From: a virus | Lineage: Duplodnaviria; Heunggongvirae; Uroviricota; Caudoviricetes | Length of the DNA: 64,000 bases | IMG/VR virus record: IMGVR_UViG_3300050026_000282 | Location: 13,231-77,230 of that record | Strand: one strand, 5' to 3' | Shown: one piece after another, positions 1-64,000 of the stretch | Numbering within the stretch: position 1 is the stretch's first letter | How the letters are laid out: each line of letters opens with the position of its first letter | Translations under genes and position numbers: made by a program | The notes under the pieces: model-generated | Told to the model about the DNA's origin: nothing | What the model saw: the letters and a program-made list of their open reading frames with translations, nothing else | Database searches by the model: none

Positions 1-68
1 TCCTCACGGTCGGTGTTGGCCTCTTTGGCGGCGGTCTCTTTGATGAGCTTCAGGACTTCGTCGTTCAT
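1..68 (-). CDS. hypothetical protein, N-terminal fragment (gene continues past window start)
   Basis: Minus-strand ATG at 66-68 preceded by AAGGTGG; reads MNDEVLKLIKETAAKEANTDRE... off the left edge. Not in ORF track because it is truncated. Confidence 0.35.
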   Translation of the reverse strand, partial: MNDEVLKLIKETAAKEANTDRE

Positions 69-229
69 ACTCGTTCCACCTTGAACTCGTAGTTGTCTTC
101 CAGGTCGGCCAGTTGCATGATTCGGTGAGGGTTGCGGTCGAAGAAGAGCTTCTGACGCTTGAGCATTTCGTCAGCGTCTTCCGGGTCTTCTACCTTGAAG
201 TCAACGGACATGGTGACGCGAAGTTTCAT
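65..229 (-). CDS. small hypothetical protein (54 aa)
   Basis: Read by hand from the sequence (below the 60-aa track cutoff): MKLRVTMSVDFKVEDPEDADEMLKRQKLFFDRNPHRIMQLADLEDNYEFKVERV. ATGA start/stop overlaps with both neighbours. Confidence 0.35.
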   Translation of the reverse strand: MKLRVTMSVDFKVEDPEDADEMLKRQKLFFDRNPHRIMQLADLEDNYEFKVERV

Positions 230-519
230 GGCTGCCTCATACTAAGGAACATTTGCACAATGGACTGCTGGGCCTTTTTGACCTCACGCTGGGCATGGAC
301 CACCATCGACATTGGAGCACCATCAAGCCTCATTTCGTCGCGGCACAGTGACCGGTAAAGACCAAGGACTTCGACGATGTTTTCGACGATCTTTCCCTGC
401 GGCGGCCACTGGTGAAGTGCCTCACGGCGATCAAAGAAGTGGCCACACGTCTCGCAGAGTCGATCTGACTCCGGCGACCACTCGACAGGCTGGCCACACT
501 TCGGGCAGTATTCGTTCAC
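226..519 (-). CDS. zinc-ribbon protein (CPKCG...CETCG)
   Basis: ORF track 97 aa with two CxxC pairs. GTG start overlapping the upstream stop (GTGA). Confidence 0.45.
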   Translation of the reverse strand: MNEYCPKCGQPVEWSPESDRLCETCGHFFDRREALHQWPPQGKIVENIVEVLGLYRSLCRDEMRLDGAPMSMVVHAQREVKKAQQSIVQMFLSMRQP

Positions 520-746
520 GGTTTCACGAATGGGAGTTTGACCAGAGCCGCGACGACTTCCGCCGGGCTATTCAGCTTGAGGATCATTTCAGCGGCAACG
601 GCGGCAGCTTCGGCTAACGTCTTGCCCTCGAATCGGTCATGGCCACCATAGCCAATGTCAATGATGGCTCGGCCGGGGTACATCGTGACCTGGATGCCGG
701 CGGCATGAGAGGCCAGGGCGGTGAGTAGGAGCATCGTTGGGTTCAT
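516..746 (-). CDS. hypothetical protein (76 aa)
   Basis: ORF track. ATG at 744-746 overlaps the stop of the upstream gene (ATGA). Confidence 0.4.
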   Translation of the reverse strand: MNPTMLLLTALASHAAGIQVTMYPGRAIIDIGYGGHDRFEGKTLAEAAAVAAEMILKLNSPAEVVAALVKLPFVKP

Positions 747-1021
747 CGGTCGATCTTTCTGATGTCAGTAATGGTTCGCTGATTCGAGTGGAGCAAAGTC
801 TTCTTGCGAAAATCAGCAAGGGCATCATCGCGGCCCCTCTCCGTAGCAAACCACTGCCGATACATCCACTTCCGGTAGTGCTCGTTGTACTGCTCGATGC
901 CGAAGGGCTTCTTACGCTTGTTGAGAGGGTCAGCCTCTTGCTTCCCGAAGGCCGCATCCCAGTTGGTGGCAAACTGTTCCTGTGGAACAAGACACGGCCG
1001 GCGATTGCTTCCCTTACCCAT
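743..1021 (-). CDS. hypothetical protein (about 92 aa)
   Basis: C-terminal part of track ORF 743..1096. Internal ATG (MGKGSNRRPCLV...) at about 1021 has an AAGGA RBS and avoids overlap with gene 1032..1388. Confidence 0.4.
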   Translation of the reverse strand: MGKGSNRRPCLVPQEQFATNWDAAFGKQEADPLNKRKKPFGIEQYNEHYRKWMYRQWFATERGRDDALADFRKKTLLHSNQRTITDIRKIDR

Positions 1022-1031
1022 CACTTGGTCC

Positions 1032-1388
1032 TTACTTGGCAATTGGAATCTTGAAGGTGCAAACGCGATCCTTGCAGTACCCTTGGTACTTGCCATCCCT
1101 GAGACATTTGCAACCGTGGCAGGCCAGATACATCGGGCAGCAGTTCATGCCGATACGCAGGTCGCCATTTTCAACGACACAGTAGGCATCCCCGTTAGGT
1201 TTACACCCGTACTGGAACGGGCAGATGATGGTGCAAAGTCCGTCCTTGCAAATGATCTCGCAGCCGTGGTTCTCAGACGGCAGAATGTGGGCATTCACTG
1301 GCAGCGTTGGCCTTGGAGTCAAGTAAGAGACAGCCAAGGCCGCGATGCACAGTCCGCACAACACCAAGAGGGGTCTAGGAGCATTCAT
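1032..1388 (-). CDS. secreted cysteine-rich protein (118 aa, 18 Cys)
   Basis: N-terminal signal-like segment MNAPRPLLVLCGLCIAALAVSYL, then dense Cys spacing (CEIICKDGLCTIICPFQYGCK...NCCPMYLACHGCKC). Strong AAGGAAGG RBS upstream. Confidence 0.5.
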   Translation of the reverse strand: MNAPRPLLVLCGLCIAALAVSYLTPRPTLPVNAHILPSENHGCEIICKDGLCTIICPFQYGCKPNGDAYCVVENGDLRIGMNCCPMYLACHGCKCLRDGKYQGYCKDRVCTFKIPIAK

Positions 1389-1671
1389 TATTGGCCCCTT
1401 CCTTCAGGTCCTTGATGACTTTCTTGATACTCCCGGAGGCGACATCGGCAATGAGGGTCTTCAGGAAGCCTCTCGCCGCTTGGAATCGCATTACGAGAAA
1501 TGAGCCGACCAAGCCACCGACCGCCATGCCCGCCCCTTGGAGGACGCCACTGGCCAGCGTGTGCAAGGTCTCGGCCCAGTGCGTAGTCGCGTAGATCAGG
1601 GCCGAAACCGCTGACGCCGCAACGATCAGGAGGGCGAGTGCCCCGGTTATGTAAGCGATGATGCGTTTCAT
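1375..1671 (-). CDS. small membrane protein (98 aa)
   Basis: Internal start MKRIIAYITGALALLIVAASAVSALIY of track ORF 1375..1920, with AGGAG RBS 8 nt upstream. Two hydrophobic helices. The upstream part of the track ORF looks like read-through. Confidence 0.5.
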   Translation of the reverse strand: MKRIIAYITGALALLIVAASAVSALIYATTHWAETLHTLASGVLQGAGMAVGGLVGSFLVMRFQAARGFLKTLIADVASGSIKKVIKDLKEGANNECS

Positions 1672-1673
1672 CG

Positions 1674-2003
1674 TCAGACTCCTAGTTCTTGAAGGGCTTT
1701 GATCTCTTCGGCGGTCAACTTGCTGAGGGCGCTTTTCTTCGCCGCGATGTTGCTTTTGTAGTACCGCAGCTTCGCTTTGTAGGCGTTGACGATCCGCCGG
1801 TATTCCGCGAGGAACGCTTTTTTCGTCCCTTCGCCGGTAGTGTTGCACACGTCGCACGGGACCGTTTCGGGCTCTTGCCCGTACTGGTATTGGATGGCAA
1901 TGAATCCCCAGCCTCGGCATCTAACGCAACGCCAACCGTCTCCGTGGAAGAGTCGCTTTCTGAAGTCAGCAAGAGAGTGGAACGGTCGGATGGGTTTGCA
2001 CAT
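1674..2003 (-). CDS. zinc-finger-like hypothetical protein (110 aa)
   Basis: C-terminal protein-like part of track ORF 1674..2207 from MCKPIRPF; CxxC...CxxC (WRCVRCRG...CDVCNTTG) plus lysine-rich tail. Confidence 0.4.
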   Translation of the reverse strand: MCKPIRPFHSLADFRKRLFHGDGWRCVRCRGWGFIAIQYQYGQEPETVPCDVCNTTGEGTKKAFLAEYRRIVNAYKAKLRYYKSNIAAKKSALSKLTAEEIKALQELGV

Positions 2004-2371
2004 AACATTGCCACCCGTATTCGAGGATTGATCTTCTTCATCGCCCACGCCGGCAGGCCGAGGGGGACCTTGCCGAACAGTTCGCGGATGGCTCGCAGGC
2101 CAGGTGCTTCGCACGCATTGGACCATAGCCGGTAGTGTTTCTCGCACGCTTTTTGAGCGGCCCCAAGTGTCTTGTACAGCCGGTGGTGGAGATCGACGAT
2201 GTCCCACATTTCCCGGTCAGGGAGTACGGTTCGCACGCCGGCCTGGAAGCGGGCCGGGACGTGGACACCGTGGATGGTTCTTCGCCAGATGATCCGGTAT
2301 TGCTCTTCAGAGAAGAACGTCCGTCGCGTCTTACTGCTCTGGCCGCGTTTCTTTTTGCGAACGAAGTTCAT
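1715..2371 (-). CDS. hypothetical protein; C-terminal ~95 aa low-complexity and overlapping 1674..2003 in another frame (possible frameshift or overlap)
   Basis: N-terminal 125 aa protein-like (MNFVRKKKRGQSSKTRRTFFSEEQYRIIWRR...). Remainder is S/T/R/K-rich. Confidence 0.3.
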   Translation of the reverse strand: MNFVRKKKRGQSSKTRRTFFSEEQYRIIWRRTIHGVHVPARFQAGVRTVLPDREMWDIVDLHHRLYKTLGAAQKACEKHYRLWSNACEAPGLRAIRELFGKVPLGLPAWAMKKINPRIRVAMLCANPSDRSTLLLTSESDSSTETVGVALDAEAGDSLPSNTSTGKSPKRSRATCATLPAKGRKKRSSRNTGGSSTPTKRSCGTTKATSRRRKAPSAS

Positions 2372-2799
2372 AGTGGCCCCATCACGGTTGACTGAATGGC
2401 GACCAACACTATGTTGCCGTCTCCGCGTTTGGCTACACGGCCGATGGCCTCATGCTTGCGGCTGGTTTTCACGACCGACTGATTACACAGGCAGAGTTGG
2501 CCCGGCCCAATCTTCGCAGCGATCATGTTGCCTAGCTCGAAGTGGGTGCCGTCGCAATCGAACTCGAATACTCCGGTGGTTGCGACTCGGATCGGGCTTG
2601 TGTCTCCTATCCGGCTGCGTTGCATGGCCACGCCGAGGAAGTTGGCCTTGAGTTCTTGCTGGGACGCGAGCCAGCACGCTGGCCTGGCGTCGTCGCGTTC
2701 CTGCCAGAGGATGTCGCCGATCTCGATGACCGTGTCACGGTCAACGGCGGCTATGACGGGGTTGGTGTCGGCGTAACGCCATCGCATCTTGTCGCTCAT
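2368..2799 (-). CDS. hypothetical protein (143 aa)
   Basis: ORF track; ATGA overlap with downstream gene. Confidence 0.4.
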   Translation of the reverse strand: MSDKMRWRYADTNPVIAAVDRDTVIEIGDILWQERDDARPACWLASQQELKANFLGVAMQRSRIGDTSPIRVATTGVFEFDCDGTHFELGNMIAAKIGPGQLCLCNQSVVKTSRKHEAIGRVAKRGDGNIVLVAIQSTVMGPL

Positions 2800-3035
2800 G
2801 CTGTCACCACGATGCAGTTGTTGAGGTTGCGGACGTGGAAGCGGCGGCCGGCCTTACAACCGGTAAGAACGTTATCTTCGATATAATCGATCTTCATGGT
2901 CGTCAGCCGCATGTCGCTTCCCCGCCGAACGGGGTAGCAGACGGTGTCACCCGCTTTGATCTCACGTCCGAGAAAGTCTTGAAGCATGATCTTGGTCTCC
3001 GTAGTAGGTACAGTTGACGACCTCACTTGTCGCAC
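2796..3035 (-). CDS. hypothetical protein (79 aa)
   Basis: ORF track; ATGA overlap at 2796-2799. Confidence 0.4.
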   Translation of the reverse strand: MRQVRSSTVPTTETKIMLQDFLGREIKAGDTVCYPVRRGSDMRLTTMKIDYIEDNVLTGCKAGRRFHVRNLNNCIVVTA

Positions 3036-3039
3036 GAAT

Positions 3040-3267
3040 TCACCCGAGAATCTTCTGCTTCCACATGGGCCAGGTTTTCACCTCGGCCGACGCCCTTTCC
3101 AGAAAGGCGTCGAAGCGGGCCTTGTCTTCCAGCCGGTCTAGCTCTTCCAGCGCGTCAAGCAAGAAGTGCTCCAGGTCGGAACGCTTGCCAAAGGCAGCCC
3201 GTGGCTGCGTCTTACCGTCCTGGACAATGCAGTGCCAGCCGCCCCTGGTTTCAACTCGGTAACTCAT
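3040..3267 (-). CDS. hypothetical protein (75 aa)
   Basis: Internal start MSYRVETRGGWH of track ORF 3040..3504; ATGA overlap with the methyltransferase stop. Confidence 0.35.
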   Translation of the reverse strand: MSYRVETRGGWHCIVQDGKTQPRAAFGKRSDLEHFLLDALEELDRLEDKARFDAFLERASAEVKTWPMWKQKILG

Positions 3268-4022
3268 GCGGCCTCCCAGATTCGGCGGTGGATGTAGTCG
3301 GTTCGCGCCAGACCGTGTTCCTTGGCGATCTCGTCGCAGTAGTGCTTGTCGAGTTCGATCAAGGTGCAGGAAAGACCGAGTGCCTTGCAGACTCGCAACG
3401 TTGTGCCAGTTCCGCCGAACGGGTCGATCACTGATCCTCTGGGCGGCGTCGTCAGCTTCAGGCAGCGTTCGACTAGGCCCTCGTTGAGTTGGGTCGGATG
3501 CCAAGAGCGCCGCTGCTTGCTGTTGCCCGTCACACGAGGGAAATCAAAACAATCGCCCGGCACTCGGCCGCGAGGATCGGCCCGCTTGTCGCCGTGCTCC
3601 TGCCGCCAGGAAGCAACCCGGATTGCATCCGGGTAGAGCGGCGCGTCGGTCCAGCGAATGCGGATCAGTGGCCGGTGGTTGTTGCCCAGGTCGTGGTGGT
3701 TGTGCTGCCCGAAGGTGAAGATTTGCACGCACGGCTTCGCTTCCAGTCCGCCGGCCCGTAGTCCGACTACATCGGTGACGATCTTGCCAACCTCGAAGGT
3801 CCACTTGGCGTTGTACGAGAACCAAACGGTTTTCGCCTGGAGCACGAAGCAACTGAGCCACTTGCGGAGAAGGCCGATATAGTCGCTGTCAGAGTGACGA
3901 TCACTGTACTCGTTGTAGCCGAGGCCGATGTTATCCGGCGGGTCGGCAAACAACGTATCCCATTGGCGGCAACCGACAATGTCCAGGTAATCAAGACAGT
4001 CGCAGTTGACGAGTTGATTCAT
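3264..4022 (-). CDS. DNA methyltransferase (N6-adenine/N4-cytosine, beta-class order), motif IV reads DPPD
   Basis: FADPPDNIGLGYNEY (motif IV) near the N-terminus and IDPFGGTGTT (SAM motif I) near the C-terminus; the PF01555 assignment is from memory. The aromatic residue of D/N/S-PP-Y/F is replaced by Asp. Confidence 0.7.
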   Translation of the reverse strand: MNQLVNCDCLDYLDIVGCRQWDTLFADPPDNIGLGYNEYSDRHSDSDYIGLLRKWLSCFVLQAKTVWFSYNAKWTFEVGKIVTDVVGLRAGGLEAKPCVQIFTFGQHNHHDLGNNHRPLIRIRWTDAPLYPDAIRVASWRQEHGDKRADPRGRVPGDCFDFPRVTGNSKQRRSWHPTQLNEGLVERCLKLTTPPRGSVIDPFGGTGTTLRVCKALGLSCTLIELDKHYCDEIAKEHGLARTDYIHRRIWEAA

Positions 4023-4024
4023 GC

Positions 4025-4471
4025 CTAGCTCCGCAAAAGGGCCTCAGCGATATGCACAGCTTCATCCAGGGTCGCTACCCGGAATCCCATTGCCTCGCGG
4101 ATCATGGCGTGATCGTGAGGGTTCCCCTGCGGCTCGATGGCGACAATGATCGGGATGCCGTTGTCCCAGGCCCAGGCGATCTCCATGACGGTGCCGAGGC
4201 TCGCCTTTGTCGCGCCCAAGAGGTTTACCAGGAGCACGTCGCATCGCGTGCAGTCCCAGTGGTCGCGGGTCATAATTCCGCGCGGGCAGGCCAGAGGGTT
4301 CTCGTAGTCGTTCCCCACGCTTGTCTCGTTGGCAAGGAAGTCCTTACCCCGCATCGGGTCGAGGCTGGTGATCCCGAATGATTCCAGATCGGCTCGGACT
4401 AGCTTCCGCCAGTCGGTGCAGCCGCCGTAAGTGCAACCCGTAATTGGTCCAGCGAGATAGACGGTGCTCAT
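4025..4471 (-). CDS. nucleoside 2-deoxyribosyltransferase-like protein
   Basis: Internal start MSTVYLAGPITG with GAGGAAGAA RBS; the nucleoside 2-deoxyribosyltransferase family (recalled from memory) signature VYLAGP...W...DLESFGI..LDP ... DVLLVNL...SLGTVMEIAWAW..GIPII. Confidence 0.55.
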   Translation of the reverse strand: MSTVYLAGPITGCTYGGCTDWRKLVRADLESFGITSLDPMRGKDFLANETSVGNDYENPLACPRGIMTRDHWDCTRCDVLLVNLLGATKASLGTVMEIAWAWDNGIPIIVAIEPQGNPHDHAMIREAMGFRVATLDEAVHIAEALLRS

Positions 4472-4701
4472 TTCTTCCTCACGGCTACATAGGTCCCAAT
4501 CCAACCGCCAACTGCGAAGGCAAAGCAAGCGAGGATGCACTGCTGAACGACCAGGACGGTCGAGACGAGGATACATAGGTAAATCAGCACACTCATGTTG
4601 GCCGCGTGAACGGGCCGCTTTGCCTGCACGTCCGCGACACAGTTGGCCCAGACAATGTCCTGGGCAAAGCCACAGATAAAAGCGAGTAGAATGACCATCA
4701 T
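4468..4701 (-). CDS. small membrane protein (77 aa)
   Basis: Internal start MMVILLAFICGF... of track ORF 4468..4938, two hydrophobic helices; ATGA-coupled. Confidence 0.4.
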   Translation of the reverse strand: MMVILLAFICGFAQDIVWANCVADVQAKRPVHAANMSVLIYLCILVSTVLVVQQCILACFAFAVGGWIGTYVAVRKK

Positions 4702-4799
4702 CGGGTCTTCCTCATTCTGGCTAGCGACTCGCGCCGCTCGCGCTGCCGCTTGGCGAGTTCTCGGTTCGTGCGCGACCGCCGGATGATTGGTCGAGTCAT
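4698..4799 (-). CDS. basic micro-ORF (33 aa, MTRPIIRRSRTNRELAKRQRERRESLARMRKTR)
   Basis: ATGA overlaps on both sides place it in the coupled chain 4987->4468. Confidence 0.2.
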   Translation of the reverse strand: MTRPIIRRSRTNRELAKRQRERRESLARMRKTR

Positions 4800-4987
4800 T
4801 TGTAAAGCACCTTGATGCTGTAGCCAAAGATGGCCGCGTGTTTGGTGTATCCCATTCGCTCCGAGAACAAAGGCGGGTGTCGTCGCCGGTCTGCAACGTG
4901 CAGGCCCACTCCGAAGATGCGAAACCACCCGTAGCCATCCCCGATGCCGAACGAAAACCAACCGTAGTTACCAGCGTGGTATCTCAT
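4796..4987 (-). CDS. Gly/aromatic-rich small protein (63 aa)
   Basis: ORF track; ATGA overlap with the stop of 4984..5763. Confidence 0.3.
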   Translation of the reverse strand: MRYHAGNYGWFSFGIGDGYGWFRIFGVGLHVADRRRHPPLFSERMGYTKHAAIFGYSIKVLYK

Positions 4988-5763
4988 AGTCCCAGTTCCT
5001 CCCTGGCCCAGGCTGTACCGAAGTAGCGCCGGATGAACCGGCGTAGGTTCTCGGCGTCCGGGGCACTTCGCAGCTTCTTGATGTACTCCCAGTCGCGGGG
5101 CGACCCTGACGAAATGATGATCTTCATTACCCGCCCGGTCTGGTACTTGAGGAACTCTCGCATCTGGGGGTCAGTTGACTGGGCGGCTTGGGGCACGCAC
5201 ATGGAATAGACGGCAAGCTCCAGTGCATACCGAACGGTCTCGCCACGGTCTGCGATGCCGAGAGCCATTCGGGCATTCGCCCCGTTGGCATAGGCAGAGA
5301 GTTCATCAAAGAGCCTGCACAGCGGCTTGTCCTGCCAGTACGGCTCCTGTTGGTAGAAGTAGAGGTTGTAGACGCCGCCCTGCAATGACGGTGGGATGTA
5401 GCCGGCGACGGTCGAGAGCGTGGTCCCTGGCTCTTGGATTAAAGCGGCTCGATCCTGTAGCACATAGAAGGCTGGGCAACGGTATGTGTCTCGCAAGACC
5501 GAGTTGATCCCGTGCGTGCCTTCGTGAACCCATCCGACCAAGTCGTCCGGGTCTCGGTAAGGATTTCCGGCCAGCAAGTGGCTCTCGATGTCCCTCACCA
5601 CGGGCGGCAAGTCACCTACTGGCCGGACCGCCGGGACTCCCGTCCAGGTGATCGGGATGCTCGTGAACACCTGCGGTGACGGCAACGGATTGAGGGCTGC
5701 CGCGAGGACTCCGACCGCTATGGCGACACCGCAGGCTACGATATTCAGTTTGTCGTGAGTCAT
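4984..5763 (-). CDS. membrane-anchored HExxH protein (putative zincin-like metallopeptidase)
   Basis: N-terminal hydrophobic helix then VGWVHEGTHGINS (HExxH). Confidence 0.45.
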   Translation of the reverse strand: MTHDKLNIVACGVAIAVGVLAAALNPLPSPQVFTSIPITWTGVPAVRPVGDLPPVVRDIESHLLAGNPYRDPDDLVGWVHEGTHGINSVLRDTYRCPAFYVLQDRAALIQEPGTTLSTVAGYIPPSLQGGVYNLYFYQQEPYWQDKPLCRLFDELSAYANGANARMALGIADRGETVRYALELAVYSMCVPQAAQSTDPQMREFLKYQTGRVMKIIISSGSPRDWEYIKKLRSAPDAENLRRFIRRYFGTAWAREELGL

Positions 5764-6551
5764 CGCAATAGCCCCTCAAAGGGTTCCGCATGATCGTCCA
5801 TCCAGGACCACATGCTGACCGTCCCGTCGTCTTCGATGCGGGTGAAGCCGTCCCTGTCCCGACACCAACAGCCGCAATTGAAGTGGTGGTTGCCAATACG
5901 ACCCTGCTGGTGGCTGTGGCCTAGCACGACCACGTCGGCCTGCTTCGCCTTCCGGTACTTCTCGACGTTGTCGATCATTTCGTCCCGCCGACCGGCTTGT
6001 AACGTGAGGTGACGCCACAAGTTCAACGGGGCTTCCAGAGCGCTGATGAAGCTGTCTTCAACGAGGTGGCCGCGATGGACAGGCCCTTTGTTCTTCTCTT
6101 CGAGTAGGGCCGAGATAATCGCGGTGATCTCGCCGATGCCAGGATTGATAGCCGAGCAGTAGTTGTCCGATTCATGCCCGTGCAGGAAGGCGAACTTTCG
6201 GTTGCCGATGACTGACTCGAACGGGCCGCTCAGTGTCGGCAGCTTCAGGCCACGGAGTTCGATGAAGGTGCCAATGAACTCGGTCAAAGCGCTGTCGTGG
6301 TTCCCCGTCACCCACACAGGCGTGCCAATCCCGGTGAACTCGATGGCCGTCAGTAGGTCGCGGTAGGCCATGACCGACCGGCTCAGATTGCACTGCCACC
6401 AGTCGAGGAGATCGCCAAGGATTCGGAGTTGGCCACCCTGGCCATCCAAGTAGTCGAGGAACCGCCGGAACCGGTCTTCGCCACGGTAGGCGAAGCAATC
6501 ACGCGGCCCTCGGTCGCAAAGGTGGAGATCACTGATACAGAAGATAGGCAT
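5760..6551 (-). CDS. metallophosphoesterase (calcineurin-like)
   Basis: MPIFCISDLHL, ILGDLLDWW, VTGNHDS, FLHGHESD, GHSHQ motifs. Start taken at the internal ATG to avoid a 58-nt overlap. Confidence 0.7.
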   Translation of the reverse strand: MPIFCISDLHLCDRGPRDCFAYRGEDRFRRFLDYLDGQGGQLRILGDLLDWWQCNLSRSVMAYRDLLTAIEFTGIGTPVWVTGNHDSALTEFIGTFIELRGLKLPTLSGPFESVIGNRKFAFLHGHESDNYCSAINPGIGEITAIISALLEEKNKGPVHRGHLVEDSFISALEAPLNLWRHLTLQAGRRDEMIDNVEKYRKAKQADVVVLGHSHQQGRIGNHHFNCGCWCRDRDGFTRIEDDGTVSMWSWMDDHAEPFEGLLR

Positions 6552-6555
6552 GTGT

Positions 6556-7539
6556 TTATCCGCGATAGCGGCTCCGGGTGATTTCGTGGAAGAAGTCCTC
6601 TCGGCTCGAACCATCCGATTGCAACCCGACTGCCGAACTGTCGAGCGTCTCGCACCGTGCGTCGGACACGGCTTTGGTTAGGTCCGGGAAGATATGCCCG
6701 CTGGTGATCGCGGCCCAGCAGCGCTTGATGCGGGCGGCCAATTCCACTTGATAAGTGGAGCTAACCCTGGCCCGGTAGCCCGCCACGCGAAGCAGCGGCT
6801 TGTAGCCGGTCGGTTTGGCGACGATCTGATGGATGGACATGACCACGTCATCGTCACCAATCTTCTCGCCCAAGGCCCAGCCGTAGAGTGAAAGCTGGTC
6901 GGCCCAGGCCGTGTTGGACGTTTCCAGGGGGTACTTGTTGACGGTCATTCCGCCGTGACGGTAGGGGATGAACTTCTCGTGTTCCGTGCCGTGACTCTTC
7001 GAGTGCTTGATGGCATCGTAGCCGTCTCGGCACAGCATGTAGCTCGGATGCGGGCTGGTCGCGCTCTTGCTGCAATAGCCCGACAGCTTCCAGTCATGCA
7101 CAATGTCAACTTCGGTGACGAATTGGCAGTCCGGTTTTCCGGTGAAGGGGACACCGTCAATAACAGCGTCCACAGTGAACTCGAAGCGGGGCGGCTTCTT
7201 AGCCGCCTTCAGCAGTGTCAGAATCTCGCTGTAGAAGCCAGAGAGACGGTAGGCGTCGAAGATGTAATCGACTTCGCCCAGCGCCCAGTCGCGGTTCTGG
7301 GGCTCCACTTGGGACTCGAACAGGGCCTCGAAGCTGTACTTCGGGTCCGAACCAGCCCCAAATAAGTCCGCATGTAATGCGGACTTGACCCTGGCGTCGA
7401 AGACCGAGCCGGCAGCCGCCGGCCGCTCTTGCGGAATACGGGGCGACCGATTGTTGCTGAGGTACTTCAGGTAGAACTCGTCCTGGTTCTTCTCCCAGAG
7501 TGAAAAGCCAGAGTACGAAAGGCGCTGAATGGTTCTCAT
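6556..7539 (-). CDS. PD-(D/E)xK-family nuclease-like protein
   Basis: GKPDCQFVTEVDIVHDWK resembles the D...(D/E)xK core. N-terminus SYSGFSLWEKNQDEFYLKYL resembles the start of Cas4/RecB-like exonucleases. Internal ATG (MRTIQRLSYSG) ATGA-coupled to 7536 stop. Confidence 0.45.
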   Translation of the reverse strand: MRTIQRLSYSGFSLWEKNQDEFYLKYLSNNRSPRIPQERPAAAGSVFDARVKSALHADLFGAGSDPKYSFEALFESQVEPQNRDWALGEVDYIFDAYRLSGFYSEILTLLKAAKKPPRFEFTVDAVIDGVPFTGKPDCQFVTEVDIVHDWKLSGYCSKSATSPHPSYMLCRDGYDAIKHSKSHGTEHEKFIPYRHGGMTVNKYPLETSNTAWADQLSLYGWALGEKIGDDDVVMSIHQIVAKPTGYKPLLRVAGYRARVSSTYQVELAARIKRCWAAITSGHIFPDLTKAVSDARCETLDSSAVGLQSDGSSREDFFHEITRSRYRG

Positions 7540-7724
7540 AAGTTCTCCCAAATCTGCTCGTGGTAGTAAAACATCACGAGCTTAATCAGCAGCGTGACGC
7601 CCGTGAAAACAAGGCAGCTTCCAATGCTCCCGAAACAGATGTAAGCCAGTCCCAGGCACACGACACTCGACACAACCTCCCAAGAGACCGCTTTCCAGAA
7701 GGTATGCCGACGTGTGCTTGTCAT
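7536..7724 (-). CDS. small membrane protein, DUF2061-like (62 aa)
   Basis: VSWEVVSSVVCLGLAYICFGS...VTLLIKLVMFYYHEQIWENL; internal ATG start. Confidence 0.4.
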   Translation of the reverse strand: MTSTRRHTFWKAVSWEVVSSVVCLGLAYICFGSIGSCLVFTGVTLLIKLVMFYYHEQIWENL

Positions 7725-7876
7725 GCGATGATGTCCCAAAAGTGAAGTCTGGTGAGGAACCCAGCGTCGAAGTTCGCTTCCGTGTCACTCCACTGGTCGT
7801 CATCCCACGATGACTCCCCACGGTCCAAGTCGTCTTGATCTTCGTCAGTCCAGTCGTCGGGCAAGTTACTCATCAT
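7721..7876 (-). CDS. small acidic protein (51 aa; about 17 Asp/Glu)
   Basis: Read by hand from the sequence: MMSNLPDDWTDEDQDDLDRGESSWDDDQWSDTEANFDAGFLTRLHFWDIIA. ATGA overlaps both ends. Confidence 0.35.
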   Translation of the reverse strand: MMSNLPDDWTDEDQDDLDRGESSWDDDQWSDTEANFDAGFLTRLHFWDIIA

Positions 7877-8412
7877 TTGCTCTCGAAGTTGAAGAAATAC
7901 CAGCGCTTCATCAGGTCGATCTCCAGGTCCCGGTCGATATGCTGGAGGTAGTCACACACTTCATCCCAAGTCGAGAAGATGGTCTCGTGCGGGATCATTC
8001 CGAAGAGCCAGCCAGGAGCACACTTCTTCCCCTGCTCGACGTGGACGATGATCGGTTTCTTCGACCGGTTGGCCGTGGTGATCTCTTCGATGGTGCCGAA
8101 CGCATAGACTTCCGTGTCGATGTTGACAATGAGGAAGTCGGTGATGTCAACCAGTCGGAGATCAACGCAGCGAATCTCTTTCACGGCCCGGCAGACTTCG
8201 TTGTAGTCGCCGCGCTCTTTCGCCGCGTTCAGCTTGGCCCGGCTCTCCGGGTCTTCTTTGGCCATCGTGGTCGGCTTGCAGACCGGGTCGGCCCACAAGA
8301 TGCCCAGCCCGGCCAGGCGGGTCTTGACGTAGTTGCGCCAGCCGGCCCCGCCGTCTGCCGCTCGGTCCATCGCTCCGCATAGATAGCAACGGGTGTTCTT
8401 CAGTCGGTTCAT
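7873..8412 (-). CDS. nucleoside 2-deoxyribosyltransferase-like protein, paralog of 4025..4471
   Basis: Shares the same skeleton as 4025..4471: CYLCGAMDRAADGGAGWRNYVKTRLAGLGILWADP and ...DFLIVNID...FGTIEEITTA..KPIIVHV. Confidence 0.45.
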   Translation of the reverse strand: MNRLKNTRCYLCGAMDRAADGGAGWRNYVKTRLAGLGILWADPVCKPTTMAKEDPESRAKLNAAKERGDYNEVCRAVKEIRCVDLRLVDITDFLIVNIDTEVYAFGTIEEITTANRSKKPIIVHVEQGKKCAPGWLFGMIPHETIFSTWDEVCDYLQHIDRDLEIDLMKRWYFFNFESK

Positions 8413-8588
8413 CGTTGCTCCAGTTCTCTTGCAAGCCAGTTTTCAATGGGCTCTTCGTAGCCGACCGGGTCTTGGTAGTGACGGCTCACCGTGCAGGACG
8501 CCCAGAGTCCGCGAGGGTGGGCGTACTCGATGCGAACAAATCCATCGGGGAGAAACTTAACAGTCCTTTCGCATTGCTTTAGGTACAC
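8409..8588 (-). CDS. possible small ORF (about 59 aa, GTG start)
   Basis: C-terminal part of track ORF 8409..8807, whose upstream part overlaps deoC. Stop is ATGA-coupled to 8412. Confidence 0.2.
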   Translation of the reverse strand: MYLKQCERTVKFLPDGFVRIEYAHPRGLWASCTVSRHYQDPVGYEEPIENWLARELEQR

Positions 8589-9229
8589 GGCAGTAACTCC
8601 AGGAATCTGCTCGACCCGAGTCGCGTGCAGCCCAAGTCGAGATACCGGGCCGCGTCCTCGTAGGTCTTGATCCCACCGCTGGCCTTCACTCCGCACTGGC
8701 CGTTGACAGTCTTGACCATTGTTTCGACAGCCTCGGGCGTTGCATCGCCGGCGAAGCCGGTTGATGTCTTGACGAAGTCCACTCCGAAGTCGATGCAGAT
8801 ATGGCACACTTCACTGATTTGCGTTCTGCTATAAAAGCTCGTTTCGAGAATGGCCTTGACCAGGATGCGGTCGCGGTGAGCCCCGGCCACGATCAGACCG
8901 AGTTCGTTGAACAAGGGCCGGCTGTCTCCGTCGAGGAACCGGCCATAGTTGAGGACCATGTCCAGTTCTTGTGCCCCGTCTTGGATCGCGGTAGCAGCTT
9001 CGTAGAGCTTCGCTTCCGGCGTCGTATTTCCGTTCGGGAAGCCAATGACGCAACTGACGTTGCGGAATAGGTTCGCCGCCAGACTCACGTACACTGGTGA
9101 GACACAGACTGACTTGATCTTGTGCGCGTTCGCCAAGGCACAGGCACGCGCCACATCATTGGCCGTGGCGGTCGGCTTGAGTACAGCGAGATCAAGGGCG
9201 GCTGCAATTTGCTCTTTACTATGACTCAT
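8579..9229 (-). CDS. deoC: deoxyribose-phosphate aldolase
   Basis: DLAVLKPTAT, GFPNG, KLYEAATAIQDGAQELDMV, catalytic-Lys region VKAILET...FVKTSTGF, VKASGGIKT, RLGSS. Confidence 0.85.
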   Translation of the reverse strand: MSHSKEQIAAALDLAVLKPTATANDVARACALANAHKIKSVCVSPVYVSLAANLFRNVSCVIGFPNGNTTPEAKLYEAATAIQDGAQELDMVLNYGRFLDGDSRPLFNELGLIVAGAHRDRILVKAILETSFYSRTQISEVCHICIDFGVDFVKTSTGFAGDATPEAVETMVKTVNGQCGVKASGGIKTYEDAARYLDLGCTRLGSSRFLELLPCT

Positions 9230-9377
9230 AACCTTGGAACCTTTTCTGTTTAGGTGCGTCTTCGGGATTCTCTTTCGCCATCCGGCGATGCAACCGGTTG
9301 AGTTGCTTCTTCACCCACTTGCGGAATCCGTTGTGACTCTTCCATGTTCCGTCAAGCTGACCTTTGTACGTCGCCAT
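9219..9377 (-). CDS. small basic protein (52 aa)
   Basis: Read by hand from the sequence: MATYKGQLDGTWKSHNGFRKWVKKQLNRLHRRMAKENPEDAPKQKRFQGYES; GGAG RBS; 11-nt overlap with deoC start. Confidence 0.3.
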   Translation of the reverse strand: MATYKGQLDGTWKSHNGFRKWVKKQLNRLHRRMAKENPEDAPKQKRFQGYES

Positions 9378-9669
9378 CCAGGTACTCCTCGGGCAGGAAG
9401 TAGTGCGGCTCTAATCCTGCGACGTTGTAAATGATGATCTCGTTGTGGAACTCCACGCCCTCGAAGATGTCCAAGGGCAGCGACATGATGCTCGTTATCT
9501 TGGCCCCGCAATCTCGCAGCCATCGCCAGCGCTTACTCTTCCGACGCTGGTTCAAACGGAAGCCCATCGGGACGAACAGGGCGACAGGAATGTCTTTGCC
9601 GAACAACTCGATGATGTGCTCCAGGAACACCTCGGGATATAATCGCTTGCCGGGCGCGCCGTTGAAGGG
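9352..9669 (-). pseudogene. C-terminal fragment of an N6-adenine methyltransferase gene split by the RIT element
   Basis: Minus strand from 9669 reads (P)PFNGAPGKRLYPEVFLEH... The upstream in-frame stop lies inside the element IR. Confidence 0.6.
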
Positions 9670-9698
9670 CGGGTTTTATGTGGCGCATTCAGTTATGT
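9670..9698. repeat. RIT terminal inverted repeat, left copy (reverse complement of ACATAACTGAATGCGCCACATAAAACCCG)
   Basis: Perfect 29/29 match to the reverse complement of 13035..13063. Confidence 0.8.
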
Positions 9699-9766
9699 GG
9701 CGTCCAGCACGAATCGCCAGCGATTTAAGGGATCGTTACTGTGCTGAACGCCACATAATGCGTGTC

Positions 9767-10825
9767 CTACAGGGTTCGCAGAAACTCCATGAGTCCTGGA
9801 TTCTTACGCCACGGCTTCTTCGGTGTGCCATCCTTGATTTCGCACTTTGCAAGCGCTTTGGCCTTCATTTCCAGATCGACCTCCGCATACACATTGGTCG
9901 TACTGAGACACACATGACCCAGCCAGGCTCGAATCGTGTTGATGTCCACGCGGGCTCGAAGCAAGTGGGTCGCGGTCGTGTGGCGAATCGTGTGGGGACT
10001 GACACGTTTCTTCGCCATCGACGGCAGTTTCGTTGCCACCTGAGCGGCGTACCGTTCGACCAGCGCATGAATCCCGAATCGCGTGAGCGGCTGCCCACGC
10101 CGGTTGAGGAAGACATGCTGGCATTCACCACGACGGTCAATGAGAGGTCGCAATTCGTCAACCGTCTTTGGCCACAGCGGACAACGGCGGGGCTTGTTTC
10201 CCTTTCCGTGGATGAGAACGGACGAGGAGTCGCGGTTGGATGCCACACCGAGGTCGAGGTCGCCGATCCGTACTTGGGCTACCTCGTCGGCCCGAGCACC
10301 AGTGTTGTACATAAACAGAAGTATCGCGTAGTCCCGACGGCCTTGGGCAGTGCGACAGTCGGGCGCTTTCCGCAACGCATCCATCTCGTCCTTTTCCAAG
10401 TACCCGACCAGCGGTCGCGCGACCTTCTTCGACGCGATGCTCTGAATCTGACCGACCCATTCCAGGTGTTCCGGGCCGTGCTGACCGATGAATCGCGCCA
10501 AGGAACGAATCGCAGCGAGACGCTGATTTCGTGTGGAAATCCCGCAACCGTGAGTTTTTTCCAAGTCTTGGAGAAAAGACCGGGTGCGGGCTGGCGATAC
10601 ATCCACCACAAGAAGTCGCTCGATCCGCCGGTGGGCGGCGCGAGCGACGAACGGCAGGAATTGTAGCAACGCATCCCTATAGCTCTTCTGCGTATTGGGG
10701 GCGAGATTCCGTTCGGCAACGAGGTGCTCCAACAAGAACCGGCGAACCCAGGGGCTAAGCAAATCGGTGTTAGGCATGACGGCGCTCCTTCCCGGCATAG
10801 CGCTCGAAGCGCTGGCTGGCCTCAC
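9767..10825 (-). CDS. ritC: tyrosine recombinase, RitC-like (third of trio)
   Basis: HTIRHTTATHLL (HxxR) and LGHVCLSTTNVYAEV (catalytic Tyr); upstream Arg in TGARADE. Probable real start MPNTDLL at about 10777; the track ORF overlaps ritB by 56 nt. Confidence 0.75.
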   Translation of the reverse strand: MRPASASSAMPGRSAVMPNTDLLSPWVRRFLLEHLVAERNLAPNTQKSYRDALLQFLPFVARAAHRRIERLLVVDVSPARTRSFLQDLEKTHGCGISTRNQRLAAIRSLARFIGQHGPEHLEWVGQIQSIASKKVARPLVGYLEKDEMDALRKAPDCRTAQGRRDYAILLFMYNTGARADEVAQVRIGDLDLGVASNRDSSSVLIHGKGNKPRRCPLWPKTVDELRPLIDRRGECQHVFLNRRGQPLTRFGIHALVERYAAQVATKLPSMAKKRVSPHTIRHTTATHLLRARVDINTIRAWLGHVCLSTTNVYAEVDLEMKAKALAKCEIKDGTPKKPWRKNPGLMEFLRTL

Positions 10826-11705
10826 GAAGAAGCTCGGGCGTCATGCTCAGGTACACCTGCGTGTCCCGCAAGTAGACGTGGCCGAGATAGACTGACAGGT
10901 GATGCAGGAGTCGCTGCACGTCGGCACCTTGCTGATACCAGGAGGTGAGGCGGTGAACGGCGAACGTATGTCGAAAGTCGTGAATTCGCGGTTGCTGGTG
11001 TGTGTCAGTTCGACGGATGCCCGCGTGATTGCACAAAGTTCGGAACTTCGGTTCGAGTCTCCAGTGCCGAACGGGACCGCCTCCCTGTGTCGTGAAGAAG
11101 GGGGCGTCGGCTGGCCGTCTCTTCGGCCGAGTGCGGTCGTACTGAACCAAGACCCGGTTCAGTTGCGGTCCCACGGGAACCAGTCGCGTCTTGCCGAACT
11201 TCGTGTTCCGAATCGTCAGCACGGACCCACGCAAATCCACGTCGGTGCGAGTGAGGTTTGTCGCCTCACAGATACGCAAGCCGGCTCCATAGTACAGCAG
11301 AATCATTGTGCGGATCGTCACCGGCTCCATTGTGCTGGTGCCCTGCGGATAGGACTCGATTACCCGGAGAAGACGGCGGATTTCTTCCTGTGTGTAGATG
11401 TAGGGAACGAAGACCGGCGGACGCTGCGGCATTACGGTCGGAAGAGGGGGCGTAGTGATGTGTCCTCGGCTTGCGGCATATCGGAAGAAGCACCGCAAGC
11501 AGCTCAATCTGGTGAACCACGTCTTGGTCACTGGTCTGGCTTTGCCAAGGAACGCATCCACATGCCGAACGCGAACATTGGCAATGCTGGCTCTCGGGCC
11601 GCGCGTGCGGCCGAAAGCCCGTAGAACTACCGCATCCGAGATGAAGGATGATCCAAGCGACCGTTGATAGGAGATGTACTGCTCGATCAGGCGTTGGAGG
11701 TTCAT
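10770..11705 (-). CDS. ritB: tyrosine recombinase, RitB-like
   Basis: HDFRHTFAVH and LGHVYLRDTQVYL; 311 aa; 4-nt overlap with ritA. Confidence 0.75.
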   Translation of the reverse strand: MNLQRLIEQYISYQRSLGSSFISDAVVLRAFGRTRGPRASIANVRVRHVDAFLGKARPVTKTWFTRLSCLRCFFRYAASRGHITTPPLPTVMPQRPPVFVPYIYTQEEIRRLLRVIESYPQGTSTMEPVTIRTMILLYYGAGLRICEATNLTRTDVDLRGSVLTIRNTKFGKTRLVPVGPQLNRVLVQYDRTRPKRRPADAPFFTTQGGGPVRHWRLEPKFRTLCNHAGIRRTDTHQQPRIHDFRHTFAVHRLTSWYQQGADVQRLLHHLSVYLGHVYLRDTQVYLSMTPELLREASQRFERYAGKERRHA

Positions 11706-12961
11706 AGGACACCTCCCATATCAAAGTCCGCCACCTGACGGAGGCCAACGAGATCGACCTTGGCGTAAATCCGCGTGCTGTCGGGGTCCATGTGCCCCAA
11801 TTGGTCGCCGATCTCCTTGAGTGACAGGCCGGCGGCCAGCAGTCGCGTCGCGCAGGCATGACGCAGGGCATGAGGCCCGTAGTGCGGAAGCGACACGTCC
11901 AGAGATCGCAGGCGTTTAGCAACCACTCCCCATATCGACGAGTTCACCGGCCGAAATGGAGCCCGCAGTGATAGAAACACTTCCCGATGCGATGATCGCG
12001 GTCGCACCTCTTGCAGGTAACGCAGGATGGCATCGCCGACAGATCGTATTAGCGGATAGGTGCGGACCCGTCCCGTCTTAGAAGACACAACGCGGATCAC
12101 CTCATGCTCCCAGTCGAAATCCTCCAGCCGCAGACGGCAGACCTCCCCGCGCCGGAGGCCGTAGATGGCCAGCAGCATCAGTATCGGGCGGTTACGGATG
12201 TTGGACGGCTTGTCGCCTTCAGTCATGGCAAGCAAACGCCGCACATCGTCCCACGACGGCCCCAGTGGCAACGACGCCTGCGAGAAGACCCGTGGATACC
12301 GAATCGACGCCGCCAATCCTTTACGGCACCAGCCCCTCGCTTCTGCATAACGAAAGAAAGCCCGAAGTGAGTCGGCACAACGTATAATCGTCCTTTTTGA
12401 ATAACCTTTTGGTATGAACAACTTCCGAAAGGCCATGTCAAGCCACTGAGGTGTGATCTTGTGCAGGGAATCCTCCTTGACGTGCAGTCGATTGAAGAAC
12501 TGCTTGATCCACCAACAATGATGGACAATGGTCACGGGCGACAGTTGCGCTTCATGCTCCATGTAGTCAGCAAACGCTTTGATCTTGTTCGCCCAAGGAG
12601 TCAACGGAGCAGGTCGCTCTTGCAGACGCCCGATGTACCGAAGCCACCGTATGGCAAGCGGGCAAAGAGAGCAATAGAAGCGGCGTTGGTTGGCTATCAT
12701 GCGTTCCACTTCGGCGAGAGTCAGAACCTTTCGAGGCCGAACGGCCGGTCCAATCGCGTTGGCAATCGCAAGCAGACGACTCGCGTTGACCAGCAAGGTA
12801 CTCCGGGCGTAGCCCTGATTCGCAAGATGCGTCAGGAAGGCAAGCCGCTCTTCCAGCATGGGGCCTTTGCGATAACGCGCGATTGTAATGGGACATTTAT
12901 ACAGTTGATCGAACATAGTCGAACCTCCGGGGAGAAAGGGAAAACAGAACATTCTCCCCAT
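11702..12961 (-). CDS. ritA: tyrosine recombinase, RitA-like (largest of trio)
   Basis: LRRGEVCRL, HALRHACATRLL, LGHMDPDSTRIYAKV; 419 aa with long N-terminal SAM-like/core-binding region. Confidence 0.75.
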   Translation of the reverse strand: MGRMFCFPFLPGGSTMFDQLYKCPITIARYRKGPMLEERLAFLTHLANQGYARSTLLVNASRLLAIANAIGPAVRPRKVLTLAEVERMIANQRRFYCSLCPLAIRWLRYIGRLQERPAPLTPWANKIKAFADYMEHEAQLSPVTIVHHCWWIKQFFNRLHVKEDSLHKITPQWLDMAFRKLFIPKGYSKRTIIRCADSLRAFFRYAEARGWCRKGLAASIRYPRVFSQASLPLGPSWDDVRRLLAMTEGDKPSNIRNRPILMLLAIYGLRRGEVCRLRLEDFDWEHEVIRVVSSKTGRVRTYPLIRSVGDAILRYLQEVRPRSSHREVFLSLRAPFRPVNSSIWGVVAKRLRSLDVSLPHYGPHALRHACATRLLAAGLSLKEIGDQLGHMDPDSTRIYAKVDLVGLRQVADFDMGGVL

Positions 12962-13034
12962 AGCGTAGCACCTAATTATGTGGTGCAGAAAACGGGCAAA
13001 ATGCTGAAATACGGCTGGAGGAACGAGCTAGACA

Positions 13035-13063
13035 ACATAACTGAATGCGCCACATAAAACCCG
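13035..13063. repeat. RIT terminal inverted repeat, right copy ACATAACTGAATGCGCCACATAAAACCCG
   Basis: Perfect inverted copy of 9670..9698. Confidence 0.8.
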
Positions 13064-13086
13064 TTATGTGGTCCACCACATAACGG
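13061..13086. repeat. 26-bp palindrome CCGTTATGTGGTCCACCACATAACGG at the RIT right junction
   Basis: Two inverted (C)CACATAA half-sites; same 9-mer family as the subterminal GCCACATAA repeats. Confidence 0.6.
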
Positions 13087-13422
13087 GTTGCATAGGACAA
13101 GGTCTGGGCGAGGTAAGTAATTCCACACGATACTCTCGAACTTGCCACGAACGAACTCACTGAGTTTGTTCTTGTAACCACGCTCACGTTGCACTACATC
13201 ACAACCGAACACGGCGCATCCGGCATCCCACCACGGGTCGGTGAGTCTTTGGGTCCCGATTGCAGGATCAAGGACGACCTTGTCGAAGCAGACGCCCCGG
13301 CAGTGCATCGCTGGCCAGAGGATGTCGAACAGGAATCGTGCTACACCAACGGGAGTAAACACGGTGCTGTTCTTTCGGTTGTTGTGGTAGTCGTTGCGAA
13401 CGACGGTTAAAGGACTGGCCAT
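13084..13422 (-). pseudogene. N-terminal fragment of the split N6-adenine methyltransferase (gamma-class, TaqI/Eco57I-like)
   Basis: MASPLTVV...VFTPVGVARFLFDILWP...VLDPAIGTQRLTD...AGCAVFGCDV...DLVLCN. The track ORF then reads through the palindrome and IR (CGGPHNGFYVAHSVM) to a stop at 12976. Confidence 0.6.
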
Positions 13423-13432
13423 CAGTAACTCC

Positions 13433-13582
13433 TCACGTCAGATCAAAGGCATGGGCGATCAGGACAAGCCCGCAGACGCCGACCACGCACGCGATCAGTC
13501 CGTCAATTTGCCAGTAGTGCCAAGCGGACGTTGCACCGACAGCGATAAGGATTCCACAGCACGCTTCAGCGGCTCTCTTCAT
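13433..13582 (-). CDS. small membrane protein (49 aa)
   Basis: Read by hand from the sequence: MKRAAEACCGILIAVGATSAWHYWQIDGLIACVVGVCGLVLIAHAFDLT; ATGA overlap with 13579 stop. Confidence 0.3.
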   Translation of the reverse strand: MKRAAEACCGILIAVGATSAWHYWQIDGLIACVVGVCGLVLIAHAFDLT

Positions 13583-14013
13583 AACGCCTCCACTTTCTTC
13601 ACGAGCGGGTCAACATACGGGTGAAAGTACGGCCAGTAGTCGTGGCAAGCCTCGTGGGCCAGGATCAAGGCCCCTTCGTGGATCGGATAGCCCAGCACTT
13701 CAGGGTCGAGCGTGATACCCGGACAGAAAGGCCAGTTCGCGCCCAGCGTCCTTCCCCGTGGATTCGTCAGCGGCATGACCATGACATCCCACGGTCCAAT
13801 GTGGTTGTAGCGCCGGATGGTGTAGTCCAGCACGTCGCATACTTCCGGGTCGTGGCACGTCAGTCGCAAGACTTTGAGGTGCCGAACGGCCCTATTCAAC
13901 CAAGCCTGCTCTGCATAGCGGTCGCCGCAGCCGGAGTACCACGCACCGAGGAAGAAGGGAAACGAGACAGCGACGAGAATACTGTAAAGAAGGCCGCGTA
14001 AGACACTCCGCAT
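13579..14013 (-). CDS. membrane-anchored HExxH protein (putative metallopeptidase)
   Basis: Internal ATG (MRSVLRGLLYSILVAVSFPFFLGAWYSG) with GAGGTG RBS; ILAHEACHDYW motif. Confidence 0.45.
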   Translation of the reverse strand: MRSVLRGLLYSILVAVSFPFFLGAWYSGCGDRYAEQAWLNRAVRHLKVLRLTCHDPEVCDVLDYTIRRYNHIGPWDVMVMPLTNPRGRTLGANWPFCPGITLDPEVLGYPIHEGALILAHEACHDYWPYFHPYVDPLVKKVEAL

Positions 14014-14021
14014 CAGACACC

Positions 14022-14207
14022 TCACTGATTGATGAAACGGATTGGTTCCCACGATTCAGCGGCGTTGATTAGGCCGCAATAACGCTGCTCGATCTCCGCA
14101 AACTCCAGCCATCGCGTCTCGTGGCCGATGCTCACTGGCCACCACAGGAAGCGGCGGATGATCCGGTGCTGGTCAAGGTATGGTCGTTTTGGGCTGCCGA
14201 ATCTCAC
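14022..14207 (-). CDS. hypothetical protein (61 aa)
   Basis: ORF track; ATGA overlap with 14204 stop. Confidence 0.3.
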   Translation of the reverse strand: MRFGSPKRPYLDQHRIIRRFLWWPVSIGHETRWLEFAEIEQRYCGLINAAESWEPIRFINQ

Positions 14208-14608
14208 GTTGTAATCTCCAACTCGAACTCGTTCGACGAGAACAGGTGCTCAATGACACGCGAGGGCAACTGGAACCGTTTGCCGTTGACCGGGAAGCGA
14301 TCAATCGGCTTGCCGCGATACAGGAGCACGGCTGACTTCGACAGTGTCGGCCGGTTGTCCGTCTCGGTAAGCTGGTAGCACGAGGCCCGCCGATCCGTCA
14401 CGACGTAGTTGATCTTCCCGTCTCGCCGCAGTTGCCGGAGAATCCGGTCGGGCGAGGCCGGCGCGATCTCGGTGCGGGCGGCGATGTAGGCGTGCAATTC
14501 CTTGATGTAAAAGCGGGTCGTGCCGAACTCCCACCGGGCCTTGACGAACGCTTCGACAAGGTCGGCGATGTTGTTCTTCACGCGGTTGAGTTCTTGTTGC
14601 TGGCTCAT
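14204..14608 (-). CDS. winged-helix-like protein, paralog 1
   Basis: FVKARWEFGTTRFYIKELHAYIAAR...RILRQLRRDGKINYVVTDRRASCYQLTE; same pattern as 14639..14968. Confidence 0.4.
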   Translation of the reverse strand: MSQQQELNRVKNNIADLVEAFVKARWEFGTTRFYIKELHAYIAARTEIAPASPDRILRQLRRDGKINYVVTDRRASCYQLTETDNRPTLSKSAVLLYRGKPIDRFPVNGKRFQLPSRVIEHLFSSNEFELEITT

Positions 14609-14638
14609 CGCACACTCCGGGTAGTAATGATTTGGGGA

Positions 14639-14968
14639 CTAATCAGGTATTTCGCCGTACAACATCGCCCAGAGGATCACAGAGGCAATCTGTCCGCGCT
14701 TGGTCGCTCCAGTAAGTTCGTAGTACGACGTTCGGCGGTCCACCGTGTAATAGGTGATTACTCCACACCGACGAAGTATGGGCAGAACGCATTTCGGCAC
14801 GGTTGGGTTGATGGCAATTCGAGAAGAAAGGTAGTCGAGGAGTTCATGGATGTAGAAACGGGGCTTGCCGGACTCTATCCGCTCGTAAACGAAATCTTCG
14901 ATGCTTTCGCCGAGGCTGTTTTCGCCGAGGCGGTCTTCTGCTGTGCTAAGTGGTTTATGTTGTGTCAT
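14639..14968 (-). CDS. winged-helix-like protein, paralog 2
   Basis: Internal ATG with GGAG RBS; FVYERIESGKPRFYIHELLDYLSSR...VLPILRRCGVITYYTVDRRTSYYELTG. Confidence 0.4.
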   Translation of the reverse strand: MTQHKPLSTAEDRLGENSLGESIEDFVYERIESGKPRFYIHELLDYLSSRIAINPTVPKCVLPILRRCGVITYYTVDRRTSYYELTGATKRGQIASVILWAMLYGEIPD

Positions 14969-14972
14969 TGGT

Positions 14973-16067
14973 TTACTCCACGTCTCGCTTCCGCCAGTAA
15001 CGGGCTTCCTTCGGGATGCCATCGTCGGTTAGTTCTCGGTATTTGAACGTGACGGTCTGGCCGACGCGGAAGTGCTTGCCTTGGAAGTAGGCCGGCATGT
15101 CGGCGTCGGGATTCTTAGCGGCCCACGCAAGCATTTCAGGGACTTCAAACTCGCGTTCCTTGTCAGTCAGCCCGGCGACTTTCAGCCGCTTGCCGTCGTA
15201 GTCCACGATGAGTGAGCCGATTTTGCCAAGCAGCCGGCTTCCCTTGTCCGTCTCACGGCCGCTGGTGAATCCGGTGATGGTGCCCTCGGCGTCCTCGAAC
15301 GGCTTCCACTTGAGGATGCCCTTGTGTCGTCGCGGCGTCCAAGTGCTGGTCTGGTCGCGGAGCACGATGCCCTCGCCGCCTTGCTCCAGGGCATGGTCAA
15401 GGAACTCGGCGATCCGCACGCACGCCTTGCCCAGGTCGGACGGCAGCTTCTCTTGTCGGTGCATGTAACAGCAGGACAGCCCGTTGTCCAAGTTCTTCGA
15501 GAGGAAATGCAATTCGTCCTGGAAGATCGAGCCGGGCGGCAGGTAGCGGAAGTCGCCGTCGAACGATTCGAGCCGGTTGCGAATCCAGTGCTCGATGGCA
15601 ATGAAGTCGATGGCCCGGACCATGTTGGCGTTCTTGATCTCGCCGGTGGCAAACAGCGCCGACAGTGAGGGGCTGCTATAAACGGCATATTCGATGCAAT
15701 CGAACCGGGGATCAGGCGTGTCGCCGCTACAGATCGACCGACAGAGTTGAAACTTGCCCCGCCCGGCCCACAACTCGCCGTCCAACGGACAGCATGGAAG
15801 CTGGTTCAGGAACGAGTCCGGTGCGATGATCGGGTTGCCGTAGCGGCTCCACAAACCTGTGGAGACGGGCTTGATCTTGGCCTTCCGCTCACCCGTCTTG
15901 GGGTCGATGATCGACGCCCAAGGTACGTCCTCGGTCCTCATACCACGGCTGAGGCCGCCGTCCCAGAAGCACCGAGTTCCGTCCAGCTTCTCACTGAGAA
16001 GCCAGCCGGTGATGTCGTGCTTCGCAGGTTTGTAGTGGTCGGCGAGTTGCAGGAATTCACGACGCAT
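14973..16067 (-). CDS. ATP-dependent DNA ligase
   Basis: Nucleotidyltransferase motif I LSEKLDGTRCFWDGG (KxDGxR), followed by an OB-like C-terminal region. Internal ATG (MRREFLQLADHYKP) with AAGGA RBS taken as start. Confidence 0.7.
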   Translation of the reverse strand: MRREFLQLADHYKPAKHDITGWLLSEKLDGTRCFWDGGLSRGMRTEDVPWASIIDPKTGERKAKIKPVSTGLWSRYGNPIIAPDSFLNQLPCCPLDGELWAGRGKFQLCRSICSGDTPDPRFDCIEYAVYSSPSLSALFATGEIKNANMVRAIDFIAIEHWIRNRLESFDGDFRYLPPGSIFQDELHFLSKNLDNGLSCCYMHRQEKLPSDLGKACVRIAEFLDHALEQGGEGIVLRDQTSTWTPRRHKGILKWKPFEDAEGTITGFTSGRETDKGSRLLGKIGSLIVDYDGKRLKVAGLTDKEREFEVPEMLAWAAKNPDADMPAYFQGKHFRVGQTVTFKYRELTDDGIPKEARYWRKRDVE

Positions 16068-16245
16068 GGTGGGGTCCTTGACGGAAGCCTTCCAGGAAAA
16101 GTACGGGGTCGTTAGCTCGCAACTGCCGTAGGCTATTCCGGCAGTCGTTGTCTTCCTCGCAATGGACGAGGAAGCTGGCGACCTTGTCCAAATGGACGGC
16201 ACCCGCTTTGAACGCAATCTCTTTCGCACGGTTGTAAGTAATCAT
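16057..16245 (-). CDS. hypothetical protein (62 aa)
   Basis: ORF track. Confidence 0.3.
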   Translation of the reverse strand: MITYNRAKEIAFKAGAVHLDKVASFLVHCEEDNDCRNSLRQLRANDPVLFLEGFRQGPHHAS

Positions 16246-16258
16246 TCAGGTGTCCTTT

Positions 16259-16855
16259 CTATAGATAGGAACAGTTGAGAAGGCCGAGTGTCGCACGAAT
16301 TCCCAGAAGATTCCTGAGAATGTGTTCTTCTCGTGGAGTCGCCCACAGATCGTTCCACGGGGCCGGCACAGTGATGGCATTCCCGCCGTGCTTGCGGAAC
16401 AAATCGACGTTCACCGAGTAGTCGTCGATCAGGATTGAGTCTCTAGTGGCCAGCAGCCACTTCCTTGGCGTGATGAAATACTGGCGGTGAAGCCAGTCGG
16501 GTAGATTCTTGTGAATCCACTCCAGCTTGCCGGCGAGGCAGTCGGGGTCTTTGGTCGTGCTCGTGGCGATGTAGATGTTGTCTCTGCCGGCCACCGACTC
16601 GCACGTTGCGAGCAGCCAGGGGAGCAACGGAGAGCGCGGGGTGTCTGCCCACGTCTTTCTCCCAAGCGCCTCCCAGAAACTCGCTTCCGTTGTAAACCGC
16701 TGCTCTCCCAGAAGGATGTTTGCGCCTGCCACGATGTCATAGCCCACGTCCGGCAGCCCTTCGTAGCTTGTCGGACTGACCGGGCAGCCGACAAGGTAAA
16801 GCGCATAGGGAGTGAACGTGTTGCACACATCATCCATGTCAAGGAAGATTCTCAT
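16259..16855 (-). CDS. 5'(3')-deoxyribonucleotidase (HAD superfamily, NT5C-like)
   Basis: MRIFLDMDDVCNTF matches HAD motif I of deoxyribonucleotidases; downstream DxxxD-like LIDDYSVN. ATGA-coupled to sigma factor stop. Confidence 0.65.
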   Translation of the reverse strand: MRIFLDMDDVCNTFTPYALYLVGCPVSPTSYEGLPDVGYDIVAGANILLGEQRFTTEASFWEALGRKTWADTPRSPLLPWLLATCESVAGRDNIYIATSTTKDPDCLAGKLEWIHKNLPDWLHRQYFITPRKWLLATRDSILIDDYSVNVDLFRKHGGNAITVPAPWNDLWATPREEHILRNLLGIRATLGLLNCSYL

Positions 16856-17439
16856 GCGCACAGTTCCTTTACGTGTTCTTCGTAGCGGGCGCGGATGGCA
16901 TGAAAGTTGTCGATCACAGTCCGGCGGGGAATGCCGACCAACTGGGCTATTTCAGGGAACGTGTAGCCATCCTTCCGAAGGCGAACTAACTCGCGGTCCA
17001 AGGGCGTTTCACACGCAGATTTGATCTGGTCGGCTTCGTCAACGACTGCGACGGTATCAAATCGGGTTCCCATCGTCCGCTTACTCAAGTCCGTTTCGCT
17101 GGACTGGTAGGGGGCGTGCCGAGCGGCCTTGTGGATAGCATTACGAATCGACTTCGACATATACGCGGTGGGACCCTCCCTGGTCAGAGTTGTGGCTGGC
17201 AGGGTGTTGACCGCGCGTGTTAGTGCCAGAAACGCTTCGCTCGTTAGGTCATCGCGTAGATATTCAAAGTCTGTGTTTGACTTCAGGTAGTCATCGACGA
17301 TGCTCACCACCATCAGCATGTTGCCAGTAATCATCCTCTGGTGCGCTTCTTCGTCGGGAAGTAGAGCATAGAGGGCGTCGTTGTCAGGGGTCTCACAAAC
17401 AGCCTTCATGTTGCTGACAAGTTCAGTGTTGTACTTCAC
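16852..17439 (-). CDS. sigma-70 family RNA polymerase sigma factor (ECF-like)
   Basis: Region-4 HTH LRKDGYTFPEIAQLVGIPRRTVIDNFHAIRARY; region-2-like segment upstream. Confidence 0.5.
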   Translation of the reverse strand: MKYNTELVSNMKAVCETPDNDALYALLPDEEAHQRMITGNMLMVVSIVDDYLKSNTDFEYLRDDLTSEAFLALTRAVNTLPATTLTREGPTAYMSKSIRNAIHKAARHAPYQSSETDLSKRTMGTRFDTVAVVDEADQIKSACETPLDRELVRLRKDGYTFPEIAQLVGIPRRTVIDNFHAIRARYEEHVKELCA

Positions 17440-17451
17440 AGGTAGTCCTAG

Positions 17452-17919
17452 TTACTTGGTCACGATCCAGGCACAGTTAGCTCGAAAGTCGGTGATTGCT
17501 TCCATGCCGTCGTAGCGATAGATTTGTCCTCGCGGGTCACAAATCTGCCCGTGGTCATAGGCGACCGCATGGCCGCAGCGGCTCGTCTTTCCCGTCAGCA
17601 CGCCACGGCCCCTTTGAATGGCAAAGTCGAACGCGAACTTGTTGTCGATCCAGATGCCATCAATCGGGCTAGATTGCTTAGGAGCCATTGCAGGGCAACG
17701 TTCGATTGCCGTGATCTTCCAGCCGGCCAGATAGAGAGTCGTGATGATCTCCTGGATATGCCAGGATCGCCGGCGCATTGGCTCGGGAAGGTCGGGCCAT
17801 TGGATACAGCTTCCATCGTGGCCGAGCTTCTCAATGAGGTTCTCGACCGGACAACCGATGGCCATTGCGAAGGCGGTCGGCAAGCACGACCAGGCGTTGG
17901 GAGAGTTCTGTAGGCGCAT
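17452..17919 (-). CDS. papain-like cysteine peptidase (C39-like), paralog A
   Basis: Q..NAWSCLPTAFAMAIG (Gln/Cys) and GHAVAYDHGQICDP (His) mirror the catalytic layout of 18347..18871. Confidence 0.4.
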   Translation of the reverse strand: MRLQNSPNAWSCLPTAFAMAIGCPVENLIEKLGHDGSCIQWPDLPEPMRRRSWHIQEIITTLYLAGWKITAIERCPAMAPKQSSPIDGIWIDNKFAFDFAIQRGRGVLTGKTSRCGHAVAYDHGQICDPRGQIYRYDGMEAITDFRANCAWIVTK

Positions 17920-17972
17920 ATTGCGAAACAGTTAAGGTTGATGAGGCTTCAATCAGACGGGTAAGAAGAGGT

Positions 17973-18350
17973 TCACACTATTTCGTCAAGCATGGCGTCG
18001 ATCTCTGCTTGCGTCGGTATCTTCCAGCTACTCTTGACGAAGTCGCGCCAGTTGGGCGGCTTGAACAGCCGGTCGTAGTTCTCCTGGTCGGCACCCGTGA
18101 GAATCCAGATGCCGGTTCCGTATCGCTCCCAAATGGGCCACTTCCGCTTCTGGGCCTTCGTGAACGAGTAGCGCCCCTTGTTCTTTACATCGATCCACCT
18201 CTCGCCCCACTTTGGATGACGGCAGTACAGGTCGGGAATGCCCGTCTGGAACGCATTGCCGATCATTCGCTCGACGAGCCAGCCCCTCGCCTTCAAGAAG
18301 ACCATTAGGTCTTCTTGGATGAAGTATTCCGGCCCGTGCTTAGCTCTCAT
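17973..18350 (-). CDS. VRR-NUC domain nuclease
   Basis: GIPDLYCRHPKWGERWIDVKNKGRYSFTKAQKRKW, the PD-(D/E)xK VRR-NUC signature. Confidence 0.7.
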   Translation of the reverse strand: MRAKHGPEYFIQEDLMVFLKARGWLVERMIGNAFQTGIPDLYCRHPKWGERWIDVKNKGRYSFTKAQKRKWPIWERYGTGIWILTGADQENYDRLFKPPNWRDFVKSSWKIPTQAEIDAMLDEIV

Positions 18351-18871
18351 TCCATGTGCTCCAGTTTCCCAGGCTCAAACGTGCAGGGCTTCAAGATCGT
18401 GCATCCCCAGCCGCGAATCAGCTTGCCCTGGTCAACGTCGTGCCAGCGTTGCCGTAGCTCTTCGTCGGCCAGCCAGGTGCGGCAGAACGAACTCGGGTCC
18501 TCGAAGATGATGCGGTGATTGTCGCACCCAATTGCCACGACATAGTGGCCGTCGTTTCTGAGCTTGTTGTACGGCAACGCCGAGCTACGGTACGCCTGAA
18601 TGGCGATGATGGTCGGTCGGTCGAGATTGATGCAGTCACACAAATTGTCGGGCGTGAGTCCTTGGCGGGCATGGTACGCCAGCCCGTAATAGCCCAGCAC
18701 GTAAGTGACCCAGTCCATCGACGTGCCCGCTCTTGCCGTCGTCCGGGCCAACTTGATAAGCCGGTCCTCACGCTCTTCGATTCCGTAGGCGACCAGCACG
18801 GACTGAAGGGCGTCCGCCCCGCAATCGAAGTTGAAGGTCTGCCGTGCCTCGGGGAATGGAATGATCTTCAT
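18347..18871 (-). CDS. papain-like cysteine peptidase (C39-like), paralog B
   Basis: Internal ATG (MKIIPFPEARQTFNFDCGADALQSVLVAYG) ATGA-coupled to the polymerase stop; HYVVAIGCDNHRIIFEDP His box. The upstream 140 aa of the track ORF is R/G-rich read-through. Confidence 0.5.
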   Translation of the reverse strand: MKIIPFPEARQTFNFDCGADALQSVLVAYGIEEREDRLIKLARTTARAGTSMDWVTYVLGYYGLAYHARQGLTPDNLCDCINLDRPTIIAIQAYRSSALPYNKLRNDGHYVVAIGCDNHRIIFEDPSSFCRTWLADEELRQRWHDVDQGKLIRGWGCTILKPCTFEPGKLEHME

Positions 18872-21225
18872 TTCTTGTTCGCCCATGATTTGACGCATTT
18901 GTTCCAACTGATGGCAATGAGGGGAATCTTGGAGCGGAATGATTCGACCCGACTCTGGATGCGCTTCGCTACAGGCTCGACCATGTCGGGCGTTGTCACT
19001 GCCGCGATTTCGTCGTGGACGTTCATCAGGGCGACCTTGAACGGATGCACGCCGGCCGGCTGAAGGTCCCAGACATCCCGCTGCACCTCTTTGGTGACTT
19101 CCGCACCGACAGCCTGAATCTCGTGGTTGGCCGCAGCACGCATCGAGGCCGCTTGGATACCGAAGGCCGCCGCGTAGAGGGCCGAGACGACCGCCCCACA
19201 CGCGAATTGCTCTCGGGCTCTCCGCACGACGCGGATTGCACATTCCCGCCACTCTTTGGGCGGCTTGCGGGCAAGGTCGAAGACGGTCTTGCAAATGCGG
19301 TTTTCAAGCGTGAAATACCGGCGGAACCCCAGGAAGGTCTCGCAGTAGTCGGCCGGCTCTGCCCAGTAGACGGCCGAGCCGATGCCGCCCGGCTGCTGCA
19401 TCGAACAGAATCGCTTGAAGACGCTTTCCCGCCACCCTTTGACCCGCTTGTACTTGTCCAGCAGGGTGCTAATGGCCGACCGAGCGTTCTTTTCGAGCAC
19501 GCCCAGCTTTCGCATCAGTGTCTCGAACGTGCCACCGTAAAGGATCGTGGCAAAGAAACCTTGCTTGCCCTTCGTGTACCGGTCGTCCTCCTGGTTCTTC
19601 GTCGCAAGGATTTCGTCATACGTCATGTCCGGGTACATGAGGGACCCGAAAATGCCGTGAATCTTCTTGCCGCTCTGTAGGTCGGCTCGGAGGGCGGGAT
19701 CATCGCAGACGGCGTCGGCAATCGAAACCTCGAAAGCATCGAAGTCGCCGATGCTCAAGACCATGCCATCCCAAGCGAGAGGGAATAGGCTACGAACGTC
19801 GTCGGTGTGCTTGATCCCTTGCGGGTTGAGACCGTCCGCACCAGCCATTCGAGACGAGAGGGTCCCGATCACCACAAACGAGGCGTGGAACCGGCCGGCT
19901 CGCAGGAGTTTCTTGTAGAGCTTAATTTCACTCCCGGCAACCCGAATGCCGAGAATCTCGCGTGCCCGCCGTGCAGCCGGGTGCTGACCGGGGAAGAGCT
20001 TGCCGTGACCACCACAGCGAGTGCAGCCCTTCCCATCGCACTTAAAGCACTCTTCCTCTTCCGTGATCTCCCACTTGCCCACTTCCTCCAACTTGGCCTT
20101 GCAAGTGGTCCCTTGCAGGATGATCTTTTCCGTTTCATCCATGCACTCAACGATATACCGACGAACATCCTTCGGCTTGTTGCAGTTGACGGGGGCGTTG
20201 GCGACGATCTGCTGAGCATGGGACAGCAATCGCTTGACGCCGTCGATGTCGATGAGGAAGCCGTGCCAGCGAACGGCGGCGACCATGCAGGCGAGAACCG
20301 AGTCGGTATCGTTCGGTTGAGGGTACTTGAAGTGAGCGTCCAGGTCACGGGTGTAGACAATATCGTCCTTGGCGTACTCCCGTGCGTCGAGGTTCGTCGC
20401 CCAATGCTCGATATGCTGCTTAATGACGCCAGGCCAGGCGTATATGGCCGCACTGACCTTCTTGCTCTTCTTGCTGGGCTTCTTATGCACTTTCCAGCCA
20501 TCGTCGGGCTTGGTGACTGCCAAGGCAAACGGCGCATACCCCAGTTCTGCGGGGCGCAGACTGGAATCAAGCTCCACGTCCTTGAAGTGAAACTTTGGTA
20601 CTCGCTTCAGCGCGTATTCGGCCAAGAACTTCAAGCCACCAGCCGGACGGAACTTGAGCACTACATCCTTGAAATTAGGGTCGATCTCCCCGTCCTTGTG
20701 CTTGCAGTCATAGACATGCCACCGAGGGGCGTCCTTGTTGGCCGACCTGGCGAAATAGATTCCGTCCAGTTGAACACGGTTTTCAAGCTCGGTGGCCAGG
20801 GCGTCGGCCAGCGGAGTCGGCACCCGCTTGATGCGCACGTCCTCGCGGGCCATGAGCGACTGGAAGGGTCCCCGCCGCGAGTGAAGCATCAAGTCCAGGA
20901 CGCCGGCCGGCTTCAGGCAGGGTCCGTCCCGCGCCTCGGGCTCACGCATGGCGATCTCGTCGATATGCTCCTCGGGAATCCAGTCCCGAGGGAAGAGCCT
21001 GAAAAGTGTGTAGCACTTACACAGGTGGAACATATCGAACGAGGCATTGAAGAAGACCATCGTGTGGGTCAGGAACCACTCGATACGGTCCAATGTCTCG
21101 CCGATGGGGTGCTTCCACACGTCGTAGAGCACGACCGGTCCATCTTCCACGGCCCACTGGAAGAGCACAGGCATCCCGTGCAGGCCGCACGTCTCGGAGT
21201 CGAAGTAGAGCTTCTTAGTAATCAA
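18868..21225 (-). CDS. DNA polymerase, family A (Pol I-like) with 3'-5' exonuclease domain
   Basis: Exo I LYFDSETCGL; motif A SIGDFDAFEVSIA; motif B RYTKGKQGFFATILYGG; motif C VHDEIAAV. Cys cluster CFKCDGKGCTRCGGHGK inserted. TTG start with GGAG upstream. Confidence 0.85.
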   Translation of the reverse strand: MITKKLYFDSETCGLHGMPVLFQWAVEDGPVVLYDVWKHPIGETLDRIEWFLTHTMVFFNASFDMFHLCKCYTLFRLFPRDWIPEEHIDEIAMREPEARDGPCLKPAGVLDLMLHSRRGPFQSLMAREDVRIKRVPTPLADALATELENRVQLDGIYFARSANKDAPRWHVYDCKHKDGEIDPNFKDVVLKFRPAGGLKFLAEYALKRVPKFHFKDVELDSSLRPAELGYAPFALAVTKPDDGWKVHKKPSKKSKKVSAAIYAWPGVIKQHIEHWATNLDAREYAKDDIVYTRDLDAHFKYPQPNDTDSVLACMVAAVRWHGFLIDIDGVKRLLSHAQQIVANAPVNCNKPKDVRRYIVECMDETEKIILQGTTCKAKLEEVGKWEITEEEECFKCDGKGCTRCGGHGKLFPGQHPAARRAREILGIRVAGSEIKLYKKLLRAGRFHASFVVIGTLSSRMAGADGLNPQGIKHTDDVRSLFPLAWDGMVLSIGDFDAFEVSIADAVCDDPALRADLQSGKKIHGIFGSLMYPDMTYDEILATKNQEDDRYTKGKQGFFATILYGGTFETLMRKLGVLEKNARSAISTLLDKYKRVKGWRESVFKRFCSMQQPGGIGSAVYWAEPADYCETFLGFRRYFTLENRICKTVFDLARKPPKEWRECAIRVVRRAREQFACGAVVSALYAAAFGIQAASMRAAANHEIQAVGAEVTKEVQRDVWDLQPAGVHPFKVALMNVHDEIAAVTTPDMVEPVAKRIQSRVESFRSKIPLIAISWNKCVKSWANKK

Positions 21226-21385
21226 CGAGGGGGACTCCGTTTGGCTTGCGCATGTTGAATCGTCCAGGGCAGTCGATGGCTCGCAGACAGTCGGTTCGGT
21301 CCAAGTAGAACCTGGTCACGATTCTGCATAACCATTGCTCGGTGTTCCTCTACCTATGGAACAGCCGAGGAGGCAGTTTGTCGCA

Positions 21386-21793
21386 TCATTTCCCAGAATT
21401 ATCTTCAAGAAGTCCCGGCTCGGCGTTCCGGGCATCCATGACGACCGTCAATACGCCCTGCCTGATCTTGTCCAGGGACTCCTCCCAGCCAGGGAAGCGG
21501 TTGGCGATATTCGCGGACAACAGTTCCACAAACCGGTCCGCAATGGCCAGAATGGCACCCTTGGCCAGCAAGTCGCCCCGCTTGTACTTCGCGCTCTCGC
21601 TGGCTTGGGTCAGCTTTGCAATGATGTTCTGCAACGAGGCAGACGCGGCAAATTGCCCGGCATTGTAGGCTTTCTCGCACATGAGACGTGCCATCGCCAG
21701 GTCTGATTCAAGGTTTGTTGGGTCAGGTACGCCGGCGAGTTCGCGTAACCGCTGGGCGTCAGTGGGGTCAGTCAAGTGATAAAGAGGTTCCAT
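21386..21793 (-). CDS. hypothetical protein (135 aa)
   Basis: ORF track. Confidence 0.4.
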   Translation of the reverse strand: MEPLYHLTDPTDAQRLRELAGVPDPTNLESDLAMARLMCEKAYNAGQFAASASLQNIIAKLTQASESAKYKRGDLLAKGAILAIADRFVELLSANIANRFPGWEESLDKIRQGVLTVVMDARNAEPGLLEDNSGK

Positions 21794-21804
21794 CTAAAAC
21801 TCTC

Positions 21805-22455
21805 CTAGTCGTCGAACCAAAGCCGTCCCTTGCGGTCACGGCTGATTGTCCATATCCAGTTGCGAAGGCAGACTCTCGTGATGATCCCGCAGGATCGAGC
21901 AGCTTCCGATATGGTTGCAAAATGCTCAACAGTACCGTCAGGATGTTGACACCCAACGGGGCTTGTAACGTTCTCGCTAGGCCCACCGGCCTCGATATTT
22001 CGCAGAATCCAGGGTGCCGCTTTGAGCGGGCTGCCGGTCACTCGGTTGTTGATGTCCCGTAACCGGATAGAGACCACCGCATGGGCGATTCGCCACCCAA
22101 TCGGAAAGGCCGAGCCCAGCGACCATCCAACCCTCTCGGCGGGGAACAATCCGAGCGAATCAAGTTCCCGTAGCCACTCGGCCCAGTTACTCTTGCTGAT
22201 GTCCTTCACCGACCAAAGTGACGCCCAGACGGGTGTAACGGTGGTCGGGCACCAGCTAATCAACCTCGGCAATTGCTGAGGATCGCGCGGGTCGGCCAAC
22301 TCGAAGGTCCGATACTTGGCCGGATTGTTCGGCATCTTGAACAAGTCCCGTTTTTGGTACTTCTTCCAATACCTCGGATGCCGCTCGGCGAATCGACGCT
22401 GTTTAAGCGCGTTCGCCGCCCGCGATTCTGGCGTGCTCATCGGTTCAAATGGCAC
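21805..22455 (-). CDS. hypothetical protein; C-terminus resembles NUMOD/IENR-type DNA-binding modules of homing endonucleases
   Basis: GTVEHFATISEAARSCGIITRVCLRNW pattern at C-terminus; no nuclease motif recognised. Confidence 0.35.
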   Translation of the reverse strand: MPFEPMSTPESRAANALKQRRFAERHPRYWKKYQKRDLFKMPNNPAKYRTFELADPRDPQQLPRLISWCPTTVTPVWASLWSVKDISKSNWAEWLRELDSLGLFPAERVGWSLGSAFPIGWRIAHAVVSIRLRDINNRVTGSPLKAAPWILRNIEAGGPSENVTSPVGCQHPDGTVEHFATISEAARSCGIITRVCLRNWIWTISRDRKGRLWFDD

Positions 22456-22649
22456 TTCAGCAGTGTCACCAATTCGTCCAGGTCGAAACGCAGTTCATCC
22501 TCCGAAGTCAGTTCGACGTGAGTTCCCACGGGAACCACGAGTCGAATGGACCCGTCCGGGTCGGCATGAACCTGCATCGGGGCACAGTTAATGGTCTGTA
22601 CGTTCTCACCGTCGCGCCAAATCTCGACTGTCAATGGCTTTAACTTCAC
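22437..22649 (-). CDS. hypothetical protein (70 aa)
   Basis: ORF track. Confidence 0.3.
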   Translation of the reverse strand: MKLKPLTVEIWRDGENVQTINCAPMQVHADPDGSIRLVVPVGTHVELTSEDELRFDLDELVTLLKCHLNR

Positions 22650-22758
22650 TGGGCACCTTCCCTTTGAAAAGTCTCAAGCAACAGTTCTTGAACTTCCTAC
22701 CGGAGCCACACAGACACAGTTGATTCCGGCGGACACGAGGGTAAAGATTGACAAACAT
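22606..22758 (-). CDS. SEC-C motif small protein (50 aa)
   Basis: Internal ATG with AGAAAGG RBS; CLCGSGRKFKNCC metal-binding motif. Confidence 0.35.
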   Translation of the reverse strand: MFVNLYPRVRRNQLCLCGSGRKFKNCCLRLFKGKVPSEVKAIDSRDLARR

Positions 22759-22774
22759 GCACTGACCTTTCTTG

Positions 22775-24091
22775 TTAGTTTTCCAATGGTCCGACTTCAC
22801 GGCCGCCATCAATGATGTAACGCGTCGGGCCATCCTTCTCGGAAGGATGCCGCAATTTGCAGTTGAGCCGCCAAGTGATTCCGTGCTTCGGGTTGACGCC
22901 ATGCAACCACTGTGCAGGCTCTCGATAACCAGCCAGGGAGTTGTAGGAGAACGGATCGGTCCCCAGCCACGCACCGTTGACCATCAACTCGCCATCGATG
23001 TCCGAGAGGGTACTGGCCGAGTGGTGATGGCCCGCGCAGTAGTAACGGACACGCTGGCCTCCGGCGGCAGCACCGAGAGCAATGAGTCCCTTCTGTCGGC
23101 GGACCATGCCGTACCAGGGGATGCCCAGGTTGCTCCGGCAGTCATCGCCGTGCGAGACGTTGAAGCCGACACCATTGATGTCGATGTTCGCGCTCCAAGC
23201 GTCGGGAATCTGGAAGTTGACGTTGACCATGTCGCGGCAGTGAAGACGGGCGATCTCCGCAACCAGATAATCCCAGTTGTCATTCGCCCCGTAGTAGTCC
23301 TTCTTCTGCGAACGGCGGCCGTGGTTTCCAGACAGGTAGATGACGTTGACCTCACCGAAGTGGCGGGCGAAGTCGCGGTACATCAGGGCGTGAAGCTGGC
23401 CGATAGCGAGGCAGTTCTTGAACTGATTGCGATAGTAGGATCGCTCGCAGGCCCGATGAATCTCGCCGCTCGTGTGATCTCCATAGGCAAGCACCCAGAG
23501 CACGGGGAAGTAGAACTTCGGAGCGAGAGTCTCTTGCGTCCACTCCACGACCGTCTCCACGAGGCGCTCGGCACGAGCACAGGAGATCGGGAAATTGTAC
23601 TCCTCGAAGCCGTTGACCTGCTCGGGACGGACCACTTGATCGTGGTGGCCGTCACTAATGTGGAGCACGCAATGCTCCCTGATCTGGGCTTTGGGACGCG
23701 ACTGGATCGCCGGCGGAAGTGCCTTAAAGGGCTTGATCCGCGTATCCATTTCCTTAGTGACGGCCTTGAACAGGCCGGCAAACTTCGCCCCCGCCTTGAC
23801 CTTGGCTTTTTCTCGGTTGCGCTCCTCGGTCAGGTGGACGACCTCGGCCTCCAACTCCATCACCCGCTCGTCGGTCGGATCGTAGCTCTGGATCGTTTTA
23901 TGTTGACCGCCCGGTTTCTTCGGGCACGGTTCGTAATCGCCCGGCCAGGGCACGTCTTTGTGAGCGCGGCCAGTGGCGATGTCAGAGACTAGAGAGCGAC
24001 TGATCTTGCAAGCCTTAGCGATTCCCGGCTGCGGCTTGCCCTCTACGATCAACGCTTTGATCTTAGCGACTTTGGCTTTTGACAACATCAT
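22775..24091 (-). CDS. metallophosphoesterase with N-terminal HTH
   Basis: KISRSLVSDIATGR HTH; LHISDGHHD, AYGDHTSG, LSGNHGRR, CAGHHH phosphoesterase motifs. Confidence 0.6.
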   Translation of the reverse strand: MMLSKAKVAKIKALIVEGKPQPGIAKACKISRSLVSDIATGRAHKDVPWPGDYEPCPKKPGGQHKTIQSYDPTDERVMELEAEVVHLTEERNREKAKVKAGAKFAGLFKAVTKEMDTRIKPFKALPPAIQSRPKAQIREHCVLHISDGHHDQVVRPEQVNGFEEYNFPISCARAERLVETVVEWTQETLAPKFYFPVLWVLAYGDHTSGEIHRACERSYYRNQFKNCLAIGQLHALMYRDFARHFGEVNVIYLSGNHGRRSQKKDYYGANDNWDYLVAEIARLHCRDMVNVNFQIPDAWSANIDINGVGFNVSHGDDCRSNLGIPWYGMVRRQKGLIALGAAAGGQRVRYYCAGHHHSASTLSDIDGELMVNGAWLGTDPFSYNSLAGYREPAQWLHGVNPKHGITWRLNCKLRHPSEKDGPTRYIIDGGREVGPLEN

Positions 24092-24559
24092 TTAGACCTT
24101 ATAGGACCTGATCCGTGACGGCTGGAGCCGGGACTTGTCGAAGACGACAATCGCTATTGCTTGCACCAGGCCGCATTTCGCGTCACCAAACTTCGGACGA
24201 CCGTGAAGGAAACGAATCTCAGCGGCTTTCATGCAGTAGGTATGCCACCAGTTCGTGTTCGTATGGGCCGGGACGAGCATCACCACGACGCAGTCCGACT
24301 CAAACGCCTTCTGCACCCAACGCCTCAAACGAGCCTTATCCGAGTTGAAGGGAGGGTTGAGCCAGCAAACACCTTTCCACTCTTGCTGTAAGGCATCTTC
24401 CTCGGCCGTGTAGTAAACCGGACACTTAGCGTTGGCTGAGTCAGCAGCCAAGTCGATGGTGAAGTGAAACTCCTCATTCAGCCTGTTGAACAGGGATTGA
24501 GGAGTAGACCATGACTGGCTGCGTGACTCGAACCTCGGCTGTCTCTTGGGCAACAACAT
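24092..24559 (-). CDS. DNA N6-adenine methyltransferase, phage Dam-like
   Basis: WSTPQSLFNRLNEEFHFTIDLAA ... CWLNPPFN, the phage Dam-like signature (family assignment from memory) including NPPF. Confidence 0.75.
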   Translation of the reverse strand: MLLPKRQPRFESRSQSWSTPQSLFNRLNEEFHFTIDLAADSANAKCPVYYTAEEDALQQEWKGVCWLNPPFNSDKARLRRWVQKAFESDCVVVMLVPAHTNTNWWHTYCMKAAEIRFLHGRPKFGDAKCGLVQAIAIVVFDKSRLQPSRIRSYKV

Positions 24560-25636
24560 TTACAGCGTCTTTGTAGCGGGAGCGCGATGGGTGGCCCGAA
24601 TGACAGAGTCGATAAGTTGCTGTAAGGCACAGGGGACAGCGGCCGGACCATCCACGATGGCCTTGTGTGGCATAATGACGGGCCGGCTTGGGTCAATCGC
24701 CCATTCCAGCTTGTACTTCACGGCCCAGTCCCACATGCGGCGAGTCGGAGCAATGAAGTTGAGCCCAGCACCGGCACCGCGAACGAGGAGGCCAATGCAC
24801 TTGCCATTCTTCAGGTAGACGCCGCCGCCACTGCTGCCGGGATAGCCCATGCAAGATGTCTGATCGAAGACTTTCCCCGTGTTGAGCAAGTCGCGGTCGG
24901 TCTGAGAGATAATCCCGTAGCTGACACTGTCGTACAGCCCTAGCGTGCAGCCGACGTGGACAAGTTCGGTGCCGATTGGCGACGGTTTGCCGGAGTCGTC
25001 GAACTCGGCCGAGGCGTCAGTGAAGTTGTCCTTCAACACTTCCAACAAAGCCAGGTCGTCGCCCACTTCGGGATCACTGTAGGCCAGGACTTTCGCCTCC
25101 GTTCGCACCTCACCAACCCAGCGGCCGTCAACCCGTCGCTCCTGGTAGATCGTCGCGCTCTTGAAAGTGCCGTTCGGCTGCATCAGCAATTGAGCAACGT
25201 GGCCGGCCGTCCAGACGAATGTGCGCTTGACGTTCCCTAGCTGCCGCGTGACGAGCACTCCGGTGCCGCAGCCGTGGTCGGCCTCCACACGCACAGAAAT
25301 GTCTTGCAACATCTGGTGAGGGGCCGCAGTAATCAGCTTGGCGAGCACGTTTTCGTCAGCAGTGACACGCTTGTTGAGGAGATGCGTAGCATCGGCAATG
25401 CTATTCGCGGTGGCGGCAGCATAGTCAGCAGTGCTACGCATGGCAGAGGCAGTCGAGGCGGCTTCGCTAGCAGTGCTACTCACAGCATCAATGCGCCTGG
25501 CAACAGCGGCCTCGTCGGCTACTGCCCTGTCACGTAATCCCAACATGCCGCCACCAACGCAACCGAGCAACACTCCGATCACAGTGAACAACACGGCACA
25601 GATCACAACATGCACCTTCATCAGAGGCTCCTTCAA
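24560..25636 (-). CDS. membrane-anchored trypsin-like serine protease (S1 family)
   Basis: N-terminal helix, then His TAGHV, Asp DDLALLEV, Ser GYPGSSGGGVY. Confidence 0.6.
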   Translation of the reverse strand: MKEPLMKVHVVICAVLFTVIGVLLGCVGGGMLGLRDRAVADEAAVARRIDAVSSTASEAASTASAMRSTADYAAATANSIADATHLLNKRVTADENVLAKLITAAPHQMLQDISVRVEADHGCGTGVLVTRQLGNVKRTFVWTAGHVAQLLMQPNGTFKSATIYQERRVDGRWVGEVRTEAKVLAYSDPEVGDDLALLEVLKDNFTDASAEFDDSGKPSPIGTELVHVGCTLGLYDSVSYGIISQTDRDLLNTGKVFDQTSCMGYPGSSGGGVYLKNGKCIGLLVRGAGAGLNFIAPTRRMWDWAVKYKLEWAIDPSRPVIMPHKAIVDGPAAVPCALQQLIDSVIRATHRAPATKTL

Positions 25637-27600
25637 ACGGTTACTTCTTCCACAGTGAAATCATCTTCAGTCTCGGGAACGTCCCAACTGATGCCGCTCA
25701 TAGCTTCGCCCATCGTCAGCAACTCCAACTGGCGATTTGCCTCTATCACTTCAAGGACCTTCCGGTCCGTTGGTAAATGAATCAGGTCCACGATCAATAG
25801 GCCAGGATTGTCTTCGCCAATCGATTGGATACGGGCCGCAGCTTGAATCCGGTACTCGGGCTTGAAGCTGTTGCTCCAGAAGACAACCATGCGGCTCTCA
25901 CGAAGAGTCAGGCTCATGCCGCCACTCTCGGGATGCGAGACGAACGCCGCGCGGGGATGGTTCTCGCGGTCGGCCCAGTAGTCCAGGGCCTCTTCGTCCA
26001 ACACGACATCACCGTTAGCCTTCGTCACCTGCCAACCACGGCCGTCGCAACGGACTACGTCCCAGCCCTCTTTGCGGCACAGGCCGGCAACACGGTCCAC
26101 GCTCCCAGTGAAGCCGGCGAAGATCACAATGCGGCCGGTTTCTTCGCACTCATCGAGAAGGCCGCGTAACGCCCTGTCCTTCGGGCAGGGAACTTCCTTG
26201 GCCTGGCGTACCTTCTTGACGACTTCCTTCTTTCCTTCGCAGCATGGACAGGGGACTTCTCGCTTCTGCAAGCGAGCGACACATTCCTTGTCGAGCATGT
26301 CCACTGACTTGTAGCTTCGGCCGTCATCCTCCGGGTCGAACCACTCTTCGACAACTCCGGTTGCGTTGCAGTGTCCGCACGGAATCTTCCCATCGGCGAC
26401 TTCCCGATATTGGAAGCCGTCGCTGAGTTCCCGCGTGAGGGTCAAGCCAGTGATCGCGTTCGGTGCCGACTGCACGAGTGCCTTCGCCACGCGAAGCGTG
26501 CTTGCATTCGGCTTGCAGTAGATTCTCCGGTAGGTCTTCTCCGGCAGGCCAACGCAGTCCTTCAAGTGCTTGACGATGACCAACCCTTTTAGCCGGTCAG
26601 AGAGGTAGGAAATCTCATTAGCGCTTGGCTCGTACTTTTCGCACGCGCACGCTTCCGATTCTTTGTCATCCTCGGTCAGGTCTTCCCGCCGATACTTGCC
26701 GCAGTGCTTGCACTTTCGCTCGTCGTCCTTCCAGCCGACCCGCGCCTTGAAGGCCCCGGCGTCGTACTGCTGAACGACCGTGAACGCCAGTCGGTCTTCC
26801 AGAGACTTGGGCGAGCCCTCTCGCAAGAATCCCGGCCAGGCGATCTCTGCCTGCTTCCACCAATCCAAGGGCGACTTCGGGCTCGGCGTACCAGACATTT
26901 CGATGACGAAGCCGTCGAAGCCGTGGGCCTCCCTAATCTTGTCTGCCATCCGTTGCATGGCCTCGCTTCGTTGCGACGTGGCCCCTTTGCAACGGCTCGA
27001 TTCGTCGCCAACCAATCCCAGCGGGACGGGCGTGCCAGGCTGCCACTCATCCATGACGCGGACGAGGGCCTCGTAGGTCATCATTTCGACGTGGACGTTC
27101 GGGTCGAGATTCCAACGGCGAAACTCACGGCGAATGTTCGGCAGGCTCGTCTTCGGCCCGACCCACCACCACTCTTTCACGCCCGACCGCTCCATCACCT
27201 CTTGCACGGCCAGCGTCTTGCCAGTCCGCATTTCTGCGGCCATGATGCCGTAGTGATAAGTGAGGAAGTGATCGGCAAGTTCCTTCTGATGCTCCATCAG
27301 CGGGCGGGTGTACTCGTGCTTCACGACCGGGCGCTCGAACCACGCATACACGTCCTCGCCTATCAAGTAGTCGAGTTGAAAACGATTGCGCTGGCAGTCA
27401 GCGACCGACCACACTTTACGGGGCGGGTCCTCGAAGCCGTGCCACTTGCTCCCTTGCATCGCCTTGATCTCGTCCTTGAGGGCGAAGGGCGACTTGAGGA
27501 AGAAGATGCGGGCGTCCTTATATTCCAGGGTGGCTTCCGACTTAACGAGTGTGCCGCCCGGCGACCGGTGGATCAGTTTGACTTCTTTGATCTCGCTCAA
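25633..27600 (-). CDS. SNF2/DEAD-like superfamily 2 helicase with zinc-finger inserts
   Basis: Walker A MRTGKT, DExx LVGDESSRCK, motif VI QAAARIQSIG; CxxC...CxxC clusters in the middle. Confidence 0.7.
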   Translation of the reverse strand: MSEIKEVKLIHRSPGGTLVKSEATLEYKDARIFFLKSPFALKDEIKAMQGSKWHGFEDPPRKVWSVADCQRNRFQLDYLIGEDVYAWFERPVVKHEYTRPLMEHQKELADHFLTYHYGIMAAEMRTGKTLAVQEVMERSGVKEWWWVGPKTSLPNIRREFRRWNLDPNVHVEMMTYEALVRVMDEWQPGTPVPLGLVGDESSRCKGATSQRSEAMQRMADKIREAHGFDGFVIEMSGTPSPKSPLDWWKQAEIAWPGFLREGSPKSLEDRLAFTVVQQYDAGAFKARVGWKDDERKCKHCGKYRREDLTEDDKESEACACEKYEPSANEISYLSDRLKGLVIVKHLKDCVGLPEKTYRRIYCKPNASTLRVAKALVQSAPNAITGLTLTRELSDGFQYREVADGKIPCGHCNATGVVEEWFDPEDDGRSYKSVDMLDKECVARLQKREVPCPCCEGKKEVVKKVRQAKEVPCPKDRALRGLLDECEETGRIVIFAGFTGSVDRVAGLCRKEGWDVVRCDGRGWQVTKANGDVVLDEEALDYWADRENHPRAAFVSHPESGGMSLTLRESRMVVFWSNSFKPEYRIQAAARIQSIGEDNPGLLIVDLIHLPTDRKVLEVIEANRQLELLTMGEAMSGISWDVPETEDDFTVEEVTV

Positions 27601-28112
27601 CGCTTATCCTCCAGAAGTAAGGTCCCATCAGGCAGGGCGCGACTTGCGCACTCTTTCCACACGTCCAAGCCAGCCGCCTTGAACACGTCCATGACCCGGT
27701 TGAATCCGGCACGAACGCTCGGTTGGCAGGAGTTCGTTGAACCGAGCTTCACGGCGGTGTGCCACTGGGCAAGCGTGCCGCTGATGACCGCCAATTGAAC
27801 GCCGCGAAGAACGGTGCCCGTTGTGACGAATGGCATTTCAGCGACTTCAAGTATGGCCAGCATGGTTTCCTCATCCGCTGCGACGAGCACGCTGAACGAC
27901 GCATGGCTCAATAAATGAGGAGCTAACCCCGGCTTGGCGTTGCGATCTTGCATCGCGGCCAAGCAGGAAATGAACCGTTCCGGCTCGGATCGCTCGATAA
28001 GGCTTTTGTCAACACTCTCCGCAACGGAGTACCCTAATGCCTGTTGGCACAGGCTGAGGAACGTGTTGAAGTCCGCGACCGGCGATTGGATGAGTGCTGC
28101 GCTTGGAGTCAT
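27597..28112 (-). CDS. hypothetical protein (about 171 aa from internal ATG)
   Basis: Internal start MTPSAALIQ of track ORF 27597..28292. Confidence 0.35.
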   Translation of the reverse strand: MTPSAALIQSPVADFNTFLSLCQQALGYSVAESVDKSLIERSEPERFISCLAAMQDRNAKPGLAPHLLSHASFSVLVAADEETMLAILEVAEMPFVTTGTVLRGVQLAVISGTLAQWHTAVKLGSTNSCQPSVRAGFNRVMDVFKAAGLDVWKECASRALPDGTLLLEDKR

Positions 28113-28209
28113 AAAGTGATCTCGAAAAGGCCCCGCCAGGCTTGTGACCTGGCGGGGCACAAATACCCACTGTGAGATAGCGTGTCCGAGCAGAGGCCCA
28201 GTGGGTTTA

Positions 28210-28944
28210 CTACCGGGCGCGGGACTTCCGATTGTCCTCGGCCTTTTCCACGCCCTCGGACTTCGGCTTGAGGAAGCGTTCGATCTCCTCAATGATCCGA
28301 GTCATGGGTGGGACCTTGTTGAAGGGCGTGGAGCACTTCGTAACGAGCGGGCCATACCAGGAGTTGCCCTTCTTCTCGATGTAGCGCGTCTGGAGAGTCA
28401 TGGGCATCGGACCGTGAGGGGCAAGTCCCTTCACGTCCTGGCTATTCGCCGCACGCCGGTCGATGTCGGCCTGCGTGAGGTTCATGTGGTTGGACACCGC
28501 GCCGGCCTCGCGCAGCGAGGTGGCATTGCCGAAGAACAACTCGTAGAAGCTGCCCGTCGAGCGCTCGTAGACCAAGAAGCTGATACCGCACTGGCAACTG
28601 GAGTCCTTCTCCATCGACAGGGCGCGAATCTTCTTGAAGCTGTCCGAGGTTTCGTCATACGAGGTGACGATGGCGGAACGATCTCGCATATCGACCGCTT
28701 TCGGCCGGCGAGCAAACGGGACCACGTCGATGGAATCACCGAGATCGGTAATCGTCTCGTCCGGGCCGGGAATACCCCAGTGGCCGTTGGCGATCTTGTT
28801 CTTCTTCGTGAACTTGTCGTTGTTGCACAGCTTGAGGTATTTGAGGTAATTGCCGCCCTTGGTCAGGTCAGCGAACGCATCATCGGTGCCAAGTTGGGTG
28901 GAGGGGAGTTGGGTCAGATCAATGGTTGCAATCGCATTAGACAT
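28210..28944 (-). CDS. hypothetical protein (244 aa); possible ssDNA-binding/annealing accessory by position
   Basis: First gene of the leftward operon, adjacent to the helicase; no motif recognised. Confidence 0.4.
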   Translation of the reverse strand: MSNAIATIDLTQLPSTQLGTDDAFADLTKGGNYLKYLKLCNNDKFTKKNKIANGHWGIPGPDETITDLGDSIDVVPFARRPKAVDMRDRSAIVTSYDETSDSFKKIRALSMEKDSSCQCGISFLVYERSTGSFYELFFGNATSLREAGAVSNHMNLTQADIDRRAANSQDVKGLAPHGPMPMTLQTRYIEKKGNSWYGPLVTKCSTPFNKVPPMTRIIEEIERFLKPKSEGVEKAEDNRKSRAR

Positions 28945-29025
28945 GAGAAAACGCTCCAGGTGAAAAGTAGGCAGAACAGAGACGGCACCCTCCCTCGCTT
29001 TCTGTTAGTGGTTGGTGAACCTGCG

Positions 29026-29154
29026 AAGTAAACCTGCACATATAGAAGAGTCTGGAAACGCACAATTAGGCGGAAACGCAAACAATTTCTGGTAATTCCC
29101 AAGTTTCCGCCTAAATCGTTTTGTTGAGACTCTTCTATATGTGCAGGTTTACTT
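29026..29154. promoter_or_regulatory. divergent control region with nested inverted repeats
   Basis: 28-bp perfect arms AAGTAAACCTGCACATATAGAAGAGTCT (29026-29053) and RC (29127-29154); inner 12-bp arms TTAGGCGGAAAC (29066-29077) / GTTTCCGCCTAA (29103-29114). Sits between leftward and rightward operons. Confidence 0.55.
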
Positions 29155-29185
29155 TGCGAGGATTAACAACCGCCGCGTCAATCAA

Positions 29186-31840
29186 ATGCCTAAAGTCTCA
29201 GAAGCAATCGGTTCCTTCCTCCATGCCCGTGCCACCCCGGCCAACCAGGACTTGGTTGACCGGTGGAACATTGGTATGGAGGTCCAGGTCAACGTCTCGG
29301 CCGGCAATGGCGAGCTAGTGGCCGGGAAGAAAGGGACCTACAGCGATGGTGTCAATGAATGGCACTCGATCCGCATTCCCAAGAAGGCCATGAGCGACCC
29401 GGAGTTCACGGACTACGAGTTACGCTGGCCGCTCGATCTCCACGCCGAAGGCATCGGCATGACGGGCTGGGACTGGCAGGAGCGCAAGTCACGCTGGGTG
29501 GCGTTCGACGTGGATAGCATCATCGGCCATGCTGCCGGCGTCGGGATCAGCGACGAGAACCTGGAGAAGGTCAAACAAGTTGCCGGGTCCCTGCCTTACG
29601 TGGAAGTCCGCAAGAGCACGGGCGGCGGCGGGTTGCACCTTTATGTCTACTTGGATGGCATCCCGACCGCCAATCACACTGAGCACGCCGCCCTGGCTCG
29701 GGCCATCCTCGGGATGCTCAGTTCCGAGACGGGCTTCGACTTCTCCAGCCAGATCGACGCCTGCGGCCAGATCATGTGGGTCTGGCACAAGAAGATGACG
29801 GCCGGGAACAGCGGCCTGTCGGTCATCAAGCCGGCCGAGAAGATACTGACGATCAACGATCTGCCGAGCAACTGGCGGGACCATATTGAGGTCGTGACCC
29901 GCCGCAGGGCCAAACTCAAGGTCAGCGGGGTGAGCGAGGATGGGCCGTTTGAGGCCCTGTCCAGCGGCCGGCGCATGGTCCCCCTGGACGCCAAGCACAA
30001 AGAAGTGATCGATGAACTGACCCGATCAGGCTTTTCGACGGTCTGGATACCCGATTACCACCTCCTGCAAACACACACGAAGGCGCTGGAGGGCCTGAAA
30101 GAGTCGCTGAAGATCAAGGGCATCTTCAAGACCAACTCGCCGGGAAGGCACCCAGAAACGTGCAACTGCTTCTGCTTCCCCCTCGATGAAGGGGCTTGGC
30201 GAGTTTACCGCTTCTCTCCTGGCACGACCGAGGCCGAGACCTGGCAGCAGGACGGCAACGGCTGGACTACCTGCTACTTCAACCGTACCCCCGACCTGGA
30301 CACGGTGGCCCGAGTCACGGGCGGCGTCGAAGCGCCCGACAACGGCGGTTACGTGTTCTCCACGGCCGAGGATGCAGCCAAGGCCATCGAACTCCTCGGT
30401 CAACCTGTCGAGATTCCGGCAGAGTTAAAGGGGCGCGTAACCAACCTCAAGGTCCAGAAAGACGGCCGCATTTCAATCAATGTCAAGAAGGAAAAGGGCG
30501 AAGCGGCGGCCCCGCAAGGTTGGGTAAACGGTCGCGGCAAAATCCAGAAGCTCTTGAATCTGCGAGCCGAAGTCAAGGCGCAGATCGCTGACGAGAGCTA
30601 TGGCACGCACGACAAGATTATTCGGACGCTTATCACACCGCTCAATAAGGCTGCGGGTTGGGTTCTCAACACCGAGGCAGGCGACTGGTCCGACCGGCCC
30701 AAGGATGACATCAGAAGTGCGCTGGTATCGCAAGGGATGTCCAAGACGGACGCTGAAGTAGTCCTTGGCGGGGCCTGCCTGAACCCGTGGCGGCTCGTCG
30801 TCCAGCCCTTTCAGCCCGAGTATCCAGGCGGCCGTCAATGGAACAGAGAAGCGGCACAATTCCGCTACCAGCCGAGTGAAGGCGAGCACCCGCACTGGGA
30901 CATGATCCTCCAGCACTGTTTCGGTGATCTCGACAATGGCGTCAGAAATCATCCTTGGTGTCAGAAGCACAACGTCAAGAGCGGTGCTGAGTACGGGCTG
31001 TTGTGGGTAGCCAATCTCTTCCGCTTCCCGTTCAAGCCGTTGCCTTACTTGTTCCTGTACGGCGGTGAGAACTGCGGCAAGTCCACGCTGCACGAGTCTC
31101 TCCAATTCTTGATGACGAAAGGCATTACCTGTGCCAACAACTCGCTCACCAATCAGAGCAATTTCAATGGTGAGTTAGCGGGGGCCATCCTAGCCTATGT
31201 CGCCGAGTTGGACATTTCCAAGTATCCGGGAGCACTCAACAAGATCAAGGAATGGGTAGTCAGTCCGATGTTGCCGATCCGGCAGATGCGCACAGACACC
31301 TACATGATGCCCAACACGTTGCACTTCATCCAGACCGCGAACTCGGCTGATTTCTGCCCGATCTTTCCCGGCGACACTCGCATCACCATGATCTGCGTGT
31401 CGCCGTTGGGAGACAAAGAGATCGGTCGGGATAAGTTCCACGAGTTTCTCACGGCTGAAGCGCCACATTACCTTTACACGCTACTGAACATACCGCTTCC
31501 CGAGCCGGAAGGTCGGTTGAGAATCCCGGTCATTGATACGGGCAACAAAGCGCGAGTGCAGGACAACCGGCGTCCGTTGCTTGAGCAATTCATTGCTGAG
31601 CACTGCCACGCGATCCCTGGCGGAAAGGTCCGCTTCAAGGACTTATACGAGAACTTCATCGAGTGGATCGGCCACGAAGAACGGACCAAATGGACCAAGC
31701 GGAGAGTGTTACAAGAACTGAAGCTACCGCATGGCGTTCATGCGGAGAACATGAAGTGGGTTGGCAATATCTCATGGGATGATTCTCCAGTGGAAGATTC
31801 TCGTCCTTGGGTGGCCGAGAACGGAAGATTAAGGCAATAA
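29186..31840 (+). CDS. primase-polymerase (AEP-like N-terminus) fused to D5/P4-type SF3 helicase
   Basis: RKSTGGGGLHLYVYLDG hLHlh-like motif. C-terminal Walker A YGGENCGKSTLHES and Walker B-like AYVAELD. ATG at 29186 preferred over the GTG at 29141, which lies in the IR. Confidence 0.75.
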   Translation: MPKVSEAIGSFLHARATPANQDLVDRWNIGMEVQVNVSAGNGELVAGKKGTYSDGVNEWHSIRIPKKAMSDPEFTDYELRWPLDLHAEGIGMTGWDWQERKSRWVAFDVDSIIGHAAGVGISDENLEKVKQVAGSLPYVEVRKSTGGGGLHLYVYLDGIPTANHTEHAALARAILGMLSSETGFDFSSQIDACGQIMWVWHKKMTAGNSGLSVIKPAEKILTINDLPSNWRDHIEVVTRRRAKLKVSGVSEDGPFEALSSGRRMVPLDAKHKEVIDELTRSGFSTVWIPDYHLLQTHTKALEGLKESLKIKGIFKTNSPGRHPETCNCFCFPLDEGAWRVYRFSPGTTEAETWQQDGNGWTTCYFNRTPDLDTVARVTGGVEAPDNGGYVFSTAEDAAKAIELLGQPVEIPAELKGRVTNLKVQKDGRISINVKKEKGEAAAPQGWVNGRGKIQKLLNLRAEVKAQIADESYGTHDKIIRTLITPLNKAAGWVLNTEAGDWSDRPKDDIRSALVSQGMSKTDAEVVLGGACLNPWRLVVQPFQPEYPGGRQWNREAAQFRYQPSEGEHPHWDMILQHCFGDLDNGVRNHPWCQKHNVKSGAEYGLLWVANLFRFPFKPLPYLFLYGGENCGKSTLHESLQFLMTKGITCANNSLTNQSNFNGELAGAILAYVAELDISKYPGALNKIKEWVVSPMLPIRQMRTDTYMMPNTLHFIQTANSADFCPIFPGDTRITMICVSPLGDKEIGRDKFHEFLTAEAPHYLYTLLNIPLPEPEGRLRIPVIDTGNKARVQDNRRPLLEQFIAEHCHAIPGGKVRFKDLYENFIEWIGHEERTKWTKRRVLQELKLPHGVHAENMKWVGNISWDDSPVEDSRPWVAENGRLRQ

Positions 31841-31842
31841 CC

Positions 31843-32043
31843 ATGTACGAACGACCTCTATCACACGCGGACATTCTTGCGATTGCGGATCATCTGAACG
31901 GAACAGGTGAGTTACTGGGGATCGCCATGAGCGAACTCGGATTCAACCCGCGTCTCTACGGAGACGCCGAGGTTGAAAAGTGGCTGGAGGAAGAAGCCGG
32001 CCTGGTCCAGGACAGCGACAGTGGAATTTGGTTCTTTGAGTAG
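31843..32043 (+). CDS. hypothetical protein (66 aa)
   Basis: Internal ATG MYERPLSH of track ORF 31807..32043, immediately after the primase stop. Confidence 0.3.
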   Translation: MYERPLSHADILAIADHLNGTGELLGIAMSELGFNPRLYGDAEVEKWLEEEAGLVQDSDSGIWFFE

Positions 32044-32051
32044 ACCCCAGG

Positions 32052-32690
32052 TTGCAAATCATGCCCACTCTTTTTCTCGGCTTCGGCCACTACTCCCGCA
32101 CAGGGAAAGACACGACCGCCAATTACTTCCTTAGCCACTACGGCGACGGAGTTCTCAAGCGGTCCTTTGCCTGGAAGCTCAAGCAGATCACCTACGAGCT
32201 ATACGCTTGGGCTGGCCTGATGCCGCCGGAGTATTACGAGACGCCGGAGGGGGCAAAGGCGCGTGACATCAAGCTGCCTGGCTTGGATATGACGCCCGTT
32301 GAAGTCTGGGTGGCATTCGGGACCGAGGCCATTCGCAAGAACGTCTACCAGGGGACGTGGGTGGACTACTTGCTGAAGAATGACCACAAGTGCGACGTGC
32401 TGGTCATCCCTGACGTGCGTTTCCCCAATGAAGCCGAGGCGATCAAGACTGCGGGCGGGAAGATCGTCAAGGTCGTGCGACCAGGCTATGGGCCGCGCAA
32501 CACAGTCGCCGACCGGGCCTTGATCGGCTACGACGGGTGGGACTATGTCATCGGCGAGTCGGGTGAAATGGATGATCTTGACAACTGGGCCTGCTTGTTC
32601 GCTATGGCGGCTCGGCGAGAGATCGCGTGGCCCCGTCAAACGGCGGAAGAGCGGAAGGCAGCCCTGACAGTAGAGAGGATTGAACAGTGA
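32052..32690 (+). CDS. deoxynucleoside monophosphate kinase (T4 Dnk-like)
   Basis: LGFGHYSRTGKDTTANYF P-loop variant, as in T4 gp1 GxxRSGKDT. Confidence 0.6.
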   Translation: MQIMPTLFLGFGHYSRTGKDTTANYFLSHYGDGVLKRSFAWKLKQITYELYAWAGLMPPEYYETPEGAKARDIKLPGLDMTPVEVWVAFGTEAIRKNVYQGTWVDYLLKNDHKCDVLVIPDVRFPNEAEAIKTAGGKIVKVVRPGYGPRNTVADRALIGYDGWDYVIGESGEMDDLDNWACLFAMAARREIAWPRQTAEERKAALTVERIEQ

Positions 32691-33268
32691 AGCACCTGAA
32701 AACCAACATCATCGCCGCCCTAGACTTCGAGACGACGGGCACCGACCCAAAGACGGCCGAGATAATCCAGATCGCCGTCGTCCCGCTGGGCAACGATCTG
32801 CTGCCGCTCAAGGAAGCCTTCTACACCCTTGTGCGACCAGAGCATCCTGAGAGTGCCGACCCGGCCGCTCTGGTGATCCACGGGATCACTCTCGAAGAGT
32901 TGGAAGAGGCCCCAGATGCGACGAAGGTCGCCGATCTCCTGTACGAGTGGGTTCGGTCGCTCAAGTTGCCCGTGGGTGGCAAGGTCATCCCGCTGGTCCA
33001 CAACTACCCCTTCGAGTACGGCTTCTTGACCGCCTGGCTTGGCGCGTCAATGCGGGACGAGCTATTTCACTATCACCCACGGGATGCAATGACCTTCGCG
33101 CTCGGCCTGAATGACCGAGCAGCCTTGAAGGGCGAGGAGACACCTTTTGCAAGCGTCGGACTCTTGGACCTTTGCCAGCACTTCCACGTCACGAATCCGA
33201 ATCCGCACGATGCCTTGTACGACTCGCTGACCGAAGCGACTATCTACCGAGAGTTACTGCTGCTATGA
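32687..33268 (+). CDS. DnaQ-like 3'-5' exonuclease (DEDDh)
   Basis: Exo I ALDFETTG, Exo II HNYPFEYGFL, Exo III HDALYDS. Confidence 0.75.
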   Translation: MKHLKTNIIAALDFETTGTDPKTAEIIQIAVVPLGNDLLPLKEAFYTLVRPEHPESADPAALVIHGITLEELEEAPDATKVADLLYEWVRSLKLPVGGKVIPLVHNYPFEYGFLTAWLGASMRDELFHYHPRDAMTFALGLNDRAALKGEETPFASVGLLDLCQHFHVTNPNPHDALYDSLTEATIYRELLLL

Positions 33269-33492
33269 GAGTCTTCAACTACGCCAAGGCGGTCGCAGAG
33301 TGGGTCGCTGCCGGCCGGCCCACTCGGTCCGATGAAGACGTAGCGACAATCTTTCGTGTCATCTGTAAGCCCTGTGCTCTCCACTATCGTGGCTCCTGCC
33401 GTGAGTGCGGCTGCCGCGTGAGAGCAGAAGGGCCGGCCGTGTTCAACAAGATCAAGATGGCAACTCAACACTGCCCTCGCAATAAGTGGTGA
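33265..33492 (+). CDS. zinc-ribbon protein (75 aa)
   Basis: Internal ATG ATGA-coupled to the exonuclease stop; CKPCALHYRGSCRECGC. Confidence 0.35.
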   Translation: MRVFNYAKAVAEWVAAGRPTRSDEDVATIFRVICKPCALHYRGSCRECGCRVRAEGPAVFNKIKMATQHCPRNKW

Positions 33493-33495
33493 CTT

Positions 33496-34245
33496 ATGCC
33501 CCCGTTCAAAGACGATGATTGGAATGCGGTCATCAAGCAGGTCAATGGCTTGATTGCCAATGGTTGCACCGGTAGTACGAAGCTGCAAGAGGTCGGAAAA
33601 GACCACATTTGGTCGGTCGATGACATACGAGCGGTGCGAAACACGCTGGCTACCATGTGCTCGAATAAGCCGGGCTTCTCCGTACCAACTGTGAAGTGGA
33701 CGCAAAAGATCATCGACGAGTTAAATACGGTGATTGCACACTGCGAGTGCCAGAAGTACCCCTACGCAATCCAGCTTCCCGGCTTTTCCCTTCCGCTTGT
33801 GGGGGCAACCGTTACAACGTCTGGCAGTAGTACGATGGCAGACGGACAAATCCTGACAGAATGGACAGATACGAAAACGACCTATTCTCTCTCAACGCCG
33901 CTCCAGTCCCTCTTCGACGGGACGCAGGTTGGACCAGCAGGAATCTCCGGTCGAACGTTCCAGGCGTTCCTCGCTGCCACTTGGTATGAGTACGTTAGCA
34001 ACAATGGCGTGGTACAAGGCAGCGGGTCCTGGGTGCAAGCTGTCGCGGTACAAGGCACGGTCGATTCTGGTGGCATCTGCCACGGTTCCAGTTCAACTAA
34101 CCTGTGGACGTGGCCATACTCGGACGATCAGGAAGTGACCGTAACCTACTATCCAGATAGCCCGAACCCACAGGTGTTTTCGGGTAGCTACATAACAGAA
34201 TATCTAATCACTGGATGCACCGCCTATCTATGGATTACGAAGTAG
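33496..34245 (+). CDS. hypothetical protein (249 aa)
   Basis: ORF track. Confidence 0.4.
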   Translation: MPPFKDDDWNAVIKQVNGLIANGCTGSTKLQEVGKDHIWSVDDIRAVRNTLATMCSNKPGFSVPTVKWTQKIIDELNTVIAHCECQKYPYAIQLPGFSLPLVGATVTTSGSSTMADGQILTEWTDTKTTYSLSTPLQSLFDGTQVGPAGISGRTFQAFLAATWYEYVSNNGVVQGSGSWVQAVAVQGTVDSGGICHGSSSTNLWTWPYSDDQEVTVTYYPDSPNPQVFSGSYITEYLITGCTAYLWITK

Positions 34246-34712
34246 CGGGCTACCCTGCCTGCGGCACTTGCGCCGACGCCCAGGGGCCGCCCAACTCCCT
34301 GGCTCTTTATCGGCTCTGCCTCGGTGGCAGACCAGAGCACCACAATAGACTTGTCGATGTCCGCGCGTGCCGAGCGTGCAAGGGCATCGGAGAAGACAAG
34401 CCGGATGCGCTTGGCGCTTCCCGTCCTGACCTTGTCTTCCCACTTCCCGAGCCCACAGGCGAGTTCCGGTACACGAGTCGCCCGGACGGTTCAATACTGT
34501 ACGAGAAACTCGGCTGGGAATTGCCCGCCAGCATTGCCGGGTATCAGCGCGATGAAGTCAACAAGTGGCTCTTCCGACCGCTCTGGCCCATCTGCGCAAC
34601 AAGAGAGCCACGGGCTTTCATCCGTGGCTCTTGCGGTTGCGTCCAGGTGGAAATGCGGTGCGATGGCAAGCTCGCCTCTCTGACGGATTGCCGGCTCTGC
34701 CGTCATGTGTAG
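34230..34712 (+). CDS. cysteine-rich hypothetical protein (about 160 aa)
   Basis: Internal start MDYEVAGYPACGTCADAQ; 12 Cys including CGTC, CRAC, CGC, CRLC. Confidence 0.35.
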   Translation: MDYEVAGYPACGTCADAQGPPNSLALYRLCLGGRPEHHNRLVDVRACRACKGIGEDKPDALGASRPDLVFPLPEPTGEFRYTSRPDGSILYEKLGWELPASIAGYQRDEVNKWLFRPLWPICATREPRAFIRGSCGCVQVEMRCDGKLASLTDCRLCRHV

Positions 34713-35278
34713 AAATGAGCGTGAGCTATTCCAGCGTGCTCCGGGGTCGAGGTCAATAGTTTGAAGACCTTGCACTCGGCAAAGTCCACAATTCGGCAAC
34801 GGGCGACCGAGACGCCAAACTGCCGAAGTTCCCTCCGCACGGCATGTGTGAGCGTCTTATTGAAGGTCTCGTCGCCCACCCCGGCAAGAATCTCGGCCCA
34901 AGTGTGATTGGCGATGACTCTGACGACTACCGCTTGGGTCAGGTCCGTCACGGTCACGTCCACGTCCCAGTTCTGCTTGCCAATCGCCTTCACGATGTCG
35001 CCAATCCGGTAGACCACCAAGGTCTTGACCACGATCTTCTTGCCATCCTTGGTGGCTAGTACCTGATCTGGGATAGCCAATGTCTGCCGGGCCGTGACCA
35101 TCACCTCAACCTCAGTGGTCAACGGCCAGTAGAAGTGTAGCCCCGGTGCCATTGCCTTCACCTGGCTTCCACACTTCCATTTGACGCCAGCATGGGTCGC
35201 TCGAATGATTACCAATCGAGGAATAAATCGTCCCAGGGCTTCAATGATCTGGGTCAGCCAGGTGAAGGCACCTTCCAT
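34703..35278 (-). CDS. SPFH (band 7/prohibitin-like) domain protein
   Basis: TARQTLAIPDQVLATKDGKKIVVKTLVVYRIGD ... RCRIVDF pattern. Confidence 0.6.
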   Translation of the reverse strand: MEGAFTWLTQIIEALGRFIPRLVIIRATHAGVKWKCGSQVKAMAPGLHFYWPLTTEVEVMVTARQTLAIPDQVLATKDGKKIVVKTLVVYRIGDIVKAIGKQNWDVDVTVTDLTQAVVVRVIANHTWAEILAGVGDETFNKTLTHAVRRELRQFGVSVARCRIVDFAECKVFKLLTSTPEHAGIAHAHFYT

Positions 35279-35279
35279 C

Positions 35280-35453
35280 TTACTTCCCCTTCTTGAAAGA
35301 CCGCAGGGTCTTTGCCAGATTGATTTCCTTCTTGATCTCCGGGCTGCGATGCGGGGCCGCCATGTATTGGCCCAACGTCACGCCGGCTGCCGAGGCCCGA
35401 GCCTTTAATTCGCCCGGATGCTTGATCGCACTAGAAATCCAGTCCTTCGCCAT
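35280..35453 (-). CDS. small DUF3008-like protein (57 aa)
   Basis: Internal start MAKDWISSAIKHPGELKARASAAGVTLGQYMAAPH... Confidence 0.3.
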   Translation of the reverse strand: MAKDWISSAIKHPGELKARASAAGVTLGQYMAAPHRSPEIKKEINLAKTLRSFKKGK

Positions 35454-35463
35454 GATGTCACCT

Positions 35464-38400
35464 CTAGTTCTGTAAGAATGCCGTCCCTGCACCAAACTTC
35501 TCGCCATCTTCGTCGAACTTGAAGTCAAATACGGCTTCATCGTCGCCGTCTGACCAGTTGGCGTCCGTGTCAATCATCAGTTGGCCGTCATCGTCGATCC
35601 CGCAGAATACACTCTTCAAGACAGTCACCTTGTCGCCGATCTTGATGGGCGTCTTTTCCAGGTCGATACTGGAATCCTGGATGACTCCGTTCTCCGGTTG
35701 CCAGTAACTTTGGAACGTCCATTGGACTTCGTCGGTCGGATCGGCGTAGTCCGTCGTCAGGTCAAGGTCAGCCTTCTGGGTCGAATCAAACACATAAGCG
35801 CTCGGGTCCACAACTGTCTGGGCCTGGAAGCCGGTGTCCATCGGGACTGAGTCGCCTTGGTCGCAGTTTTGCCCGAACACCACGTTCGTCCCGCCGACAA
35901 ATACCGTGTGACTGATCGTGCTTGTGTCACCAACTGGCAGTGGTCCGTTCGCGCCCGAGCCAGGTCCACCCGAGCCCGAATCCTCACCAGCAGGTGGCCA
36001 GGTCATGGATTGCGGCAGATCGGCCGGCCAGAACCAGGGGTAGGCCACCGAAGTGCCGGCCATGACCGGCGTCAAGCACTGGAAGTGAATGCAGTTGTTC
36101 GCCGAGTCGTACCGCGCACTCTCCACAATCGCCTTCACCGGCCCGCTGGCTACGTAGGGGTGCGTGAAGTTCAGCAGGACCGTATCGAAGGTTTCGAGGT
36201 TCAACTTGTGGAGAGGCGTGGTAAACCGCACCCGTTTCCAGGTGTTGGACTTGCGAATCAACCAGAAGGTGGCCATCTTGTAGACGATGTCGGGTTGATT
36301 GAAGATGTAGTAGTCGTAAGACGCCTCGTGAATCAGGTACTTCTTGATGTTGTGCCGCAAGACTACGCTATAAGCGTTGTCTTTGATGTTGCCAGGATCA
36401 TAGGACAGGTTCGAGACAGGTCCGACAACGGGGCCATATCCCCCTTGCTGCCATTGCAGTGTCGTCAGGCGGCCGGCCGGGGTTGCGTAGCGAAGATGCC
36501 AGCCCACGGTCATCTTCGTCACCAACTCTTCGGTCGAAGTCAATTCCACTTCGATACCACTCTCGGCATCAATGTCGCTCTCGGTGATCGTGTCATCTAC
36601 GGCAGGCTCTTCGGGCAAATACTTCATGTAGACCGTGCCGTTGTCGATCCACAGAGCGCAGCGGGCTTGGAAGGCGATCTCCTGGAGCACCTGGAGCACG
36701 TTCCGCTTGTCGTTGATGGGGAAGTTGGCCGGGAAAGCCGCCAACCTCGCCTCGACGTGGGTGAAGCTCGCGGGATCGCACGCTAGGTCGGTGTACTGCT
36801 CGACAATGTACTCCATGATGTCGGCAATGTTGGGGCCTATCGTGGACGCGAAAGTCACGTAGATGTCATCGCGCCAACCTTGGTCGAGAATGTGGCTCAG
36901 TGGCTTGTCCAGGACAATCTCAATCGCAGTGATCGTGCCATAGACGGTCGTCTGCACGGAGTACAAGTCGGTCGGCACGTCCACCAAGCGTGTGACGCCG
37001 CTTTCGACCTCTTTGAAGGCCCGGACCGCCAGCACGGTGCCAGGGGTGATGGAGGCGATGTAGACCTTCTGGTCGCCCGTGTACAACGTCACCTCTGCTC
37101 CGGGCTCCGACCAGACTTGTTGAATGACGGGTTCCCGGCTAGCAACGGCTTCCATTGTTGGGGTGACGATCTCTTCCACTTGCCAAGAGTAGTCCGTCCA
37201 CTGAGTTCCGTCGATGCTCGTCGGTATCTTCGTGACGACGTGCTTGTCCCCGTTCATGGGGAAGTACCAGAAGAAGGTCTCTTTTTGGGCTACGTTGGTG
37301 TTCTGCCATGTACCAGCGAGAGCCTTCAAAACGATTTGATGGGCAATATCGTTGAGGGATTGCGAGACGTTGTTCGCAAACGGGCTGTAGACGGCGTTCA
37401 GGATTTGCTGGACGACCCAACGCCACTCCATGTTGTTGCTGCTGATGACATCCTGGTCGAGCAGTTTGGCATTGTAGGCTCCGTATGCCTTCTGGGTCAG
37501 TTCATCATTGGACCGGTCTGTGACGGTAAACTCCGTGCCGTTCATCTGACCCGTGTACAGGCCGCCATCAATCAAGAGGGTGATCGTCTTGCCTTGAGGG
37601 AAGTCCTCGCCGCCAAGGATGTGAATGGGGTTAGGGCCGAGACCATTGGCAGTCGCCTCTTCAATCTTCTTCTGGCGGCGCAATTCGCACGCTGCTTCAT
37701 TCTCAGTGAACTCTCGCAGTTTGGCGACGACGGCGGCCCAGAGGTTCGTATAATCGTTTTGGTACTTGGTCAGAGACGTTTGGAAATTGTTGGCCGCAGT
37801 CTGGTAGTGGCTAATGATCTGCGCCATCGTCGTCCAGACCTGCGCCGGTGTTGCTCTACTCGCATCGGCGTTCTGGGCGTTGGTGTTGCTGATGTTGCTG
37901 ATGTCGGTTGCCGCATTCGTGACCAGATTGGGGACGGTGTAGAGCGTGGACACCGTGCCGTCGCCGTTATTGACCGTTTGCGTCGTGACGCTGTAATCAG
38001 CCAAGTTCTGCGGCGGATTCTGGCTTAGATCACTCACCGCCGCCTGGGCTTTCGATAGATAACCCTTGAAAATGTTAATCAGGTCCGAGTAGGTCGCCAG
38101 GTTGTAGCACGACTTGGCGATCTCGATGTCGAAGCTGACATCGCTCACCGAAGGGAGACTCAGCAACAAGTCTTGACCGGCCAGAATGCCAACCGGCGTG
38201 AGCGTATTGCCAGTGATGGCCGGCTGGACGAAGAGGGTCGGGTTGTTCATTACCGTGCCAAAGATGATTGGCCACGGTTTGTTGCACATCGAAGCCGGCA
38301 GATACTTGAACTCGCCTTCGTCGGCCGAGAAGCCGATCTCGCGGTCCTCAAGCTGCGAGAGGATGGTCAACTTGACCGTTCGGTCGTGCTCGTTCCATGA

Positions 38401-38760
38401 AATTGGACTGGTGACGACGCCGGCGAACAGCAGGAAACGGTCCGACATGCTGAGACCGGTGAAATACTGGTACACACGAGCCGGGACCATGTGCGGGTCG
38501 TGCGAGTCGAAGAGGGCCTTGATCGAACCGTCCGTGTCGTCCAGCGCTATCGAAAGGGAAGTCGAACCGCTGTGACCGGTCAGGTTTACCGCACTGTCCA
38601 AATCGCCAAGTTCGACGATCTTGCCGGGGATCGAGCCAATCGTCTTGTCGGCATAGCTTTGAGTGCCGCCAGCGACCCAGTCGATCTCGATAATGCAGAC
38701 CGGTTCGTTGCCGAGCTTCGTTCGCAGCTTCGTCAGGCCGTTTGCTGAAATGTTTCTCAC
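35464..38760 (-). CDS. large tail protein (host-specificity / central fibre-like, 1098 aa)
   Basis: Size and position immediately downstream of the tape measure/fibre block; N-terminal NGLTKLRTKLGNEPVCIIEIDW. Confidence 0.55.
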   Translation of the reverse strand: MRNISANGLTKLRTKLGNEPVCIIEIDWVAGGTQSYADKTIGSIPGKIVELGDLDSAVNLTGHSGSTSLSIALDDTDGSIKALFDSHDPHMVPARVYQYFTGLSMSDRFLLFAGVVTSPISWNEHDRTVKLTILSQLEDREIGFSADEGEFKYLPASMCNKPWPIIFGTVMNNPTLFVQPAITGNTLTPVGILAGQDLLLSLPSVSDVSFDIEIAKSCYNLATYSDLINIFKGYLSKAQAAVSDLSQNPPQNLADYSVTTQTVNNGDGTVSTLYTVPNLVTNAATDISNISNTNAQNADASRATPAQVWTTMAQIISHYQTAANNFQTSLTKYQNDYTNLWAAVVAKLREFTENEAACELRRQKKIEEATANGLGPNPIHILGGEDFPQGKTITLLIDGGLYTGQMNGTEFTVTDRSNDELTQKAYGAYNAKLLDQDVISSNNMEWRWVVQQILNAVYSPFANNVSQSLNDIAHQIVLKALAGTWQNTNVAQKETFFWYFPMNGDKHVVTKIPTSIDGTQWTDYSWQVEEIVTPTMEAVASREPVIQQVWSEPGAEVTLYTGDQKVYIASITPGTVLAVRAFKEVESGVTRLVDVPTDLYSVQTTVYGTITAIEIVLDKPLSHILDQGWRDDIYVTFASTIGPNIADIMEYIVEQYTDLACDPASFTHVEARLAAFPANFPINDKRNVLQVLQEIAFQARCALWIDNGTVYMKYLPEEPAVDDTITESDIDAESGIEVELTSTEELVTKMTVGWHLRYATPAGRLTTLQWQQGGYGPVVGPVSNLSYDPGNIKDNAYSVVLRHNIKKYLIHEASYDYYIFNQPDIVYKMATFWLIRKSNTWKRVRFTTPLHKLNLETFDTVLLNFTHPYVASGPVKAIVESARYDSANNCIHFQCLTPVMAGTSVAYPWFWPADLPQSMTWPPAGEDSGSGGPGSGANGPLPVGDTSTISHTVFVGGTNVVFGQNCDQGDSVPMDTGFQAQTVVDPSAYVFDSTQKADLDLTTDYADPTDEVQWTFQSYWQPENGVIQDSSIDLEKTPIKIGDKVTVLKSVFCGIDDDGQLMIDTDANWSDGDDEAVFDFKFDEDGEKFGAGTAFLQN

Positions 38761-39152
38761 TGCTCGACTCCCTCGAATTCCAGTTCAATGTGTACACTCT
38801 CGCCCGCAGGCATCGGTGTTATCGCTGGTCCGGCATATTGGAAGGTGTCGAACTCAAAGGGATTGTTCACCAGATGTCCCTCCCACACTCGGTTGTTGTG
38901 GTCGGTCAACTGAATCGGTGAAGCGAAGTAGGATGTGATGAAGGCTCGCAACTCCAAAGCCTTGTTCCGGGTCAAGCGGAATATCCACCGCAGTTTCCGC
39001 CTGTCCTTTTTCTTGACGTAGGTGTACCGGGTCCCATCAATCGCCAGCTTACGGCTGATGGTGGCCATCACTTCTTCCCCATCGCTCACCAGCGGATTGG
39101 GCAAGTAGGTCGTCGTTTGGTAGATTGGCACTGGGGCCTGTAGTGTGAACAT
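38757..39152 (-). CDS. tail-associated hypothetical protein (about 131 aa)
   Basis: Internal start MFTLQAPVPIYQ, coupled to the stop of the upstream fibre paralog. Confidence 0.35.
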   Translation of the reverse strand: MFTLQAPVPIYQTTTYLPNPLVSDGEEVMATISRKLAIDGTRYTYVKKKDRRKLRWIFRLTRNKALELRAFITSYFASPIQLTDHNNRVWEGHLVNNPFEFDTFQYAGPAITPMPAGESVHIELEFEGVEQ

Positions 39153-40174
39153 TAGACGCTCTTCATACCAAAAAGGGCCGAAGCGATAGTTGCGCTGGTC
39201 CAAGCCAGCCCGCTCAGATCAGTGTCAAAAACGCGGCGGTAGTCAACATAGCTCGAAGTTAAGGACTGAGTCGCTCCATCGCTCTCCGTGCCGTTCTGTG
39301 AGCAAACCAAGGAAAGGCCGTTAGTGCCCCCAGCCAATTCCTTAGCTGTCACCTCCAACTGAACGCCATAGACCGTGAGCCCGGAGAAGTTCGCGCCAAA
39401 GGGGTTAGTGAGACTGTAAAGGTCCATCTGCGCCGGCACACTGGTCGTCACGTAGCTCGTGCCGTCCGGCGGGCACTCGGCGAGAAGTGGATAGTGACTC
39501 GTTCCACTGCTCGTGGTCCACTGGACGGTTCCATCGGCGCTTGGATAAAGGACTGCAAAGGCCGTGCATGGGCCGGGATAATCGTTGTTGACCGCCCCGC
39601 TCCCATCGAGAATATAAATCTGGTCGAGCGTGTCTGCGCCCGTAGGCCCGAAGGACATCCGCACGACGTTGTAGAAGGCATCAGTTCCGGCTCGGGTGTT
39701 CTGGGCGGTGAGACTGAGCCGCGAAGTGCTGGACACCCAGACTTGGACGGTGCCGGTCGTTGCGTGGCAAAGGACCTTAATGGCAACAAAGTACCAGCTT
39801 CCCGCCGTAACGGCCGCCCCGGTCGTCTTACCGAGCAGTGTAGTTCCCCGGTAGACATAAATCTCCTGCGTCAGCGGGTCCCACTGCACGTCGATGCCAA
39901 GGGTGGTGCCGTCCCGCAGTTGTAGGAACGAGTGAGCGGCGGTGGTGGCCGTCGAACCACAGAATCGTAACCCGACGACCAACGTCGAATTCGTCGTCAG
40001 CGCGGGTGTTTCCAAGTACGCCCCGCTGCTGGAGGCACCCAGGCCGAGGCCGCCAAAACAACTATTGACTGCCTGAAAGGTGCCATTGACTGTGGCGTAA
40101 CGGTACGCCAAGTAGCTGGTGATTGTCGAACTCGCCGGGCCGTAGGACTCAGCGCTATCCATCCAGACGAACAT
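39152..40174 (-). CDS. tail fibre-like protein, paralog D (starts MFVWMDSAESYG)
   Basis: About 340 aa. Shares TPALTTN.TL.VGL, D.Q(W/N)(D/N)PLTQEI.V.RG.TLLG, QWTTSSGTSHY, DYRR and AWT blocks with the other three paralogs. Confidence 0.5.
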   Translation of the reverse strand: MFVWMDSAESYGPASSTITSYLAYRYATVNGTFQAVNSCFGGLGLGASSSGAYLETPALTTNSTLVVGLRFCGSTATTAAHSFLQLRDGTTLGIDVQWDPLTQEIYVYRGTTLLGKTTGAAVTAGSWYFVAIKVLCHATTGTVQVWVSSTSRLSLTAQNTRAGTDAFYNVVRMSFGPTGADTLDQIYILDGSGAVNNDYPGPCTAFAVLYPSADGTVQWTTSSGTSHYPLLAECPPDGTSYVTTSVPAQMDLYSLTNPFGANFSGLTVYGVQLEVTAKELAGGTNGLSLVCSQNGTESDGATQSLTSSYVDYRRVFDTDLSGLAWTSATIASALFGMKSV

Positions 40175-41217
40175 TATGCCACCTCCACTCCGATCTGAGC
40201 CGCAACGATACTGGTCGGGGTCCATGCCAACCCCGTGGCAGGGTCGCACTCCAAGACTCGTCGGTAGTCGATAAAGCTACCACTCCCGACAACCTGGCCA
40301 GCATCATTGCTCGTCACACCGCCAGAGATCGCCGGAGTAATCAGAGTGTTCGCCGAGTCGGTGATCTGCCGGCAAGTCGTGTTGATCTGAATGCCGGCCA
40401 CCGCCGTAAAGGCTGTTGGTGCTGAGTAGGTGAAGGTATCGATCTTCCCCGAAGTTCCCGTTTGCACGTTCGTGGTGCTGTCGTCGGCCGGATTCTCATT
40501 CACGAGACTGTAGTGGCTTGTGCCGGCGCTGGGCGTCCATTGCGAAGTCGCGTCGGCGGCCGGAAAGATCGCCGAGACCGTGGGGCATCCGAGGAAGTAG
40601 TTGTTGTTGGTCCCTGTCCCGTCTGCGATGTATAGGTCGTCGATCACGTAGCTGGCAAGGGTCGCGCCGCCTCCACCAGACCCTACCCAGACATGGTCGT
40701 AGTAAGCGTCAGCGGTCAGCGTGTTCTGCCCCGTGAGCAACAACTTGGTCGAGCCACCGACGCGCAGCTCAATTACCCCGGCCGTCGCGCTGCAATAGCA
40801 TTTGAACTCAAGGTAGAACCAGGCACCTTGAGAGATCGCCGCTCCAGACGTGGTTCCAAGAAGGTTGCCGCCGAGGTAAACTGCAATCTCAGAGCCGGCC
40901 GGCTGGAAGACAATCCCTTGTGAGGAACCGTCATACAACATGCAGTACGCATAACCAGCCCCGGTTCCAAGCGCGCCTGTCCATTTGACGGCGAGGCCGA
41001 CGAACAACGTCGGGCTCGTCGTCAGGGCGGGAGTCACGAGGGCACAGGAGTTCGAGGTCCCGGCTCCCTGGTGCCCGTAGCCACCATTCCGGCCGCTGGC
41101 CAGATATTGATGCCCCGTGTTACTCAACATGGCATAGCGGCGGGTCAGCAGCGACTCAATCGCGGTTGAGGTCGTTGTCCCGTAGCCCTCGAAACCGTCA
41201 ATCCAAAGCAGAGCCAT
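40174..41217 (-). CDS. tail fibre-like protein, paralog C (starts MALLWIDGFEGYG)
   Basis: Same family; internal ATG adjacent to the stop of the repeat protein. Confidence 0.5.
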   Translation of the reverse strand: MALLWIDGFEGYGTTTSTAIESLLTRRYAMLSNTGHQYLASGRNGGYGHQGAGTSNSCALVTPALTTSPTLFVGLAVKWTGALGTGAGYAYCMLYDGSSQGIVFQPAGSEIAVYLGGNLLGTTSGAAISQGAWFYLEFKCYCSATAGVIELRVGGSTKLLLTGQNTLTADAYYDHVWVGSGGGGATLASYVIDDLYIADGTGTNNNYFLGCPTVSAIFPAADATSQWTPSAGTSHYSLVNENPADDSTTNVQTGTSGKIDTFTYSAPTAFTAVAGIQINTTCRQITDSANTLITPAISGGVTSNDAGQVVGSGSFIDYRRVLECDPATGLAWTPTSIVAAQIGVEVA

Positions 41218-41218
41218 G

Positions 41219-43462
41219 TTAAGTCTCCAACAGGATGCCGGTAGCAGGGTCCAACTCGCCTTCAAAGCTAAAACTAGCTGAGAAGCGTCCACGGGTGTCC
41301 TCGATGACCGGCGACTCAGGCGTCATAATGATGCCCCGCCAGTAACGATGCTCCCAGTCCATCAGCCCGACCTCGACTCCCAAGTGATTCTCGAAGAAGC
41401 TCAATAGCTGCTGAGTCTCACTTCTCAGCAGAGAGGAAAAGTTCAACACGAGCGTCTGCGTCTTAGGCCAGATCGGGTCAGCGAACACAATGAGCGTGCC
41501 GCCACGGGTCTCACGCAGTACGCGATTGAAACCCAAGCGATCTTTGTTGCCGAGATTGGGCATTCTCCGAAGCGTCACTGAATCTGTAACTGTACTGGTC
41601 GCCGGATAGAGAAGCTGGAAGCGGGTCGTGACGGCAAGTGGGCCGTCAAGTGACGGCAGCGCACCAGCCGGACTATAGCGGTAGAGCGTGTCTGCGTCCG
41701 ACCGAGCCGATAAAAAACTCTCCGTCCAAGTGAGGGTGTCGCCGTACTGTTGTGATGTTCGTCGGACCAGTCCAAACTGCTCACCGAATCCCAGTGAATC
41801 AGACAGCCACTTGCAAGTTGCTGCGGCAAAGTTATCCGAGAACGTCAAGAAGTCAGGGAAGCTACCAGTCTTGTTCCGGTAAACGCCCTCGCTGAGGGGC
41901 AGAGTATCACTGAACGCAATCGACTTGGCCGACGCCTTGAGTATGTACCCGCCAAAGGACTCACTTAGTTGAAGATTGTCAACCTGCGATTGGACCGACA
42001 ACTTGACAACCGAGTAGGTATCTTGCAGGCCGGAGATCGTCTCGATTGTCGCAAGGGTCGTCGGGTCAAGCGTGTCCGTGATGGTTTGTAGGGCGTCCGA
42101 GCACCCGAGTTGGCCAGGAGCCTTGAACGCGGGCGTCTCGACCAAGAACACAACATCGGAATACCCCACCGAGCGAGCATTACTTCTCGCTGTGTCAACG
42201 AGAGCCAGAGTGTCTTTGTATGCTAGGACAGGGGTGGTTTGACGCAACGCCTCACTGAAGGTGATTCGATCAGTCGTCGCAACAGTGACATGCCGGAGGG
42301 TGAAAGTCTCGGTAAGGGAGAGGCTGTCGGAAGTCGCCACCCAACCCGAGCAATCGAACTTATCAGTAATCGCCAAACTGTCAGAGTTGGTGCGGCCTTT
42401 GACGTGAGTGTCGAAGGATTCACTGAGGACAAGCGAATCGGTAAGAGCCTCCACTGCCAAGCTCGAACGACAACTGTCAGCGAAGGCGACCGTGTCCGAG
42501 GTGGTAACTTGGGCGATGACCGGTCGATAGAGTGTCTCGGATAGTGTGAGAAGATCGGCAGTGGAGATCAGGCGCGGGCCAATGCTTTTCTCTTGGTCCG
42601 AGAGACTGATGGCGTCAGTCGCTTTGAGATTGAAAATGTGCGCGAGAACGGTTACTTCAGAGAGGGTGAGGCTGTCAGAGAAGTGTACGTTGGCAACCCG
42701 CGTGAGAGCGGTTACTTCCGAGAGGGTCAGCGAATCACTCGCCGCTTTGACACGGACGGAAGAGAATGACTGGGACTCAGAAAGAATGAGGCTGTCGCCA
42801 GTGTTCGCTGTGGTCTCGGGAACGAAGACGTTGCTATCCGTCAGACTCAGCGTGTCAGAGGTATTGCAACTCCATATCTTTAGCGTTGGCCACCCGAGGA
42901 CTTCGACCATTTGTCGGGTGAGTGCGACCCCGGCGACGGGCTGGCCCCAAACCTCAGCACAGACGCGAGTAACGGTGGAGGCGGTGTTCGGGGAGACTTT
43001 TAAGACCGAATATAATTCGGAGAGAGCCAAACTGTCAGGAGCCGAGTCAATGAACACTACGTTAGTTAGAGCTTCGACTAATTGGCGGCTGACACGCGCA
43101 GGCCCGGTAGGACGTGTGAGGACCTCAGTTGATTGTCGGCTGACGCAGAGAGCGCTAGGCGCGAGAACCAACGCCTCCATCATTTGTCGGCTAATTTTCG
43201 CCCCTGCACCGGTGTGTGACAGGACTTCGCCGGACTGACGGGTGACGTAAACATACCCTGCATACGTGACCAGCGACTCGTACATTTGGCGGCTAGCGCG
43301 CGCCGCACCCGGAGTGCTGCTCAGCACCTCGTCAGTCTCGCGCGTGGCACGAACTCCACCGACGCCCGAGATCAGCGCCTCGACCACCTGGCGGCTAACG
43401 CGCGCATTGCCGGTGGACTTGCTCAGCGCTTCGGACGCCTCGCGGGTGATGCGAAGAGTCAT
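41219..43462 (-). CDS. highly repetitive tail/adhesin-like protein (747 aa)
   Basis: Six N-terminal ~23-aa repeats with core (A)RxSRQxxEAL, then more than 20 degenerate SDSLTLSET-type units, then a unique C-terminal domain (FENHLGVEVGLMDWEHRYWRG). Confidence 0.55.
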   Translation of the reverse strand: MTLRITREASEALSKSTGNARVSRQVVEALISGVGGVRATRETDEVLSSTPGAARASRQMYESLVTYAGYVYVTRQSGEVLSHTGAGAKISRQMMEALVLAPSALCVSRQSTEVLTRPTGPARVSRQLVEALTNVVFIDSAPDSLALSELYSVLKVSPNTASTVTRVCAEVWGQPVAGVALTRQMVEVLGWPTLKIWSCNTSDTLSLTDSNVFVPETTANTGDSLILSESQSFSSVRVKAASDSLTLSEVTALTRVANVHFSDSLTLSEVTVLAHIFNLKATDAISLSDQEKSIGPRLISTADLLTLSETLYRPVIAQVTTSDTVAFADSCRSSLAVEALTDSLVLSESFDTHVKGRTNSDSLAITDKFDCSGWVATSDSLSLTETFTLRHVTVATTDRITFSEALRQTTPVLAYKDTLALVDTARSNARSVGYSDVVFLVETPAFKAPGQLGCSDALQTITDTLDPTTLATIETISGLQDTYSVVKLSVQSQVDNLQLSESFGGYILKASAKSIAFSDTLPLSEGVYRNKTGSFPDFLTFSDNFAAATCKWLSDSLGFGEQFGLVRRTSQQYGDTLTWTESFLSARSDADTLYRYSPAGALPSLDGPLAVTTRFQLLYPATSTVTDSVTLRRMPNLGNKDRLGFNRVLRETRGGTLIVFADPIWPKTQTLVLNFSSLLRSETQQLLSFFENHLGVEVGLMDWEHRYWRGIIMTPESPVIEDTRGRFSASFSFEGELDPATGILLET

Positions 43463-43463
43463 A

Positions 43464-44483
43464 TTACTGGACTTTCACGCCGAATGTTGCCGCATTCAAT
43501 GCTGTCGGCGTCCAAGCCACACCCGTGTTGGGGTCCGTCTCGATGATGCGTCTAAAGTCCGAGTAGGTCGTAATTGAGACGGTCTGCGCAGTGCCATCAC
43601 TCTGGGTGCCCGAGTAGACTGGCATAAGCAGATTGTACGTATTGGTATCAGTTACGCGGCAAGCGGCAACAAGTTGGACGCCGATGATTGTCGCCGCTCC
43701 GTAGGCAACCTGCGTGTATCCGTAGAGATCGGTCTGCCCCGACGTGGCGCTTGAAACCCAGGAAGTATCATCGTTGGGCGGGTTCTCGTTCACCAGGCTA
43801 TAGTGTGTCGATCCACTGCTCGTTGTCCACGCTACCGATGAGTCGGTGGTTGGCAACAGTAGTCCGACGACATTACAGAGTCCCAAAAAGTCGTTATTGA
43901 CCGAGCCACTTCCATCGGTGATGTAAGCGGAATCAACGCCATTGCCACCGTTAGACCCAAAGTAGAACCGCACGGCATTGTGGTAAGAGTCAGTCCCCGC
44001 CTTCGTGTTCTGGCCGGTCAGCAGCAATTTGGTAACGCCGGCGACCCGAACCTCGACTGTCCCTGCCGATCCGTCACACTTAACCTTGACTTCAATGTGC
44101 ATCCACGTACTGGGCGTGAGGTTGGCTCCTGTGGTGGTGCCGAGGGCGGTTGAGCCTCGGAGGACAGTAATCTCCTGCGTCAGGGGATTCCACTGCACGT
44201 CAATCCCGAGGGTGCCCCCATCGTAAAGTTGTATAATCGAGTGCGCGGCGGTCGTGCTCCACACGGGATTGAATCGCAAACCAACGGCCAGCGTGGCATT
44301 GGTTGTAAGTGTGGGGGTCATAAGGTAGGCACCTCCACCACCCGTCACGCCAAGGCCGTTGGGGGCTCCGCACGTCGTTATCGTGCCGTTCACCGAGGCG
44401 TAACGGCGGCCTATCATCGTTGTGATATTCACCGACGATGCGGCAGCGTAGGACTCAAATCCGTCAACCCAGAGGAGTGCCAT
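43464..44483 (-). CDS. tail fibre-like protein, paralog B (MALLWVDGFESYA)
   Basis: Same family. Confidence 0.5.
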   Translation of the reverse strand: MALLWVDGFESYAAASSVNITTMIGRRYASVNGTITTCGAPNGLGVTGGGGAYLMTPTLTTNATLAVGLRFNPVWSTTAAHSIIQLYDGGTLGIDVQWNPLTQEITVLRGSTALGTTTGANLTPSTWMHIEVKVKCDGSAGTVEVRVAGVTKLLLTGQNTKAGTDSYHNAVRFYFGSNGGNGVDSAYITDGSGSVNNDFLGLCNVVGLLLPTTDSSVAWTTSSGSTHYSLVNENPPNDDTSWVSSATSGQTDLYGYTQVAYGAATIIGVQLVAACRVTDTNTYNLLMPVYSGTQSDGTAQTVSITTYSDFRRIIETDPNTGVAWTPTALNAATFGVKVQ

Positions 44484-44485
44484 GT

Positions 44486-45532
44486 TTAACCTACCTTTAC
44501 ACCAATCTGTGCCGCTCCGAGCCCAGTAAGGGTCCAGGCCGCACTCGTCGCAGGATCAAGCTCAACGATACGCCGTCGATCCACATAGCCACTCGCGCCA
44601 ATTATCTGACCAGCGTCGTCGCTTTCGACACCGTTCGAGATTACCGGAGTTATTAGATTATGGACGCTATCCGCCGACTCTCTGCAAGTCGTGGTGATCT
44701 GAACGCCGGCAATTGAAGTGACCGGCGGCAGACCCGTGTACGTATAGAGGTCTGCTTGTCCCGTTGTGCCTTGCACATACGACGTGTCATCGTCTGACGG
44801 GTTCTCGCTCAGCAAGTTGTAGTGCGTAGCACCCGAACTTGTCGTCAATTGCGTACTCGCGTCACCGTTAGGAACAACCGCCACAACCTTGTGGTTGCCG
44901 AGAAAGTTGTTGTTTACCGATCCGGCACCATCAAGGATGTAAACATCGTCAATGAGATAGTTGCCCAACGTACCACCACCGCCGCCCGAGCCAAAGCGTA
45001 CCCGGTCGTAAAAGCCGTCAGTGCCCGCCTTTGTGTTCTGGGCAGTCAGCGATAACTTCGTCACGCCGTTTACCCGGACCTCAACGGTTCCGAGCGTTGC
45101 ATGACAGTAAACTTTGAGTTCGACGTAGTACCATGTGTTGATTGCTATTCCGGCACCACTCGTGGTCCCCAAAAGTGTACTGCCACGGTAGACACCAATC
45201 TCCGCAGTAGCGGGCTGGAGGCAAATGCCCTGCGTCGTACCATCATAGAACTGACAGTAGTCATAGGTATTGTCTCCGCCGAGGCTACTCCATTTCGCGG
45301 CCATGCCAATGACAAGCGTGGCATTCGTTGTCAGCGCCGGGGTCTGTAGACAACACGCACCGTAGTTACCGGTGCCCTGTAACGAATAACCACTAAAGCG
45401 TCCCGCCGCTAGATACTGATGTCCAATGCTCGTTAGGGCCGCATAGCGGCGACTCATGAGTCCTTCCACCGCGTTCCCGCTGCCGGTGACGGTCCCGTAC
45501 CCCTCGAAGCCTTCGATCCACAAGAGAGACAT
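44486..45532 (-). CDS. tail fibre-like protein, paralog A (MSLLWIEGFEGYG)
   Basis: Internal ATG of track ORF 44486..45886; upstream 118 aa is R/H-rich read-through. Confidence 0.5.
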   Translation of the reverse strand: MSLLWIEGFEGYGTVTGSGNAVEGLMSRRYAALTSIGHQYLAAGRFSGYSLQGTGNYGACCLQTPALTTNATLVIGMAAKWSSLGGDNTYDYCQFYDGTTQGICLQPATAEIGVYRGSTLLGTTSGAGIAINTWYYVELKVYCHATLGTVEVRVNGVTKLSLTAQNTKAGTDGFYDRVRFGSGGGGGTLGNYLIDDVYILDGAGSVNNNFLGNHKVVAVVPNGDASTQLTTSSGATHYNLLSENPSDDDTSYVQGTTGQADLYTYTGLPPVTSIAGVQITTTCRESADSVHNLITPVISNGVESDDAGQIIGASGYVDRRRIVELDPATSAAWTLTGLGAAQIGVKVG

Positions 45533-45588
45533 TGGTTGGACTCCAACAAAGTGAAGAGGGCCATCCGTGGCCCATTGCAAGGAAATCG

Positions 45589-46185
45589 TTATGCGCCCAC
45601 CGAGTAGGTGAACTTCAACTGATCGCCGATGGCGGCCACGTTGTCGCCCGAGGAGAACAGACCTTCCGACCAGAGCACTCCACCGGCCGTGTGATCGCCC
45701 TTCGTCTGGGCTGATGCGCCACCGCAAATGAACGCGCCTTTGATGGTGCCGGGCGAGGTAATGTCGAAGATGGCCGGGGTGCTGTTGGTGATCGCTTGGG
45801 CAGATGCCGAAGCTGCCGCCCACGCGGGGCGGGTCGTGCTGCTCTGGGCGTTGGCATCGTCGTTGTAGCCGGTGAACTCTTTCCAACCGTCCGCAGTCTG
45901 GCCGATGTCGGCGTAATCGTCGGCGACGGCCAAGGCCGTGTAACTCACGCTACTGACAAGCCCGACATACCAAGTCGTAAGCTGGGCCGTGCCCTTGAAC
46001 ATCGTATTGAACATCCGGTTCTTCCCCTCGTTCGTGACGAGGTTGTGGAACGGATACTCGGCGATCTTCTCGCCGTTGCGCCAGTGCTCCATCAGGAAGC
46101 GACCTTCCAACTTCAGGGCATCCTCTTCGCCGCGCTTCCGCACCGACATCACAGCCGCACTCTCTTGCATTTTCAGCGTATCCAT
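45589..46185 (-). CDS. tail-associated hypothetical protein (198 aa)
   Basis: ORF track; placed between tape measure and fibre block. Confidence 0.4.
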   Translation of the reverse strand: MDTLKMQESAAVMSVRKRGEEDALKLEGRFLMEHWRNGEKIAEYPFHNLVTNEGKNRMFNTMFKGTAQLTTWYVGLVSSVSYTALAVADDYADIGQTADGWKEFTGYNDDANAQSSTTRPAWAAASASAQAITNSTPAIFDITSPGTIKGAFICGGASAQTKGDHTAGGVLWSEGLFSSGDNVAAIGDQLKFTYSVGA

Positions 46186-46206
46186 TGTCGTCTCTCCCGG
46201 TTGTTT

Positions 46207-49200
46207 CTACAGAACTGCTAATCCCCTACGTAGCTCGCGGCGTAACTCAACCGCGATTGACCTTGCTGTCTGCTTTCCGCTCGCACCTCCGTTTACCGTG
46301 ACGTTGATGTCCCCGACCGTTGTCGTTTGGCCGCCCTCATTGCGGAACACGGGCTGGGTGCCTGCATTCATGGCAATGAGTTGTGAGGCGAACTTGCGAC
46401 TCGATGCCGCATTGATGACCATTTCGCCCGGCGATAGCATTGCCGGGATCGTGTCGCTCCCCCGGCCGCCGTCCGCACGATAGATGAAGTTCCCAGTGCA
46501 AGCAGTTTGCGGCTTGTCACCATAAACAGCCGAGACGCCGATCAGATTCTCCCAAGCATCAGCAAGATTCTGGATCGACTCAATCTGGTCGTTGATCGCA
46601 CTGGTCTTGTTGCTAATTGCCTGCGTCTGCTGATTGATAATTTGCAAGACGCGCTGGGCATCCTGAGCATCTTTCTTACTGTCCGGTGGGGCGCTCTTTT
46701 CCAACGCCTGTCGCTGCTTCATCAACTCCAGCATGTTCTCCATCGGTGTGGCGATCTGGGTGTTATTCCAAGGGCCGGCCACATGACGAGTGTTGTCTTG
46801 ATTCAAGAGTGTCTTGAGTGAGTCTTCCTTGTTCTTGCCATACTTCCCCTGGTGGAATAACTTGTTGGCTTGTAATGCACCGGCCACGAGGTCTCGCGTT
46901 GCCTGCTCCTGGCGCGGCGTATTCTGGTGCGAATAGTTGTTGATGCCTTCTTGAAAGTGAGCATATTGCTGCGTAAAAGCTGACGAGTTCTTGCGCATCT
47001 CTGTTTCGTACTGCCGCCGTGCAACTCCGGCTGCCAGGGCCTTATTTGCCTTGTCTTGAGCGTCCTTGGCTAATCTGTCCACACCGACAACACCCACCGA
47101 TTCACCGGTGTATCTCTCAAGGTCCTTTGTTCCAGCAACCTTTGCGCCGAGCTTTGCGCCCATGCCCTCAAGCTGAGCCCGCAGCCGCTCCAATGCTTCT
47201 GGCGCGAACTCGACTTGTCGAATCTGGAAGCCACCAGCCTCTCGCTCCGCGCGACGGAACATTGCCTGGAAGGCTTCCGGGTCATTCATAAAGGGTTCGC
47301 TGAAGTCTTTGCCGTAACCCTTGACATCCGAGACGAGCTTCTGCGTGGCGGTTTGAAGTCTGGTCTGGTGCTGCTTGAACTCGGCCGAAGTCATCGGACG
47401 CTCTTTACCGTTCTCGTCCGTGACGGTCTTCTTCTGGAGCTTATCGATCTCCGTGATGTCGGCCTTGATCGTGGCATTGTGCTCTTCCGACTTGTGCGCC
47501 CGTCCCTCCGTCAGTTCGGCGATCTGCGTCTGAAGCTCTTTTTCCTTTTCCAAGGACACAATGCGCTGGTTCTCGACATCGTCCAGGTACTTGGCTGCCG
47601 TGATCTGCTCTCTGGAGCCCTGACCCTTGGCCAGTTCCGCCGTCTTTTGCGCCCACATCTGTGCCCGATTCATCTTCTCCTGGGCAATCTTCTCTTCGAC
47701 GGGGTCCTTAGCAGTCGCAAGTGCCTGGCCGGCTTCCTTGATGGCAGACTCGGTCTCTCGCGTGTACCTGCGGAACAGGGCCACCGGATTTACTTCACGG
47801 TCGGGGTTCCTTGCCTCTTGCTCGTGCAAATGGCCGACGACAGGCCGAGCAAGAGGGGACAGCATCGCTTCGTCCCGCTGCTTCGTCCTCAACTCTGAAA
47901 TCGTCCGAGGAAGTTCCTCGTCAGCCTTCTTGTGAGCCGCCTCCGAAGCCGAAAGCATCTCTTGGGTCATCTGGCGGCGGGCCTGCATAACGTGGTCAAG
48001 TGACATCTTGGTCACTTCTTCCTCGACCAGCGCCGACCGTTGAATATCCTGCCGCTGTTGAAGTAGAGTCTTGTTTGCTTCAGCGGCTCGCTGTCTATAA
48101 CCACGGATAATCGCCTCAGTGGCCCGCTCTGCCTCTCGAATCTGATCGTCCGCTGCTTGCTTTATGTTGCTCAGTTCTTTCGCGTAGGTGACACCCTCGG
48201 CCTCGAAGCGGGCGTCCATCCCCTTCCGAAGCGACTCGCCGATCAACGCACCACCGATACGGGCCTCTTCGACAAGGCCGGCGAACATAAGACCTTTGGA
48301 AAGAAGCCCCGAGAAACCACCAATACCGCTGAGAAAGCCACCCTTGCTGGCGGAACTGGCGCTTGTCGCGCCCAGCATGACATCAATATCTCGCGTAGCG
48401 GTCCGTACTGCGGCTCCGGCGGCGACTGTATCGGCCGCCGCCGTCTTCGTGCGCATCGAGTAGAGAAGCCATGCAGTGGAAGCCGCACCGAGCGCCGCAC
48501 CAATGTAAGGCAGATCGTGGGTGATCGTCTTTATGGTGGAAAGGAAACCATCTGCGCCGGCGGTCAGGGACTTCATCGTGTGAACGATGTCCGTCCCGAA
48601 CTCGGTCGTGAAGTAGTTCTTAACCTTGTTGAGTTCCTTTGTGACTTGCTCAGCGTCGGTCGAGGAGAAGTCGATAAGTTTGCTGTTGAGGGTTTCGGGA
48701 TTGACCGATAGGGCACGGTCCAACGCTTCTTTGTATTTCTGAGCACCTTCGCCGCCGATACGCAACTCACCGACCAAAGCCCGCATGTTGGGGAACATGG
48801 CGGAAAGCTGCGATGCGGCGCTCCCGCCTACCTTCTGCAACTGCTGCAAGGCTCCGGCGAGCCCGTAAGTAGCAATGAGGGCGGGACCCGACTCAACGCC
48901 CAATTGCTGATAGGCTTCCTTCAGATCGGCGGAAGGCTTCAACATGCCCATCATCACGCTACGAAGTTGCGTGCCGGCTTCGTTGGCCTTGACGCCGCCA
49001 ATGGAGATCGTCACTAGGGCGGCTTGCAACTCCTCAACACTCACACCCAACTCATGGCCGAGTGTTTGAACGCGCCCCATTGCCGTGGCCAGGTCAGCCA
49101 TACGGAAGTGCCCGAGAGCGATGGCCTGGTCGAACTGGGCCGCCCGCAATGCCGCCTTGTCGGCCGACTCGCCGTAGGCGTTGAGGGTGCCGGCAACGAG

Positions 49201-49824
49201 AGAGACGGCGGTTCCGAGTTCTTGGCAACTGACCTTGGCCAAGGCATTCGATGCAGTCAGCAGCTTGGATTGATCGGCTACTTTGACGAACTGATTCGAG
49301 ATCGCCTGATACTGACCTTCGGCCACGTCGGAGATTGGCTGGTTGAAAGCATCGGAGAGTTGCCGGATGGTGGTGGCGATCTCACCATAGCTGCGCGAAG
49401 AGTCAACGGCGTGAATCTCGGAAACTGCTTTCTGGAACTTTAAGGCAGCCTCGTAGGACTCCGTGATGGCGTCCCGCACCGTGTTGTACGAACGCAGAAT
49501 CAACTGCGTTTGAGCAACGCGGGCCAAAGTCTCCCAACTCAGGACCCAATGATTCGTCTGCTGGCGGGCGAGGTTGGCGCTGCGAGCGACTTCATTGATG
49601 CCGCTGGCCAACCGGGGCATTTGGTTGGCCGCCCCGCTGGCCGATTCCTTTATCCGTAGCAGCGACGTATCGGCCGCCGCACTATTGAGAATGCCCAAAG
49701 CCGACGCGGTCTTCGTCAAGCGATCACTGAAGGCCGTGAAGCCGTTCTCCAACAGGCCCAATGTCTCAAGGACTTGGTGCGCGTCGAGAACCATCTGCTG
49801 ACGAATTTCTTCTTCGTTCGTCAT
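46207..49824 (-). CDS. tail tape measure protein
   Basis: 1205 aa; long coiled-coil segments and TP901-type TMP core (GTAVSLVAGTLNAYGES...RAAQFDQAIALGHFRMADLATAMGRV...GVKANEAGTQLRSVMMGML). Confidence 0.85.
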   Translation of the reverse strand: MTNEEEIRQQMVLDAHQVLETLGLLENGFTAFSDRLTKTASALGILNSAAADTSLLRIKESASGAANQMPRLASGINEVARSANLARQQTNHWVLSWETLARVAQTQLILRSYNTVRDAITESYEAALKFQKAVSEIHAVDSSRSYGEIATTIRQLSDAFNQPISDVAEGQYQAISNQFVKVADQSKLLTASNALAKVSCQELGTAVSLVAGTLNAYGESADKAALRAAQFDQAIALGHFRMADLATAMGRVQTLGHELGVSVEELQAALVTISIGGVKANEAGTQLRSVMMGMLKPSADLKEAYQQLGVESGPALIATYGLAGALQQLQKVGGSAASQLSAMFPNMRALVGELRIGGEGAQKYKEALDRALSVNPETLNSKLIDFSSTDAEQVTKELNKVKNYFTTEFGTDIVHTMKSLTAGADGFLSTIKTITHDLPYIGAALGAASTAWLLYSMRTKTAAADTVAAGAAVRTATRDIDVMLGATSASSASKGGFLSGIGGFSGLLSKGLMFAGLVEEARIGGALIGESLRKGMDARFEAEGVTYAKELSNIKQAADDQIREAERATEAIIRGYRQRAAEANKTLLQQRQDIQRSALVEEEVTKMSLDHVMQARRQMTQEMLSASEAAHKKADEELPRTISELRTKQRDEAMLSPLARPVVGHLHEQEARNPDREVNPVALFRRYTRETESAIKEAGQALATAKDPVEEKIAQEKMNRAQMWAQKTAELAKGQGSREQITAAKYLDDVENQRIVSLEKEKELQTQIAELTEGRAHKSEEHNATIKADITEIDKLQKKTVTDENGKERPMTSAEFKQHQTRLQTATQKLVSDVKGYGKDFSEPFMNDPEAFQAMFRRAEREAGGFQIRQVEFAPEALERLRAQLEGMGAKLGAKVAGTKDLERYTGESVGVVGVDRLAKDAQDKANKALAAGVARRQYETEMRKNSSAFTQQYAHFQEGINNYSHQNTPRQEQATRDLVAGALQANKLFHQGKYGKNKEDSLKTLLNQDNTRHVAGPWNNTQIATPMENMLELMKQRQALEKSAPPDSKKDAQDAQRVLQIINQQTQAISNKTSAINDQIESIQNLADAWENLIGVSAVYGDKPQTACTGNFIYRADGGRGSDTIPAMLSPGEMVINAASSRKFASQLIAMNAGTQPVFRNEGGQTTTVGDINVTVNGGASGKQTARSIAVELRRELRRGLAVL

Positions 49825-49831
49825 GGTACTG

Positions 49832-50356
49832 CTAGCCCACAGAGATTTGTTGGACCGTTATGCACTGACGCCAGTCAGGCAGGCACTCAAAGTCATGCGC
49901 GACATAATCGCGGAACGCCTTTTGACCCTTTTCCTGGAAGTGGTAAGGGCCTGGATGCAGCAGATGGAAATAGGGTCGTTGGGTCTGAGGATTGATGAAG
50001 GTGTTGGCGTTGCAGTATTCGTTGACGATCAGGTGGGGAAGAGTTGTTTCGTAACTGAAGCTGTAAATGCCGGTCGCCGGATTCGTTTCAAAGGTGGCTG
50101 TCCCCGTCTCCAGGCCAAGGTCGATTCGGTCTGGGGCCGTGGATGAAACTCCTATTGACAGGGGGTAGCCAACTTGGTGCGCCAACTCAGTGAAGGTCGC
50201 CTTCGACGCTCCACTCCAGACAGGGACGACTTCATCCACCGACACCAGCCACTTGCAGCCCGCTTGAGCGATTGCCTCTGACAGCCTCGCGTGCAAGAGT
50301 TCCCTGCACTTGGCCAGATTGAGTCGCGGAGCCCGAAGAGTCGCTTTAAGAAACAC
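49832..50356 (-). CDS. hypothetical protein (174 aa) between chaperone and tape measure
   Basis: ORF track; protein-like composition. Confidence 0.4.
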   Translation of the reverse strand: MFLKATLRAPRLNLAKCRELLHARLSEAIAQAGCKWLVSVDEVVPVWSGASKATFTELAHQVGYPLSIGVSSTAPDRIDLGLETGTATFETNPATGIYSFSYETTLPHLIVNEYCNANTFINPQTQRPYFHLLHPGPYHFQEKGQKAFRDYVAHDFECLPDWRQCITVQQISVG

Positions 50357-51010
50357 ACTTCGCTCCGGCCAAGGCCAGTTGTTGTTGACTCTCGTCGTAG
50401 CTCATCAACTGATCGAACGCGATTGTCAGAGCTTGCGTGAATGCGCCGCAATCGTCCCATGATTCCTTGACATCGGGCGGTCGGATACCGAGTCTCGCGC
50501 ATGCCTTCCAAATGGCATACTGCTCGGTCCGGTACTCCGGCCAGATTATGTCTTTGGTGCTTCCGGCCGCCCAAGTAGAAAAATCGCACGCGCCTGATCC
50601 AGCTTGGACTCACTCAAGCTGTTGGCTTCCAGAACGAGATTGAAGACCCGGTTGCGCTCGGCATGGGTGAAGCCGTTGCTCTTCAAATCAGCGTCCCAAT
50701 TGGGCCACGTCGAAGGTTGGTCGGGTTTGACCGTGTCCCACTCCATATCCTGGAGCGACTTTACAACATAGTAAGCCCACCGGCGCTTGCCATGTTCCTT
50801 CAGGTCCGACAGGTAGTTAGCGTCTTCCGTATCGAGCCGCTGGCCGCTGTTGGTAGAGATCACCGGAGGAGTCGGCTCGGGACAGAGTTTATTGAACTCG
50901 TCCATATCGGACAGCCCTCGGGCCTTGAACACGATATTTCCGTCCCCTCGGGGCAGAACGAGCGTATCCTCCGGTGGAAGCAATTTCGGATCGATTCCTG
51001 CGATCTTCAT
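50346..51010 (-). CDS. tail assembly chaperone G-T fusion via putative -1 frameshift
   Basis: The -1 frame is open with no start codon from 50609 down to 50348. It encodes protein-like ...FSTWAAGSTKDIIWPEYRTEQYAIWKACARLGIRPPDVKESWDDCGAFTQALTIAFDQLMSYDESQQQLALAGAKCVS. It overlaps the last ~20 codons of G; a T5 run (plus-strand A5 at 50579-50583) lies in the overlap. Confidence 0.45.
50546..51010 (-). CDS. tail assembly chaperone (G-like)
   Basis: Internal start MKIAGIDPKLLPPEDTLVLPRGDGNIVFKARGL; located between tail tube and tape measure. Confidence 0.45.
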   Translation of the reverse strand: MKIAGIDPKLLPPEDTLVLPRGDGNIVFKARGLSDMDEFNKLCPEPTPPVISTNSGQRLDTEDANYLSDLKEHGKRRWAYYVVKSLQDMEWDTVKPDQPSTWPNWDADLKSNGFTHAERNRVFNLVLEANSLSESKLDQARAIFLLGRPEAPKT

Positions 51011-51117
51011 TGATCTGTTCCTTGCAATTGTGTTTCGTAAGATGCGGTCCCGGCCCGATTGCCGGGACCGCACTGAGCGTAGTGCTCAACAAACCGGTCG
51101 AATGACCGGGGAGTCGT

Positions 51118-51867
51118 TTACAGAACGGCGGGGCCTCGCGTGATGATCGGCTCCGTCACGTTGCACTTGCCGTTGACGGCCACGTTCGCCGCCTTGAAGT
51201 CGTGGTCCCGCTTCTCCGCACGGAACAACGGAAACACGTAGGTTTCCTCGTTCGTCGTGAGACAGGGCGGAATGTAATCCACGACGAGGTCCACCGCGTA
51301 AGGCTGGCATCCATCGGGGTCGGCAGAGACCCACTCGGAGGCCGCGCCGATGCCCTTGATGGCTTCAATCGGCGAGATCGGCTGCCCCGTACCGGACTTG
51401 GTGTACTCCCAAGTGAAGTTGAGAGACACGTCCATCGGCACGTCGTCCCCGTCACGGACGACATCCAGCCGGCCGCGATCCAGGTCGTAGTGGTACTGAT
51501 CGTTCTCGCTGTACTTCAGATCGCCGTCGCCGATCTTCACGTAAAGCAACTGCGGAAGGAAGGTCACAACCGCCGTGCCGACATAAGTGCCGGCACCGAG
51601 AGCGGGTGAGAACGTGATCGTCGTGGTCGTGCCCGAATCGGGCGTGCGGGCCGTGACGACATGCTTGACCGGCTTCGTCTCGCCGGCAATCGTGAAACGA
51701 GCACCGACCGGAATCTGATCCGCAACCTCGGTGTTCAGTGCCACGGTATTGACCTTCAAGGTCGTGTCACCAGACGCCGGAACCGGTTCCGCCTGGTCGG
51801 CGCTTGCCGTGCCGCTCAGACCGTCACGGATGTACGGCGAGCAATATCGCAACTCGATGCGTCCCAT
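51118..51867 (-). CDS. major tail (tube) protein, by position
   Basis: 249 aa immediately upstream of the G/GT chaperone. Confidence 0.45.
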   Translation of the reverse strand: MGRIELRYCSPYIRDGLSGTASADQAEPVPASGDTTLKVNTVALNTEVADQIPVGARFTIAGETKPVKHVVTARTPDSGTTTTITFSPALGAGTYVGTAVVTFLPQLLYVKIGDGDLKYSENDQYHYDLDRGRLDVVRDGDDVPMDVSLNFTWEYTKSGTGQPISPIEAIKGIGAASEWVSADPDGCQPYAVDLVVDYIPPCLTTNEETYVFPLFRAEKRDHDFKAANVAVNGKCNVTEPIITRGPAVL

Positions 51868-51878
51868 CGCTGTATCTC

Positions 51879-52385
51879 CTAGTTGTCACTCAATTCGGCC
51901 ATATAACGGTCTTCCACCTCAACCTGACGCAACCGATCTACAACGTCGATTTGTCCGAAGTCGAGGACTCTGGCTGCCTGCCCGAACTTCGGGAGAAGAC
52001 AGCCAACCGTTACGAGCGTAGTCGGGTCGTCTTCGACAAAGTCCCCTGGCTCACTCCCGTAGTTCATTACTGGAATAGGCTTATCCATCGCCTGTTGAAA
52101 AGTACCCGCGTACTTCAATATGTCGTAAGCGTTTCGCCGAGAATCAAATCGGCTGGTTAAGAGCACATTGACATCAGCGAAGGCTTGAAAGTAGTTGTTG
52201 CTAAGTTCCTTGACGAAGGGACCGGTGATGCGAATTTCCACTCGGTCGCCGGCCCTCATAAAGGCTTCCGTTCGCTCGTCAATCGTCTCTACGAGCACGG
52301 GCAGATTGAGACTCACCGCCACTTGCTTCATGCAGTCGGCCAAAGAAGCAAATATCCATCGTGGCCAGTTAGGATTCGCCATCAC
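51879..52385 (-). CDS. tail terminator / neck protein, by position
   Basis: ORF track, 168 aa. Confidence 0.35.
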   Translation of the reverse strand: MMANPNWPRWIFASLADCMKQVAVSLNLPVLVETIDERTEAFMRAGDRVEIRITGPFVKELSNNYFQAFADVNVLLTSRFDSRRNAYDILKYAGTFQQAMDKPIPVMNYGSEPGDFVEDDPTTLVTVGCLLPKFGQAARVLDFGQIDVVDRLRQVEVEDRYMAELSDN

Positions 52386-52885
52386 GCAGTCTCCGTCAGA
52401 GTGACAGCGTCCTGGGAACGAACGTCAAACTCTTGCTGCGGCACTTCACCGACCAACTCTCGACCGGTGACGATCCAACTCGCATCAACTTCCAGGCAAT
52501 CAACCTTGCTCACCCGATACTTTTGGCCGTGGGCAACAATCCAGTCGTCCATTGTCAACGTGTCGAGTTCGCGTGTGTCTTTCCGGTCGATGATGAATTG
52601 GCAGACGCCGACTTCATAGGCACCACTTGCCGTGAAGTCCCGACTGGCCTCAGTGCCAGCAGCCATCTTGCGAGCCAATGCCTTCCGTGACTCCGAGGTC
52701 GGCAGAATGGCCGCGCGACGGACATGGACGACTTTGGTCGTCAAAGCGATCTTGCCCGTCCTCGGATCGGACGAACAAGTAAGCAGCTTGTAAACGTCGA
52801 TAGGACCCCCGAAGCGCCGCTTCAGGTTGTAAAGAGCCGCTCGTTGTTGCAGGTAAAGAGTGTTCACACCTGATCCCCGTGGCAT
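52382..52885 (-). CDS. head-tail adaptor-like protein, by position
   Basis: ORF track, 167 aa; ATGA overlap. Confidence 0.35.
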   Translation of the reverse strand: MPRGSGVNTLYLQQRAALYNLKRRFGGPIDVYKLLTCSSDPRTGKIALTTKVVHVRRAAILPTSESRKALARKMAAGTEASRDFTASGAYEVGVCQFIIDRKDTRELDTLTMDDWIVAHGQKYRVSKVDCLEVDASWIVTGRELVGEVPQQEFDVRSQDAVTLTETA

Positions 52886-53196
52886 GGCTCAGTACCGGAG
52901 TCGGCGATCAGTTGATCGAAAAGTTGCCGGGCATTCTTGTTCTGGAATTGCCGGCAACGGCTCAATACTTTGCCGATCCGAGACATAACTTGCGTGTTCC
53001 GAGCAATCACGCTGACACATTCTTTGAGCATGGGCATCAGGACTTCCTTTTGCTCCTGCTCCAGCTTCTCGATGCGGGATTGCAGGTGATCCTCACGTCG
53101 CCAGTCTTTCCAAAGGAAGAAGATGAGCGCGATGAGCGTTGGGCCGGCGATTGGCCCCCACTCCCTTAAAATCAGCCACAGGTCTGACAGCCCCAT
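52864..53196 (-). CDS. hypothetical protein with N-terminal hydrophobic helix and coiled coil (110 aa)
   Basis: ORF track. Confidence 0.3.
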   Translation of the reverse strand: MGLSDLWLILREWGPIAGPTLIALIFFLWKDWRREDHLQSRIEKLEQEQKEVLMPMLKECVSVIARNTQVMSRIGKVLSRCRQFQNKNARQLFDQLIADSGTEPCHGDQV

Positions 53197-53268
53197 AGAG
53201 CACCTCCGTGAGTCACTTTCACCACCCCCGGCCGTTTGGCCGGGGGTGGTTTCAGTGTTTGTCAGACC

Positions 53269-54756
53269 TTAGCCGAGCAGTGGCACGGCCAGCCGGGTGT
53301 CCAGAACGGCCACGCCAGCCAACATATCAACGGCGATCACGAGGCCCTCGTTGATCTTGTGCTGCATGGCGATACGGATACCCATGCCGTAGTCCTCTTG
53401 CACCCCGAACTCGATGCCAGCGGCATGAGTCGTGGCCAAGGGCCGGGTGACGAGGGCCAGGGCGTTCTTGTGCATGGCAATGTTGAACGAGCCCATCGGG
53501 CCGGGGTACGCGGGGTCGGCGACGGCCACGGCGTAATCCAACGGACGATCCAACAGAACCGCAGTCGCGTTTCCGACCGTGGTGGTTTCGATGATGACGT
53601 ACAGCGCCCGGCCCGCACCGCTGCCGAAGGCGACCAACTGGCCGATTTGCGGAGCGGCCCCGGCCCCGTAGCTGCCGAGCACGACATCCTCAGCCCAACC
53701 AGCCGCGTAGCTGGTGTTGCCGGTGTAGCCAGCGGCTACCGGAGCAGCCACGGCGCACGCCTTGTAGCGAGCCACAGCCGTACCGGCCGTGGTGGCGTAG
53801 GCGTTCGGCTCGTTGAGCGTGACGGCCTTGCTGGAACCGTCCACGGCAGCCGCCCAAGTGGGCTGGTCGTTGCCGGAGACCACGACGAACTCACCCGCCA
53901 CGCAATCCGTCAGCGACAGGGCTTGGGCGTCCTTGCTGGCAGCGGCATGGGCCGCCGTCACAGTGCCCAACTCGATGTCGGTGCCCCCCAGAACGCTGGG
54001 CACGTTCTGGAACATATAGGTGTCGAAGCCCAAGATCGAGCCGAGCACGGCGCTCTGCAAGGTCTTGCCGCCGTCACCACGCTTCTGAGCCTCGACGAAC
54101 TTGTCGCAGCCCAACATGGTCGCCTTGGCGCTGGGAGCGCACAACAGTGAACGGCCATCCGTATCCGCCTTGTTGATGTTCAGAACCTCGTCGGCCCGCA
54201 CGCAAGCGTCGTACACGTTAGTGCCGTTCAGAGCGTTGAGCCGGCCAGCCCGCATGTTGTAAGCGCCGAGGAAGGCGCTTCCCAGCCGACCGAGAACGGC
54301 CCGGTCCACGCCGCGAGCGATGGACAGAATCAGCGGCTCCAGGTAAACCTGCGACAGTTCCACGAAGGACTTGCTCATCGCGCCTTCGGGAATCGTGATG
54401 CTCTCGTTGAACCACTGGTTCAACGGCACCTGGACATCGGTGGCTTGAACGTTCTGCAAGAGGTTGGCGGCCGGAGTCGAATCCGTGCGCCGTTTGGTCT
54501 TGACCTCACCGGGGCGTCGGGTGTGGACCAAGTCACCGAAGCTGGCCACTTCGTTCTGGAAATCACGGTGGACCAAGTTGGTCACACCCATCTTTTCCTT
54601 GAGAATGCGCAAGGACTCCATCGCCCAAATCTTCGGGATGAAGGAGCCAGGAAAGCCGCTGGTATCTCCCGTCTGGACCGGTCCGGGGCCAGAGAAGTTA
54701 CCGTCGAAAGCATCGTAGCAGGGCTCGAACACAGGAACTTCCATTTCGCACAACAT
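53269..54756 (-). CDS. major capsid protein, by size and position
   Basis: 495 aa directly downstream of the scaffold-like gene; Ala/Gly-rich C-terminal half. Confidence 0.55.
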   Translation of the reverse strand: MLCEMEVPVFEPCYDAFDGNFSGPGPVQTGDTSGFPGSFIPKIWAMESLRILKEKMGVTNLVHRDFQNEVASFGDLVHTRRPGEVKTKRRTDSTPAANLLQNVQATDVQVPLNQWFNESITIPEGAMSKSFVELSQVYLEPLILSIARGVDRAVLGRLGSAFLGAYNMRAGRLNALNGTNVYDACVRADEVLNINKADTDGRSLLCAPSAKATMLGCDKFVEAQKRGDGGKTLQSAVLGSILGFDTYMFQNVPSVLGGTDIELGTVTAAHAAASKDAQALSLTDCVAGEFVVVSGNDQPTWAAAVDGSSKAVTLNEPNAYATTAGTAVARYKACAVAAPVAAGYTGNTSYAAGWAEDVVLGSYGAGAAPQIGQLVAFGSGAGRALYVIIETTTVGNATAVLLDRPLDYAVAVADPAYPGPMGSFNIAMHKNALALVTRPLATTHAAGIEFGVQEDYGMGIRIAMQHKINEGLVIAVDMLAGVAVLDTRLAVPLLG

Positions 54757-54822
54757 AGCTACTCTCCAAAGATGTCTGTTTTCTTTCGCACTGACACCCG
54801 TCTTTGCGGTGCTGACGGTCGC

Positions 54823-55671
54823 CTACTTTCGCGCTGATCCGAAGATGGCCGCGAAGCGCTTGGGGTCCTTGCGAAGGGCCTCATACTGCTCCTGCGTCAA
54901 CGTGCTCAAATCAACTGCGCCGCTTGGACCCGACTGACCAGCCGGTGAGGAAGAGGAAGAGGAACTGGCACCAATGCCCGTGGCAGCACCGGATTTGAAG
55001 AGATTGCCGAACTGCGCCGGCAGGCTCTTCATCCACTCGACTGCCTTGGTGGGCGTCATCATCTCAGTCTTCCCATCTTTCTTGATTTCCACGACGGTCT
55101 CATACTGACCGGTGGGTTGACCTTGTGCGTCCGTGATCGGAGCGATCTTCGTGGCCGGCTTGAGCAGAGCCACAAGCTGATCGGCATTGAACGCATCGCC
55201 TTTGACGGCGGCGTCCTGGAGATCACGGGCGACGGTCGAACTGGTAAAACGCTGCTCCCACTCTTGGGCCTTGGCTGTTGCCTGCTTGGCCGCCGTGTCG
55301 GCATCGTTCCGCAGCTTGGCGAGTTGCTGCTTGTGCAACTCCTCGGCGCTGTAGAGCTTTCCCTGCACTTCGTCCAACTGGCCTTGCAACTCGGCCCGTT
55401 TCTGCTCCGTGAGGCCCTGCTGGGCCATCGCATCTTTCAAGTTCTGCTCGTGATGCGCGGCGATCTCCCTCAGCGTGGTCTCGCCCTTCTTCCGCTCTTT
55501 CGCCAGGAACGAATTGACTTCATCCTGGGTGAACGTCTTGGGCAGCGGAGGAGGAGTCCCAGCGGCAGCGGCGGCGGCAGCAGCGGCAGCAGCGGAGGCA
55601 GCGGCAGCGTCGGGAGTAGCTTCGCCTTCGTAACAGCACACGAACATGGGGCATTCAAACGACGACAACAT
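54823..55671 (-). CDS. scaffolding protein
   Basis: Poly-Ala/Pro N-terminus, long coiled coil (LQGQLDEVQGKLYSAEELHKQQLAKLRNDADTAAKQATAKAQEWEQR), acidic. Confidence 0.5.
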   Translation of the reverse strand: MLSSFECPMFVCCYEGEATPDAAAASAAAAAAAAAAAGTPPPLPKTFTQDEVNSFLAKERKKGETTLREIAAHHEQNLKDAMAQQGLTEQKRAELQGQLDEVQGKLYSAEELHKQQLAKLRNDADTAAKQATAKAQEWEQRFTSSTVARDLQDAAVKGDAFNADQLVALLKPATKIAPITDAQGQPTGQYETVVEIKKDGKTEMMTPTKAVEWMKSLPAQFGNLFKSGAATGIGASSSSSSSPAGQSGPSGAVDLSTLTQEQYEALRKDPKRFAAIFGSARK

Positions 55672-55759
55672 AATCAGCCTCTTTCTGGGTCTGGAACCCG
55701 ACAGTTACGCCGGTCGGTACGGCTCAGTCCAGCAAAAGGGCTGGCTAAGCGACAAAACG

Positions 55760-56302
55760 TTAAGCGATTCTCGATAGCTTGATTTGATCGCTCTGGCGAA
55801 GGAACGGGCGAAGAAGTCGCCAAGCCAAAGCGTTGGGAACACCATTGATGATGTGTTCGATGGGTGTTTGATTGCGGTTGTATGAAGTTTGAAGAGGGCC
55901 GTAACCTTGTTGTGTGATACCGAGTGCTTCGAGTTCGAGTTCAGGGTCTTTGCCGTCCAAGAGCGAGCCGGCGATCTCGTAGGTGGCCTGCTCGATCTCC
56001 ACGGGGATCGTTGTGTCGCTACCGCGAGGAAACTCCGTTGGCTGCGCTAATTCTGCCTGCCGAATCTGCTCATTGGTCGGGTGTGGACCAAACGGCTCGC
56101 ACAGATGCGGGAACTGTTGCAAGCAAGCCCACAGACTGTGACGCACGCCCTTCCAATTCAACGTGTCGATGATCTGGGTCGCGGCCCAAAGCGCCTTCGG
56201 TTGATCCGCCGGATCAGCTTCCGACCATGCCGACTCGTGCAGCCTATTTGCAAAATAGGCTGTGGCGTCGGCGACCGTTCCGTAGAAATTGACTGGAATC
56301 AC
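55760..56302 (-). CDS. gp6-like head-tail connector / head completion protein (tentative)
   Basis: N-terminal YGTVADATAYFANRL...ALWAATQIIDTL pattern typical of that family. Confidence 0.35.
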   Translation of the reverse strand: MIPVNFYGTVADATAYFANRLHESAWSEADPADQPKALWAATQIIDTLNWKGVRHSLWACLQQFPHLCEPFGPHPTNEQIRQAELAQPTEFPRGSDTTIPVEIEQATYEIAGSLLDGKDPELELEALGITQQGYGPLQTSYNRNQTPIEHIINGVPNALAWRLLRPFLRQSDQIKLSRIA

Positions 56303-56589
56303 GATGCAATCCAGCTATAGTCCTGTGCGGTTGACGAAACCACGTACACTTTCGCCGGATCATCGACGAGAATGTCAATCGATTCACCGGCTTTCAGCAC
56401 GTAGCCAGTGCCAGGCGTAACGCCGGATGGCCCGACGTAGATCGATTCGCTGTTGTCGGCCATCGCTCGGACGGTCACGCCCTTGTAGGCTGTGTTGGAA
56501 AAGTTGGGGGCGATAAGCGGTGCAGCGGTCGCACTACTCGCGCCTTGCCCACTATGGAACTCGGGGGCGGTCATCTTCTGGATGTCCAC
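56299..56589 (-). CDS. small head-associated hypothetical protein (96 aa)
   Basis: ORF track; ATGA overlap. Confidence 0.35.
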   Translation of the reverse strand: MDIQKMTAPEFHSGQGASSATAAPLIAPNFSNTAYKGVTVRAMADNSESIYVGPSGVTPGTGYVLKAGESIDILVDDPAKVYVVSSTAQDYSWIAS

Positions 56590-56600
56590 TGCTGCACTCC

Positions 56601-58583
56601 TTATTTGAACGGGGCACGTTGCGACAGGTCTTTCAGCGTTCCCGCATTGAGCGGTGCTGCATCTGCCGGATCGTACTTCTTGATCGGTTTCTTACCCTTC
56701 CCGCGCTTCGGGGGCCGGCCGTTGACCGCAATGTCCGGGCTCTGGCTTGCGGTCCGCACCATCGTCTCGTCCAGACCCGGATCAACCAGGCTGTCGGCCG
56801 AATCATCCGAGTTGATTACCTCCGGCCGCTCCAAGGTTGCTGACAGGTCCGGCACGCCACGGGAGGCCGGATCATTTTCCTTGCGCTGCGTCGGGTCATT
56901 CGGGTCATAGATGCCGGGAGTCTGCTCGTTGCTTTGGGTGACGCCCTGGGCGGTAGCAATTGCTCTTGCCCGCCGAATCGAAGCCGCTTCTGCTTTCTTC
57001 TCTTCACCTGCGTTGCAGCCAATCGCCAACGAACCGGTCTCCGGCGACATAATGCCGGCCGTTACAGCCTGGATCACCACGTTGGCATCACTCGTGGTGT
57101 ACGGGACCGAATCAATCTCGTCCCGAATCTTCTGTAAGGTCGTCACGGGAATCTTGCCGCCGAGCAGCGTGTTGACGATCTCTTTGGCGATCTCTCGCTT
57201 GACGGTCGGGCCGGGCACCTTACTCATCAGGCCGGACAGCTTGTTCGACTCCTCGACACGGTCGTTGTCCGTCTTGATGCTGTAGCGGTCCGGGTACTTG
57301 ACCGTAGCAATCTGTCGGCCTTCCGGCTTGACGCTCTCGTAGGCCGCCCAATACTCAGAGATCAGACGTTCGGCGTTCTCCAACTCCAGCCCGATGTAGG
57401 ACAAGCCGCCTTCCAACCCTTGGTTATCCAACTGCTTGGACTCGGCTGAGGCACGAGTGGAGAGCGTTTGAACGGCAAGGTTTACGCACTTGCGGATGTC
57501 CGCTTCGAGCTTCTCCTGAAGCATCAAAGACGCCTTGAGCGGTTCGGACGAGGGGTTGATAAAGGCCGGCCGCTCCGTCTCTTTGTCGTAGATCATCCCG
57601 TGGGTCACGCCCACCTTCTGATCCTTGCTGGCCGAGGGCTGACCACCAGCCTCGGGCGAATCATCCCCAGTGTCAAACTGCTTCAAGTGCGAGCCGGCCG
57701 CTCGCATGTCCTCTTGTTTCGTGAGGAAGGGAAAATTGCTGCGCAGTGCATAGTTCACGTCACTGGACGTGAGGTTGAGCATTGCAATCTGGGCGTGTGC
57801 TGCATCCTTGAGGAGCGATTCACCAATGTCAAGAAGGACGAAGGGAATCCGCTTGATCTTCAACTCCAGCGGACGCTCGCCGGTCGGCGAGGGCGTTCCG
57901 TCCGGTTCAATCGGCACACCATTGCTCTGGTAGTATTGCAGATTGACAAAGCCCGTCTCTTTGTTAATCCACATGCGCCGATAGCGAACGACTTCGGCGA
58001 TTGGTAGGCCACTGGGCCAGTCATAGCCCATCACCGTCTCGCGGAGTAGGACCGACTGGAACTCGGACGGAAAGGCTGGTCGGTTGTTGGTATAGCTGAA
58101 GATCGACTCAAGCGGAAACACGTACAGATAGGGCGTCACGCCTTGGATGTCTTGCAGCGTCGGCCCAATATCCATCGGGTGATCGACGTAGATACCGACG
58201 CGCCCCATGCTCAAGAGTTCCGAGAGGACTTTGATACCGAGGAAGACACTCATCGTGGAACCACGATGATCGACGCCACCGTTGAGCCCTGCGATTGCGT
58301 TCTGGTAGGAGAGACTGCCGCCGCTCCGGCTCACATCACTCAAGCGACTGAAGATGGCGTTGCGGATTTCATTGATGGCAGTGCGACACGGATTCGGAAT
58401 GGGCGTCATCTCGCGTCGGCGGATGAAGTCCCCCATGTCCTCGCGGGTGTCGAACTTCTTCAGGTAACGATTGCGATAAATCTCGCCGCCGCCGTATGTG
58501 AGCCGCCACAGTACCCAATTAGCGAAGGCGCTCAGATAGCCCGGCATCTGCGCGGACGACACACTGAAAGCACCTGCGCCCAT
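56601..58583 (-). CDS. portal protein
   Basis: 660 aa directly downstream of the terminase large subunit. Confidence 0.6.
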   Translation of the reverse strand: MGAGAFSVSSAQMPGYLSAFANWVLWRLTYGGGEIYRNRYLKKFDTREDMGDFIRRREMTPIPNPCRTAINEIRNAIFSRLSDVSRSGGSLSYQNAIAGLNGGVDHRGSTMSVFLGIKVLSELLSMGRVGIYVDHPMDIGPTLQDIQGVTPYLYVFPLESIFSYTNNRPAFPSEFQSVLLRETVMGYDWPSGLPIAEVVRYRRMWINKETGFVNLQYYQSNGVPIEPDGTPSPTGERPLELKIKRIPFVLLDIGESLLKDAAHAQIAMLNLTSSDVNYALRSNFPFLTKQEDMRAAGSHLKQFDTGDDSPEAGGQPSASKDQKVGVTHGMIYDKETERPAFINPSSEPLKASLMLQEKLEADIRKCVNLAVQTLSTRASAESKQLDNQGLEGGLSYIGLELENAERLISEYWAAYESVKPEGRQIATVKYPDRYSIKTDNDRVEESNKLSGLMSKVPGPTVKREIAKEIVNTLLGGKIPVTTLQKIRDEIDSVPYTTSDANVVIQAVTAGIMSPETGSLAIGCNAGEEKKAEAASIRRARAIATAQGVTQSNEQTPGIYDPNDPTQRKENDPASRGVPDLSATLERPEVINSDDSADSLVDPGLDETMVRTASQSPDIAVNGRPPKRGKGKKPIKKYDPADAAPLNAGTLKDLSQRAPFK

Positions 58584-58594
58584 TATGATGACCC

Positions 58595-60286
58595 CTACAT
58601 TATCTTCCCGAGCGGTCTCGATCCGGTGTGCGGAGCAAACTGCAAAGCAATCTCAGCGTAAGTCAGGGCGTGTGCGAAGTGGTCGGGTCCGGTGTTGACA
58701 AAGACTTTGACGGGTTGAGTCTCTTTGTCCTTCTTGTTGTCCTTCACCCGTTCGTAAGTGCTGACGAGATTCTTGATGTGCTCTTTGAACTCGTCCGGGA
58801 TGTCTCGTGGTAGCTCGATGCGTGTTGGGTCTGTCTTGAATCGTCCGAGGGATGCGGTCAGCCAATCGGTGCGGTCCACCGTCAGCATCGGTGCGCCGGA
58901 TTCCTTCTCTGTCTCATTGATCTCTCGTGCCGCCACTCCTGTGCGGTATCGCGTGATGGCCGCATACCCATCGAACTTCCGGCAGAAGGCGCGAGCCGCG
59001 TTGATCTCCGGGTCGGCGTCGATCACTCCGTACAAGACTTGCCACTCGCCGTACTGCTCACCAAGTCGCTTCCAGACTTCCGCGTCTGACGCCTTGCCCA
59101 CCCACAAGACACGGCATTTGTACGCCGCACTCAGGTCTTTCCCAGGCCGAGCGACCTGAATCCACTCACACACCACGATGTAGCACGTTTTGCCCTGGTC
59201 GCAGCCCACCGTGATGAGCCGCTCGCCGCCACGTCGCGGTCTTGGGCTCTCCATCGTGTAATCACGAATGGAGCGAGCAATCATGTCGTCGGTGACTTTT
59301 GCCCCATCGCCAATAAAGGGCTGTCCGAGTTTGCTGTTGTGGAACTCTTTGGCGGCCAGTTCGTCTCCGAAGCCTCGAAAGTACGCGACAACCAACTCTG
59401 CCGGTGATACTGTGAAACTGTAAAGCTGATTGATGTTGAAGCCGCGAACGTCCGGGTTACTGTTCGGGGCCGTCGATACCCACTCGCCGTCACTCAGGAA
59501 GTTAGGTTTCTCCTCCTGAGCCAGTTTCCCTTTGCACTCTTTGCACTTGATGAACGACTCGTTGCAGCGGGCGTCCGTCGTGTGTTCGCCAACGATCTCG
59601 ATGCAGTCCGGCCAGATGAGTTCAGTGCGTCGGCCGCAACACGGGCATCTGAAGAAAAAGTGCTCTTGGGTCGATCCGTTGTAGAGCTTATGGATACCGT
59701 ATTCGGGGACGGTCGGTGTCGAGATTCCCCAGACGTGCTTGTGAACCTGACCTGACAGACGTTCCAGGGCCAGCCACAACTGCTGCTGGTCCATTTCGTC
59801 GAGTTCGTCCAGGACCAACTCCGAGACGGGGACCGACTTCAAGTTTCCGCGACCGCGCGATCCTCGAATGTAAAGTGTGTTCGCTCTCGCCCGCTTAATG
59901 TTGACCGCATTCGTGTCGGTGAAGATCGACTTGAGGTAAGGACTGTTGTCGAGCGCCCCGCCGAAACGTGACTTGCTGAAGTCACTCGCACCCATCGCAG
60001 TCGGCAGGACGTAGAGCACGTCTCGCTTTGGCCCGTCGATGGTGTACAGCGCCCGGTTGATTGCCGCTTCCGTGACGCCGACTTGTGCTCCCTTCATCAC
60101 CCAGGTAAAGGGTGCCCATGAGTCGTGAAGTTCCTTGACCCACGGGTGATATTTCCACGAGTATGGCCCCGGAAAGGGCTCACCCATCACTCGGCGTTCG
60201 GTCGCCCATCGAGAGCAACTGGTCAATGAGATCGATGTTATCCCGCGACGGAGACGCTGTGCGAATTCCTCTTCGAGACTTGGCAT
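58595..60286 (-). CDS. terL: terminase large subunit (GpA-like)
   Basis: KGAQVGVTEAAINRALY P-loop variant typical of the GpA family; Walker B LVLDELDE; C-terminal nuclease-like region. Confidence 0.8.
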   Translation of the reverse strand: MPSLEEEFAQRLRRGITSISLTSCSRWATERRVMGEPFPGPYSWKYHPWVKELHDSWAPFTWVMKGAQVGVTEAAINRALYTIDGPKRDVLYVLPTAMGASDFSKSRFGGALDNSPYLKSIFTDTNAVNIKRARANTLYIRGSRGRGNLKSVPVSELVLDELDEMDQQQLWLALERLSGQVHKHVWGISTPTVPEYGIHKLYNGSTQEHFFFRCPCCGRRTELIWPDCIEIVGEHTTDARCNESFIKCKECKGKLAQEEKPNFLSDGEWVSTAPNSNPDVRGFNINQLYSFTVSPAELVVAYFRGFGDELAAKEFHNSKLGQPFIGDGAKVTDDMIARSIRDYTMESPRPRRGGERLITVGCDQGKTCYIVVCEWIQVARPGKDLSAAYKCRVLWVGKASDAEVWKRLGEQYGEWQVLYGVIDADPEINAARAFCRKFDGYAAITRYRTGVAAREINETEKESGAPMLTVDRTDWLTASLGRFKTDPTRIELPRDIPDEFKEHIKNLVSTYERVKDNKKDKETQPVKVFVNTGPDHFAHALTYAEIALQFAPHTGSRPLGKIM

Positions 60287-60298
60287 CTTGTCATCACG

Positions 60299-60769
60299 CT
60301 AGTTCAACTCGGCTTGGATGACTTCGATGTCGTTCGACCGTACTTCGTGAGGGGTGCCAGGATTGAGGATGAAAGTCGGCAGAGAAGTGATGTTGTACTT
60401 GCGAGCGATGTCCGGGTGCTCGTCGTAATTGATCCGCTCCACAATCACGCCTGCCGCTTCAAGCTGATTGACGACAGGCTTGACCCGCTGGCAAGCAGTA
60501 CACCAGTCGGCGTGAAAGACGAGGAGGTGATGCTTGTCCACGGGACGCACCGGAGTAACGATGACTGGTGTTACAATCACCGGACGGACCGGGTGGTTAG
60601 GCCGGACAGGACAAACGGGGTGAACGGGGCGTACCGGGCGCACCGGCCGCATATTCGAGTGCGGCCGTCGCCATCCCATGACTTCCGGGGATGGCGAGAC
60701 GACCAAAGTCGCCAAGCCGCCGATCAACAGGGAAGCCAGGAATGAAGCTAGGAATGAGTTTCGATTCAC
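60299..60769 (-). CDS. secreted thioredoxin-like protein with (R)PVxP repeat linker
   Basis: Signal peptide MNRNSFLASFLASLLIGGLATLVV; repeats RPVRPVRPVHPVCPVRPNHPVRPVIVTPVIVTPVRPV; thioredoxin motif WCTACQ and fold-like C-terminus. Confidence 0.55.
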   Translation of the reverse strand: MNRNSFLASFLASLLIGGLATLVVSPSPEVMGWRRPHSNMRPVRPVRPVHPVCPVRPNHPVRPVIVTPVIVTPVRPVDKHHLLVFHADWCTACQRVKPVVNQLEAAGVIVERINYDEHPDIARKYNITSLPTFILNPGTPHEVRSNDIEVIQAELN

Positions 60770-61155
60770 TTCTTGGGCTCCACGGCAGAAATCTTAGCCT
60801 TAATCAAGGCGAGCCCTTCGGGCGTGGACAGCTTCTTGTCCAGCACGCGCTCATAGGTCGCCTCAAGGTCTTTCAAGATCGCGTCGTTGCCGGCCTGGAC
60901 GACCTTCGCCATGTCGTGCATCTTCTGGATCATGTCCGTCACATTGGTGATGGCAAAGTCTTCCAGCATTGCCGGAAGCCAGGTCAGGCCGTATTGCCGA
61001 AGCGAGATCGCCAAGGACAGGGCGGCCTTCTTCTGTTCGTCGAGTTTCGAGTTCTTGCCAAACAGCCACTTGCCGGCGACACTGCCGAGGTAGACACACA
61101 GGGCAACCACGATGACCGTCCACAGAATCTCTTGGAATCCGAACATCTGTCTCAC
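60766..61155 (-). CDS. membrane protein (N-terminal TM + coiled coil; holin/i-spanin-like)
   Basis: ILWTVIVVALCVYLGSVAG TM, then charged helical region. Confidence 0.4.
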   Translation of the reverse strand: MRQMFGFQEILWTVIVVALCVYLGSVAGKWLFGKNSKLDEQKKAALSLAISLRQYGLTWLPAMLEDFAITNVTDMIQKMHDMAKVVQAGNDAILKDLEATYERVLDKKLSTPEGLALIKAKISAVEPKK

Positions 61156-61158
61156 CTC

Positions 61159-61794
61159 TTAGTGGGCTGCATGAACTTGCTTGTTGACACTCGCGCCGTA
61201 CCCGATGCCGACGCCTACCGCCAGGGCGGCGAGGGCAAACAAGAAAATCGGAATCTGATTCTCCTCAACTTCGGGAGGGCCATCTTGATCGAGCGGCGGC
61301 GGTGGTGTTACCAGCGTGATCGCTGGTGCGGGCTTAGGAATGTCATCGGGAGTGACGTTATGACGCCGCCGCCAAGGCAGGAGAATGAACCGACTAGCTT
61401 CCTTTTCGACGGCTGCCGCGATCTCCTGGTAGAGCGTATCGGGATTTGGTTTGTTGGCCTGGTACACCACGACGCCTTTGTCCGTCTGGACGCGAACGCA
61501 TGGCAAACTGTTGATCGTGAACTTGCCCTGATTCTTCTGGTAGCGCTCAGAGTAGACGGCCGTGTCGGTCGTCACTGGCAGAAAATGCACCTGCGACTTC
61601 AGACGTTGCATCTGGTCCGTGGAATCGAAGGCGCTCAGCAGCGCTTTGTACTGGGCGTCGTTCGCTTCGCCGATGACCGAGATATACCACTTGCCAGCAT
61701 CGGACGGCAGATTGATGACCTTCTCCTCGGCCGCCAGGCTGAGACTGGGCATCAAGGACAGGACCACGAGCAGGATCAAGAGCAGTTGTTTCAT
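61159..61794 (-). CDS. secreted protein with C-terminal membrane anchor
   Basis: Signal peptide MKQLLLILLVVLSLMPSLSLA; C-terminal IPIFLFALAALAVGVGIGYG. Confidence 0.4.
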   Translation of the reverse strand: MKQLLLILLVVLSLMPSLSLAAEEKVINLPSDAGKWYISVIGEANDAQYKALLSAFDSTDQMQRLKSQVHFLPVTTDTAVYSERYQKNQGKFTINSLPCVRVQTDKGVVVYQANKPNPDTLYQEIAAAVEKEASRFILLPWRRRHNVTPDDIPKPAPAITLVTPPPPLDQDGPPEVEENQIPIFLFALAALAVGVGIGYGASVNKQVHAAH

Positions 61795-62345
61795 CGCATC
61801 CCTCGTTGAGGTAGAGGTGCCGCCGGCGAGTAGACGAGGCAGAACGCCCAGCCACCCGACTTCTTCCAGTCGGAGATCAACTCTTCCCGCGTCATCCAGT
61901 GGTAATGTTCCACGTCGTTGTTATCGAGAACGCACGCCCGGTGGGCGTCGATGTAGACGAGCGCGACAACGTGATCGCCGTCGTCGCAACAGATTCCACA
62001 ACCACGGCGAGTGCGGCAGGCTCGTTCCAAAAAGGACGCGTCTCCGTCAGTGGTCTCGGCGTAGCGAATGCCTTCCAGGTCGAGCGCTTTACCCAAGGTC
62101 GTCGGGCCAGCACCATTGCCATACTGCTTGATTCGTTCGGCCGCCGCATACTGGCCTACCCAGCGGAGTAGCGAGACGGTCGTCGCCCACACGCACGAAC
62201 CCTCTCCTCGGTTGCCCCACCAATTCGTCTGTCGGAGGCTGATGGGCAAATTGACGGTCGGCATCTCGGTGCAAATGCGAACGCGCCGAGGACCTTCGCA
62301 GCCCGCGAGAAGCAAACTCAAAAAAGCAATGACAACGAGCTTCAC
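61791..62345 (-). CDS. lipoprotein, papain-like cysteine peptidase (C39-like)
   Basis: Lipobox LLAGC; SCVWATTVSLLRWVG Cys box and DHVVALVYID His box. Confidence 0.45.
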   Translation of the reverse strand: MKLVVIAFLSLLLAGCEGPRRVRICTEMPTVNLPISLRQTNWWGNRGEGSCVWATTVSLLRWVGQYAAAERIKQYGNGAGPTTLGKALDLEGIRYAETTDGDASFLERACRTRRGCGICCDDGDHVVALVYIDAHRACVLDNNDVEHYHWMTREELISDWKKSGGWAFCLVYSPAAPLPQRGMR

Positions 62346-62920
62346 TTCAGTCTCTTGGCGCGGAGGAGCAACTGGTGCTGGCGTAGGTGTCGGATGAGGT
62401 GATTCGGGTTCCAGCGGGCAGCGTCGTCGGTCGGCATGATGCCATCGTCAGAGTAGGCGGCAGCGACCAGTTCCGAGCAGAAGATATGGTTCAACGCCTC
62501 TTCATGCAGCATGGACTCGAACCAGGAGAAGCCGGTGCCGGCCGCACGGAAAGCCTTCAATTCGTCGTAGGGCGTCCCGACCAGGCCGACCAGGAATCGG
62601 CTCAGTCGTTGCTCCTCGAAGTCGAACAGCGGGCGGTAGAGCGGGTACAGCCAAACCTTGCCTTGGTAGGTCTCGACAACCTTGTCCAGGCCGTGGGCTT
62701 GGACGCCATTGAATCGTTTCCCGCTAATCTCGCACGGCAGCGCATCGAGCGTGGTGCTCTCGAACAGCAGTTGCCGGCCGTCTGCCGCGTCGGCTATGAC
62801 GCCAACATGGCTGGCCGACCATCGCGGCACCCCGTAGGTGCCCAGGTTGATGAGATCGCTCACCAGCGATTGACCGCTGAAAGCAACCAGATCGCCGGGT
62901 TTGATGCCTGATAAACTCAC
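62342..62920 (-). CDS. permuted papain-fold peptidase (C92 / YiiX-like), candidate endolysin
   Basis: KPGDLVAFSG...SHVGVIAD ... CSELVAAAYSDDGI. GTG start assumed; upstream part of track ORF overlaps terminator/operator. Confidence 0.5.
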   Translation of the reverse strand: MSLSGIKPGDLVAFSGQSLVSDLINLGTYGVPRWSASHVGVIADAADGRQLLFESTTLDALPCEISGKRFNGVQAHGLDKVVETYQGKVWLYPLYRPLFDFEEQRLSRFLVGLVGTPYDELKAFRAAGTGFSWFESMLHEEALNHIFCSELVAAAYSDDGIMPTDDAARWNPNHLIRHLRQHQLLLRAKRLK

Positions 62921-62977
62921 ATATATAGAAGAGTCAAAAAACGAGTTTTTAGGCGGAAAATTAGAAGAATTCTGCCC

Positions 62978-63012
62978 AAGAAAAAGAAAAGGGCACCTCA
63001 AATCAGGTGCCC
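62978..63012 (-). terminator. rho-independent terminator for the 63032..63301 gene
   Basis: Stem GGGCACCT / AGGTGCCC with 7-nt loop, followed on the minus strand by TTTTCTTTTTCTT. Confidence 0.5.
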
Positions 63013-63031
63013 TTCTGAATCTACCGACTCA

Positions 63032-63301
63032 TTAGAGGGGAGCTTCAAGTTCTTCGATAATCGAGAGCCGGGGGCGGTGCGAAGCGCATCCCTCGCCCTC
63101 CAGCAGACGCAGGTACGCGAAACTACTACCGACCACAAGGTAGAGGAATCCCAGTTTCTTGCGTAATTTGTCTGACCCTGCTCTGAATCTCCTGTCGTTG
63201 AATGGGCCGGCGAACAACTTGATTAACTCTTCATGGTACTCCTCGGGAACCTCGTGGTGCCGCACGACCGCCAACACTTGTTGGCGCGTGAATTTTCTCA
63301 C
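63032..63301 (-). CDS. hypothetical protein (89 aa)
   Basis: ORF track. Confidence 0.35.
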   Translation of the reverse strand: MRKFTRQQVLAVVRHHEVPEEYHEELIKLFAGPFNDRRFRAGSDKLRKKLGFLYLVVGSSFAYLRLLEGEGCASHRPRLSIIEELEAPL

Positions 63302-63351
63302 GATGGCACCTCGACAAGATGGGGAAAAGTCTTACTCCTAAAGGATAGAAC

Positions 63352-63391
63352 ACATAATCCCTGGGATGTCCCTTGACATTCGGGATTATGT
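63352..63391. repeat. inverted repeat ACATAATCCC-N20-GGGATTATGT upstream of the recombinase gene
   Basis: Perfect 10-bp arms; inner near-palindrome GGGATGTCCC. Confidence 0.35.
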
Positions 63392-63434
63392 ATTGCAACG
63401 GAAGGAGGGCATCAGCTAGGTGCCTAGAAGCCGA

Positions 63435-64000
63435 TCACTTAGCAGGGTATCGCTTCAGGATGCGAAGCACCGCAGTCGCGGTGAAAGGCTTCCCTGACGT
63501 GGTCGGGAAATGGTACTCATTCAGCTTGTCGGCCAGGAGTTGGTTGGTAGCGCCTGGGTACTTCTCACGAGCGACATGGAGGGCTTTGACGATGTTCTCG
63601 TAATACTTCCGCGTTCTCTCAGCGCGTCGCTCTGCGGCGACAGCAGAGCCTTTGATTGGATCGCCCTTGCCGCGTTTGGCCGGCTGCTGCTTGGCGAAGC
63701 CGATCTTCTCGCCCAACGCTGCCTTCCCCTTCATCGTCATCGAATGACGTTCGGCCTGCTTGTCGCGGCGCTCTCGCTCCTCGACCAGACGTTGGGGAAG
63801 CCCTGCTCTGGTGAGCCCCGGAGTCTCGAACTCGATGTCGGACTCGGCCAGCAGTTCCAGCATCGGCAGATTGGCCGGCCGCTTCCCGATGCGAGGGATC
63901 ACCAGCAGACAACGATGCCGCTTGCAATAGTCGATTGCGGCCTTGAACTGCTCCCACTTGTGGCCAGGCTGGTCGCGGAACTCCTTCACCTGCCCACGTT
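63435..64000 (-). CDS. serine recombinase (resolvase/invertase family), C-terminal part; N-terminus beyond window
   Basis: HRCLLVIPRIGKRPANLPMLELLAESDIEFE catalytic-domain tail, Arg/Lys-rich linker, C-terminal HTH TSGKPFTATAVLRILKRYP. Confidence 0.65.
   Translation of the reverse strand, partial: RGQVKEFRDQPGHKWEQFKAAIDYCKRHRCLLVIPRIGKRPANLPMLELLAESDIEFETPGLTRAGLPQRLVEERERRDKQAERHSMTMKGKAALGEKIGFAKQQPAKRGKGDPIKGSAVAAERRAERTRKYYENIVKALHVAREKYPGATNQLLADKLNEYHFPTTSGKPFTATAVLRILKRYPAK

Follow-up and report, generated by a model that had tools for sequence, protein, structure and literature searches.

A directional box-and-core module repeated at three gene-block heads in a phage of the Planctomycetota group, and its reading as a promoter

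The 64,000-nt stretch of IMG/VR record IMGVR_UViG_3300050026_000282 analyzed here (positions 13,231 to 77,230 of that record, the window in what follows) comes from a phage whose group, a large one, comprises phages and prophages of Planctomycetota (Pirellulales, Thermoguttaceae). Its divergent control region and the head of its late genes share an element that we read, with a probability of roughly 0.7, as a directional promoter module of about 50 bp, present in three copies that each head a gene block. Two copies stand back to back between the leftward and rightward replication-gene blocks and the third stands 34 kb away, ahead of a block that begins with lysis-like genes and continues into the terminase and virion genes.

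Architecture and copies of the module

An inverted-repeat search of the whole window ranks highest a pair of 55-nt arms, 29023-29077 and 29103-29157, which are 82% complementary across a gap of 25 nt. Nested within them are perfect 28-nt arms (29026-29053 and 29127-29154) and perfect 12-nt inner arms, TTAGGCGGAAAC at 29066-29077 and GTTTCCGCCTAA at 29103-29114, and the coordinates and sequences given for these in a preliminary description of the window were all correct on re-check. The mismatches between the arms lie almost all in the 13 nt separating the 12-nt box from the 28-nt core, where 4 of 13 positions are identical by manual count. Given full (100%) identity of the boxes in the two arms and a spacer that is about random, we take selection to have acted on two protein-contact blocks held at a fixed spacing, and not on a continuous hairpin or by way of a recent duplication.

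Read on the minus strand, the left arm has the upstream box GTTTCCGCCTAA (29066-29077) 13 nt upstream of GACTC, followed by the core AGACTCTTCTATATGTGCAGGTTTACTT (29026-29053), which includes a -10-like TATATG and faces the first gene of the leftward block (28210-28944, minus strand). That gene encodes 244 aa without a family match and is conserved in 96 related loci, and the block it heads, devoted to replication and nucleotide metabolism, runs from 28944 to beyond position 1. The right arm has the same box GTTTCCGCCTAA on the plus strand (29103-29114) and a plus-strand core (29127-29154) facing the primase-helicase gene (DUF5906; 29186-31840, plus strand), which is the first gene of a rightward block spanning 29186-34712; the core stops 31 nt short of the ATG at 29186. 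Between the two modules is a 25-nt A+T-rich center (29078-29102) with 16 of 25 positions A or T (64%, manual count) versus about 42% A+T in the window. The primase leader has in addition a box, GCCGCGTCA (29172-29180, plus strand), that is the sole copy in the window and is also present in the control regions of many relatives. An Rfam scan of 28700-29400 gave no family match.

The same inverted-repeat search pairs 29101-29151 with 62912-62962 over 51 nt at 75%, and this second locus is the third module, on the minus strand, with box TTTTCCGCCTAA (62960-62949), a 13-nt spacer, and core GACTCTTCTATAT[AT]GTGAGTTTA. It differs from the other two copies by the AT insertion (TATAT[AT]GTG) and by a different sequence 3' of the insertion, and it has a single box only, one half of the palindrome. 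An intrinsic terminator with a 12-bp stem and a T-tail, the strongest in the window, closes the preceding unit at 62987-63016 on the minus strand and is separated from the module by 24 nt, which is a typical operon boundary; the terminator proposed just upstream of this site is a real one, on the strand of the late genes. The first gene past the module (62342-62920, minus strand) encodes a C92/YiiX-type amidase by a sub-threshold Pfam match (E = 7.6e-4). Its homologues align from residue 1, and the probable start, a GTG at 62920 that is the only plausible start codon, falls inside the module core, confirming the overlap already noted in the preliminary description. After it come a lipobox protein and three membrane proteins, so that calling this region a lysis cassette is reasonable as to content, but it forms no separate unit. 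The leftward block continues from 62920 to 34703 through terminase, portal, tape-measure protein, and tail genes, and since it does so without a strand switch, the third copy heads the entire late block.

Box and core are exactly 13 nt apart in each of the three copies. When up to 3 mismatches are allowed, ACATATAGAAGAGTC is found 3 times in the 64 kb against 0.58 expected, a count reached in 1 of 100 shuffles, and TTAGGCGGAAA with up to 1 mismatch also occurs 3 times against 0.55 expected, a count reached in none of 100 shuffles. Mismatch-tolerant scans of the window found no copy beyond these three, and the repeat structure is beyond chance. All three copies are intergenic, have the polarity of the gene downstream, and lie at the start of a long co-directional block, the heads being those of the leftward replication block (28944), the rightward primase block (29186), and the leftward lysis-like/terminase/virion block (62920). 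The idea that one cis-regulatory element is shared between the divergent replication-gene region and the block headed by C92 is borne out by this. The form proposed for it, a single palindromic operator, fits poorly: the supposed half-motifs make up one directional module facing its gene, the third site has just one such half, and the palindrome is accordingly two outward-facing modules set back to back. Most likely, then, the element is one directional module (box, 13 nt, core) in three copies and not a palindromic operator. An exact scan for the module in viral contigs gave 0 matches, a scan of JGI metagenomes gave one (L157), which fell by chance within a coding region of no relation, and blastn of 27000-33000 against the INPHARED phages gave no match.

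Conservation among Planctomycetota phages and prophages

Conservation in related phages had been set beforehand as the check on the element, and the arrangement is kept. An inverted-repeat score of at least 17 is found in 58 of 90 distinct regions upstream of the primase gene in Planctomycetota phages and prophages (64%), while none of 280 random 403-nt segments reaches that score, their maximum being 14. The relatives' arms face outward and end 20-100 nt ahead of the primase ATG, always in the layout of a central box or palindrome, a variable spacer, and a 20-28-nt core ending TA..GTG. The core sequence itself is specific to the lineage, differing among related phages and matched within each genome, with the layout constant; the closest core among the relatives is that of L037, GCACTTCTACATGTGAC versus GACTCTTCTATATGTGC. 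In most relatives the center is a compact dyad, such as TTTCCCA-N7-TGGGAAA, TTTTCAG-N7-CTGAAAA, or TTTTTCTAAG-N4-CTTAGAAAAA, and these dyad types occur with differing cores. Some relatives have a ParB-like gene inserted on the leftward side, and the inverted repeat then stays with the primase gene. The relatives are integrated prophages within Mb-sized contigs.

Late copies are also found among the relatives. In IMGVR_UViG_3300024349_000326, CGAGTTTTGGGAGTCATGTGTA is present in both primase arms (L150) with CTGGAAA 5 nt upstream, and the same CGAGTTTTGGGAGTCATGTGTA and CTGGAAA recur at 847-869 of L027, 15 nt before the first late-block gene. Other lineage-matched late copies are in L022, L018, L014, L034, L008, and L007, where they are on the late-gene strand and 0.3-1.4 kb upstream of the C92 homologue. 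As a control for these 7 late-copy matches, reversed cores gave 0 and shuffled cores 5, and because the count alone is not above decoys, the argument from late copies rests on their length, strand, position, and accompanying box.

The promoter reading and its alternatives

As a promoter, the module would consist of the upstream box TTTCCGCCTAA and the core GACTCTTCTATAT..GTG with a -10-like TATAT(G/A), separated by 13 bp whose sequence is arbitrary. The two back-to-back copies would fire outward, one into the leftward replication and nucleotide-metabolism block and one into the rightward primase block, which is how the region comes to read as a nested palindrome, and the third copy, just past the strong terminator, would start the leftward late block. 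Transcription would presumably be by the host RNA polymerase, since Pfam and PHROG scans of the roughly 60 larger ORFs of the window found no RNA polymerase domain. If TATATG is the -10 element, the box is at about -45 to -34, where it may be the contact point for a protein that recruits the polymerase or silences the promoter, either an activator or, in this temperate group, a lysogeny repressor, and a protein bound there could act on all three units at once. We infer promoter activity, and with it a start point, from sequence and position. Taking TATAT(A/G) as the -10 would put the start of the third unit at or after the only plausible C92 GTG, so that one of the two assignments, -10 or start codon, would have to be shifted by a few bases unless the mRNA is leaderless.

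The E. coli-type sigma-70 consensus, which may not represent the rules of a Planctomycetota host, has zero matches in 28000-30000 and 62000-64000 and fewer over the whole window than expected from shuffles. At the module copies the hexamers are limited to the -10-like TATAT(G/A), with no recognizable -35, and a sigma-54 or T7-like promoter was rejected by eye for its wrong spacing and the lack of an RNA polymerase gene. On the transcription signals of Planctomycetota or their phages, we found almost nothing in the literature. The contiguous conservation of a 20-28-bp core exceeds what a sigma-70-type promoter needs, and something else also reads the core. A tentative thought, which we hold to be rather improbable, is that an unrecognised phage specificity factor redirects the host RNA polymerase to lineage-specific promoters that co-evolve with it. 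Candidates for such a factor are the family-wide proteins of unknown function at 28210-28944 and 27597-28292, at the start of the leftward block, and the timing, early or late, would then depend on a slight but consistent change that late copies have immediately 3' of the TA.

A related variant assigns the modules to a factor that the phage does encode, a 195-aa ECF-like sigma factor (16852-17439, minus strand) with weak matches to sigma-70 region 2 and region 4 and to ECF factors. By our own reading, the roughly 16-18 bp between TTTCCG and GACTC would fit sigma-family geometry, and the GGAAA-N16-GTC/GTT found in some relatives resembles ECF promoters. In the direction of transcription, however, no GGAAC-like -35 is followed at 16-17 bp by a CGT/GTC-like -10; the box toward the gene reads TTTCCGCCTAA (TTTCC, not GGAAC), and GGAAAC is on the opposite strand. 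Being encoded 11.6 kb into the leftward unit, the sigma factor could not start its own expression. Its homologues number only two (56% and 51% identity) among 5.8 billion proteins, on contigs that end before the primase region, whereas the module architecture is found in dozens of relatives, and this makes the sigma factor an unlikely reader. Within 10 kb of the primase gene, L121 is the only relative with a sigma match, a weak one, and L037, which has the closest core, has none in the 10 kb read on either side, although that MAG may be outside the protein database.

The boxes might alternatively be sites for one phage regulator and nothing more, with the actual promoters elsewhere in the same intergenic regions. 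Most relatives would suit this, having as their central element the compact dyad typical of a dimeric HTH protein, and the combination of dyad types with different cores suggests a separate reader of that element; moreover, because the relatives are integrated prophages, a repressor that silences every lytic unit is to be expected. What the window offers is of another kind. Its two 12-nt boxes point outward from a 25-nt gap, its third site has a single box, and the compact dyad looked for at each site (half-sites of up to about 10 bp, gap of up to about 10 bp), found in many relatives, is absent. The spacing of box to core is fixed at 13 nt with one polarity toward the gene, which is promoter-like and not operator-like, and the 242-nt and 66-nt intergenic spaces hold no other promoter candidate. 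In the window, which takes in all but about 13 kb of the source contig, scans of the flanking genes identified no regulator gene adjoining the sites and neither an HTH nor a repressor family, and among flanking and unknown ORFs compared with Pfam, PHROG, and PDB, the DNA-binding matches were the sigma factor and the N-terminal HTH-like stretch of a 438-aa exonuclease. A scan for genes whose occurrence tracks the type of central dyad (TTTCCCA versus TTTTCAG) yielded mainly spurious ORFs and the effects of shared ancestry. An operator without promoter function is to our minds as doubtful as recognition by the sigma factor. An origin of replication, in the form of a cruciform or of an A+T-rich site of unwinding that transcription may activate, is a shade more doubtful. 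The palindrome is immediately upstream of the primase-helicase gene, 31 nt from it, and in relatives the inverted repeat follows the primase gene even where the ParB-like insertion changes the leftward neighbor. The A+T content of its center stands out from that of the genome, the palindrome as single-stranded DNA has a folding energy of -47.6 kcal/mol (z = -12), the cumulative GC skew passes through a local minimum near 27-28 kb, and in many relatives the region comes with the conserved GCCGCGTCA box. Against this, the locus is not unique, the full arm being repeated 34 kb away before the late genes in the phage and in relatives; iterons are absent, the direct repeats being limited to two copies of GGAAACGCA 18 nt apart; the stem is broken by the non-complementary spacer exactly where a hairpin selected for its structure would be conserved; and the GC-skew minimum coincides with the gene-strand switch and is not diagnostic. 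The origin-like structure entertained in the preliminary description is weakened by the distant copy, the lack of iterons, and the unconserved spacer, and is not supported. That the repeat has no function, as a remnant of a recent duplication or gene conversion, would accord with arms identical across 28 nt, but it is effectively refuted by a spacer that has diverged to random between two perfectly kept blocks, by the same layout with different sequences in 64% of relatives versus none of the 280 controls, and by a third copy that retains box, spacing, and core.

Comparison with known phage control regions, and meaning

Returning to the promoter module, its late copy can be compared with the lambda late promoter pR', which heads a late operon whose lysis genes immediately precede those for terminase. 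The late block here is similarly headed by one promoter candidate past a terminator, and is a long single-strand block with lysis-like genes first and then those for terminase, portal, and tail. Lambda has early and late promoters that bear no relation to each other, and its late genes depend on Q antitermination; here, the late candidate shares box and core with those of the replication genes, and no Q-like gene or qut-like site was identified. Divergent control regions are familiar from lambda PR/PRM with OR, Mu Pe/Pc, and phi29 A2b/A2c-A3, and the present region resembles them in having two outward promoter candidates in a short shared intergenic region with presumptive regulator sites between. 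The compact central dyads of the relatives fit that picture well. Unlike those regions, the two candidates here are identical copies, making the whole region a palindrome, and the central boxes are 25 nt apart and not a compact dyad, with no adjacent regulator gene.

As to repeated promoters, those of the T7 group are near-identical and are read by a phage RNA polymerase, and Streptomyces phage phiC31 has early promoters with conserved inverted-repeat operators. The modules resemble both sets in being long contiguous sequences of about 20-28 bp, repeated within the genome, that diverge between related phages and are matched within each genome; unlike the T7 group, no phage RNA polymerase was detected among the larger ORFs, and there are only three copies. 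The T7 primary origin has promoters and then an A+T-rich segment near replication genes, and the region beside the primase-helicase gene likewise has promoter candidates and an A+T-rich segment, although the geometry here differs, being that of a palindrome of two promoter candidates. It is a further, rather improbable idea that the palindrome also serves the neighboring primase-helicase as an origin activated by transcription.

What is described here is most likely ordinary phage gene control in a little-studied group of Planctomycetota phages, and for phage biology it is otherwise what is expected, a few strong repeated promoters heading long operons. As promoter candidates, the modules are compact and of defined orientation, the upstream box of each is separable, and they come with dozens of natural variants, internally matched, that can serve as starting points for mapping the promoter rules of Planctomycetota. 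They may also be useful for finding the lysogeny or late-gene regulator of the group and for building genetic tools.

The inverted repeat and the three modules

The largest inverted repeat of the 64-kb window lies between the start of the first leftward gene at 28944 and the ATG of the primase-helicase gene at 29186. In a repeat search of the window, its arms (29023-29077 and 29103-29157) are 55 nt each, 82% complementary and separated by 25 nt, with one perfect part of 28 nt (29026-29053/29127-29154) and another of 12 nt (29066-29077/29103-29114). The arm mismatches fall in the 13 nt between the perfect blocks, where 4 of 13 positions agree by manual count. Both half-motifs occur once more, at 62912-62962, which with the arms and perfect blocks confirms the inverted repeats and the recurrence noticed in the preliminary description. 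With mismatches allowed, about 0.6 copies of each half-motif would be expected in the window and 3 are present; the 64 kb contain no further ones.

Tabulated in the direction of the downstream gene, the copy toward the primase reads as box GTTTCCGCCTAA, 13-nt spacer atcgttttgttga and core GACTCTTCTATATGTGCAGGTTTACTT; the copy toward 28944 has the same box and core around the 13-nt spacer ttgtgcgtttcca; and that toward 62920 has box TTTTCCGCCTAA, 13-nt spacer aaactcgtttttt and core GACTCTTCTATATATGTGAGTTTATCA. This is one directional module of box, free-sequence spacer and core, each of its 3 copies being aimed at a gene start, and the palindrome is two modules back to back. A direct repeat of GGAAACGCA (29054-29080, two copies 18 nt apart) is found on the palindrome's left side only, so that the two modules, identical in other respects, are not symmetric. 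It is resembled by a TGGAAA-N12-TGGAAA pair ahead of the late module in L027, a locus from a related phage.

Gene blocks headed by the modules

The window, a tailed-phage genome, has three gene blocks, with one module at the head of each. The first runs leftward from 28944 to beyond position 1, and encodes two conserved unknowns, a helicase, a trypsin-like protease, Dam, an exonuclease, DNA polymerase A, an ECF-like sigma factor, a ligase, methylases and nucleotide-metabolism genes. The second, rightward from 29186 to 34712, encodes the DUF5906 primase-helicase, a dNMP kinase and an RNase T-like exonuclease. The third runs leftward from 62920 to 34703, opening with a C92/YiiX-type amidase, a lipobox protein, three membrane proteins (one with a thioredoxin domain) and the large terminase, followed by portal, tape-measure protein and tail genes. 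The preliminary description had placed this third module at a lysis cassette, a reasonable label, but the lysis-like genes merely open the whole late block, as they do in lambda. An intrinsic terminator (63016-62987, 12-bp stem) ends a short upstream unit, and the module lies 24 nt downstream of it; apart from this single strong case, terminator-like hairpins in the whole window show no excess over shuffles.

The automatic gene call starts the C92 amidase (62342-62920, minus strand) at TTG 63001 (219 aa), a start whose reading frame would span the terminator hairpin and the entire promoter-like module. The sole other in-frame start ahead of the conserved domain is GTG 62920, inside the core, and C92 homologues align from residue 1; GTG 62920 thus appears to be the only plausible start. 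Its position in the core would leave either a leaderless mRNA or a -10 element a few bases upstream of TATAT, which suggests that the C92 mRNA is leaderless or nearly so.

Several other features of the blocks were seen. The thioredoxin-domain protein (60299-60769) is membrane-anchored, and its gene immediately precedes that of the large terminase. A small minus-strand ORF at 35279-35463 (MAKDWISSAIKHPG...) is homologous to the gene that directly follows the late module in the related loci L007 and L008; in this phage it sits at the opposite end of the late block, so the start of the late operon has been rearranged. Diverged direct repeats in two tail-region genes (39668-41035 and 43977-45344; 64-79% identity, up to 132 nt) suggest paralogous tail-fibre-like proteins. 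Within the leftward block, a perfect 29-nt inverted repeat (9670-9698/13035-13063) encloses three tyrosine-recombinase genes in tandem (9767-12961, minus strand); the whole of 9670-13063 looks like an inserted "recombinase in trio" (RIT) mobile element, a type mentioned in PMC3414803. The ORF running off the right end (63435-64000) gives a weak, sub-threshold match (E = 0.021) to the "Recombinase" domain of serine recombinases; its C-terminus is HTH-like, and it could be an integrase or invertase.

Conservation in related phages and prophages

By blastn, 27000-33000 has no DNA match among deposited phages in INPHARED. Viral contigs yield hundreds of relatives of the primase-helicase, and more come from MAGs of Planctomycetota (Pirellulales, Thermoguttaceae and others), where they often lie in Mb-sized contigs and so belong to integrated prophages; replication-module synteny is kept. 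Scoring the best ungapped inverted repeat in the 400 nt that precede each primase gene, we find at least 17 in 58 of 90 distinct regions and in none of 280 segments drawn at random from these loci (maximum 14). The preliminary description had made its proposal depend on conservation in relatives, and the arrangement is indeed kept, the sequences differing by lineage while the layout is constant.

In that layout, the centre is formed by a box or, in more cases, by a compact dyad (for example TTTCCCA-N7-TGGGAAA or TTTTCAG-N7-CTGAAAA), the spacer is 8-14 nt and differs between arms, and the core is 20-28 nt, identical in both arms and outward-facing, with the 3' end TA..GTG. Examples of cores are TGTGTAGGTGTC and CTACATGTGAC, beside the window's own CTATATGTGC; those of the closest relatives, GCACTTCTACATGTGAC in L037 and GTCACTTTCTTATATGTGG in L135, are visibly akin to it. 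Across the primase-upstream regions L040-L124, discrete dyad types (TTTCCCA/TGGGAAA, TTTTCAG/CTGAAAA, TTTCCAC/GTGGAAA, TTTCCCGC/GCGGGAAA and TTTTTCTAAG/CTTAGAAAAA) pair with different cores, as though separate factors read the box and the core; no gene co-varying with dyad type was identified in these relatives. A further box, GCCGCGTCA, has a single copy in the window, at 29172-29180 in the primase leader. Of 101 primase-upstream regions from relatives, 35 contain its 7-nt core CCGCGTC (about 0.07 expected per region). The box is also found ahead of several late modules, at a distance of 50-70 nt (L007 541, L008 7130, L027 803); neither its position nor its orientation is constant.

The late copy recurs too. 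In IMGVR_UViG_3300024349_000326, CGAGTTTTGGGAGTCATGTGTA with CTGGAAA 5 nt upstream is present in both primase arms (L150), and again 15 nt before the first late-block gene on the late-gene strand (L027 847-869). Lineage-matched cores lie 0.3-1.4 kb upstream of a C92 homologue in L022, L018, L014, L034, L008 and L007, all on the coding strand; L008 is from the same metagenome as the primase contig L135, and the L007 late core, CTCTTCTATATGTGG, is nearly the window core. Reversed decoy cores gave 0 hits and shuffled cores 5, so the hit count by itself proves little, and it is match length, a box at the same spacing, strand and location that carry the argument. Late copies always diverge from the early arms immediately 3' of TA (TATAT[AT]GTG in the window, TGTGTA[T]GGTG in L027, TGTATA[G]GGTG in L022).

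Probable promoter function and candidate readers

This is a real, non-random and conserved cis-regulatory element, for which the best reading is a set of three promoter modules, including a divergent pair. The modules are directional, keep two blocks at a fixed distance across a spacer of free sequence, stand at operon heads and in one case just after a terminator, and have a layout conserved throughout the family; together these features make a promoter signature. A replication origin, also raised at the outset, would suit a region adjoining the primase-helicase with an A+T-rich centre and strong hairpin potential, but one arm recurs at the late operon, iterons are absent and an unconserved spacer interrupts the stem, and we do not favour it.

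If the modules are promoters, the host enzyme presumably reads them, since scans of the larger ORFs with Pfam and PHROG detected no RNA polymerase gene. The module sites (28000-30000 and 62000-64000) have no E. coli-type -35/-10 pair; window-wide, the E. coli sigma-70 consensus is matched less often than in shuffled sequence (2-4 against about 6 per 20 kb). The phage's own ECF-like sigma factor (16852-17439, 195 aa), with weak matches to sigma-70 r2/r4 and PF07638, is a poor candidate for the reader: a search of 5.8 billion proteins returned only two homologues (56% and 51% identity), one from the same sample as this phage; the sigma gene is deep within the leftward unit; and the box is oriented the wrong way round for an ECF -35 element.

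Taking TATAT(G/A) as the -10 element of such promoters would put the box at about -45 to -34, a site for an activator, or for a repressor occluding polymerase. As the relatives are prophages, a box common to all lytic units would enable a single protein to silence the whole programme or to switch it on. The core exceeds the length that a sigma-70-type promoter requires, and all copies within a genome vary together in it, which implies a further reader. Promoter modules of this sort would be ordinary in kind, and new only as members from a little-studied phage group.

Follow-up and report, generated by a model that had tools for sequence, protein, structure and literature searches.

Multi-copy cassettes of receptor-binding proteins are exemplified by phage CBA120, which has four tailspikes, and by Klebsiella phage PhiK64-1, which has many depolymerases. 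The concanavalin-A-like fold is a generic one, serving also as a purely structural domain and also as an enzyme. Siphophage baseplate and tail-tip proteins with concanavalin-A-like or carbohydrate-binding-module (CBM) domains include the baseplate upper protein gp23 of mycobacteriophage Douge (8zdo), TM4 gp23 with its receptor-binding domain (9n6a), and the "evolved" distal tail protein of Lactobacillus phage J-1, which carries a CBM2 module (5ly8). In phages Bas63 and GP4, an N-terminal extension or a separate "rope" protein bears several whisker dimers (PMC12609058).

Salmonella phage Chi carries in its tail module a tandem array of genes (gp32-34, the YSD1_32 region) that belong to PHROG 2448, a family annotated as function unknown. 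Here we describe a likewise tandem array of four PHROG 2448 genes in the tail module of an uncultured phage, found in a stretch of 64,000 nucleotides (the window) of the IMG/VR record IMGVR_UViG_3300050026_000282.

Four paralogs of a widespread family

A preliminary description of the window had reported four diverged tandem paralogs, two on each side of a gene for a 747-amino-acid (aa) protein and all set between the tape measure and a large tail protein, and this arrangement is borne out. The four genes are intact minus-strand ORFs, each with an ATG start and a TAA stop: copy 1 (44486..45532, 348 aa), copy 2 (43464..44483, 339 aa), copy 3 (40174..41217, 347 aa), and copy 4 (39152..40174, 340 aa). 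Their N-termini read MFVWMDSAESYG, MALLWIDGFEGYG, MALLWVDGFESYA, and MSLLWIEGFEGYG. Pairwise identity among them is 38-56% (39-49% to the first sequence in the four-way alignment), and 85 columns distributed over the whole length of that alignment are invariant. The most distant pair, copies 4 and 3, match with a BLASTP E = 9e-63 with compositional adjustment on, so the similarity is due neither to chance nor to low-complexity composition.

The sequence blocks TPALTTN, LTxQNTxAGTD, SGTSHY, DYRR, and AWT are present as had been listed, but DVQW(D/N)PLTQEI, also listed as common to all four, is confined to copies 2 and 4 (43464-44483 and 39152-40174); in copies 1 and 3 it is replaced by QPA(G/T)xEI, and these copies also have GHQYLAxGR and a GGGG loop. 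There are therefore two subtypes, A (copies 2 and 4, the latter the most diverged) and B (copies 1 and 3), in the gene order B-A-X-B-A, where X is the 747-aa protein. No sequence repeats were found inside the four proteins.

All four paralogs match phrog_2448 (335 positions) from position 1-2 to position 333-334, with E values from 1.6e-34 (copy 4) to 8.4e-44 (9.3e-38 for copy 1 and 4.5e-39 for copy 3). The family is large, with 25,105 clusters at 50% identity at E<=1e-3 and 18,687 at E<=1e-10, and very uniform in length, nearly all clusters being of ~340 aa. Cultured phages with members in the tail region include Chi (gp32-34), Tetraselmis viridis virus S20, and Mesorhizobium phage Cp1R7A-A1, among others; a blastn search in "distant" mode with 7.2 kb of window DNA found no cultured-phage relatives. 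The four paralogs have no Pfam match above the gathering threshold and match no tail-fiber PHROG or Pfam family, and searches of PDB sequences with profiles A1 and A2, the C-domain profile A7, and Chi gp34 alone gave no real match. Sub-threshold Pfam matches of 61 family members, to PF14099 Polysacc_lyase (five members, best E = 0.0077), Laminin_G_3 (PF13385; two members, best E = 0.035), Cip1-like (one member), and the K1-lyase Rider domain (one member), all fall within the concanavalin-A-like clan.

The AlphaFold2 model of copy 2 (monomer; pLDDT 95, pTM 0.92) is compact, with two beta domains and just two short helices. Its N-terminal domain, a curved two-sheet jelly-roll sandwich of ~170-200 residues, is in this model a concanavalin-A-like fold of the lectin, carbohydrate-binding-module, or polysaccharide-lyase-like kind. 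Its assignment to the Concanavalin A-like lectin/glucanase superfamily, on whose known members it superposes, is one of fold; by sequence it does not reach the gathering threshold of Laminin_G_3 or of another curated concanavalin-A-like Pfam family. The C-terminal domain is a beta-sandwich that by sequence is common only to PHROGs 30887, 6368, and 10924, all of function unknown. A lectin-like domain had thus been rightly anticipated, but in the wrong place: the preliminary description suggested a conserved N-terminal anchor with a variable C-terminal lectin, whereas the lectin-like domain is N-terminal and both domains have diverged equally (mean identity in the family 36% in each; window pairs 38-59% in the N-terminal and 38-53% in the C-terminal domain). 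Conservation in the family is highest in the terminal strand at either end and in the linker that joins the domains. The term fiber-like also does not hold for this globular monomer model, which has no shaft, coiled coil, or beta-helix; it shows neither the elongated trimeric shaft nor the N-terminal attachment domain of a tail fiber or tailspike.

The tail-tip module and its duplications

The paralogs lie downstream of the gene for the tape measure protein (46207..49824, minus strand like all features below; 1205 aa; PF10145 E = 1.3e-17 and several tape-measure PHROGs). The same set of genes includes two that the preliminary description had passed over, S (45589..46185, 198 aa, phrog_8123) and Y (38757..39152, 131 aa). 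Y is followed by Z, the large tail protein (35464..38760, 1098 aa). Gene junctions are spacers of 1-2 nt or TAATG overlaps, suggesting that the genes form one operon. The 56 nt that separate S from copy 1 contain a terminator-like GC-rich hairpin with a partly T-rich tail (45558..45573), a consensus match only, which might leave the genes after it less strongly expressed than S. The window contains no tRNA genes.

This organization is recurrent. Tape measure, S, family copies, X, Y, and Z follow one another in this order in ~60 IMG/VR loci and also in metagenome-assembled genomes, and in 65 non-redundant related loci, retrieved with the family itself as query, the module runs tape measure, ~200-aa protein, 1-9 tandem copies, repeat protein, ~135-aa protein with a lambda-gpM/distal-tail-protein fold, and ~1000-aa protein. 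S always precedes the family array and may be a whisker or fiber subunit: the S family profile matches PDB 26la_U "Structural protein" (E = 3.4e-13; a search for literature on PDB codes 26LA and 44NX found no lead), and 4 of 20 S homologues match PF23140, Podophage GP4 fiber I protein gp80 (best E = 5e-6), the S of the window itself having no Pfam match. Y has a tail-tube-like fold and is a candidate lambda-gpM-like distal tail protein or tube initiator; its homologues are 61-87% identical, compared with ~36% for the family. Z is conserved among relatives only in its N-terminal ~190-235 aa, for which 7 of 16 homologues match phrog_2048 "tail protein" (best E = 2.6e-7). It has no PDB or Pfam match and is presumed to be a hub or central-fiber protein because of its position after Y. 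In tblastn searches, S and the Z N-terminus have few or no matches in cultured phages.

X (41219..43462) separates the two gene pairs in the window, and in nearly all related loci its homologue follows the family array. It has no Pfam or PHROG match. At its N-terminus are eight consecutive, exact 17-residue repeats (43040..43456; xxV[ST]RQxxExLxxxxxx, motif starts at residues 6, 23, 40 ... 125), followed in the middle by ~20-aa SDSLxLSE repeats and at the C-terminus by a tail-tube-like (distal-tail-protein) domain of ~130 aa (41222..41644), assigned by homology to Y. A unit HMM built from other loci only finds 9 of the 17-aa units in X (E = 3.7e-26), whereas relatives usually have 0-4, most often 2-3. 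The homology of the X C-terminus to Y rests on profile-profile comparison: alignments of Y only and of X C-termini only match in hhalign with a probability of 97.4% (E = 9.7e-12, 123 columns; S and family controls negative), and hmmsearch with a Y-only HMM did not detect X. Both Y and, by this homology, the X C-terminus have the tail-tube-like fold of a distal tail protein or lambda gpM-like tube initiator, a beta-sandwich with a long hairpin and one helix at its flank, and Y is encoded next to the presumed hub gene.

The genes Chi gp36, S20 TVGG_00031, and Mesorhizobium gene 112 have X-type repeats by eye. The 17-aa unit HMM found no units in any of the three; with the X N-terminal profile, hhalign gave moderate matches to S20 (E = 1.6e-4) and the Mesorhizobium phage (E = 5e-5) and no support for Chi gp36 (E = 0.47).

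The preliminary description had looked to related phages for copy-number variation, and it is pronounced: among the 65 loci, 34 have one family copy, 16 have two, 5 have three, 4 have four, 5 have five, and 1 has nine. Copies within one locus are at most 79% identical and so have been retained and have diverged. Where a locus has several copies, about every second one is most closely related to another copy of that locus, which indicates repeated independent expansions. In the window, copy 1 is nearest to copy 3 (56% identity) and copy 2 to copy 4, and residual DNA repeats lie 4303-4312 nt apart, the combined length of B, A, and X. As read from these repeats, the B-A gene pair has been duplicated at a spacing of ~4.31 kb; the duplicated unit was probably B-A-X, with later loss of the second X to give B-A-X-B-A.

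The preliminary description had also raised the idea of alternative proteins. The copies are co-oriented and translationally coupled, and long repeats, whether direct or inverted, are lacking, as is an invertible segment; simultaneous display is therefore likelier than a switch. Programmed switching between copies finds no support in the X gene either, which has no tandem DNA repeats. We also considered whether X offers one docking site per family copy. The copy-number correlations give this no usable support: the length of X upstream of the Y-like domain correlates with copy number at Spearman rho = 0.27 (p = 0.04, with redundant loci included and without phylogenetic correction), SDSLxLSE motifs at rho = 0.22, and 17-aa units at rho = -0.08.

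Possible functions of the paralogs

On balance, we think that the paralogs are probably peripheral subunits of the tail tip or baseplate that bind host surface polysaccharide, with several glycan-binding heads displayed together. The operon would make them together with the tape measure, the whisker-like S, X with its distal-tail-protein-like C-terminal ring domain, the gpM-like Y, and the presumed hub or central-fiber protein Z. Tandem duplication followed by divergence would give one virion several different glycan-binding heads, and carrying these at once may widen or strengthen adsorption. What the analysis establishes is that the genes are paralogs of a large family with this modeled fold, set in a conserved module and varying in copy number; that the proteins are in the virion, bind glycans, are displayed simultaneously, and have an attachment partner is what we infer. 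Against this reading, the fold is generic, divergence is spread evenly over the protein and not gathered in one "head", and receptor-binding proteins are not usually encoded where this array lies, after the tape measure and before genes of the distal-tail-protein-like type.

The same fold would suit tail-associated polysaccharide lyases (depolymerases), whose concanavalin-A-like domain would cleave capsule or exopolysaccharide with a substrate differing by paralog. Alginate lyase Aly36B takes ranks 2-4 in Foldseek, the weak PF14099, Cip1-like, and Rider-domain matches point the same way, and polar residues are kept on beta strands across the family (E131, K133, T160, D184, D185, D190). We nevertheless consider enzymatic activity unlikely: every Pfam match lies below the gathering threshold, no PL7- or PL20-type Arg/Gln/His/Tyr set stays invariant across the family, as compared at the level of motifs, and the conserved DDxYxxDG Asp cluster resembles a structural calcium site or linker more than an active site. 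The paralogs could instead be purely architectural subunits of the tail tip or baseplate, of the "upper baseplate protein" or wedge type, that hold S, X, and Z and do not bind the host, extra copies making a larger or heteromeric baseplate. To judge from the sequences, the uniform divergence, the very uniform length, and the conserved termini and linker would fit a lattice-forming structural subunit as well. Family arrays followed by X recur as units in five loci, in two distant cultured phages (S20 and the Mesorhizobium phage) the gene after the family gene appears to have the X-type N-terminal repeats, and all loci examined contain one copy or more, although this last point is partly circular because the loci were retrieved with the family itself. 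A range of 1-9 copies in otherwise syntenic modules is, however, hard to square with a fixed lattice, and the low identity of the family relative to the core protein Y is the usual pattern of host-interacting parts, which makes a solely architectural role rather unlikely.

Another reading takes the paralogs to be absent from the virion, as tail-tip assembly factors or as intracellular or host-directed proteins expressed from the tail operon. In agreement with it, the accessible literature reports no family member in a virion or solved structurally, and the PIN1/PIN2, YSD1 architecture, and Chi flagellin papers do not mention Chi gp32-36. A Chi tail model has been published (Sonani et al., 2024, Structure). 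Chi gp32-34-type sequences have no PDB chain match, which agrees with absence from that model and is no proof of it, and cryo-EM models commonly lack flexible peripheral parts. A stable two-domain lectin-type beta fold is moreover atypical of phage tail chaperones, and the genes lie amid structural genes to which they are translationally coupled; we regard a non-virion role as highly improbable.

A bolder proposal, which we consider quite unlikely, is that S, the four paralogs, and X build a previously undescribed "beads on a rope" side appendage of the siphophage tail tip. X would be anchored in or on the distal ring by its gpM-like C-terminal domain, its N-terminal repeats (eight 17-residue units here versus 2-3 in most relatives, then the ~20-residue SDSLxLSE units) would form the rope, and globular S dimers and lectin-like paralogs would dock along it, in the manner of the Fiber-1 complex of GP4 and the whisker complex of Bas63. 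Family duplication or repeat expansion would then alter the number and kind of glycan-binding heads per appendage.

The family, with over 18,000 clusters at the 50% identity level, has no Pfam family, solved structure, or assigned function, and many phage tails, among them the tail of the model flagellotropic phage Chi, have it in the part that recognizes the host. If its members are tail-tip subunits that bind glycans, as we favor, and vary in number by tandem duplication (1-9 copies), the adsorption and host range of environmental siphophages would have in them a widespread determinant that has been overlooked. They would also supply small, well-folded carbohydrate binders ready for use. The module around them, with its accessory genes between the tape measure and two distal-tail-protein-like proteins, is likewise uncharacterized.

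Comparison with described systems

The window shares with CBA120 and PhiK64-1 the presence of several diverged, here putative, host-binding proteins side by side, with a copy number that differs between relatives. In those phages the proteins are tailspikes, large beta-helix trimers that have adaptor domains at the N-terminus and attach in a branched fashion, whereas the window paralogs are small globular proteins of uniform length that lack a recognizable adaptor domain. Matches to the PL20 glucuronan lyase and the PL7/PL14/PL36 alginate lyases (PF14099) are all sub-threshold in sequence, and these enzymes lack the extra C-terminal domain of the paralogs.

X resembles the Bas63 collar protein in layout, with a ring-forming domain and a long N-terminal extension, and 4 of 20 members of the S family match PF23140, the family of GP4 gp80, at E >= 5e-6. 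The ring domain of X is tail-tube-like, whereas that of the Bas63 collar is Ig-like; the GP4/Bas63 complex sits at the neck and the window module at a siphophage tail tip, and nothing links the four paralogs to that complex.

The family HMM aligns with gp33 (E = 1e-27) and gp34 (E = 3e-29) of phage Chi from end to end; its match to gp32 is weaker (E = 1e-10), and gp35 is matched in the C-terminal domain only. The Chi proteins are just ~25-27% identical to the window paralogs, and HMM and jackhmmer searches of the Chi region turned up no homologue of S, Y, or Z. The Chi array follows the J-like hub/fiber gene gp30 and gp31, whereas that of the window comes after the tape measure and before the distal tail protein. 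As a cultured phage with the same kind of tandem array, Chi offers a system for direct tests of the family.

The four paralogous genes

Four genes on the minus strand, at 44486-45532, 43464-44483, 40174-41217, and 39152-40174 (copies 1 to 4), encode proteins of 348, 339, 347, and 340 residues, respectively, each open reading frame beginning with ATG and ending with TAA. The proteins share 38-56% pairwise identity, 85 columns distributed along the full length are identical in all four, and the most distant pair is matched by BLASTP at E = 9e-63 with composition-based statistics. The paralogy proposed in the preliminary description is therefore genuine, and low-complexity composition, named there as one way in which the proposal might fail, does not account for the similarity.

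The copies fall into two subtypes: A (43464-44483 and 39152-40174), with the motif DVQWxPLTQEI, and B (44486-45532 and 40174-41217), with GHQYLAxGR and a GGGG loop. Read in the transcribed direction, the genes run B-A-X-B-A, X denoting the gene for a 747-aa repeat protein (41219-43462, minus strand). By identity, copies 1 and 3 (56%) and copies 2 and 4 (49%) form pairs, and residual DNA repeats in the window are spaced 4303-4312 nt apart, the combined length of B, A, and X. Most simply, a B-A(-X) unit would have been duplicated and the second X then lost. One related locus (L002) retains three family genes and an X followed by two family genes and an X, and sets of family genes ending in an X recur in L011, L021, L044, and L048.

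Junctions among the paralog genes, and with their neighbors, are 1-2 nt spacers or TAATG overlaps. The only sizeable spacer in the operon, of 56 nt, separates the first paralog from the preceding gene for a 198-aa protein, S, and holds a GC-rich hairpin with a partly T-rich tail (GGGCCACGGATGGCCC; 45558-45573, minus strand), possibly an attenuator through which expression ratios are set.

A large family with a concanavalin-A-like fold

PHROG 2448, a group of unknown function, matches all four proteins over their full length (E = 1e-34 to 1e-44). A Pfam search returned no above-threshold family for any of them, and a sequence search of the PDB found no related chain, even with a 61-sequence profile. 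A word-index search that scored 8,000 candidates found 422 relatives at E <= 1e-5; almost all have approximately 340 aa, and frequently several share a contig. The window itself belongs to a JGI metagenome contig of 77 kb. When 1.84 billion cluster representatives were searched exhaustively with an HMM, 25,105 matched at E<=1e-3, 18,687 of them reaching E<=1e-10 and 9,230 reaching E<=1e-30, with highly uniform lengths and few fusions. Among the rare fused forms in this search, P0330 (999 aa) and P0333 (820 aa), one has five matched stretches and the other a full family unit plus approximately 480 extra residues. The PHROG 2448-type family is thus very large and uncharacterised; like the window paralogs, gp32-34 of phage Chi are members. 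An unstudied family of this size that occurs in a tractable model phage makes experiment worthwhile.

An AlphaFold2 model of the 43464-44483 protein, built from a 61-sequence alignment (pLDDT 95, pTM 0.92), is all-beta, with two domains at approximately residues 1-200 and 205-339, and the Foldseek result accords with this reading of the fold. Weak Pfam matches among the 61 family members all fall in one clan (concanavalin-A-like): PF14099 Polysacc_lyase in five, Laminin_G_3 in two, plus Cip1-like and GH43_C2. The window paralogs belong to the concanavalin-A-like fold class, outside every curated sequence family. By sequence, the C-terminal domain is shared only with PHROGs 30887, 6368, and 10924, all of unknown function, and with Chi gp35.

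Two parts of the preliminary description have to be given up. The predicted model contains no fibrous part, and the paralogs, described as fibre-like, are not tail fibres. Nor do they have a conserved N-terminal anchor and a variable C-terminal lectin-like head: mean identity in the family is 36% in either domain, and window pairs share 38-59% in the N-terminal domain versus 38-53% in the C-terminal domain. Conservation is highest in the first strand, at the N-terminus (residues 1-10), in the linker that joins the two domains (181-200, DDxYxxDGxGxxNNxFxG), and in the strand at the C-terminus, and lowest at residues 71-80 and 171-180.

The tail-tip module and its variation

The window is part of a phage genome: further upstream, the strand that carries the paralogs also encodes the large terminase subunit, portal, scaffold, and major head protein. 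Elsewhere are replication genes (DNA polymerase, helicase, primase, and ligase) and an exonuclease gene, together with two adjacent, overlapping integrase-like genes on the minus strand (10770-11705 and 11702-12961; PHROG 1 tyrosine integrase, E = 4e-31 and 3.4e-43). These could be either two integrases in tandem or a pair of the XerC/D type, in a phage with its own replication genes.

We compared loci that all carry the family, 70 from IMG/VR and five from bacterial or archaeal assemblies (metagenome-assembled genomes), mapping homologues of the neighboring genes with HMMs and jackhmmer. In approximately 60 loci the same order recurs: tape measure (46207-49824 in the window; PF10145), S (approximately 200 aa), one to nine family copies, X (370-890 aa), Y (approximately 135 aa; in the window a 131-aa protein with a lambda-gpM-like, distal-tail-protein-like fold, 38757-39152, minus strand), and Z (approximately 1000 aa; 35464-38760, minus strand). 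Z is conserved only over its N-terminal 200 or so residues, where a PHROG annotated as 'tail protein' is matched by seven of 16 homologues; from its gene position we infer a hub or central-fibre protein. Metagenome-assembled genomes of Planctomycetota, Anaerolinea, and others also contain complete modules (L075, on a 2.58-Mb Pirellulales contig; L077; L078; and protein P0176, Thermoguttaceae), a hint that prophages exist and of which hosts the lineage infects. Many frameshifts, probably sequencing errors, interrupt L078 (an 'archaeon' assembly) and L002.

Copy number, which the preliminary description had proposed comparing among related phages, ranges from one to nine: counted within the fetched stretch of each of 65 non-redundant loci, there is one full-length copy in 34, two in 16, three in five, four in four, five in five, and nine in one. 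Copies within a locus share 27-79% identity. In multi-copy loci the nearest relative lies in the same locus for 45 copies and in another for 52, and therefore independent tandem expansions have occurred in some lineages and positional orthologues have been conserved in others. The largest array seen (L021, IMGVR_UViG_3300029288_000054, 8970-18194) has nine tandem full-length copies, 45-60% identical to one another and each with its nearest relative in that locus, followed by two X-like genes.

The N-terminus of X carries eight consecutive exact 17-residue repeats (xxV[ST]RQxxExLxxxxxx; 43040-43456, minus strand), with a ninth unit at residue 182, and an HMM of the unit built from other loci matches X at E = 3.7e-26. 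Since X homologues in approximately 60 related loci hold zero to four units, mostly two or three, the array has expanded in the window phage; family copy number and X repeat number do not track each other across loci. The middle region of X, which varies among relatives, carries approximately 12 units of some 20 residues centred on SDSLxLSE (residues 143-530; 41870-43035, minus strand), also present in some relatives only (L011, L015, L049); no DNA-level tandem repeat was seen in this region. Over its last 130 or so residues X is a paralogue of Y: hhalign, run on alignments built separately for the two, gives a probability of 97.4% (E = 9.7e-12), and its controls were negative. Profile comparison gives moderate support for X-type N-terminal repeats in the gene after the family in two cultured phages that are distant relatives (Tetraselmis viridis virus S20, E = 1.6e-4; Mesorhizobium phage Cp1R7A-A1, E = 5e-5); in Chi gp36 such repeats are unsupported (E = 0.47). 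By eye, short periodic repeats that look like the 17-residue repeats of X are visible in genes after family arrays: xxVGEALxx at the N-terminus of Chi gp36, and RASQVVIQAL at residues 150-215 or so of S20 TVGG_00031.

S (45589-46185, minus strand; phrog_8123) adjoins the tape measure, at the usual position of a distal-tail-protein gene, and almost every related locus has a homologue. The profile of the S family matches a 171-aa 'Structural protein' chain (PDB 26la/44nx, E = 3.4e-13), and four of 20 homologues match Pfam PF23140 (fiber I protein gp80 of podophage GP4).

Role of the paralogs

We lean toward the view that the paralogs are proteins of the tail-tip periphery, displayed jointly, that attach to glycans on the host surface. 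Taken together, their fold, the place of their genes in the operon, their strong divergence compared with the core protein Y, and the variation in copy number fit this view best. Their presence in the virion, ligand binding, and attachment partner are presumptive. Several paralogs shown jointly at the tail tip would add or broaden glycan specificities. As the best structural matches of the model are lyases, the paralogs might instead be polysaccharide lyases, although we think this unlikely; that they are purely architectural baseplate subunits is rather unlikely, and a role as non-virion factors seems very improbable.

A more specific arrangement is suggested by analogy. GP4 Fiber-1 dimers are threaded along an elongated 'rope' protein, and the corresponding rope of phage Bas63 extends from the N-terminus of a ring-forming collar protein (PMC12609058). 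Because S resembles gp80, and given the layout of X, the products of S, the paralog genes, and X might form a comparable 'beads on a rope' appendage anchored via the gpM-like domain of X, a proposal we regard as distinctly doubtful.

Several host-binding tail proteins in tandem are a familiar idea. In the role favored here, the paralogs would be functionally akin to baseplate proteins with a CBM in siphophages of Gram-positive bacteria and mycobacteria, and to multi-copy receptor-binding cassettes. What sets them apart from both is that each is a small protein standing on its own, uniform in size and with a C-terminal domain of its own, whose gene lies after that for the tape measure and before those for the distal-tail-protein-like proteins.

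Follow-up and report, generated by a model that had tools for sequence, protein, structure and literature searches.

A possible thiol-based envelope-disruption module at the head of the late operon in a temperate tailed phage of Planctomycetota

How a tailed phage opens a planctomycete cell is the question raised by a locus in a 64 kb stretch of viral DNA (the window), where five genes with a peptidase and a thioredoxin among their predicted products stand directly upstream of the terminase gene. The planctomycete wall is reported to be dominated by protein and to contain Cys-rich YTV proteins (PMC12673574), and in Planctopirus limnophila most genes for peptidoglycan (PG) synthesis can be dispensed with but a YTV-domain protein cannot, with Lgt and Lnt named among the lipoprotein-targeting genes (PMC10632474). 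Whether protein or peptidoglycan holds this wall together has long been debated (PMC12673574, PMC10632474). The host of the phage is Planctomycetota, the label given by 21 of 22 genome matches, and no described case of a phage lysis system of Planctomycetota was found in the literature searched.

All five open reading frames are present on the minus strand where an earlier note on this DNA had placed them, and the public gene calls of a near-identical contig give the same five genes. They encode, in order of transcription, a C92-like protein of 192 aa (62342–62920), a lipoprotein of 184 aa (lipo184; 61791–62345), an exported protein of 211 aa (sp211; 61159–61794), a single-pass membrane protein of 126 or 129 aa (tm129; 60766–61155) and a thioredoxin of 156 aa (Trx; 60299–60769). 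Starts and stops overlap by 4 nt at three junctions, with a 3-nt gap before tm129, and the large terminase gene of GpA type (TerL; 58595–60286, minus strand; PF05876, E=5.8e-31; phrog_675, E=1.4e-89) starts 12 nt 3' of the Trx stop and is followed by the portal gene (56601–58583, minus strand; phrog_145). Upstream, between the stop of the preceding gene (63032) and the GTG start at 62920, lies an intrinsic terminator on the minus strand (62987–63016), a hairpin with a 12-bp stem (AGAAGGGCACCU/AGGUGCCCUUUU) and a subsequent U-run, separated from the first cassette gene by an AT-rich spacer of about 60 nt. Its folding energy is -27.3 kcal/mol (z = -3.3), which none of 200 shuffles equalled. The terminator, which is not kept in relatives, is the 5' boundary of the transcription unit, and the five genes and TerL form one operon behind it. 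In the late operon, which serves packaging and morphogenesis in this temperate tailed phage of Planctomycetota, the five genes make up the block nearest the promoter. Their tight translational coupling to TerL and the portal gene points to late expression, and the GC content of the cassette equals that of the rest of the genome, so that a recent moron is not indicated.

According to hydropathy and signal sequences, this is the only cluster of exported or membrane proteins in the 64 kb. The earlier note counted all five products as such; four of them carry Sec, lipoprotein or TM signals, and the C92-like protein has neither a signal nor a transmembrane domain (TMD). No glycosidase, amidase, lysozyme endolysin, holin or spanin family could be found in the window with Pfam (64 ORFs) or PHROGs (29 ORFs, namely 9 cassette or neighbouring ORFs and 20 others without a Pfam match), a search that divergent muralytic enzymes can escape and that covers the 64 kb of the window out of a source contig of apparently 77,230 bp, the other 13 kb or so lying beyond it. 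Three other carriers of the cassette (L055, L056 and L058) also contained no endolysin, holin, spanin or muralytic family within ±10 kb. The claim that a glycosidase or amidase endolysin is lacking is thus borne out for the window, and a canonical endolysin or holin did not appear around the relatives either.

The first gene had been called a C92 permuted-papain peptidase. The permuted architecture stands, with His N-terminal to Cys and both conserved, and the SH and CSE motifs align with those of PDB 3KW0 (family profile, E=1.8e-3); the family name is less secure, because the match to PF05708 (E=8e-4, 19.9 bits) falls below the gathering threshold of 27. Only 5 of 30 family members match that model at E<=0.01 (best 8e-6), and the protein matches phrog_1128 at E=7.8e-15. 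Invariant across the 30 sequences are His38 in SHVG (62807–62809) and Cys148 in FCSE (62477–62479), with Cys63 as a second invariant Cys. The start was set at 62920, since the 192-aa public call P0090 is 100% identical and a longer 219-aa ORF would contain the terminator hairpin (63016–62987). Neither this protein nor its 29 aligned homologues have a signal peptide or TMD, and a cytoplasmic location is predicted. It is probably a divergent permuted NlpC/P60 (YaeF/YiiX, 'C92'-like) thiol hydrolase, a function suggested by fold and motifs. It shares the His-before-Cys order, a length of about 190 aa and the SH…CSE motifs with YiiX/BcPPNE, LRAT/HRASLS, the T6SS toxins Tox-Act1/TseH and LnsA, and differs from these enzymes in scoring below the Pfam C92 threshold, in the extra invariant Cys63 and in its place in a phage late operon beside genes for exported peptidases. 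Permuted NlpC/P60 enzymes are reported to act on lipids or to have a hydrophobic S1 pocket (PMC3142127, PMC12994826); for this reason, and because an export signal is lacking, an endolysin call for the C92-like protein is unsafe.

The second gene product conforms better to its first description as a lipobox-bearing, C39-like cysteine peptidase. Its lipobox (LLAGC, L13-A-G-C16) precedes a variable Pro-rich linker, and the AF2 model (pLDDT 86.8) has a papain-like fold closest to C39 and C39-like structures. Putative catalytic residues are Gln39, Cys51 (62193–62195), His125 (61971–61973) and Asp141-Asn142, in papain order; among 30 family members Cys51 is invariant, Gln39, His125, Asp141, Asn142 and Asn143 are kept in at least 90%, and TRRG 112–115 is also invariant. 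Membership of the C39 family proper, the N-terminal domain of ABC exporters that acts on double-glycine leaders, was rejected: PF03412 and PF13529 gave no match, the cassette holds no ABC transporter, and lipo184 is a stand-alone protein of 184 aa that has only the fold in common with that family. The C39-like family comprises about 1,000 cluster representatives and is covered by no Pfam or PHROG model, and in BFVD lipo184 weakly matches peptidase domains of endolysins, Lysin A among them. The idea of 'peptidase-based lysis' is half right, in that the exported C39-like protein has a papain fold and the family of the C92-like protein is reported as lipid-directed. What did not survive is the 'disulfide-caged peptidase'. 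Cys51 is the sole invariant Cys of about nine in lipo184, with C110, C116 and C138 present in 73%, 50% and 40% of members, and a caging disulfide would need a conserved partner Cys.

The next two genes encode putative inner-membrane proteins. A signal peptide and a C-terminal anchor, as first described, could be found in sp211: the signal peptide appears cleavable by SPase I between SLSLA and AEEK, followed by a Trx-fold domain (residues ~34–138) without CxxC, a second Trx fold in the cassette, a Pro-rich tether (~145–175), a C-terminal TMD (181–199) and a short basic tail. This suggests an exported, redox-inactive Trx-fold protein whose C-terminus anchors it in the inner membrane. The tm129 protein has a very short N-terminus, the one N-terminal TMD (residues ~10–32 by hydropathy) that had been noted, a basic juxtamembrane stretch (GKWLFGKNSKLDEQKK) and a charged, helical C-terminal domain, for whose proposed coiled coil a crude heptad test did not discriminate. 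Family members with short N-termini have 0 K/R on the N-side against 2–5 on the C-side, a bias that predicts an N-out/C-in topology. The protein could be called holin-like by its general features, with a single TMD, no match to a holin family in Pfam or PHROGs and a weak match to phrog_3828 (E=2e-3).

The fifth product has the thioredoxin fold with a WCTAC motif, as proposed, scoring 46 bits against PF00085 (E=5.9e-12; cut-off 23.5) and E~1e-10 against PDB thioredoxins, with the domain at residues 78–156, WCTAC at W89–C93 (60491–60505) and the cis-Pro motif SLPT. It had also been given a signal peptide and a mature N-terminus made of repeats. The hydrophobic N-terminal segment (residues 6–24; 60698–60754) and the run of xPV repeats (residues 41–76; 60542–60649) are real in the protein, but a site that SPase I could use is lacking (VVS is followed by Pro at +1) and the lipobox is degenerate (LLIGG), its Cys being lost in the window copy. 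An uncleaved anchor is more likely for this copy, and the repeats would therefore be a tether rather than the start of a mature protein. At the DNA level the repeat is weak (9-bp unit, 2.8 copies, tandem array 60627–60651), and it is best described as the local version of a variable Pro-rich tether. Orthologues have a lipobox in 27 of 30 cases, some with Tat-like RRxFL motifs, which together with the hydrophobic segment predicts an extracytoplasmic thioredoxin. WCxxC is kept in 30/30, and many orthologues have extra Cys pairs flanking the domain. The dipeptide within CxxC is very variable and would be no guide to the redox direction, reductase or oxidase/isomerase.

A natural fusion connects this thioredoxin with proteolysis. 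In one relative (L059), the gene after a C92-like one encodes an exported protein of 612 aa, in which a Peptidase_C1 domain is joined to a C-terminal Trx domain whose identity is 56–60% with the cassette Trx of relatives and 33% with that of the window (E=4e-14). A functional link between Trx and an exported cysteine peptidase is supported by this fusion, as read from the predicted domains. Hence, of the suggestion that Trx may activate a peptidase, the coupling is backed by L059 and the caging disulfide finds no conserved counterpart. A homologue of the fused peptidase also occurs among structural-looking genes, away from the terminase, in L060. DsbG and DsbC of E. coli reduce sulfenylated single cysteines in the periplasm, a case of a Trx-fold reductant guarding the lone active-site Cys of enzymes such as L,D-transpeptidases from over-oxidation (PMC4624244), and lipo184 likewise has one invariant Cys. 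However, those two proteins form soluble, V-shaped dimers that receive electrons from DsbD, whereas the cassette Trx is a phage-encoded classical thioredoxin of monomer size, tethered by lipid or TMD.

The order C92-like, lipo184, sp211, tm129 is shared by 18 of 30 IMG/VR relatives, most others being cut by contig ends, and it recurs in many prophages of Planctomycetota MAGs, with the core persisting in distant elements. Of the 28 loci with tm129 as well as TerL, 25 also have Trx; the absence of Trx from the other three close loci and from distant core modules marks it as accessory. Some genomic loci (L047, L048, L050 and L052) have the core module without a nearby TerL, and two sister phages (L025 and L032) lack the cassette and encode upstream of TerL a Tat-signal protein with papain motifs, a positional replacement.

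Judged by fold, export signals, position and gene composition, there is about an even chance that the five genes act together as a late lysis module, one that disrupts the envelope by thiol chemistry and not by a muralytic glycosidase or amidase. Lysis without a classical cell-wall lysin would fit the host, because its wall is reported to be protein-dominated and Cys-rich. Under this proposal, tm129 would accumulate in the cytoplasmic membrane with its charged domain inside and act as a holin-like trigger, and the C92-like enzyme would reach the envelope via tm129 or attack membrane lipid or lipid-peptide bonds from inside. Lipo184, exported and lipid-anchored, may cut envelope proteins or peptide cross-links, and the tethered Trx would assist the exported cysteine peptidase under the oxidising conditions of the periplasm. 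The simplest way would be to keep the single invariant catalytic Cys of the peptidase reduced, and Trx might also reduce disulfides of Cys-rich wall proteins. The redox-inactive sp211 could be a partner, scaffold or regulator at the inner membrane. A bolder version, a reductive-proteolytic lysis of Planctomycetia directed against the protein wall instead of peptidoglycan, in which Trx reduces YTV-type proteins and keeps papain-type peptidases active to cut them and the C92-like enzyme attacks membrane lipid, is unlikely on the present evidence.

The five genes might instead be accessory, an unrecognised or out-of-window endolysin and holin performing lysis while the cassette handles the outer membrane or protein wall, as spanins or LysB do, with the inner-membrane-anchored sp211 and the lipoproteins lipo184 and Trx bridging the periplasm. 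The spanin-like build of the parts speaks for this: sp211 combines a periplasmic domain, a long Pro-rich tether and an inner-membrane anchor, two lipoproteins carry variable Pro-rich linkers after the lipoyl-Cys, and a variable, Pro-gaining linker is a described o-spanin trait. Spanins also need periplasmic disulfides from host Dsb (PMC6139136), which would give Trx a natural role, and 13 kb of the source contig lie beyond the window. Nevertheless, no endolysin or holin family appeared in the 64 kb or around the three related carriers, tm129 is predicted to have the opposite orientation to an i-spanin, and the lipoproteins are enzymes of 112–184 aa and not short fusogenic peptides. The reported dispensability of PG synthesis in a planctomycete (PMC10632474) further lessens the need for a muralytic enzyme, so that we hold the accessory reading to be of low probability. 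A role outside lysis, in which exported proteases and an oxidoreductase alter surface proteins or receptors of the host in the course of infection or in the lysogen (envelope remodelling, surface-protein processing or superinfection exclusion), seems very unlikely. Temperate phages often encode exclusion lipoproteins, and the core modules without a nearby TerL and the L060 homologue among structural-looking genes would suit such a role, but translational coupling to TerL and the portal gene speaks for late and against lysogenic expression, diverged phages keep the cassette in first place in the late operon, its GC content is that of the genome, PADLOC returned no match, and the window has no other lysis candidate.

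Even within a lysis role, Trx might be an oxidase or isomerase (DsbA/DsbC-like) that folds Cys-rich exported phage proteins, instead of activating the peptidase or attacking the wall as a reductant, a possibility that we consider doubtful. The many, partly conserved Cys of lipo184 (C110, C116 and C138), the Cys pairs flanking the domain in orthologues, the Dsb-made disulfides required by spanins (PMC6139136) and the absence of a DsbD/CcdA-type phage electron donor among the window ORFs would all agree with folding. The non-catalytic Cys of lipo184 are not invariant, however, and in L059 the Trx is fused to a papain-type peptidase, an enzyme that needs its catalytic Cys in the reduced state. 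Reducing thioredoxins are told apart from DsbA by W-C-x-x-C and a Thr-following cis-Pro loop, and the cassette thioredoxins carry both (SLPT, SVPT).

Compared with known systems, the envelope-disruption module most resembles in layout the lambda-type holin/endolysin/spanin cassette upstream of the terminase, since in both a cluster of small membrane protein and lipoprotein genes, whose starts and stops overlap, opens the late operon, and both have lipoproteins with Pro-rich linkers and one small single-TMD protein with a charged C-terminus. It differs in that a muralytic enzyme and i-spanin (N-in/C-out) topology are lacking, its lipoproteins are predicted enzymes, one a C39-like peptidase and the other a thioredoxin, its Trx-fold proteins number two, and a permuted NlpC/P60 enzyme, predicted to be cytoplasmic, is present. 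An i-spanin/o-spanin pair was rejected by the established criterion (PMC6139136), given the N-out/C-in tm129, the size and enzymatic nature of the lipoproteins and the C-terminal anchor of sp211. As in P1, an exported lytic enzyme with catalytic Cys chemistry would depend on periplasmic thiol-disulfide exchange. P1 Lyz is a SAR endolysin, a lysozyme with an intramolecular caging disulfide that needs no separate oxidoreductase, whereas lipo184 has a lipobox in place of a SAR domain and no conserved caging Cys, and Trx is separate or, in L059, fused; a disulfide-caged lysin of this type was rejected on the lack of a SAR anchor and a conserved second Cys in lipo184. The pseudomurein endoisopeptidases PeiW, PeiP and PeiR of methanogen (pro)viruses have no detectable sequence homology to the cassette proteins and, unlike lipo184, carry pseudomurein-binding repeats and no lipobox. 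The mycobacteriophage LysA/LysB pair is comparable in directing several enzymes, including a lipid-directed one, at different targets of an unusual multilayer envelope, but LysA has muralytic domains, LysB is a cutinase-like esterase, and neither of the two comes with a thioredoxin.

The module joins several uncharacterised parts, namely the C39-like family, a redox-inactive Trx-fold protein and a phage thioredoxin, predicted to be periplasmic, tied to a cysteine peptidase by fusion. If lysis is its function, two papain-superfamily thiol enzymes and two Trx-fold proteins without a muralytic enzyme would represent a new lysis strategy, and the peptidase and thioredoxin would be ready-made reagents for opening planctomycete cells; if it is only accessory, it would still be envelope-specific lysis equipment comparable to mycobacteriophage LysB. 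The structures that a phage has to break down on its way out reveal, independently of other evidence, what keeps the planctomycete cell together; the reductive-proteolytic route, if true, would provide phage-derived genetic evidence that the load-bearing layer is protein.

Five co-oriented genes on the minus strand form the first block of a transcription unit that runs into the packaging genes. They encode a C92-like protein (62342-62920, with a longer ORF reaching 63001), the 184-aa peptidase-like lipoprotein lipo184 (61791-62345), the 211-aa protein sp211 (61159-61794), the small membrane protein tm129 (60766-61155) and a tethered thioredoxin, Trx (60299-60769), and are followed by the genes for the large terminase TerL (58595-60286) and the portal (56601-58583). 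The ORF listing gives three 4-nt start/stop overlaps and one 3-nt gap at the junctions within this cassette, and TerL starts 12 nt past the Trx stop. That the five genes are real, as the earlier note had read them, is confirmed by this listing and by the same genes, identically called, in an independent public assembly (Logan SRR35914902, locus L001); at 0.58, the GC content here is the same as that of the window as a whole. Plus-strand ORFs at 60314-60745 and 60691-61809 were rejected because homology, Pfam and public calls back the minus-strand genes. A strong intrinsic terminator on the minus strand (62987-63016; dG -27.3 kcal/mol, z = -3.3), with a 12-bp stem leading into a U-run, is placed behind the preceding gene, which stops at 63032, and ahead of the GTG start at 62920. 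Its position favors the 192-aa start at 62920 that had been proposed for the C92-like gene, as does a 100%-identical public call of 192 aa (P0090); the 219-aa start at 63001 would span the hairpin and was rejected, P0090 and the family N-termini fitting 62920. The terminator and the AT-rich spacer of ~60 nt that separates it from the first cassette gene resemble a late-operon leader, and this feature was not conserved in the relatives examined.

The Trx domain is a genuine thioredoxin domain, as had been proposed, with a PF00085 match of 46 bits, matches to PDB thioredoxins at E~1e-10, a WCTAC motif and an SLPT cis-Pro loop. WCxxC was kept in 30/30 orthologues from related loci, with a highly variable dipeptide, and 27 of these 30 carry a lipobox followed by a Pro/Gln-rich linker of 11-46 residues. 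Orthologues in eight loci (L017-L019, L023, L028, L036, L040 and L043) combine the lipobox with a Tat-like RRxFL motif, which suggests that a folded thioredoxin lipoprotein could be exported via Tat. The window protein has RNSFL at the RRxFL position and LLIGG-L where its relatives have L[IA][AG]GC; since the lipidated cysteine is lost and an acceptable SPase I site is lacking, its N-terminus most likely stays uncleaved and anchors the protein in the membrane. In this phage the generic tether takes the form of the RPV/HPV/CPV/VTPV run, visible at the DNA level as a weak 9-bp array only, so that the repeats described in the earlier note are indeed present, but as a tether behind a probable anchor rather than as the mature N-terminus of a protein with a cleaved signal peptide.

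No Pfam or PHROG match and no relative in a cultured phage could be found for lipo184, yet its reading as a lipobox-bearing C39-like cysteine peptidase held at the level of fold, and the lipobox occurs in 75 of 89 homologues. Within the family C51 and a TRRG motif are invariant, and Q39, H125, D141, N142 and N143 are each present in at least 90% of members. A full HMM search recovered 1,044 cluster representatives at E<=1e-3, which indicates a sizeable, uncurated family, and many of the weak matches among viral structure predictions were annotated as endolysin, CHAP or Lysin A peptidase domains. It is not a bacteriocin-processing C39 peptidase, because it lacks an ABC transporter partner. The earlier idea that Trx activates a disulfide-caged peptidase is unsupported, since lipo184 has no second invariant cysteine.

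The next two proteins are membrane-associated by their predicted features. In sp211 a cleavable signal (SLA|AEE) is followed by a Pro-rich segment and, at the C-terminus, a transmembrane domain (TMD), in keeping with the signal peptide and C-terminal anchor of the earlier note; the protein is read as a redox-inactive member of the Trx fold. tm129 has one TMD directly behind a very short N-terminus, and the rest of the protein consists of a basic stretch leading into a charged helical region. Short-N-terminus members of its family have 0 K/R before the TMD and 2-5 after it, a bias that predicts an N-out/C-in topology, which agrees with the general description of holins and conflicts with the N-in/C-out topology of i-spanins (PMC6139136); on this charge bias tm129 was rejected as an i-spanin. 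Its putative coiled-coil character was assessed with a home-made heptad score by which even lambda Rz was indistinguishable from shuffles.

The C92-like protein had been taken for an exported permuted-papain peptidase. The permuted order of catalytic residues stands, with His38 (SHVG) preceding Cys148 (FCSE), both invariant in the family alignment, and the family profile matches the YiiX-type structure 3KW0 (E=1.8e-3) with the two motifs aligned, so that the protein is, as judged from motifs and profile, a divergent permuted NlpC/P60 enzyme. The Pfam Peptidase_C92 score is below threshold (E=8e-4; 19.9 bits, cut-off 27), and matches at E<=0.01 were obtained for just 5/30 family members. Export could not be upheld, as neither a signal peptide nor a TMD was found by alignment and hydropathy in this protein or in any aligned homologue. 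Peptidoglycan hydrolysis is associated with the canonical NlpC/P60 branches and lipid-directed activity with the permuted ones, such as YiiX, with a hydrophobic S1 pocket and bound fatty acid, the phospholipase Tox-Act1, and LnsA, a component of a lipoprotein N-acyltransferase (PMC3142127, PMC12994826, PMC7387801). The one cultured-phage relative, a 27%-identical hypothetical protein of a Microcoleus phage, lies in an uninformative context.

A gene fusion provides the strongest evidence here on the role of Trx. On a 984-kb contig (L059), a C92-like gene 56% identical to that of the window is followed, two genes on, by a plus-strand gene (10976-12814) for a 612-aa protein to which precomputed annotation assigns Peptidase_C1 and Thioredoxin, arranged as signal/anchor, Ig-like domain, Pro-rich linker, middle domain, papain-type domain (NQGNYGTC … GGHE … NSWG), linker and Trx (WCVPC). 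The fused Trx shares 33% identity with the window Trx (E=4e-14) and 56-60% with the Trx encoded in the cassettes of five related loci (L017, L030, L040, L056 and L058). Because the family is fused to an exported papain-type peptidase, this arrangement supports the suggestion that cassette Trx proteins work with a cysteine peptidase. A gene for a 96-aa protein with a C-terminal TMD (12817-13107) lies just after the fusion gene, and a homologue of the fusion peptidase without Trx occurs at another locus (L060, 7923-9404). Direct homology of the fusion to other cassette proteins was also considered: between lipo184 and the C1 domain it is unsupported, at an hhalign probability of 0.6%, even though both have a PTV[ND]L…Q…G[ST]CV stretch that looks similar by eye, and between sp211 and the middle domain it was rejected, as hhalign aligns the Pro-rich linkers only. 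In two sister phages, L025 and L032, the cassette is absent from the 8 kb upstream of TerL and is replaced (L025 4583-6582; L032 1515-4856) by a gene for a Tat-signal protein of 331-352 aa with papain-like motifs (GDCxGHAF … H … NSWG) and one for a signal-peptide protein of 257-314 aa with an Ig/PKD-like region. The former could be called papain-like by its motifs only, and not a certified Peptidase_C1, with E=0.026 in L025 and no Pfam or PDB sequence match in L032.

The window is phage throughout, with a P22-type coat, tape-measure protein, PolA, primase-helicase, ligase, methylases, two integrases and no tRNAs, and it has no close cultured phage, TerL being ~25% identical to its best matches. 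An IMG/VR search with TerL returned 30 loci at 54-66% identity, 18 of which have the C92-like, lipo184, sp211 and tm129 genes upstream of TerL in the same order, most of the others being cut by contig ends. Trx is present in 25/28 loci that have tm129 and TerL and missing from more distant elements that keep the other four genes, a distribution indicating a four-gene core with Trx as a frequent accessory. When the lipo184 alignment was used to scan species-representative genomes, 22 loci were recovered, of which 21 are labelled Planctomycetota (Pirellulales, Thermoguttaceae and Planctomycetaceae, with the named families in class Planctomycetia) and several sit inside contigs of 0.2-1.8 Mb; these labels and contigs establish Planctomycetota as the host phylum and the phages as temperate. 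The remaining locus (L054, CAVWAD010000004.1) belongs to an 'uncultured archaeon' MAG and carries the prophage module and TerL (64% identical) that the Planctomycetota MAGs have, so its label is probably a binning or labelling error.

Further features were observed around the cassette and elsewhere in the window. Homing-type Endonuclease_7 genes occur upstream of the C92-like gene in L056 (9116-9433) and between the lipo184 and sp211-like genes in L058 (10695-11018), the insertion point differing among relatives. No recognisable small terminase adjoins TerL in the window (58595-60769), and the idea that one of the cassette genes encodes the small terminase or a prohead protease was rejected on account of the export signals. 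In relatives, the stretch between Trx and TerL holds one or two small genes of 74-124 aa (L055 12697-13378; L056 12306-12879), and a conserved protein of ~182 aa whose N-terminus is Cys-rich is encoded upstream of the C92-like gene; the window has no homologue of any of these. A trypsin-like serine protease of 358 aa (24560-25636, minus strand; PF13365, E=4e-15) with an N-terminal hydrophobic segment at residues 10-28, this phage's third exported or membrane protease, lies in the replication region between Dam methylase and helicase genes and has a weak PADLOC match to LmuA (E=8e-5). Adjacent minus-strand genes for tyrosine recombinases of 311 and 419 aa (10770-12961), the latter bearing a SAM-like domain at its N-terminus, an SPFH/Band-7 protein (34703-35278, minus strand; E=7e-20) and an ECF-sigma-like protein (16852-17439, minus strand) with weak region 2 and region 4 matches were also found. 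An N6/N4 methylase, a nucleoside 2-deoxyribosyltransferase-like protein, a DeoC-type aldolase, an NT5C nucleotidase, the Dam methylase and a dNMP kinase (3264-4576, 8579-9229, 16259-16861, 24092-24559 and 32052-32690) are together suggestive of nucleotide salvage or of modification of DNA bases.

Whether the cassette is the phage's lysis module depends in part on whether another system exists. Both the claim that glycosidase and amidase endolysins are absent and the counter-possibility of a canonical endolysin or holin elsewhere were pursued, and no lysozyme, transglycosylase, amidase, M15/M23 peptidase, holin or spanin family was detected by Pfam (64 window ORFs) or PHROGs (29 of these ORFs), in profile searches that divergent lysins can escape and that covered 64 kb of an apparent 77,230-bp contig, ~13 kb of it lying outside the window. 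Hydropathy revealed no small multi-TMD ORF in the window and, outside the cassette, nothing beyond scattered single hydrophobic segments, and precomputed Pfam matches included no muralytic, holin or spanin family within +-10 kb of the cassette in L055, L056 and L058. A defence-system reading was rejected, as PADLOC matches none of the cassette proteins. Coupling to TerL implies that the cassette genes would be expressed late, and for late proteins that are exported or membrane-bound and can have no place in the virion, lysis would be the simplest role. tm129 would be the best holin candidate, lipo184 could be an exported cysteine peptidase with the envelope as its target, and in the oxidising periplasm Trx may assist it; DsbG and DsbC provide an established precedent for protecting or re-activating a single catalytic cysteine (PMC4624244). 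The C92-like enzyme, predicted to be cytoplasmic, might act on peptides, lipid-peptide bonds or membrane lipid. We consider the chances about even that the cassette is the phage's lysis module. It resembles a canonical lysis cassette in position and logic but differs in having neither a muralytic enzyme nor an i-spanin/o-spanin pair. The parts themselves come from known superfamilies (thioredoxin, the clan CA papain fold and permuted NlpC/P60), with no curated model for the lipo184 and sp211 families, and literature searches yielded no description of this combination and no precedent for a thioredoxin in a phage lysis cassette.

A reductive-proteolytic attack on the host wall is a more speculative proposal, which we regard as rather improbable. 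Planctomycete walls have been described as protein-dominated, with cysteine-rich YTV proteins restricted to Planctomycetia (PMC12673574), and Planctopirus limnophila can do without most of its peptidoglycan-synthesis genes but not without a YTV-domain protein (PMC10632474). For a phage leaving such a cell, proteases and a disulfide reductase may be needed more than a muramidase.
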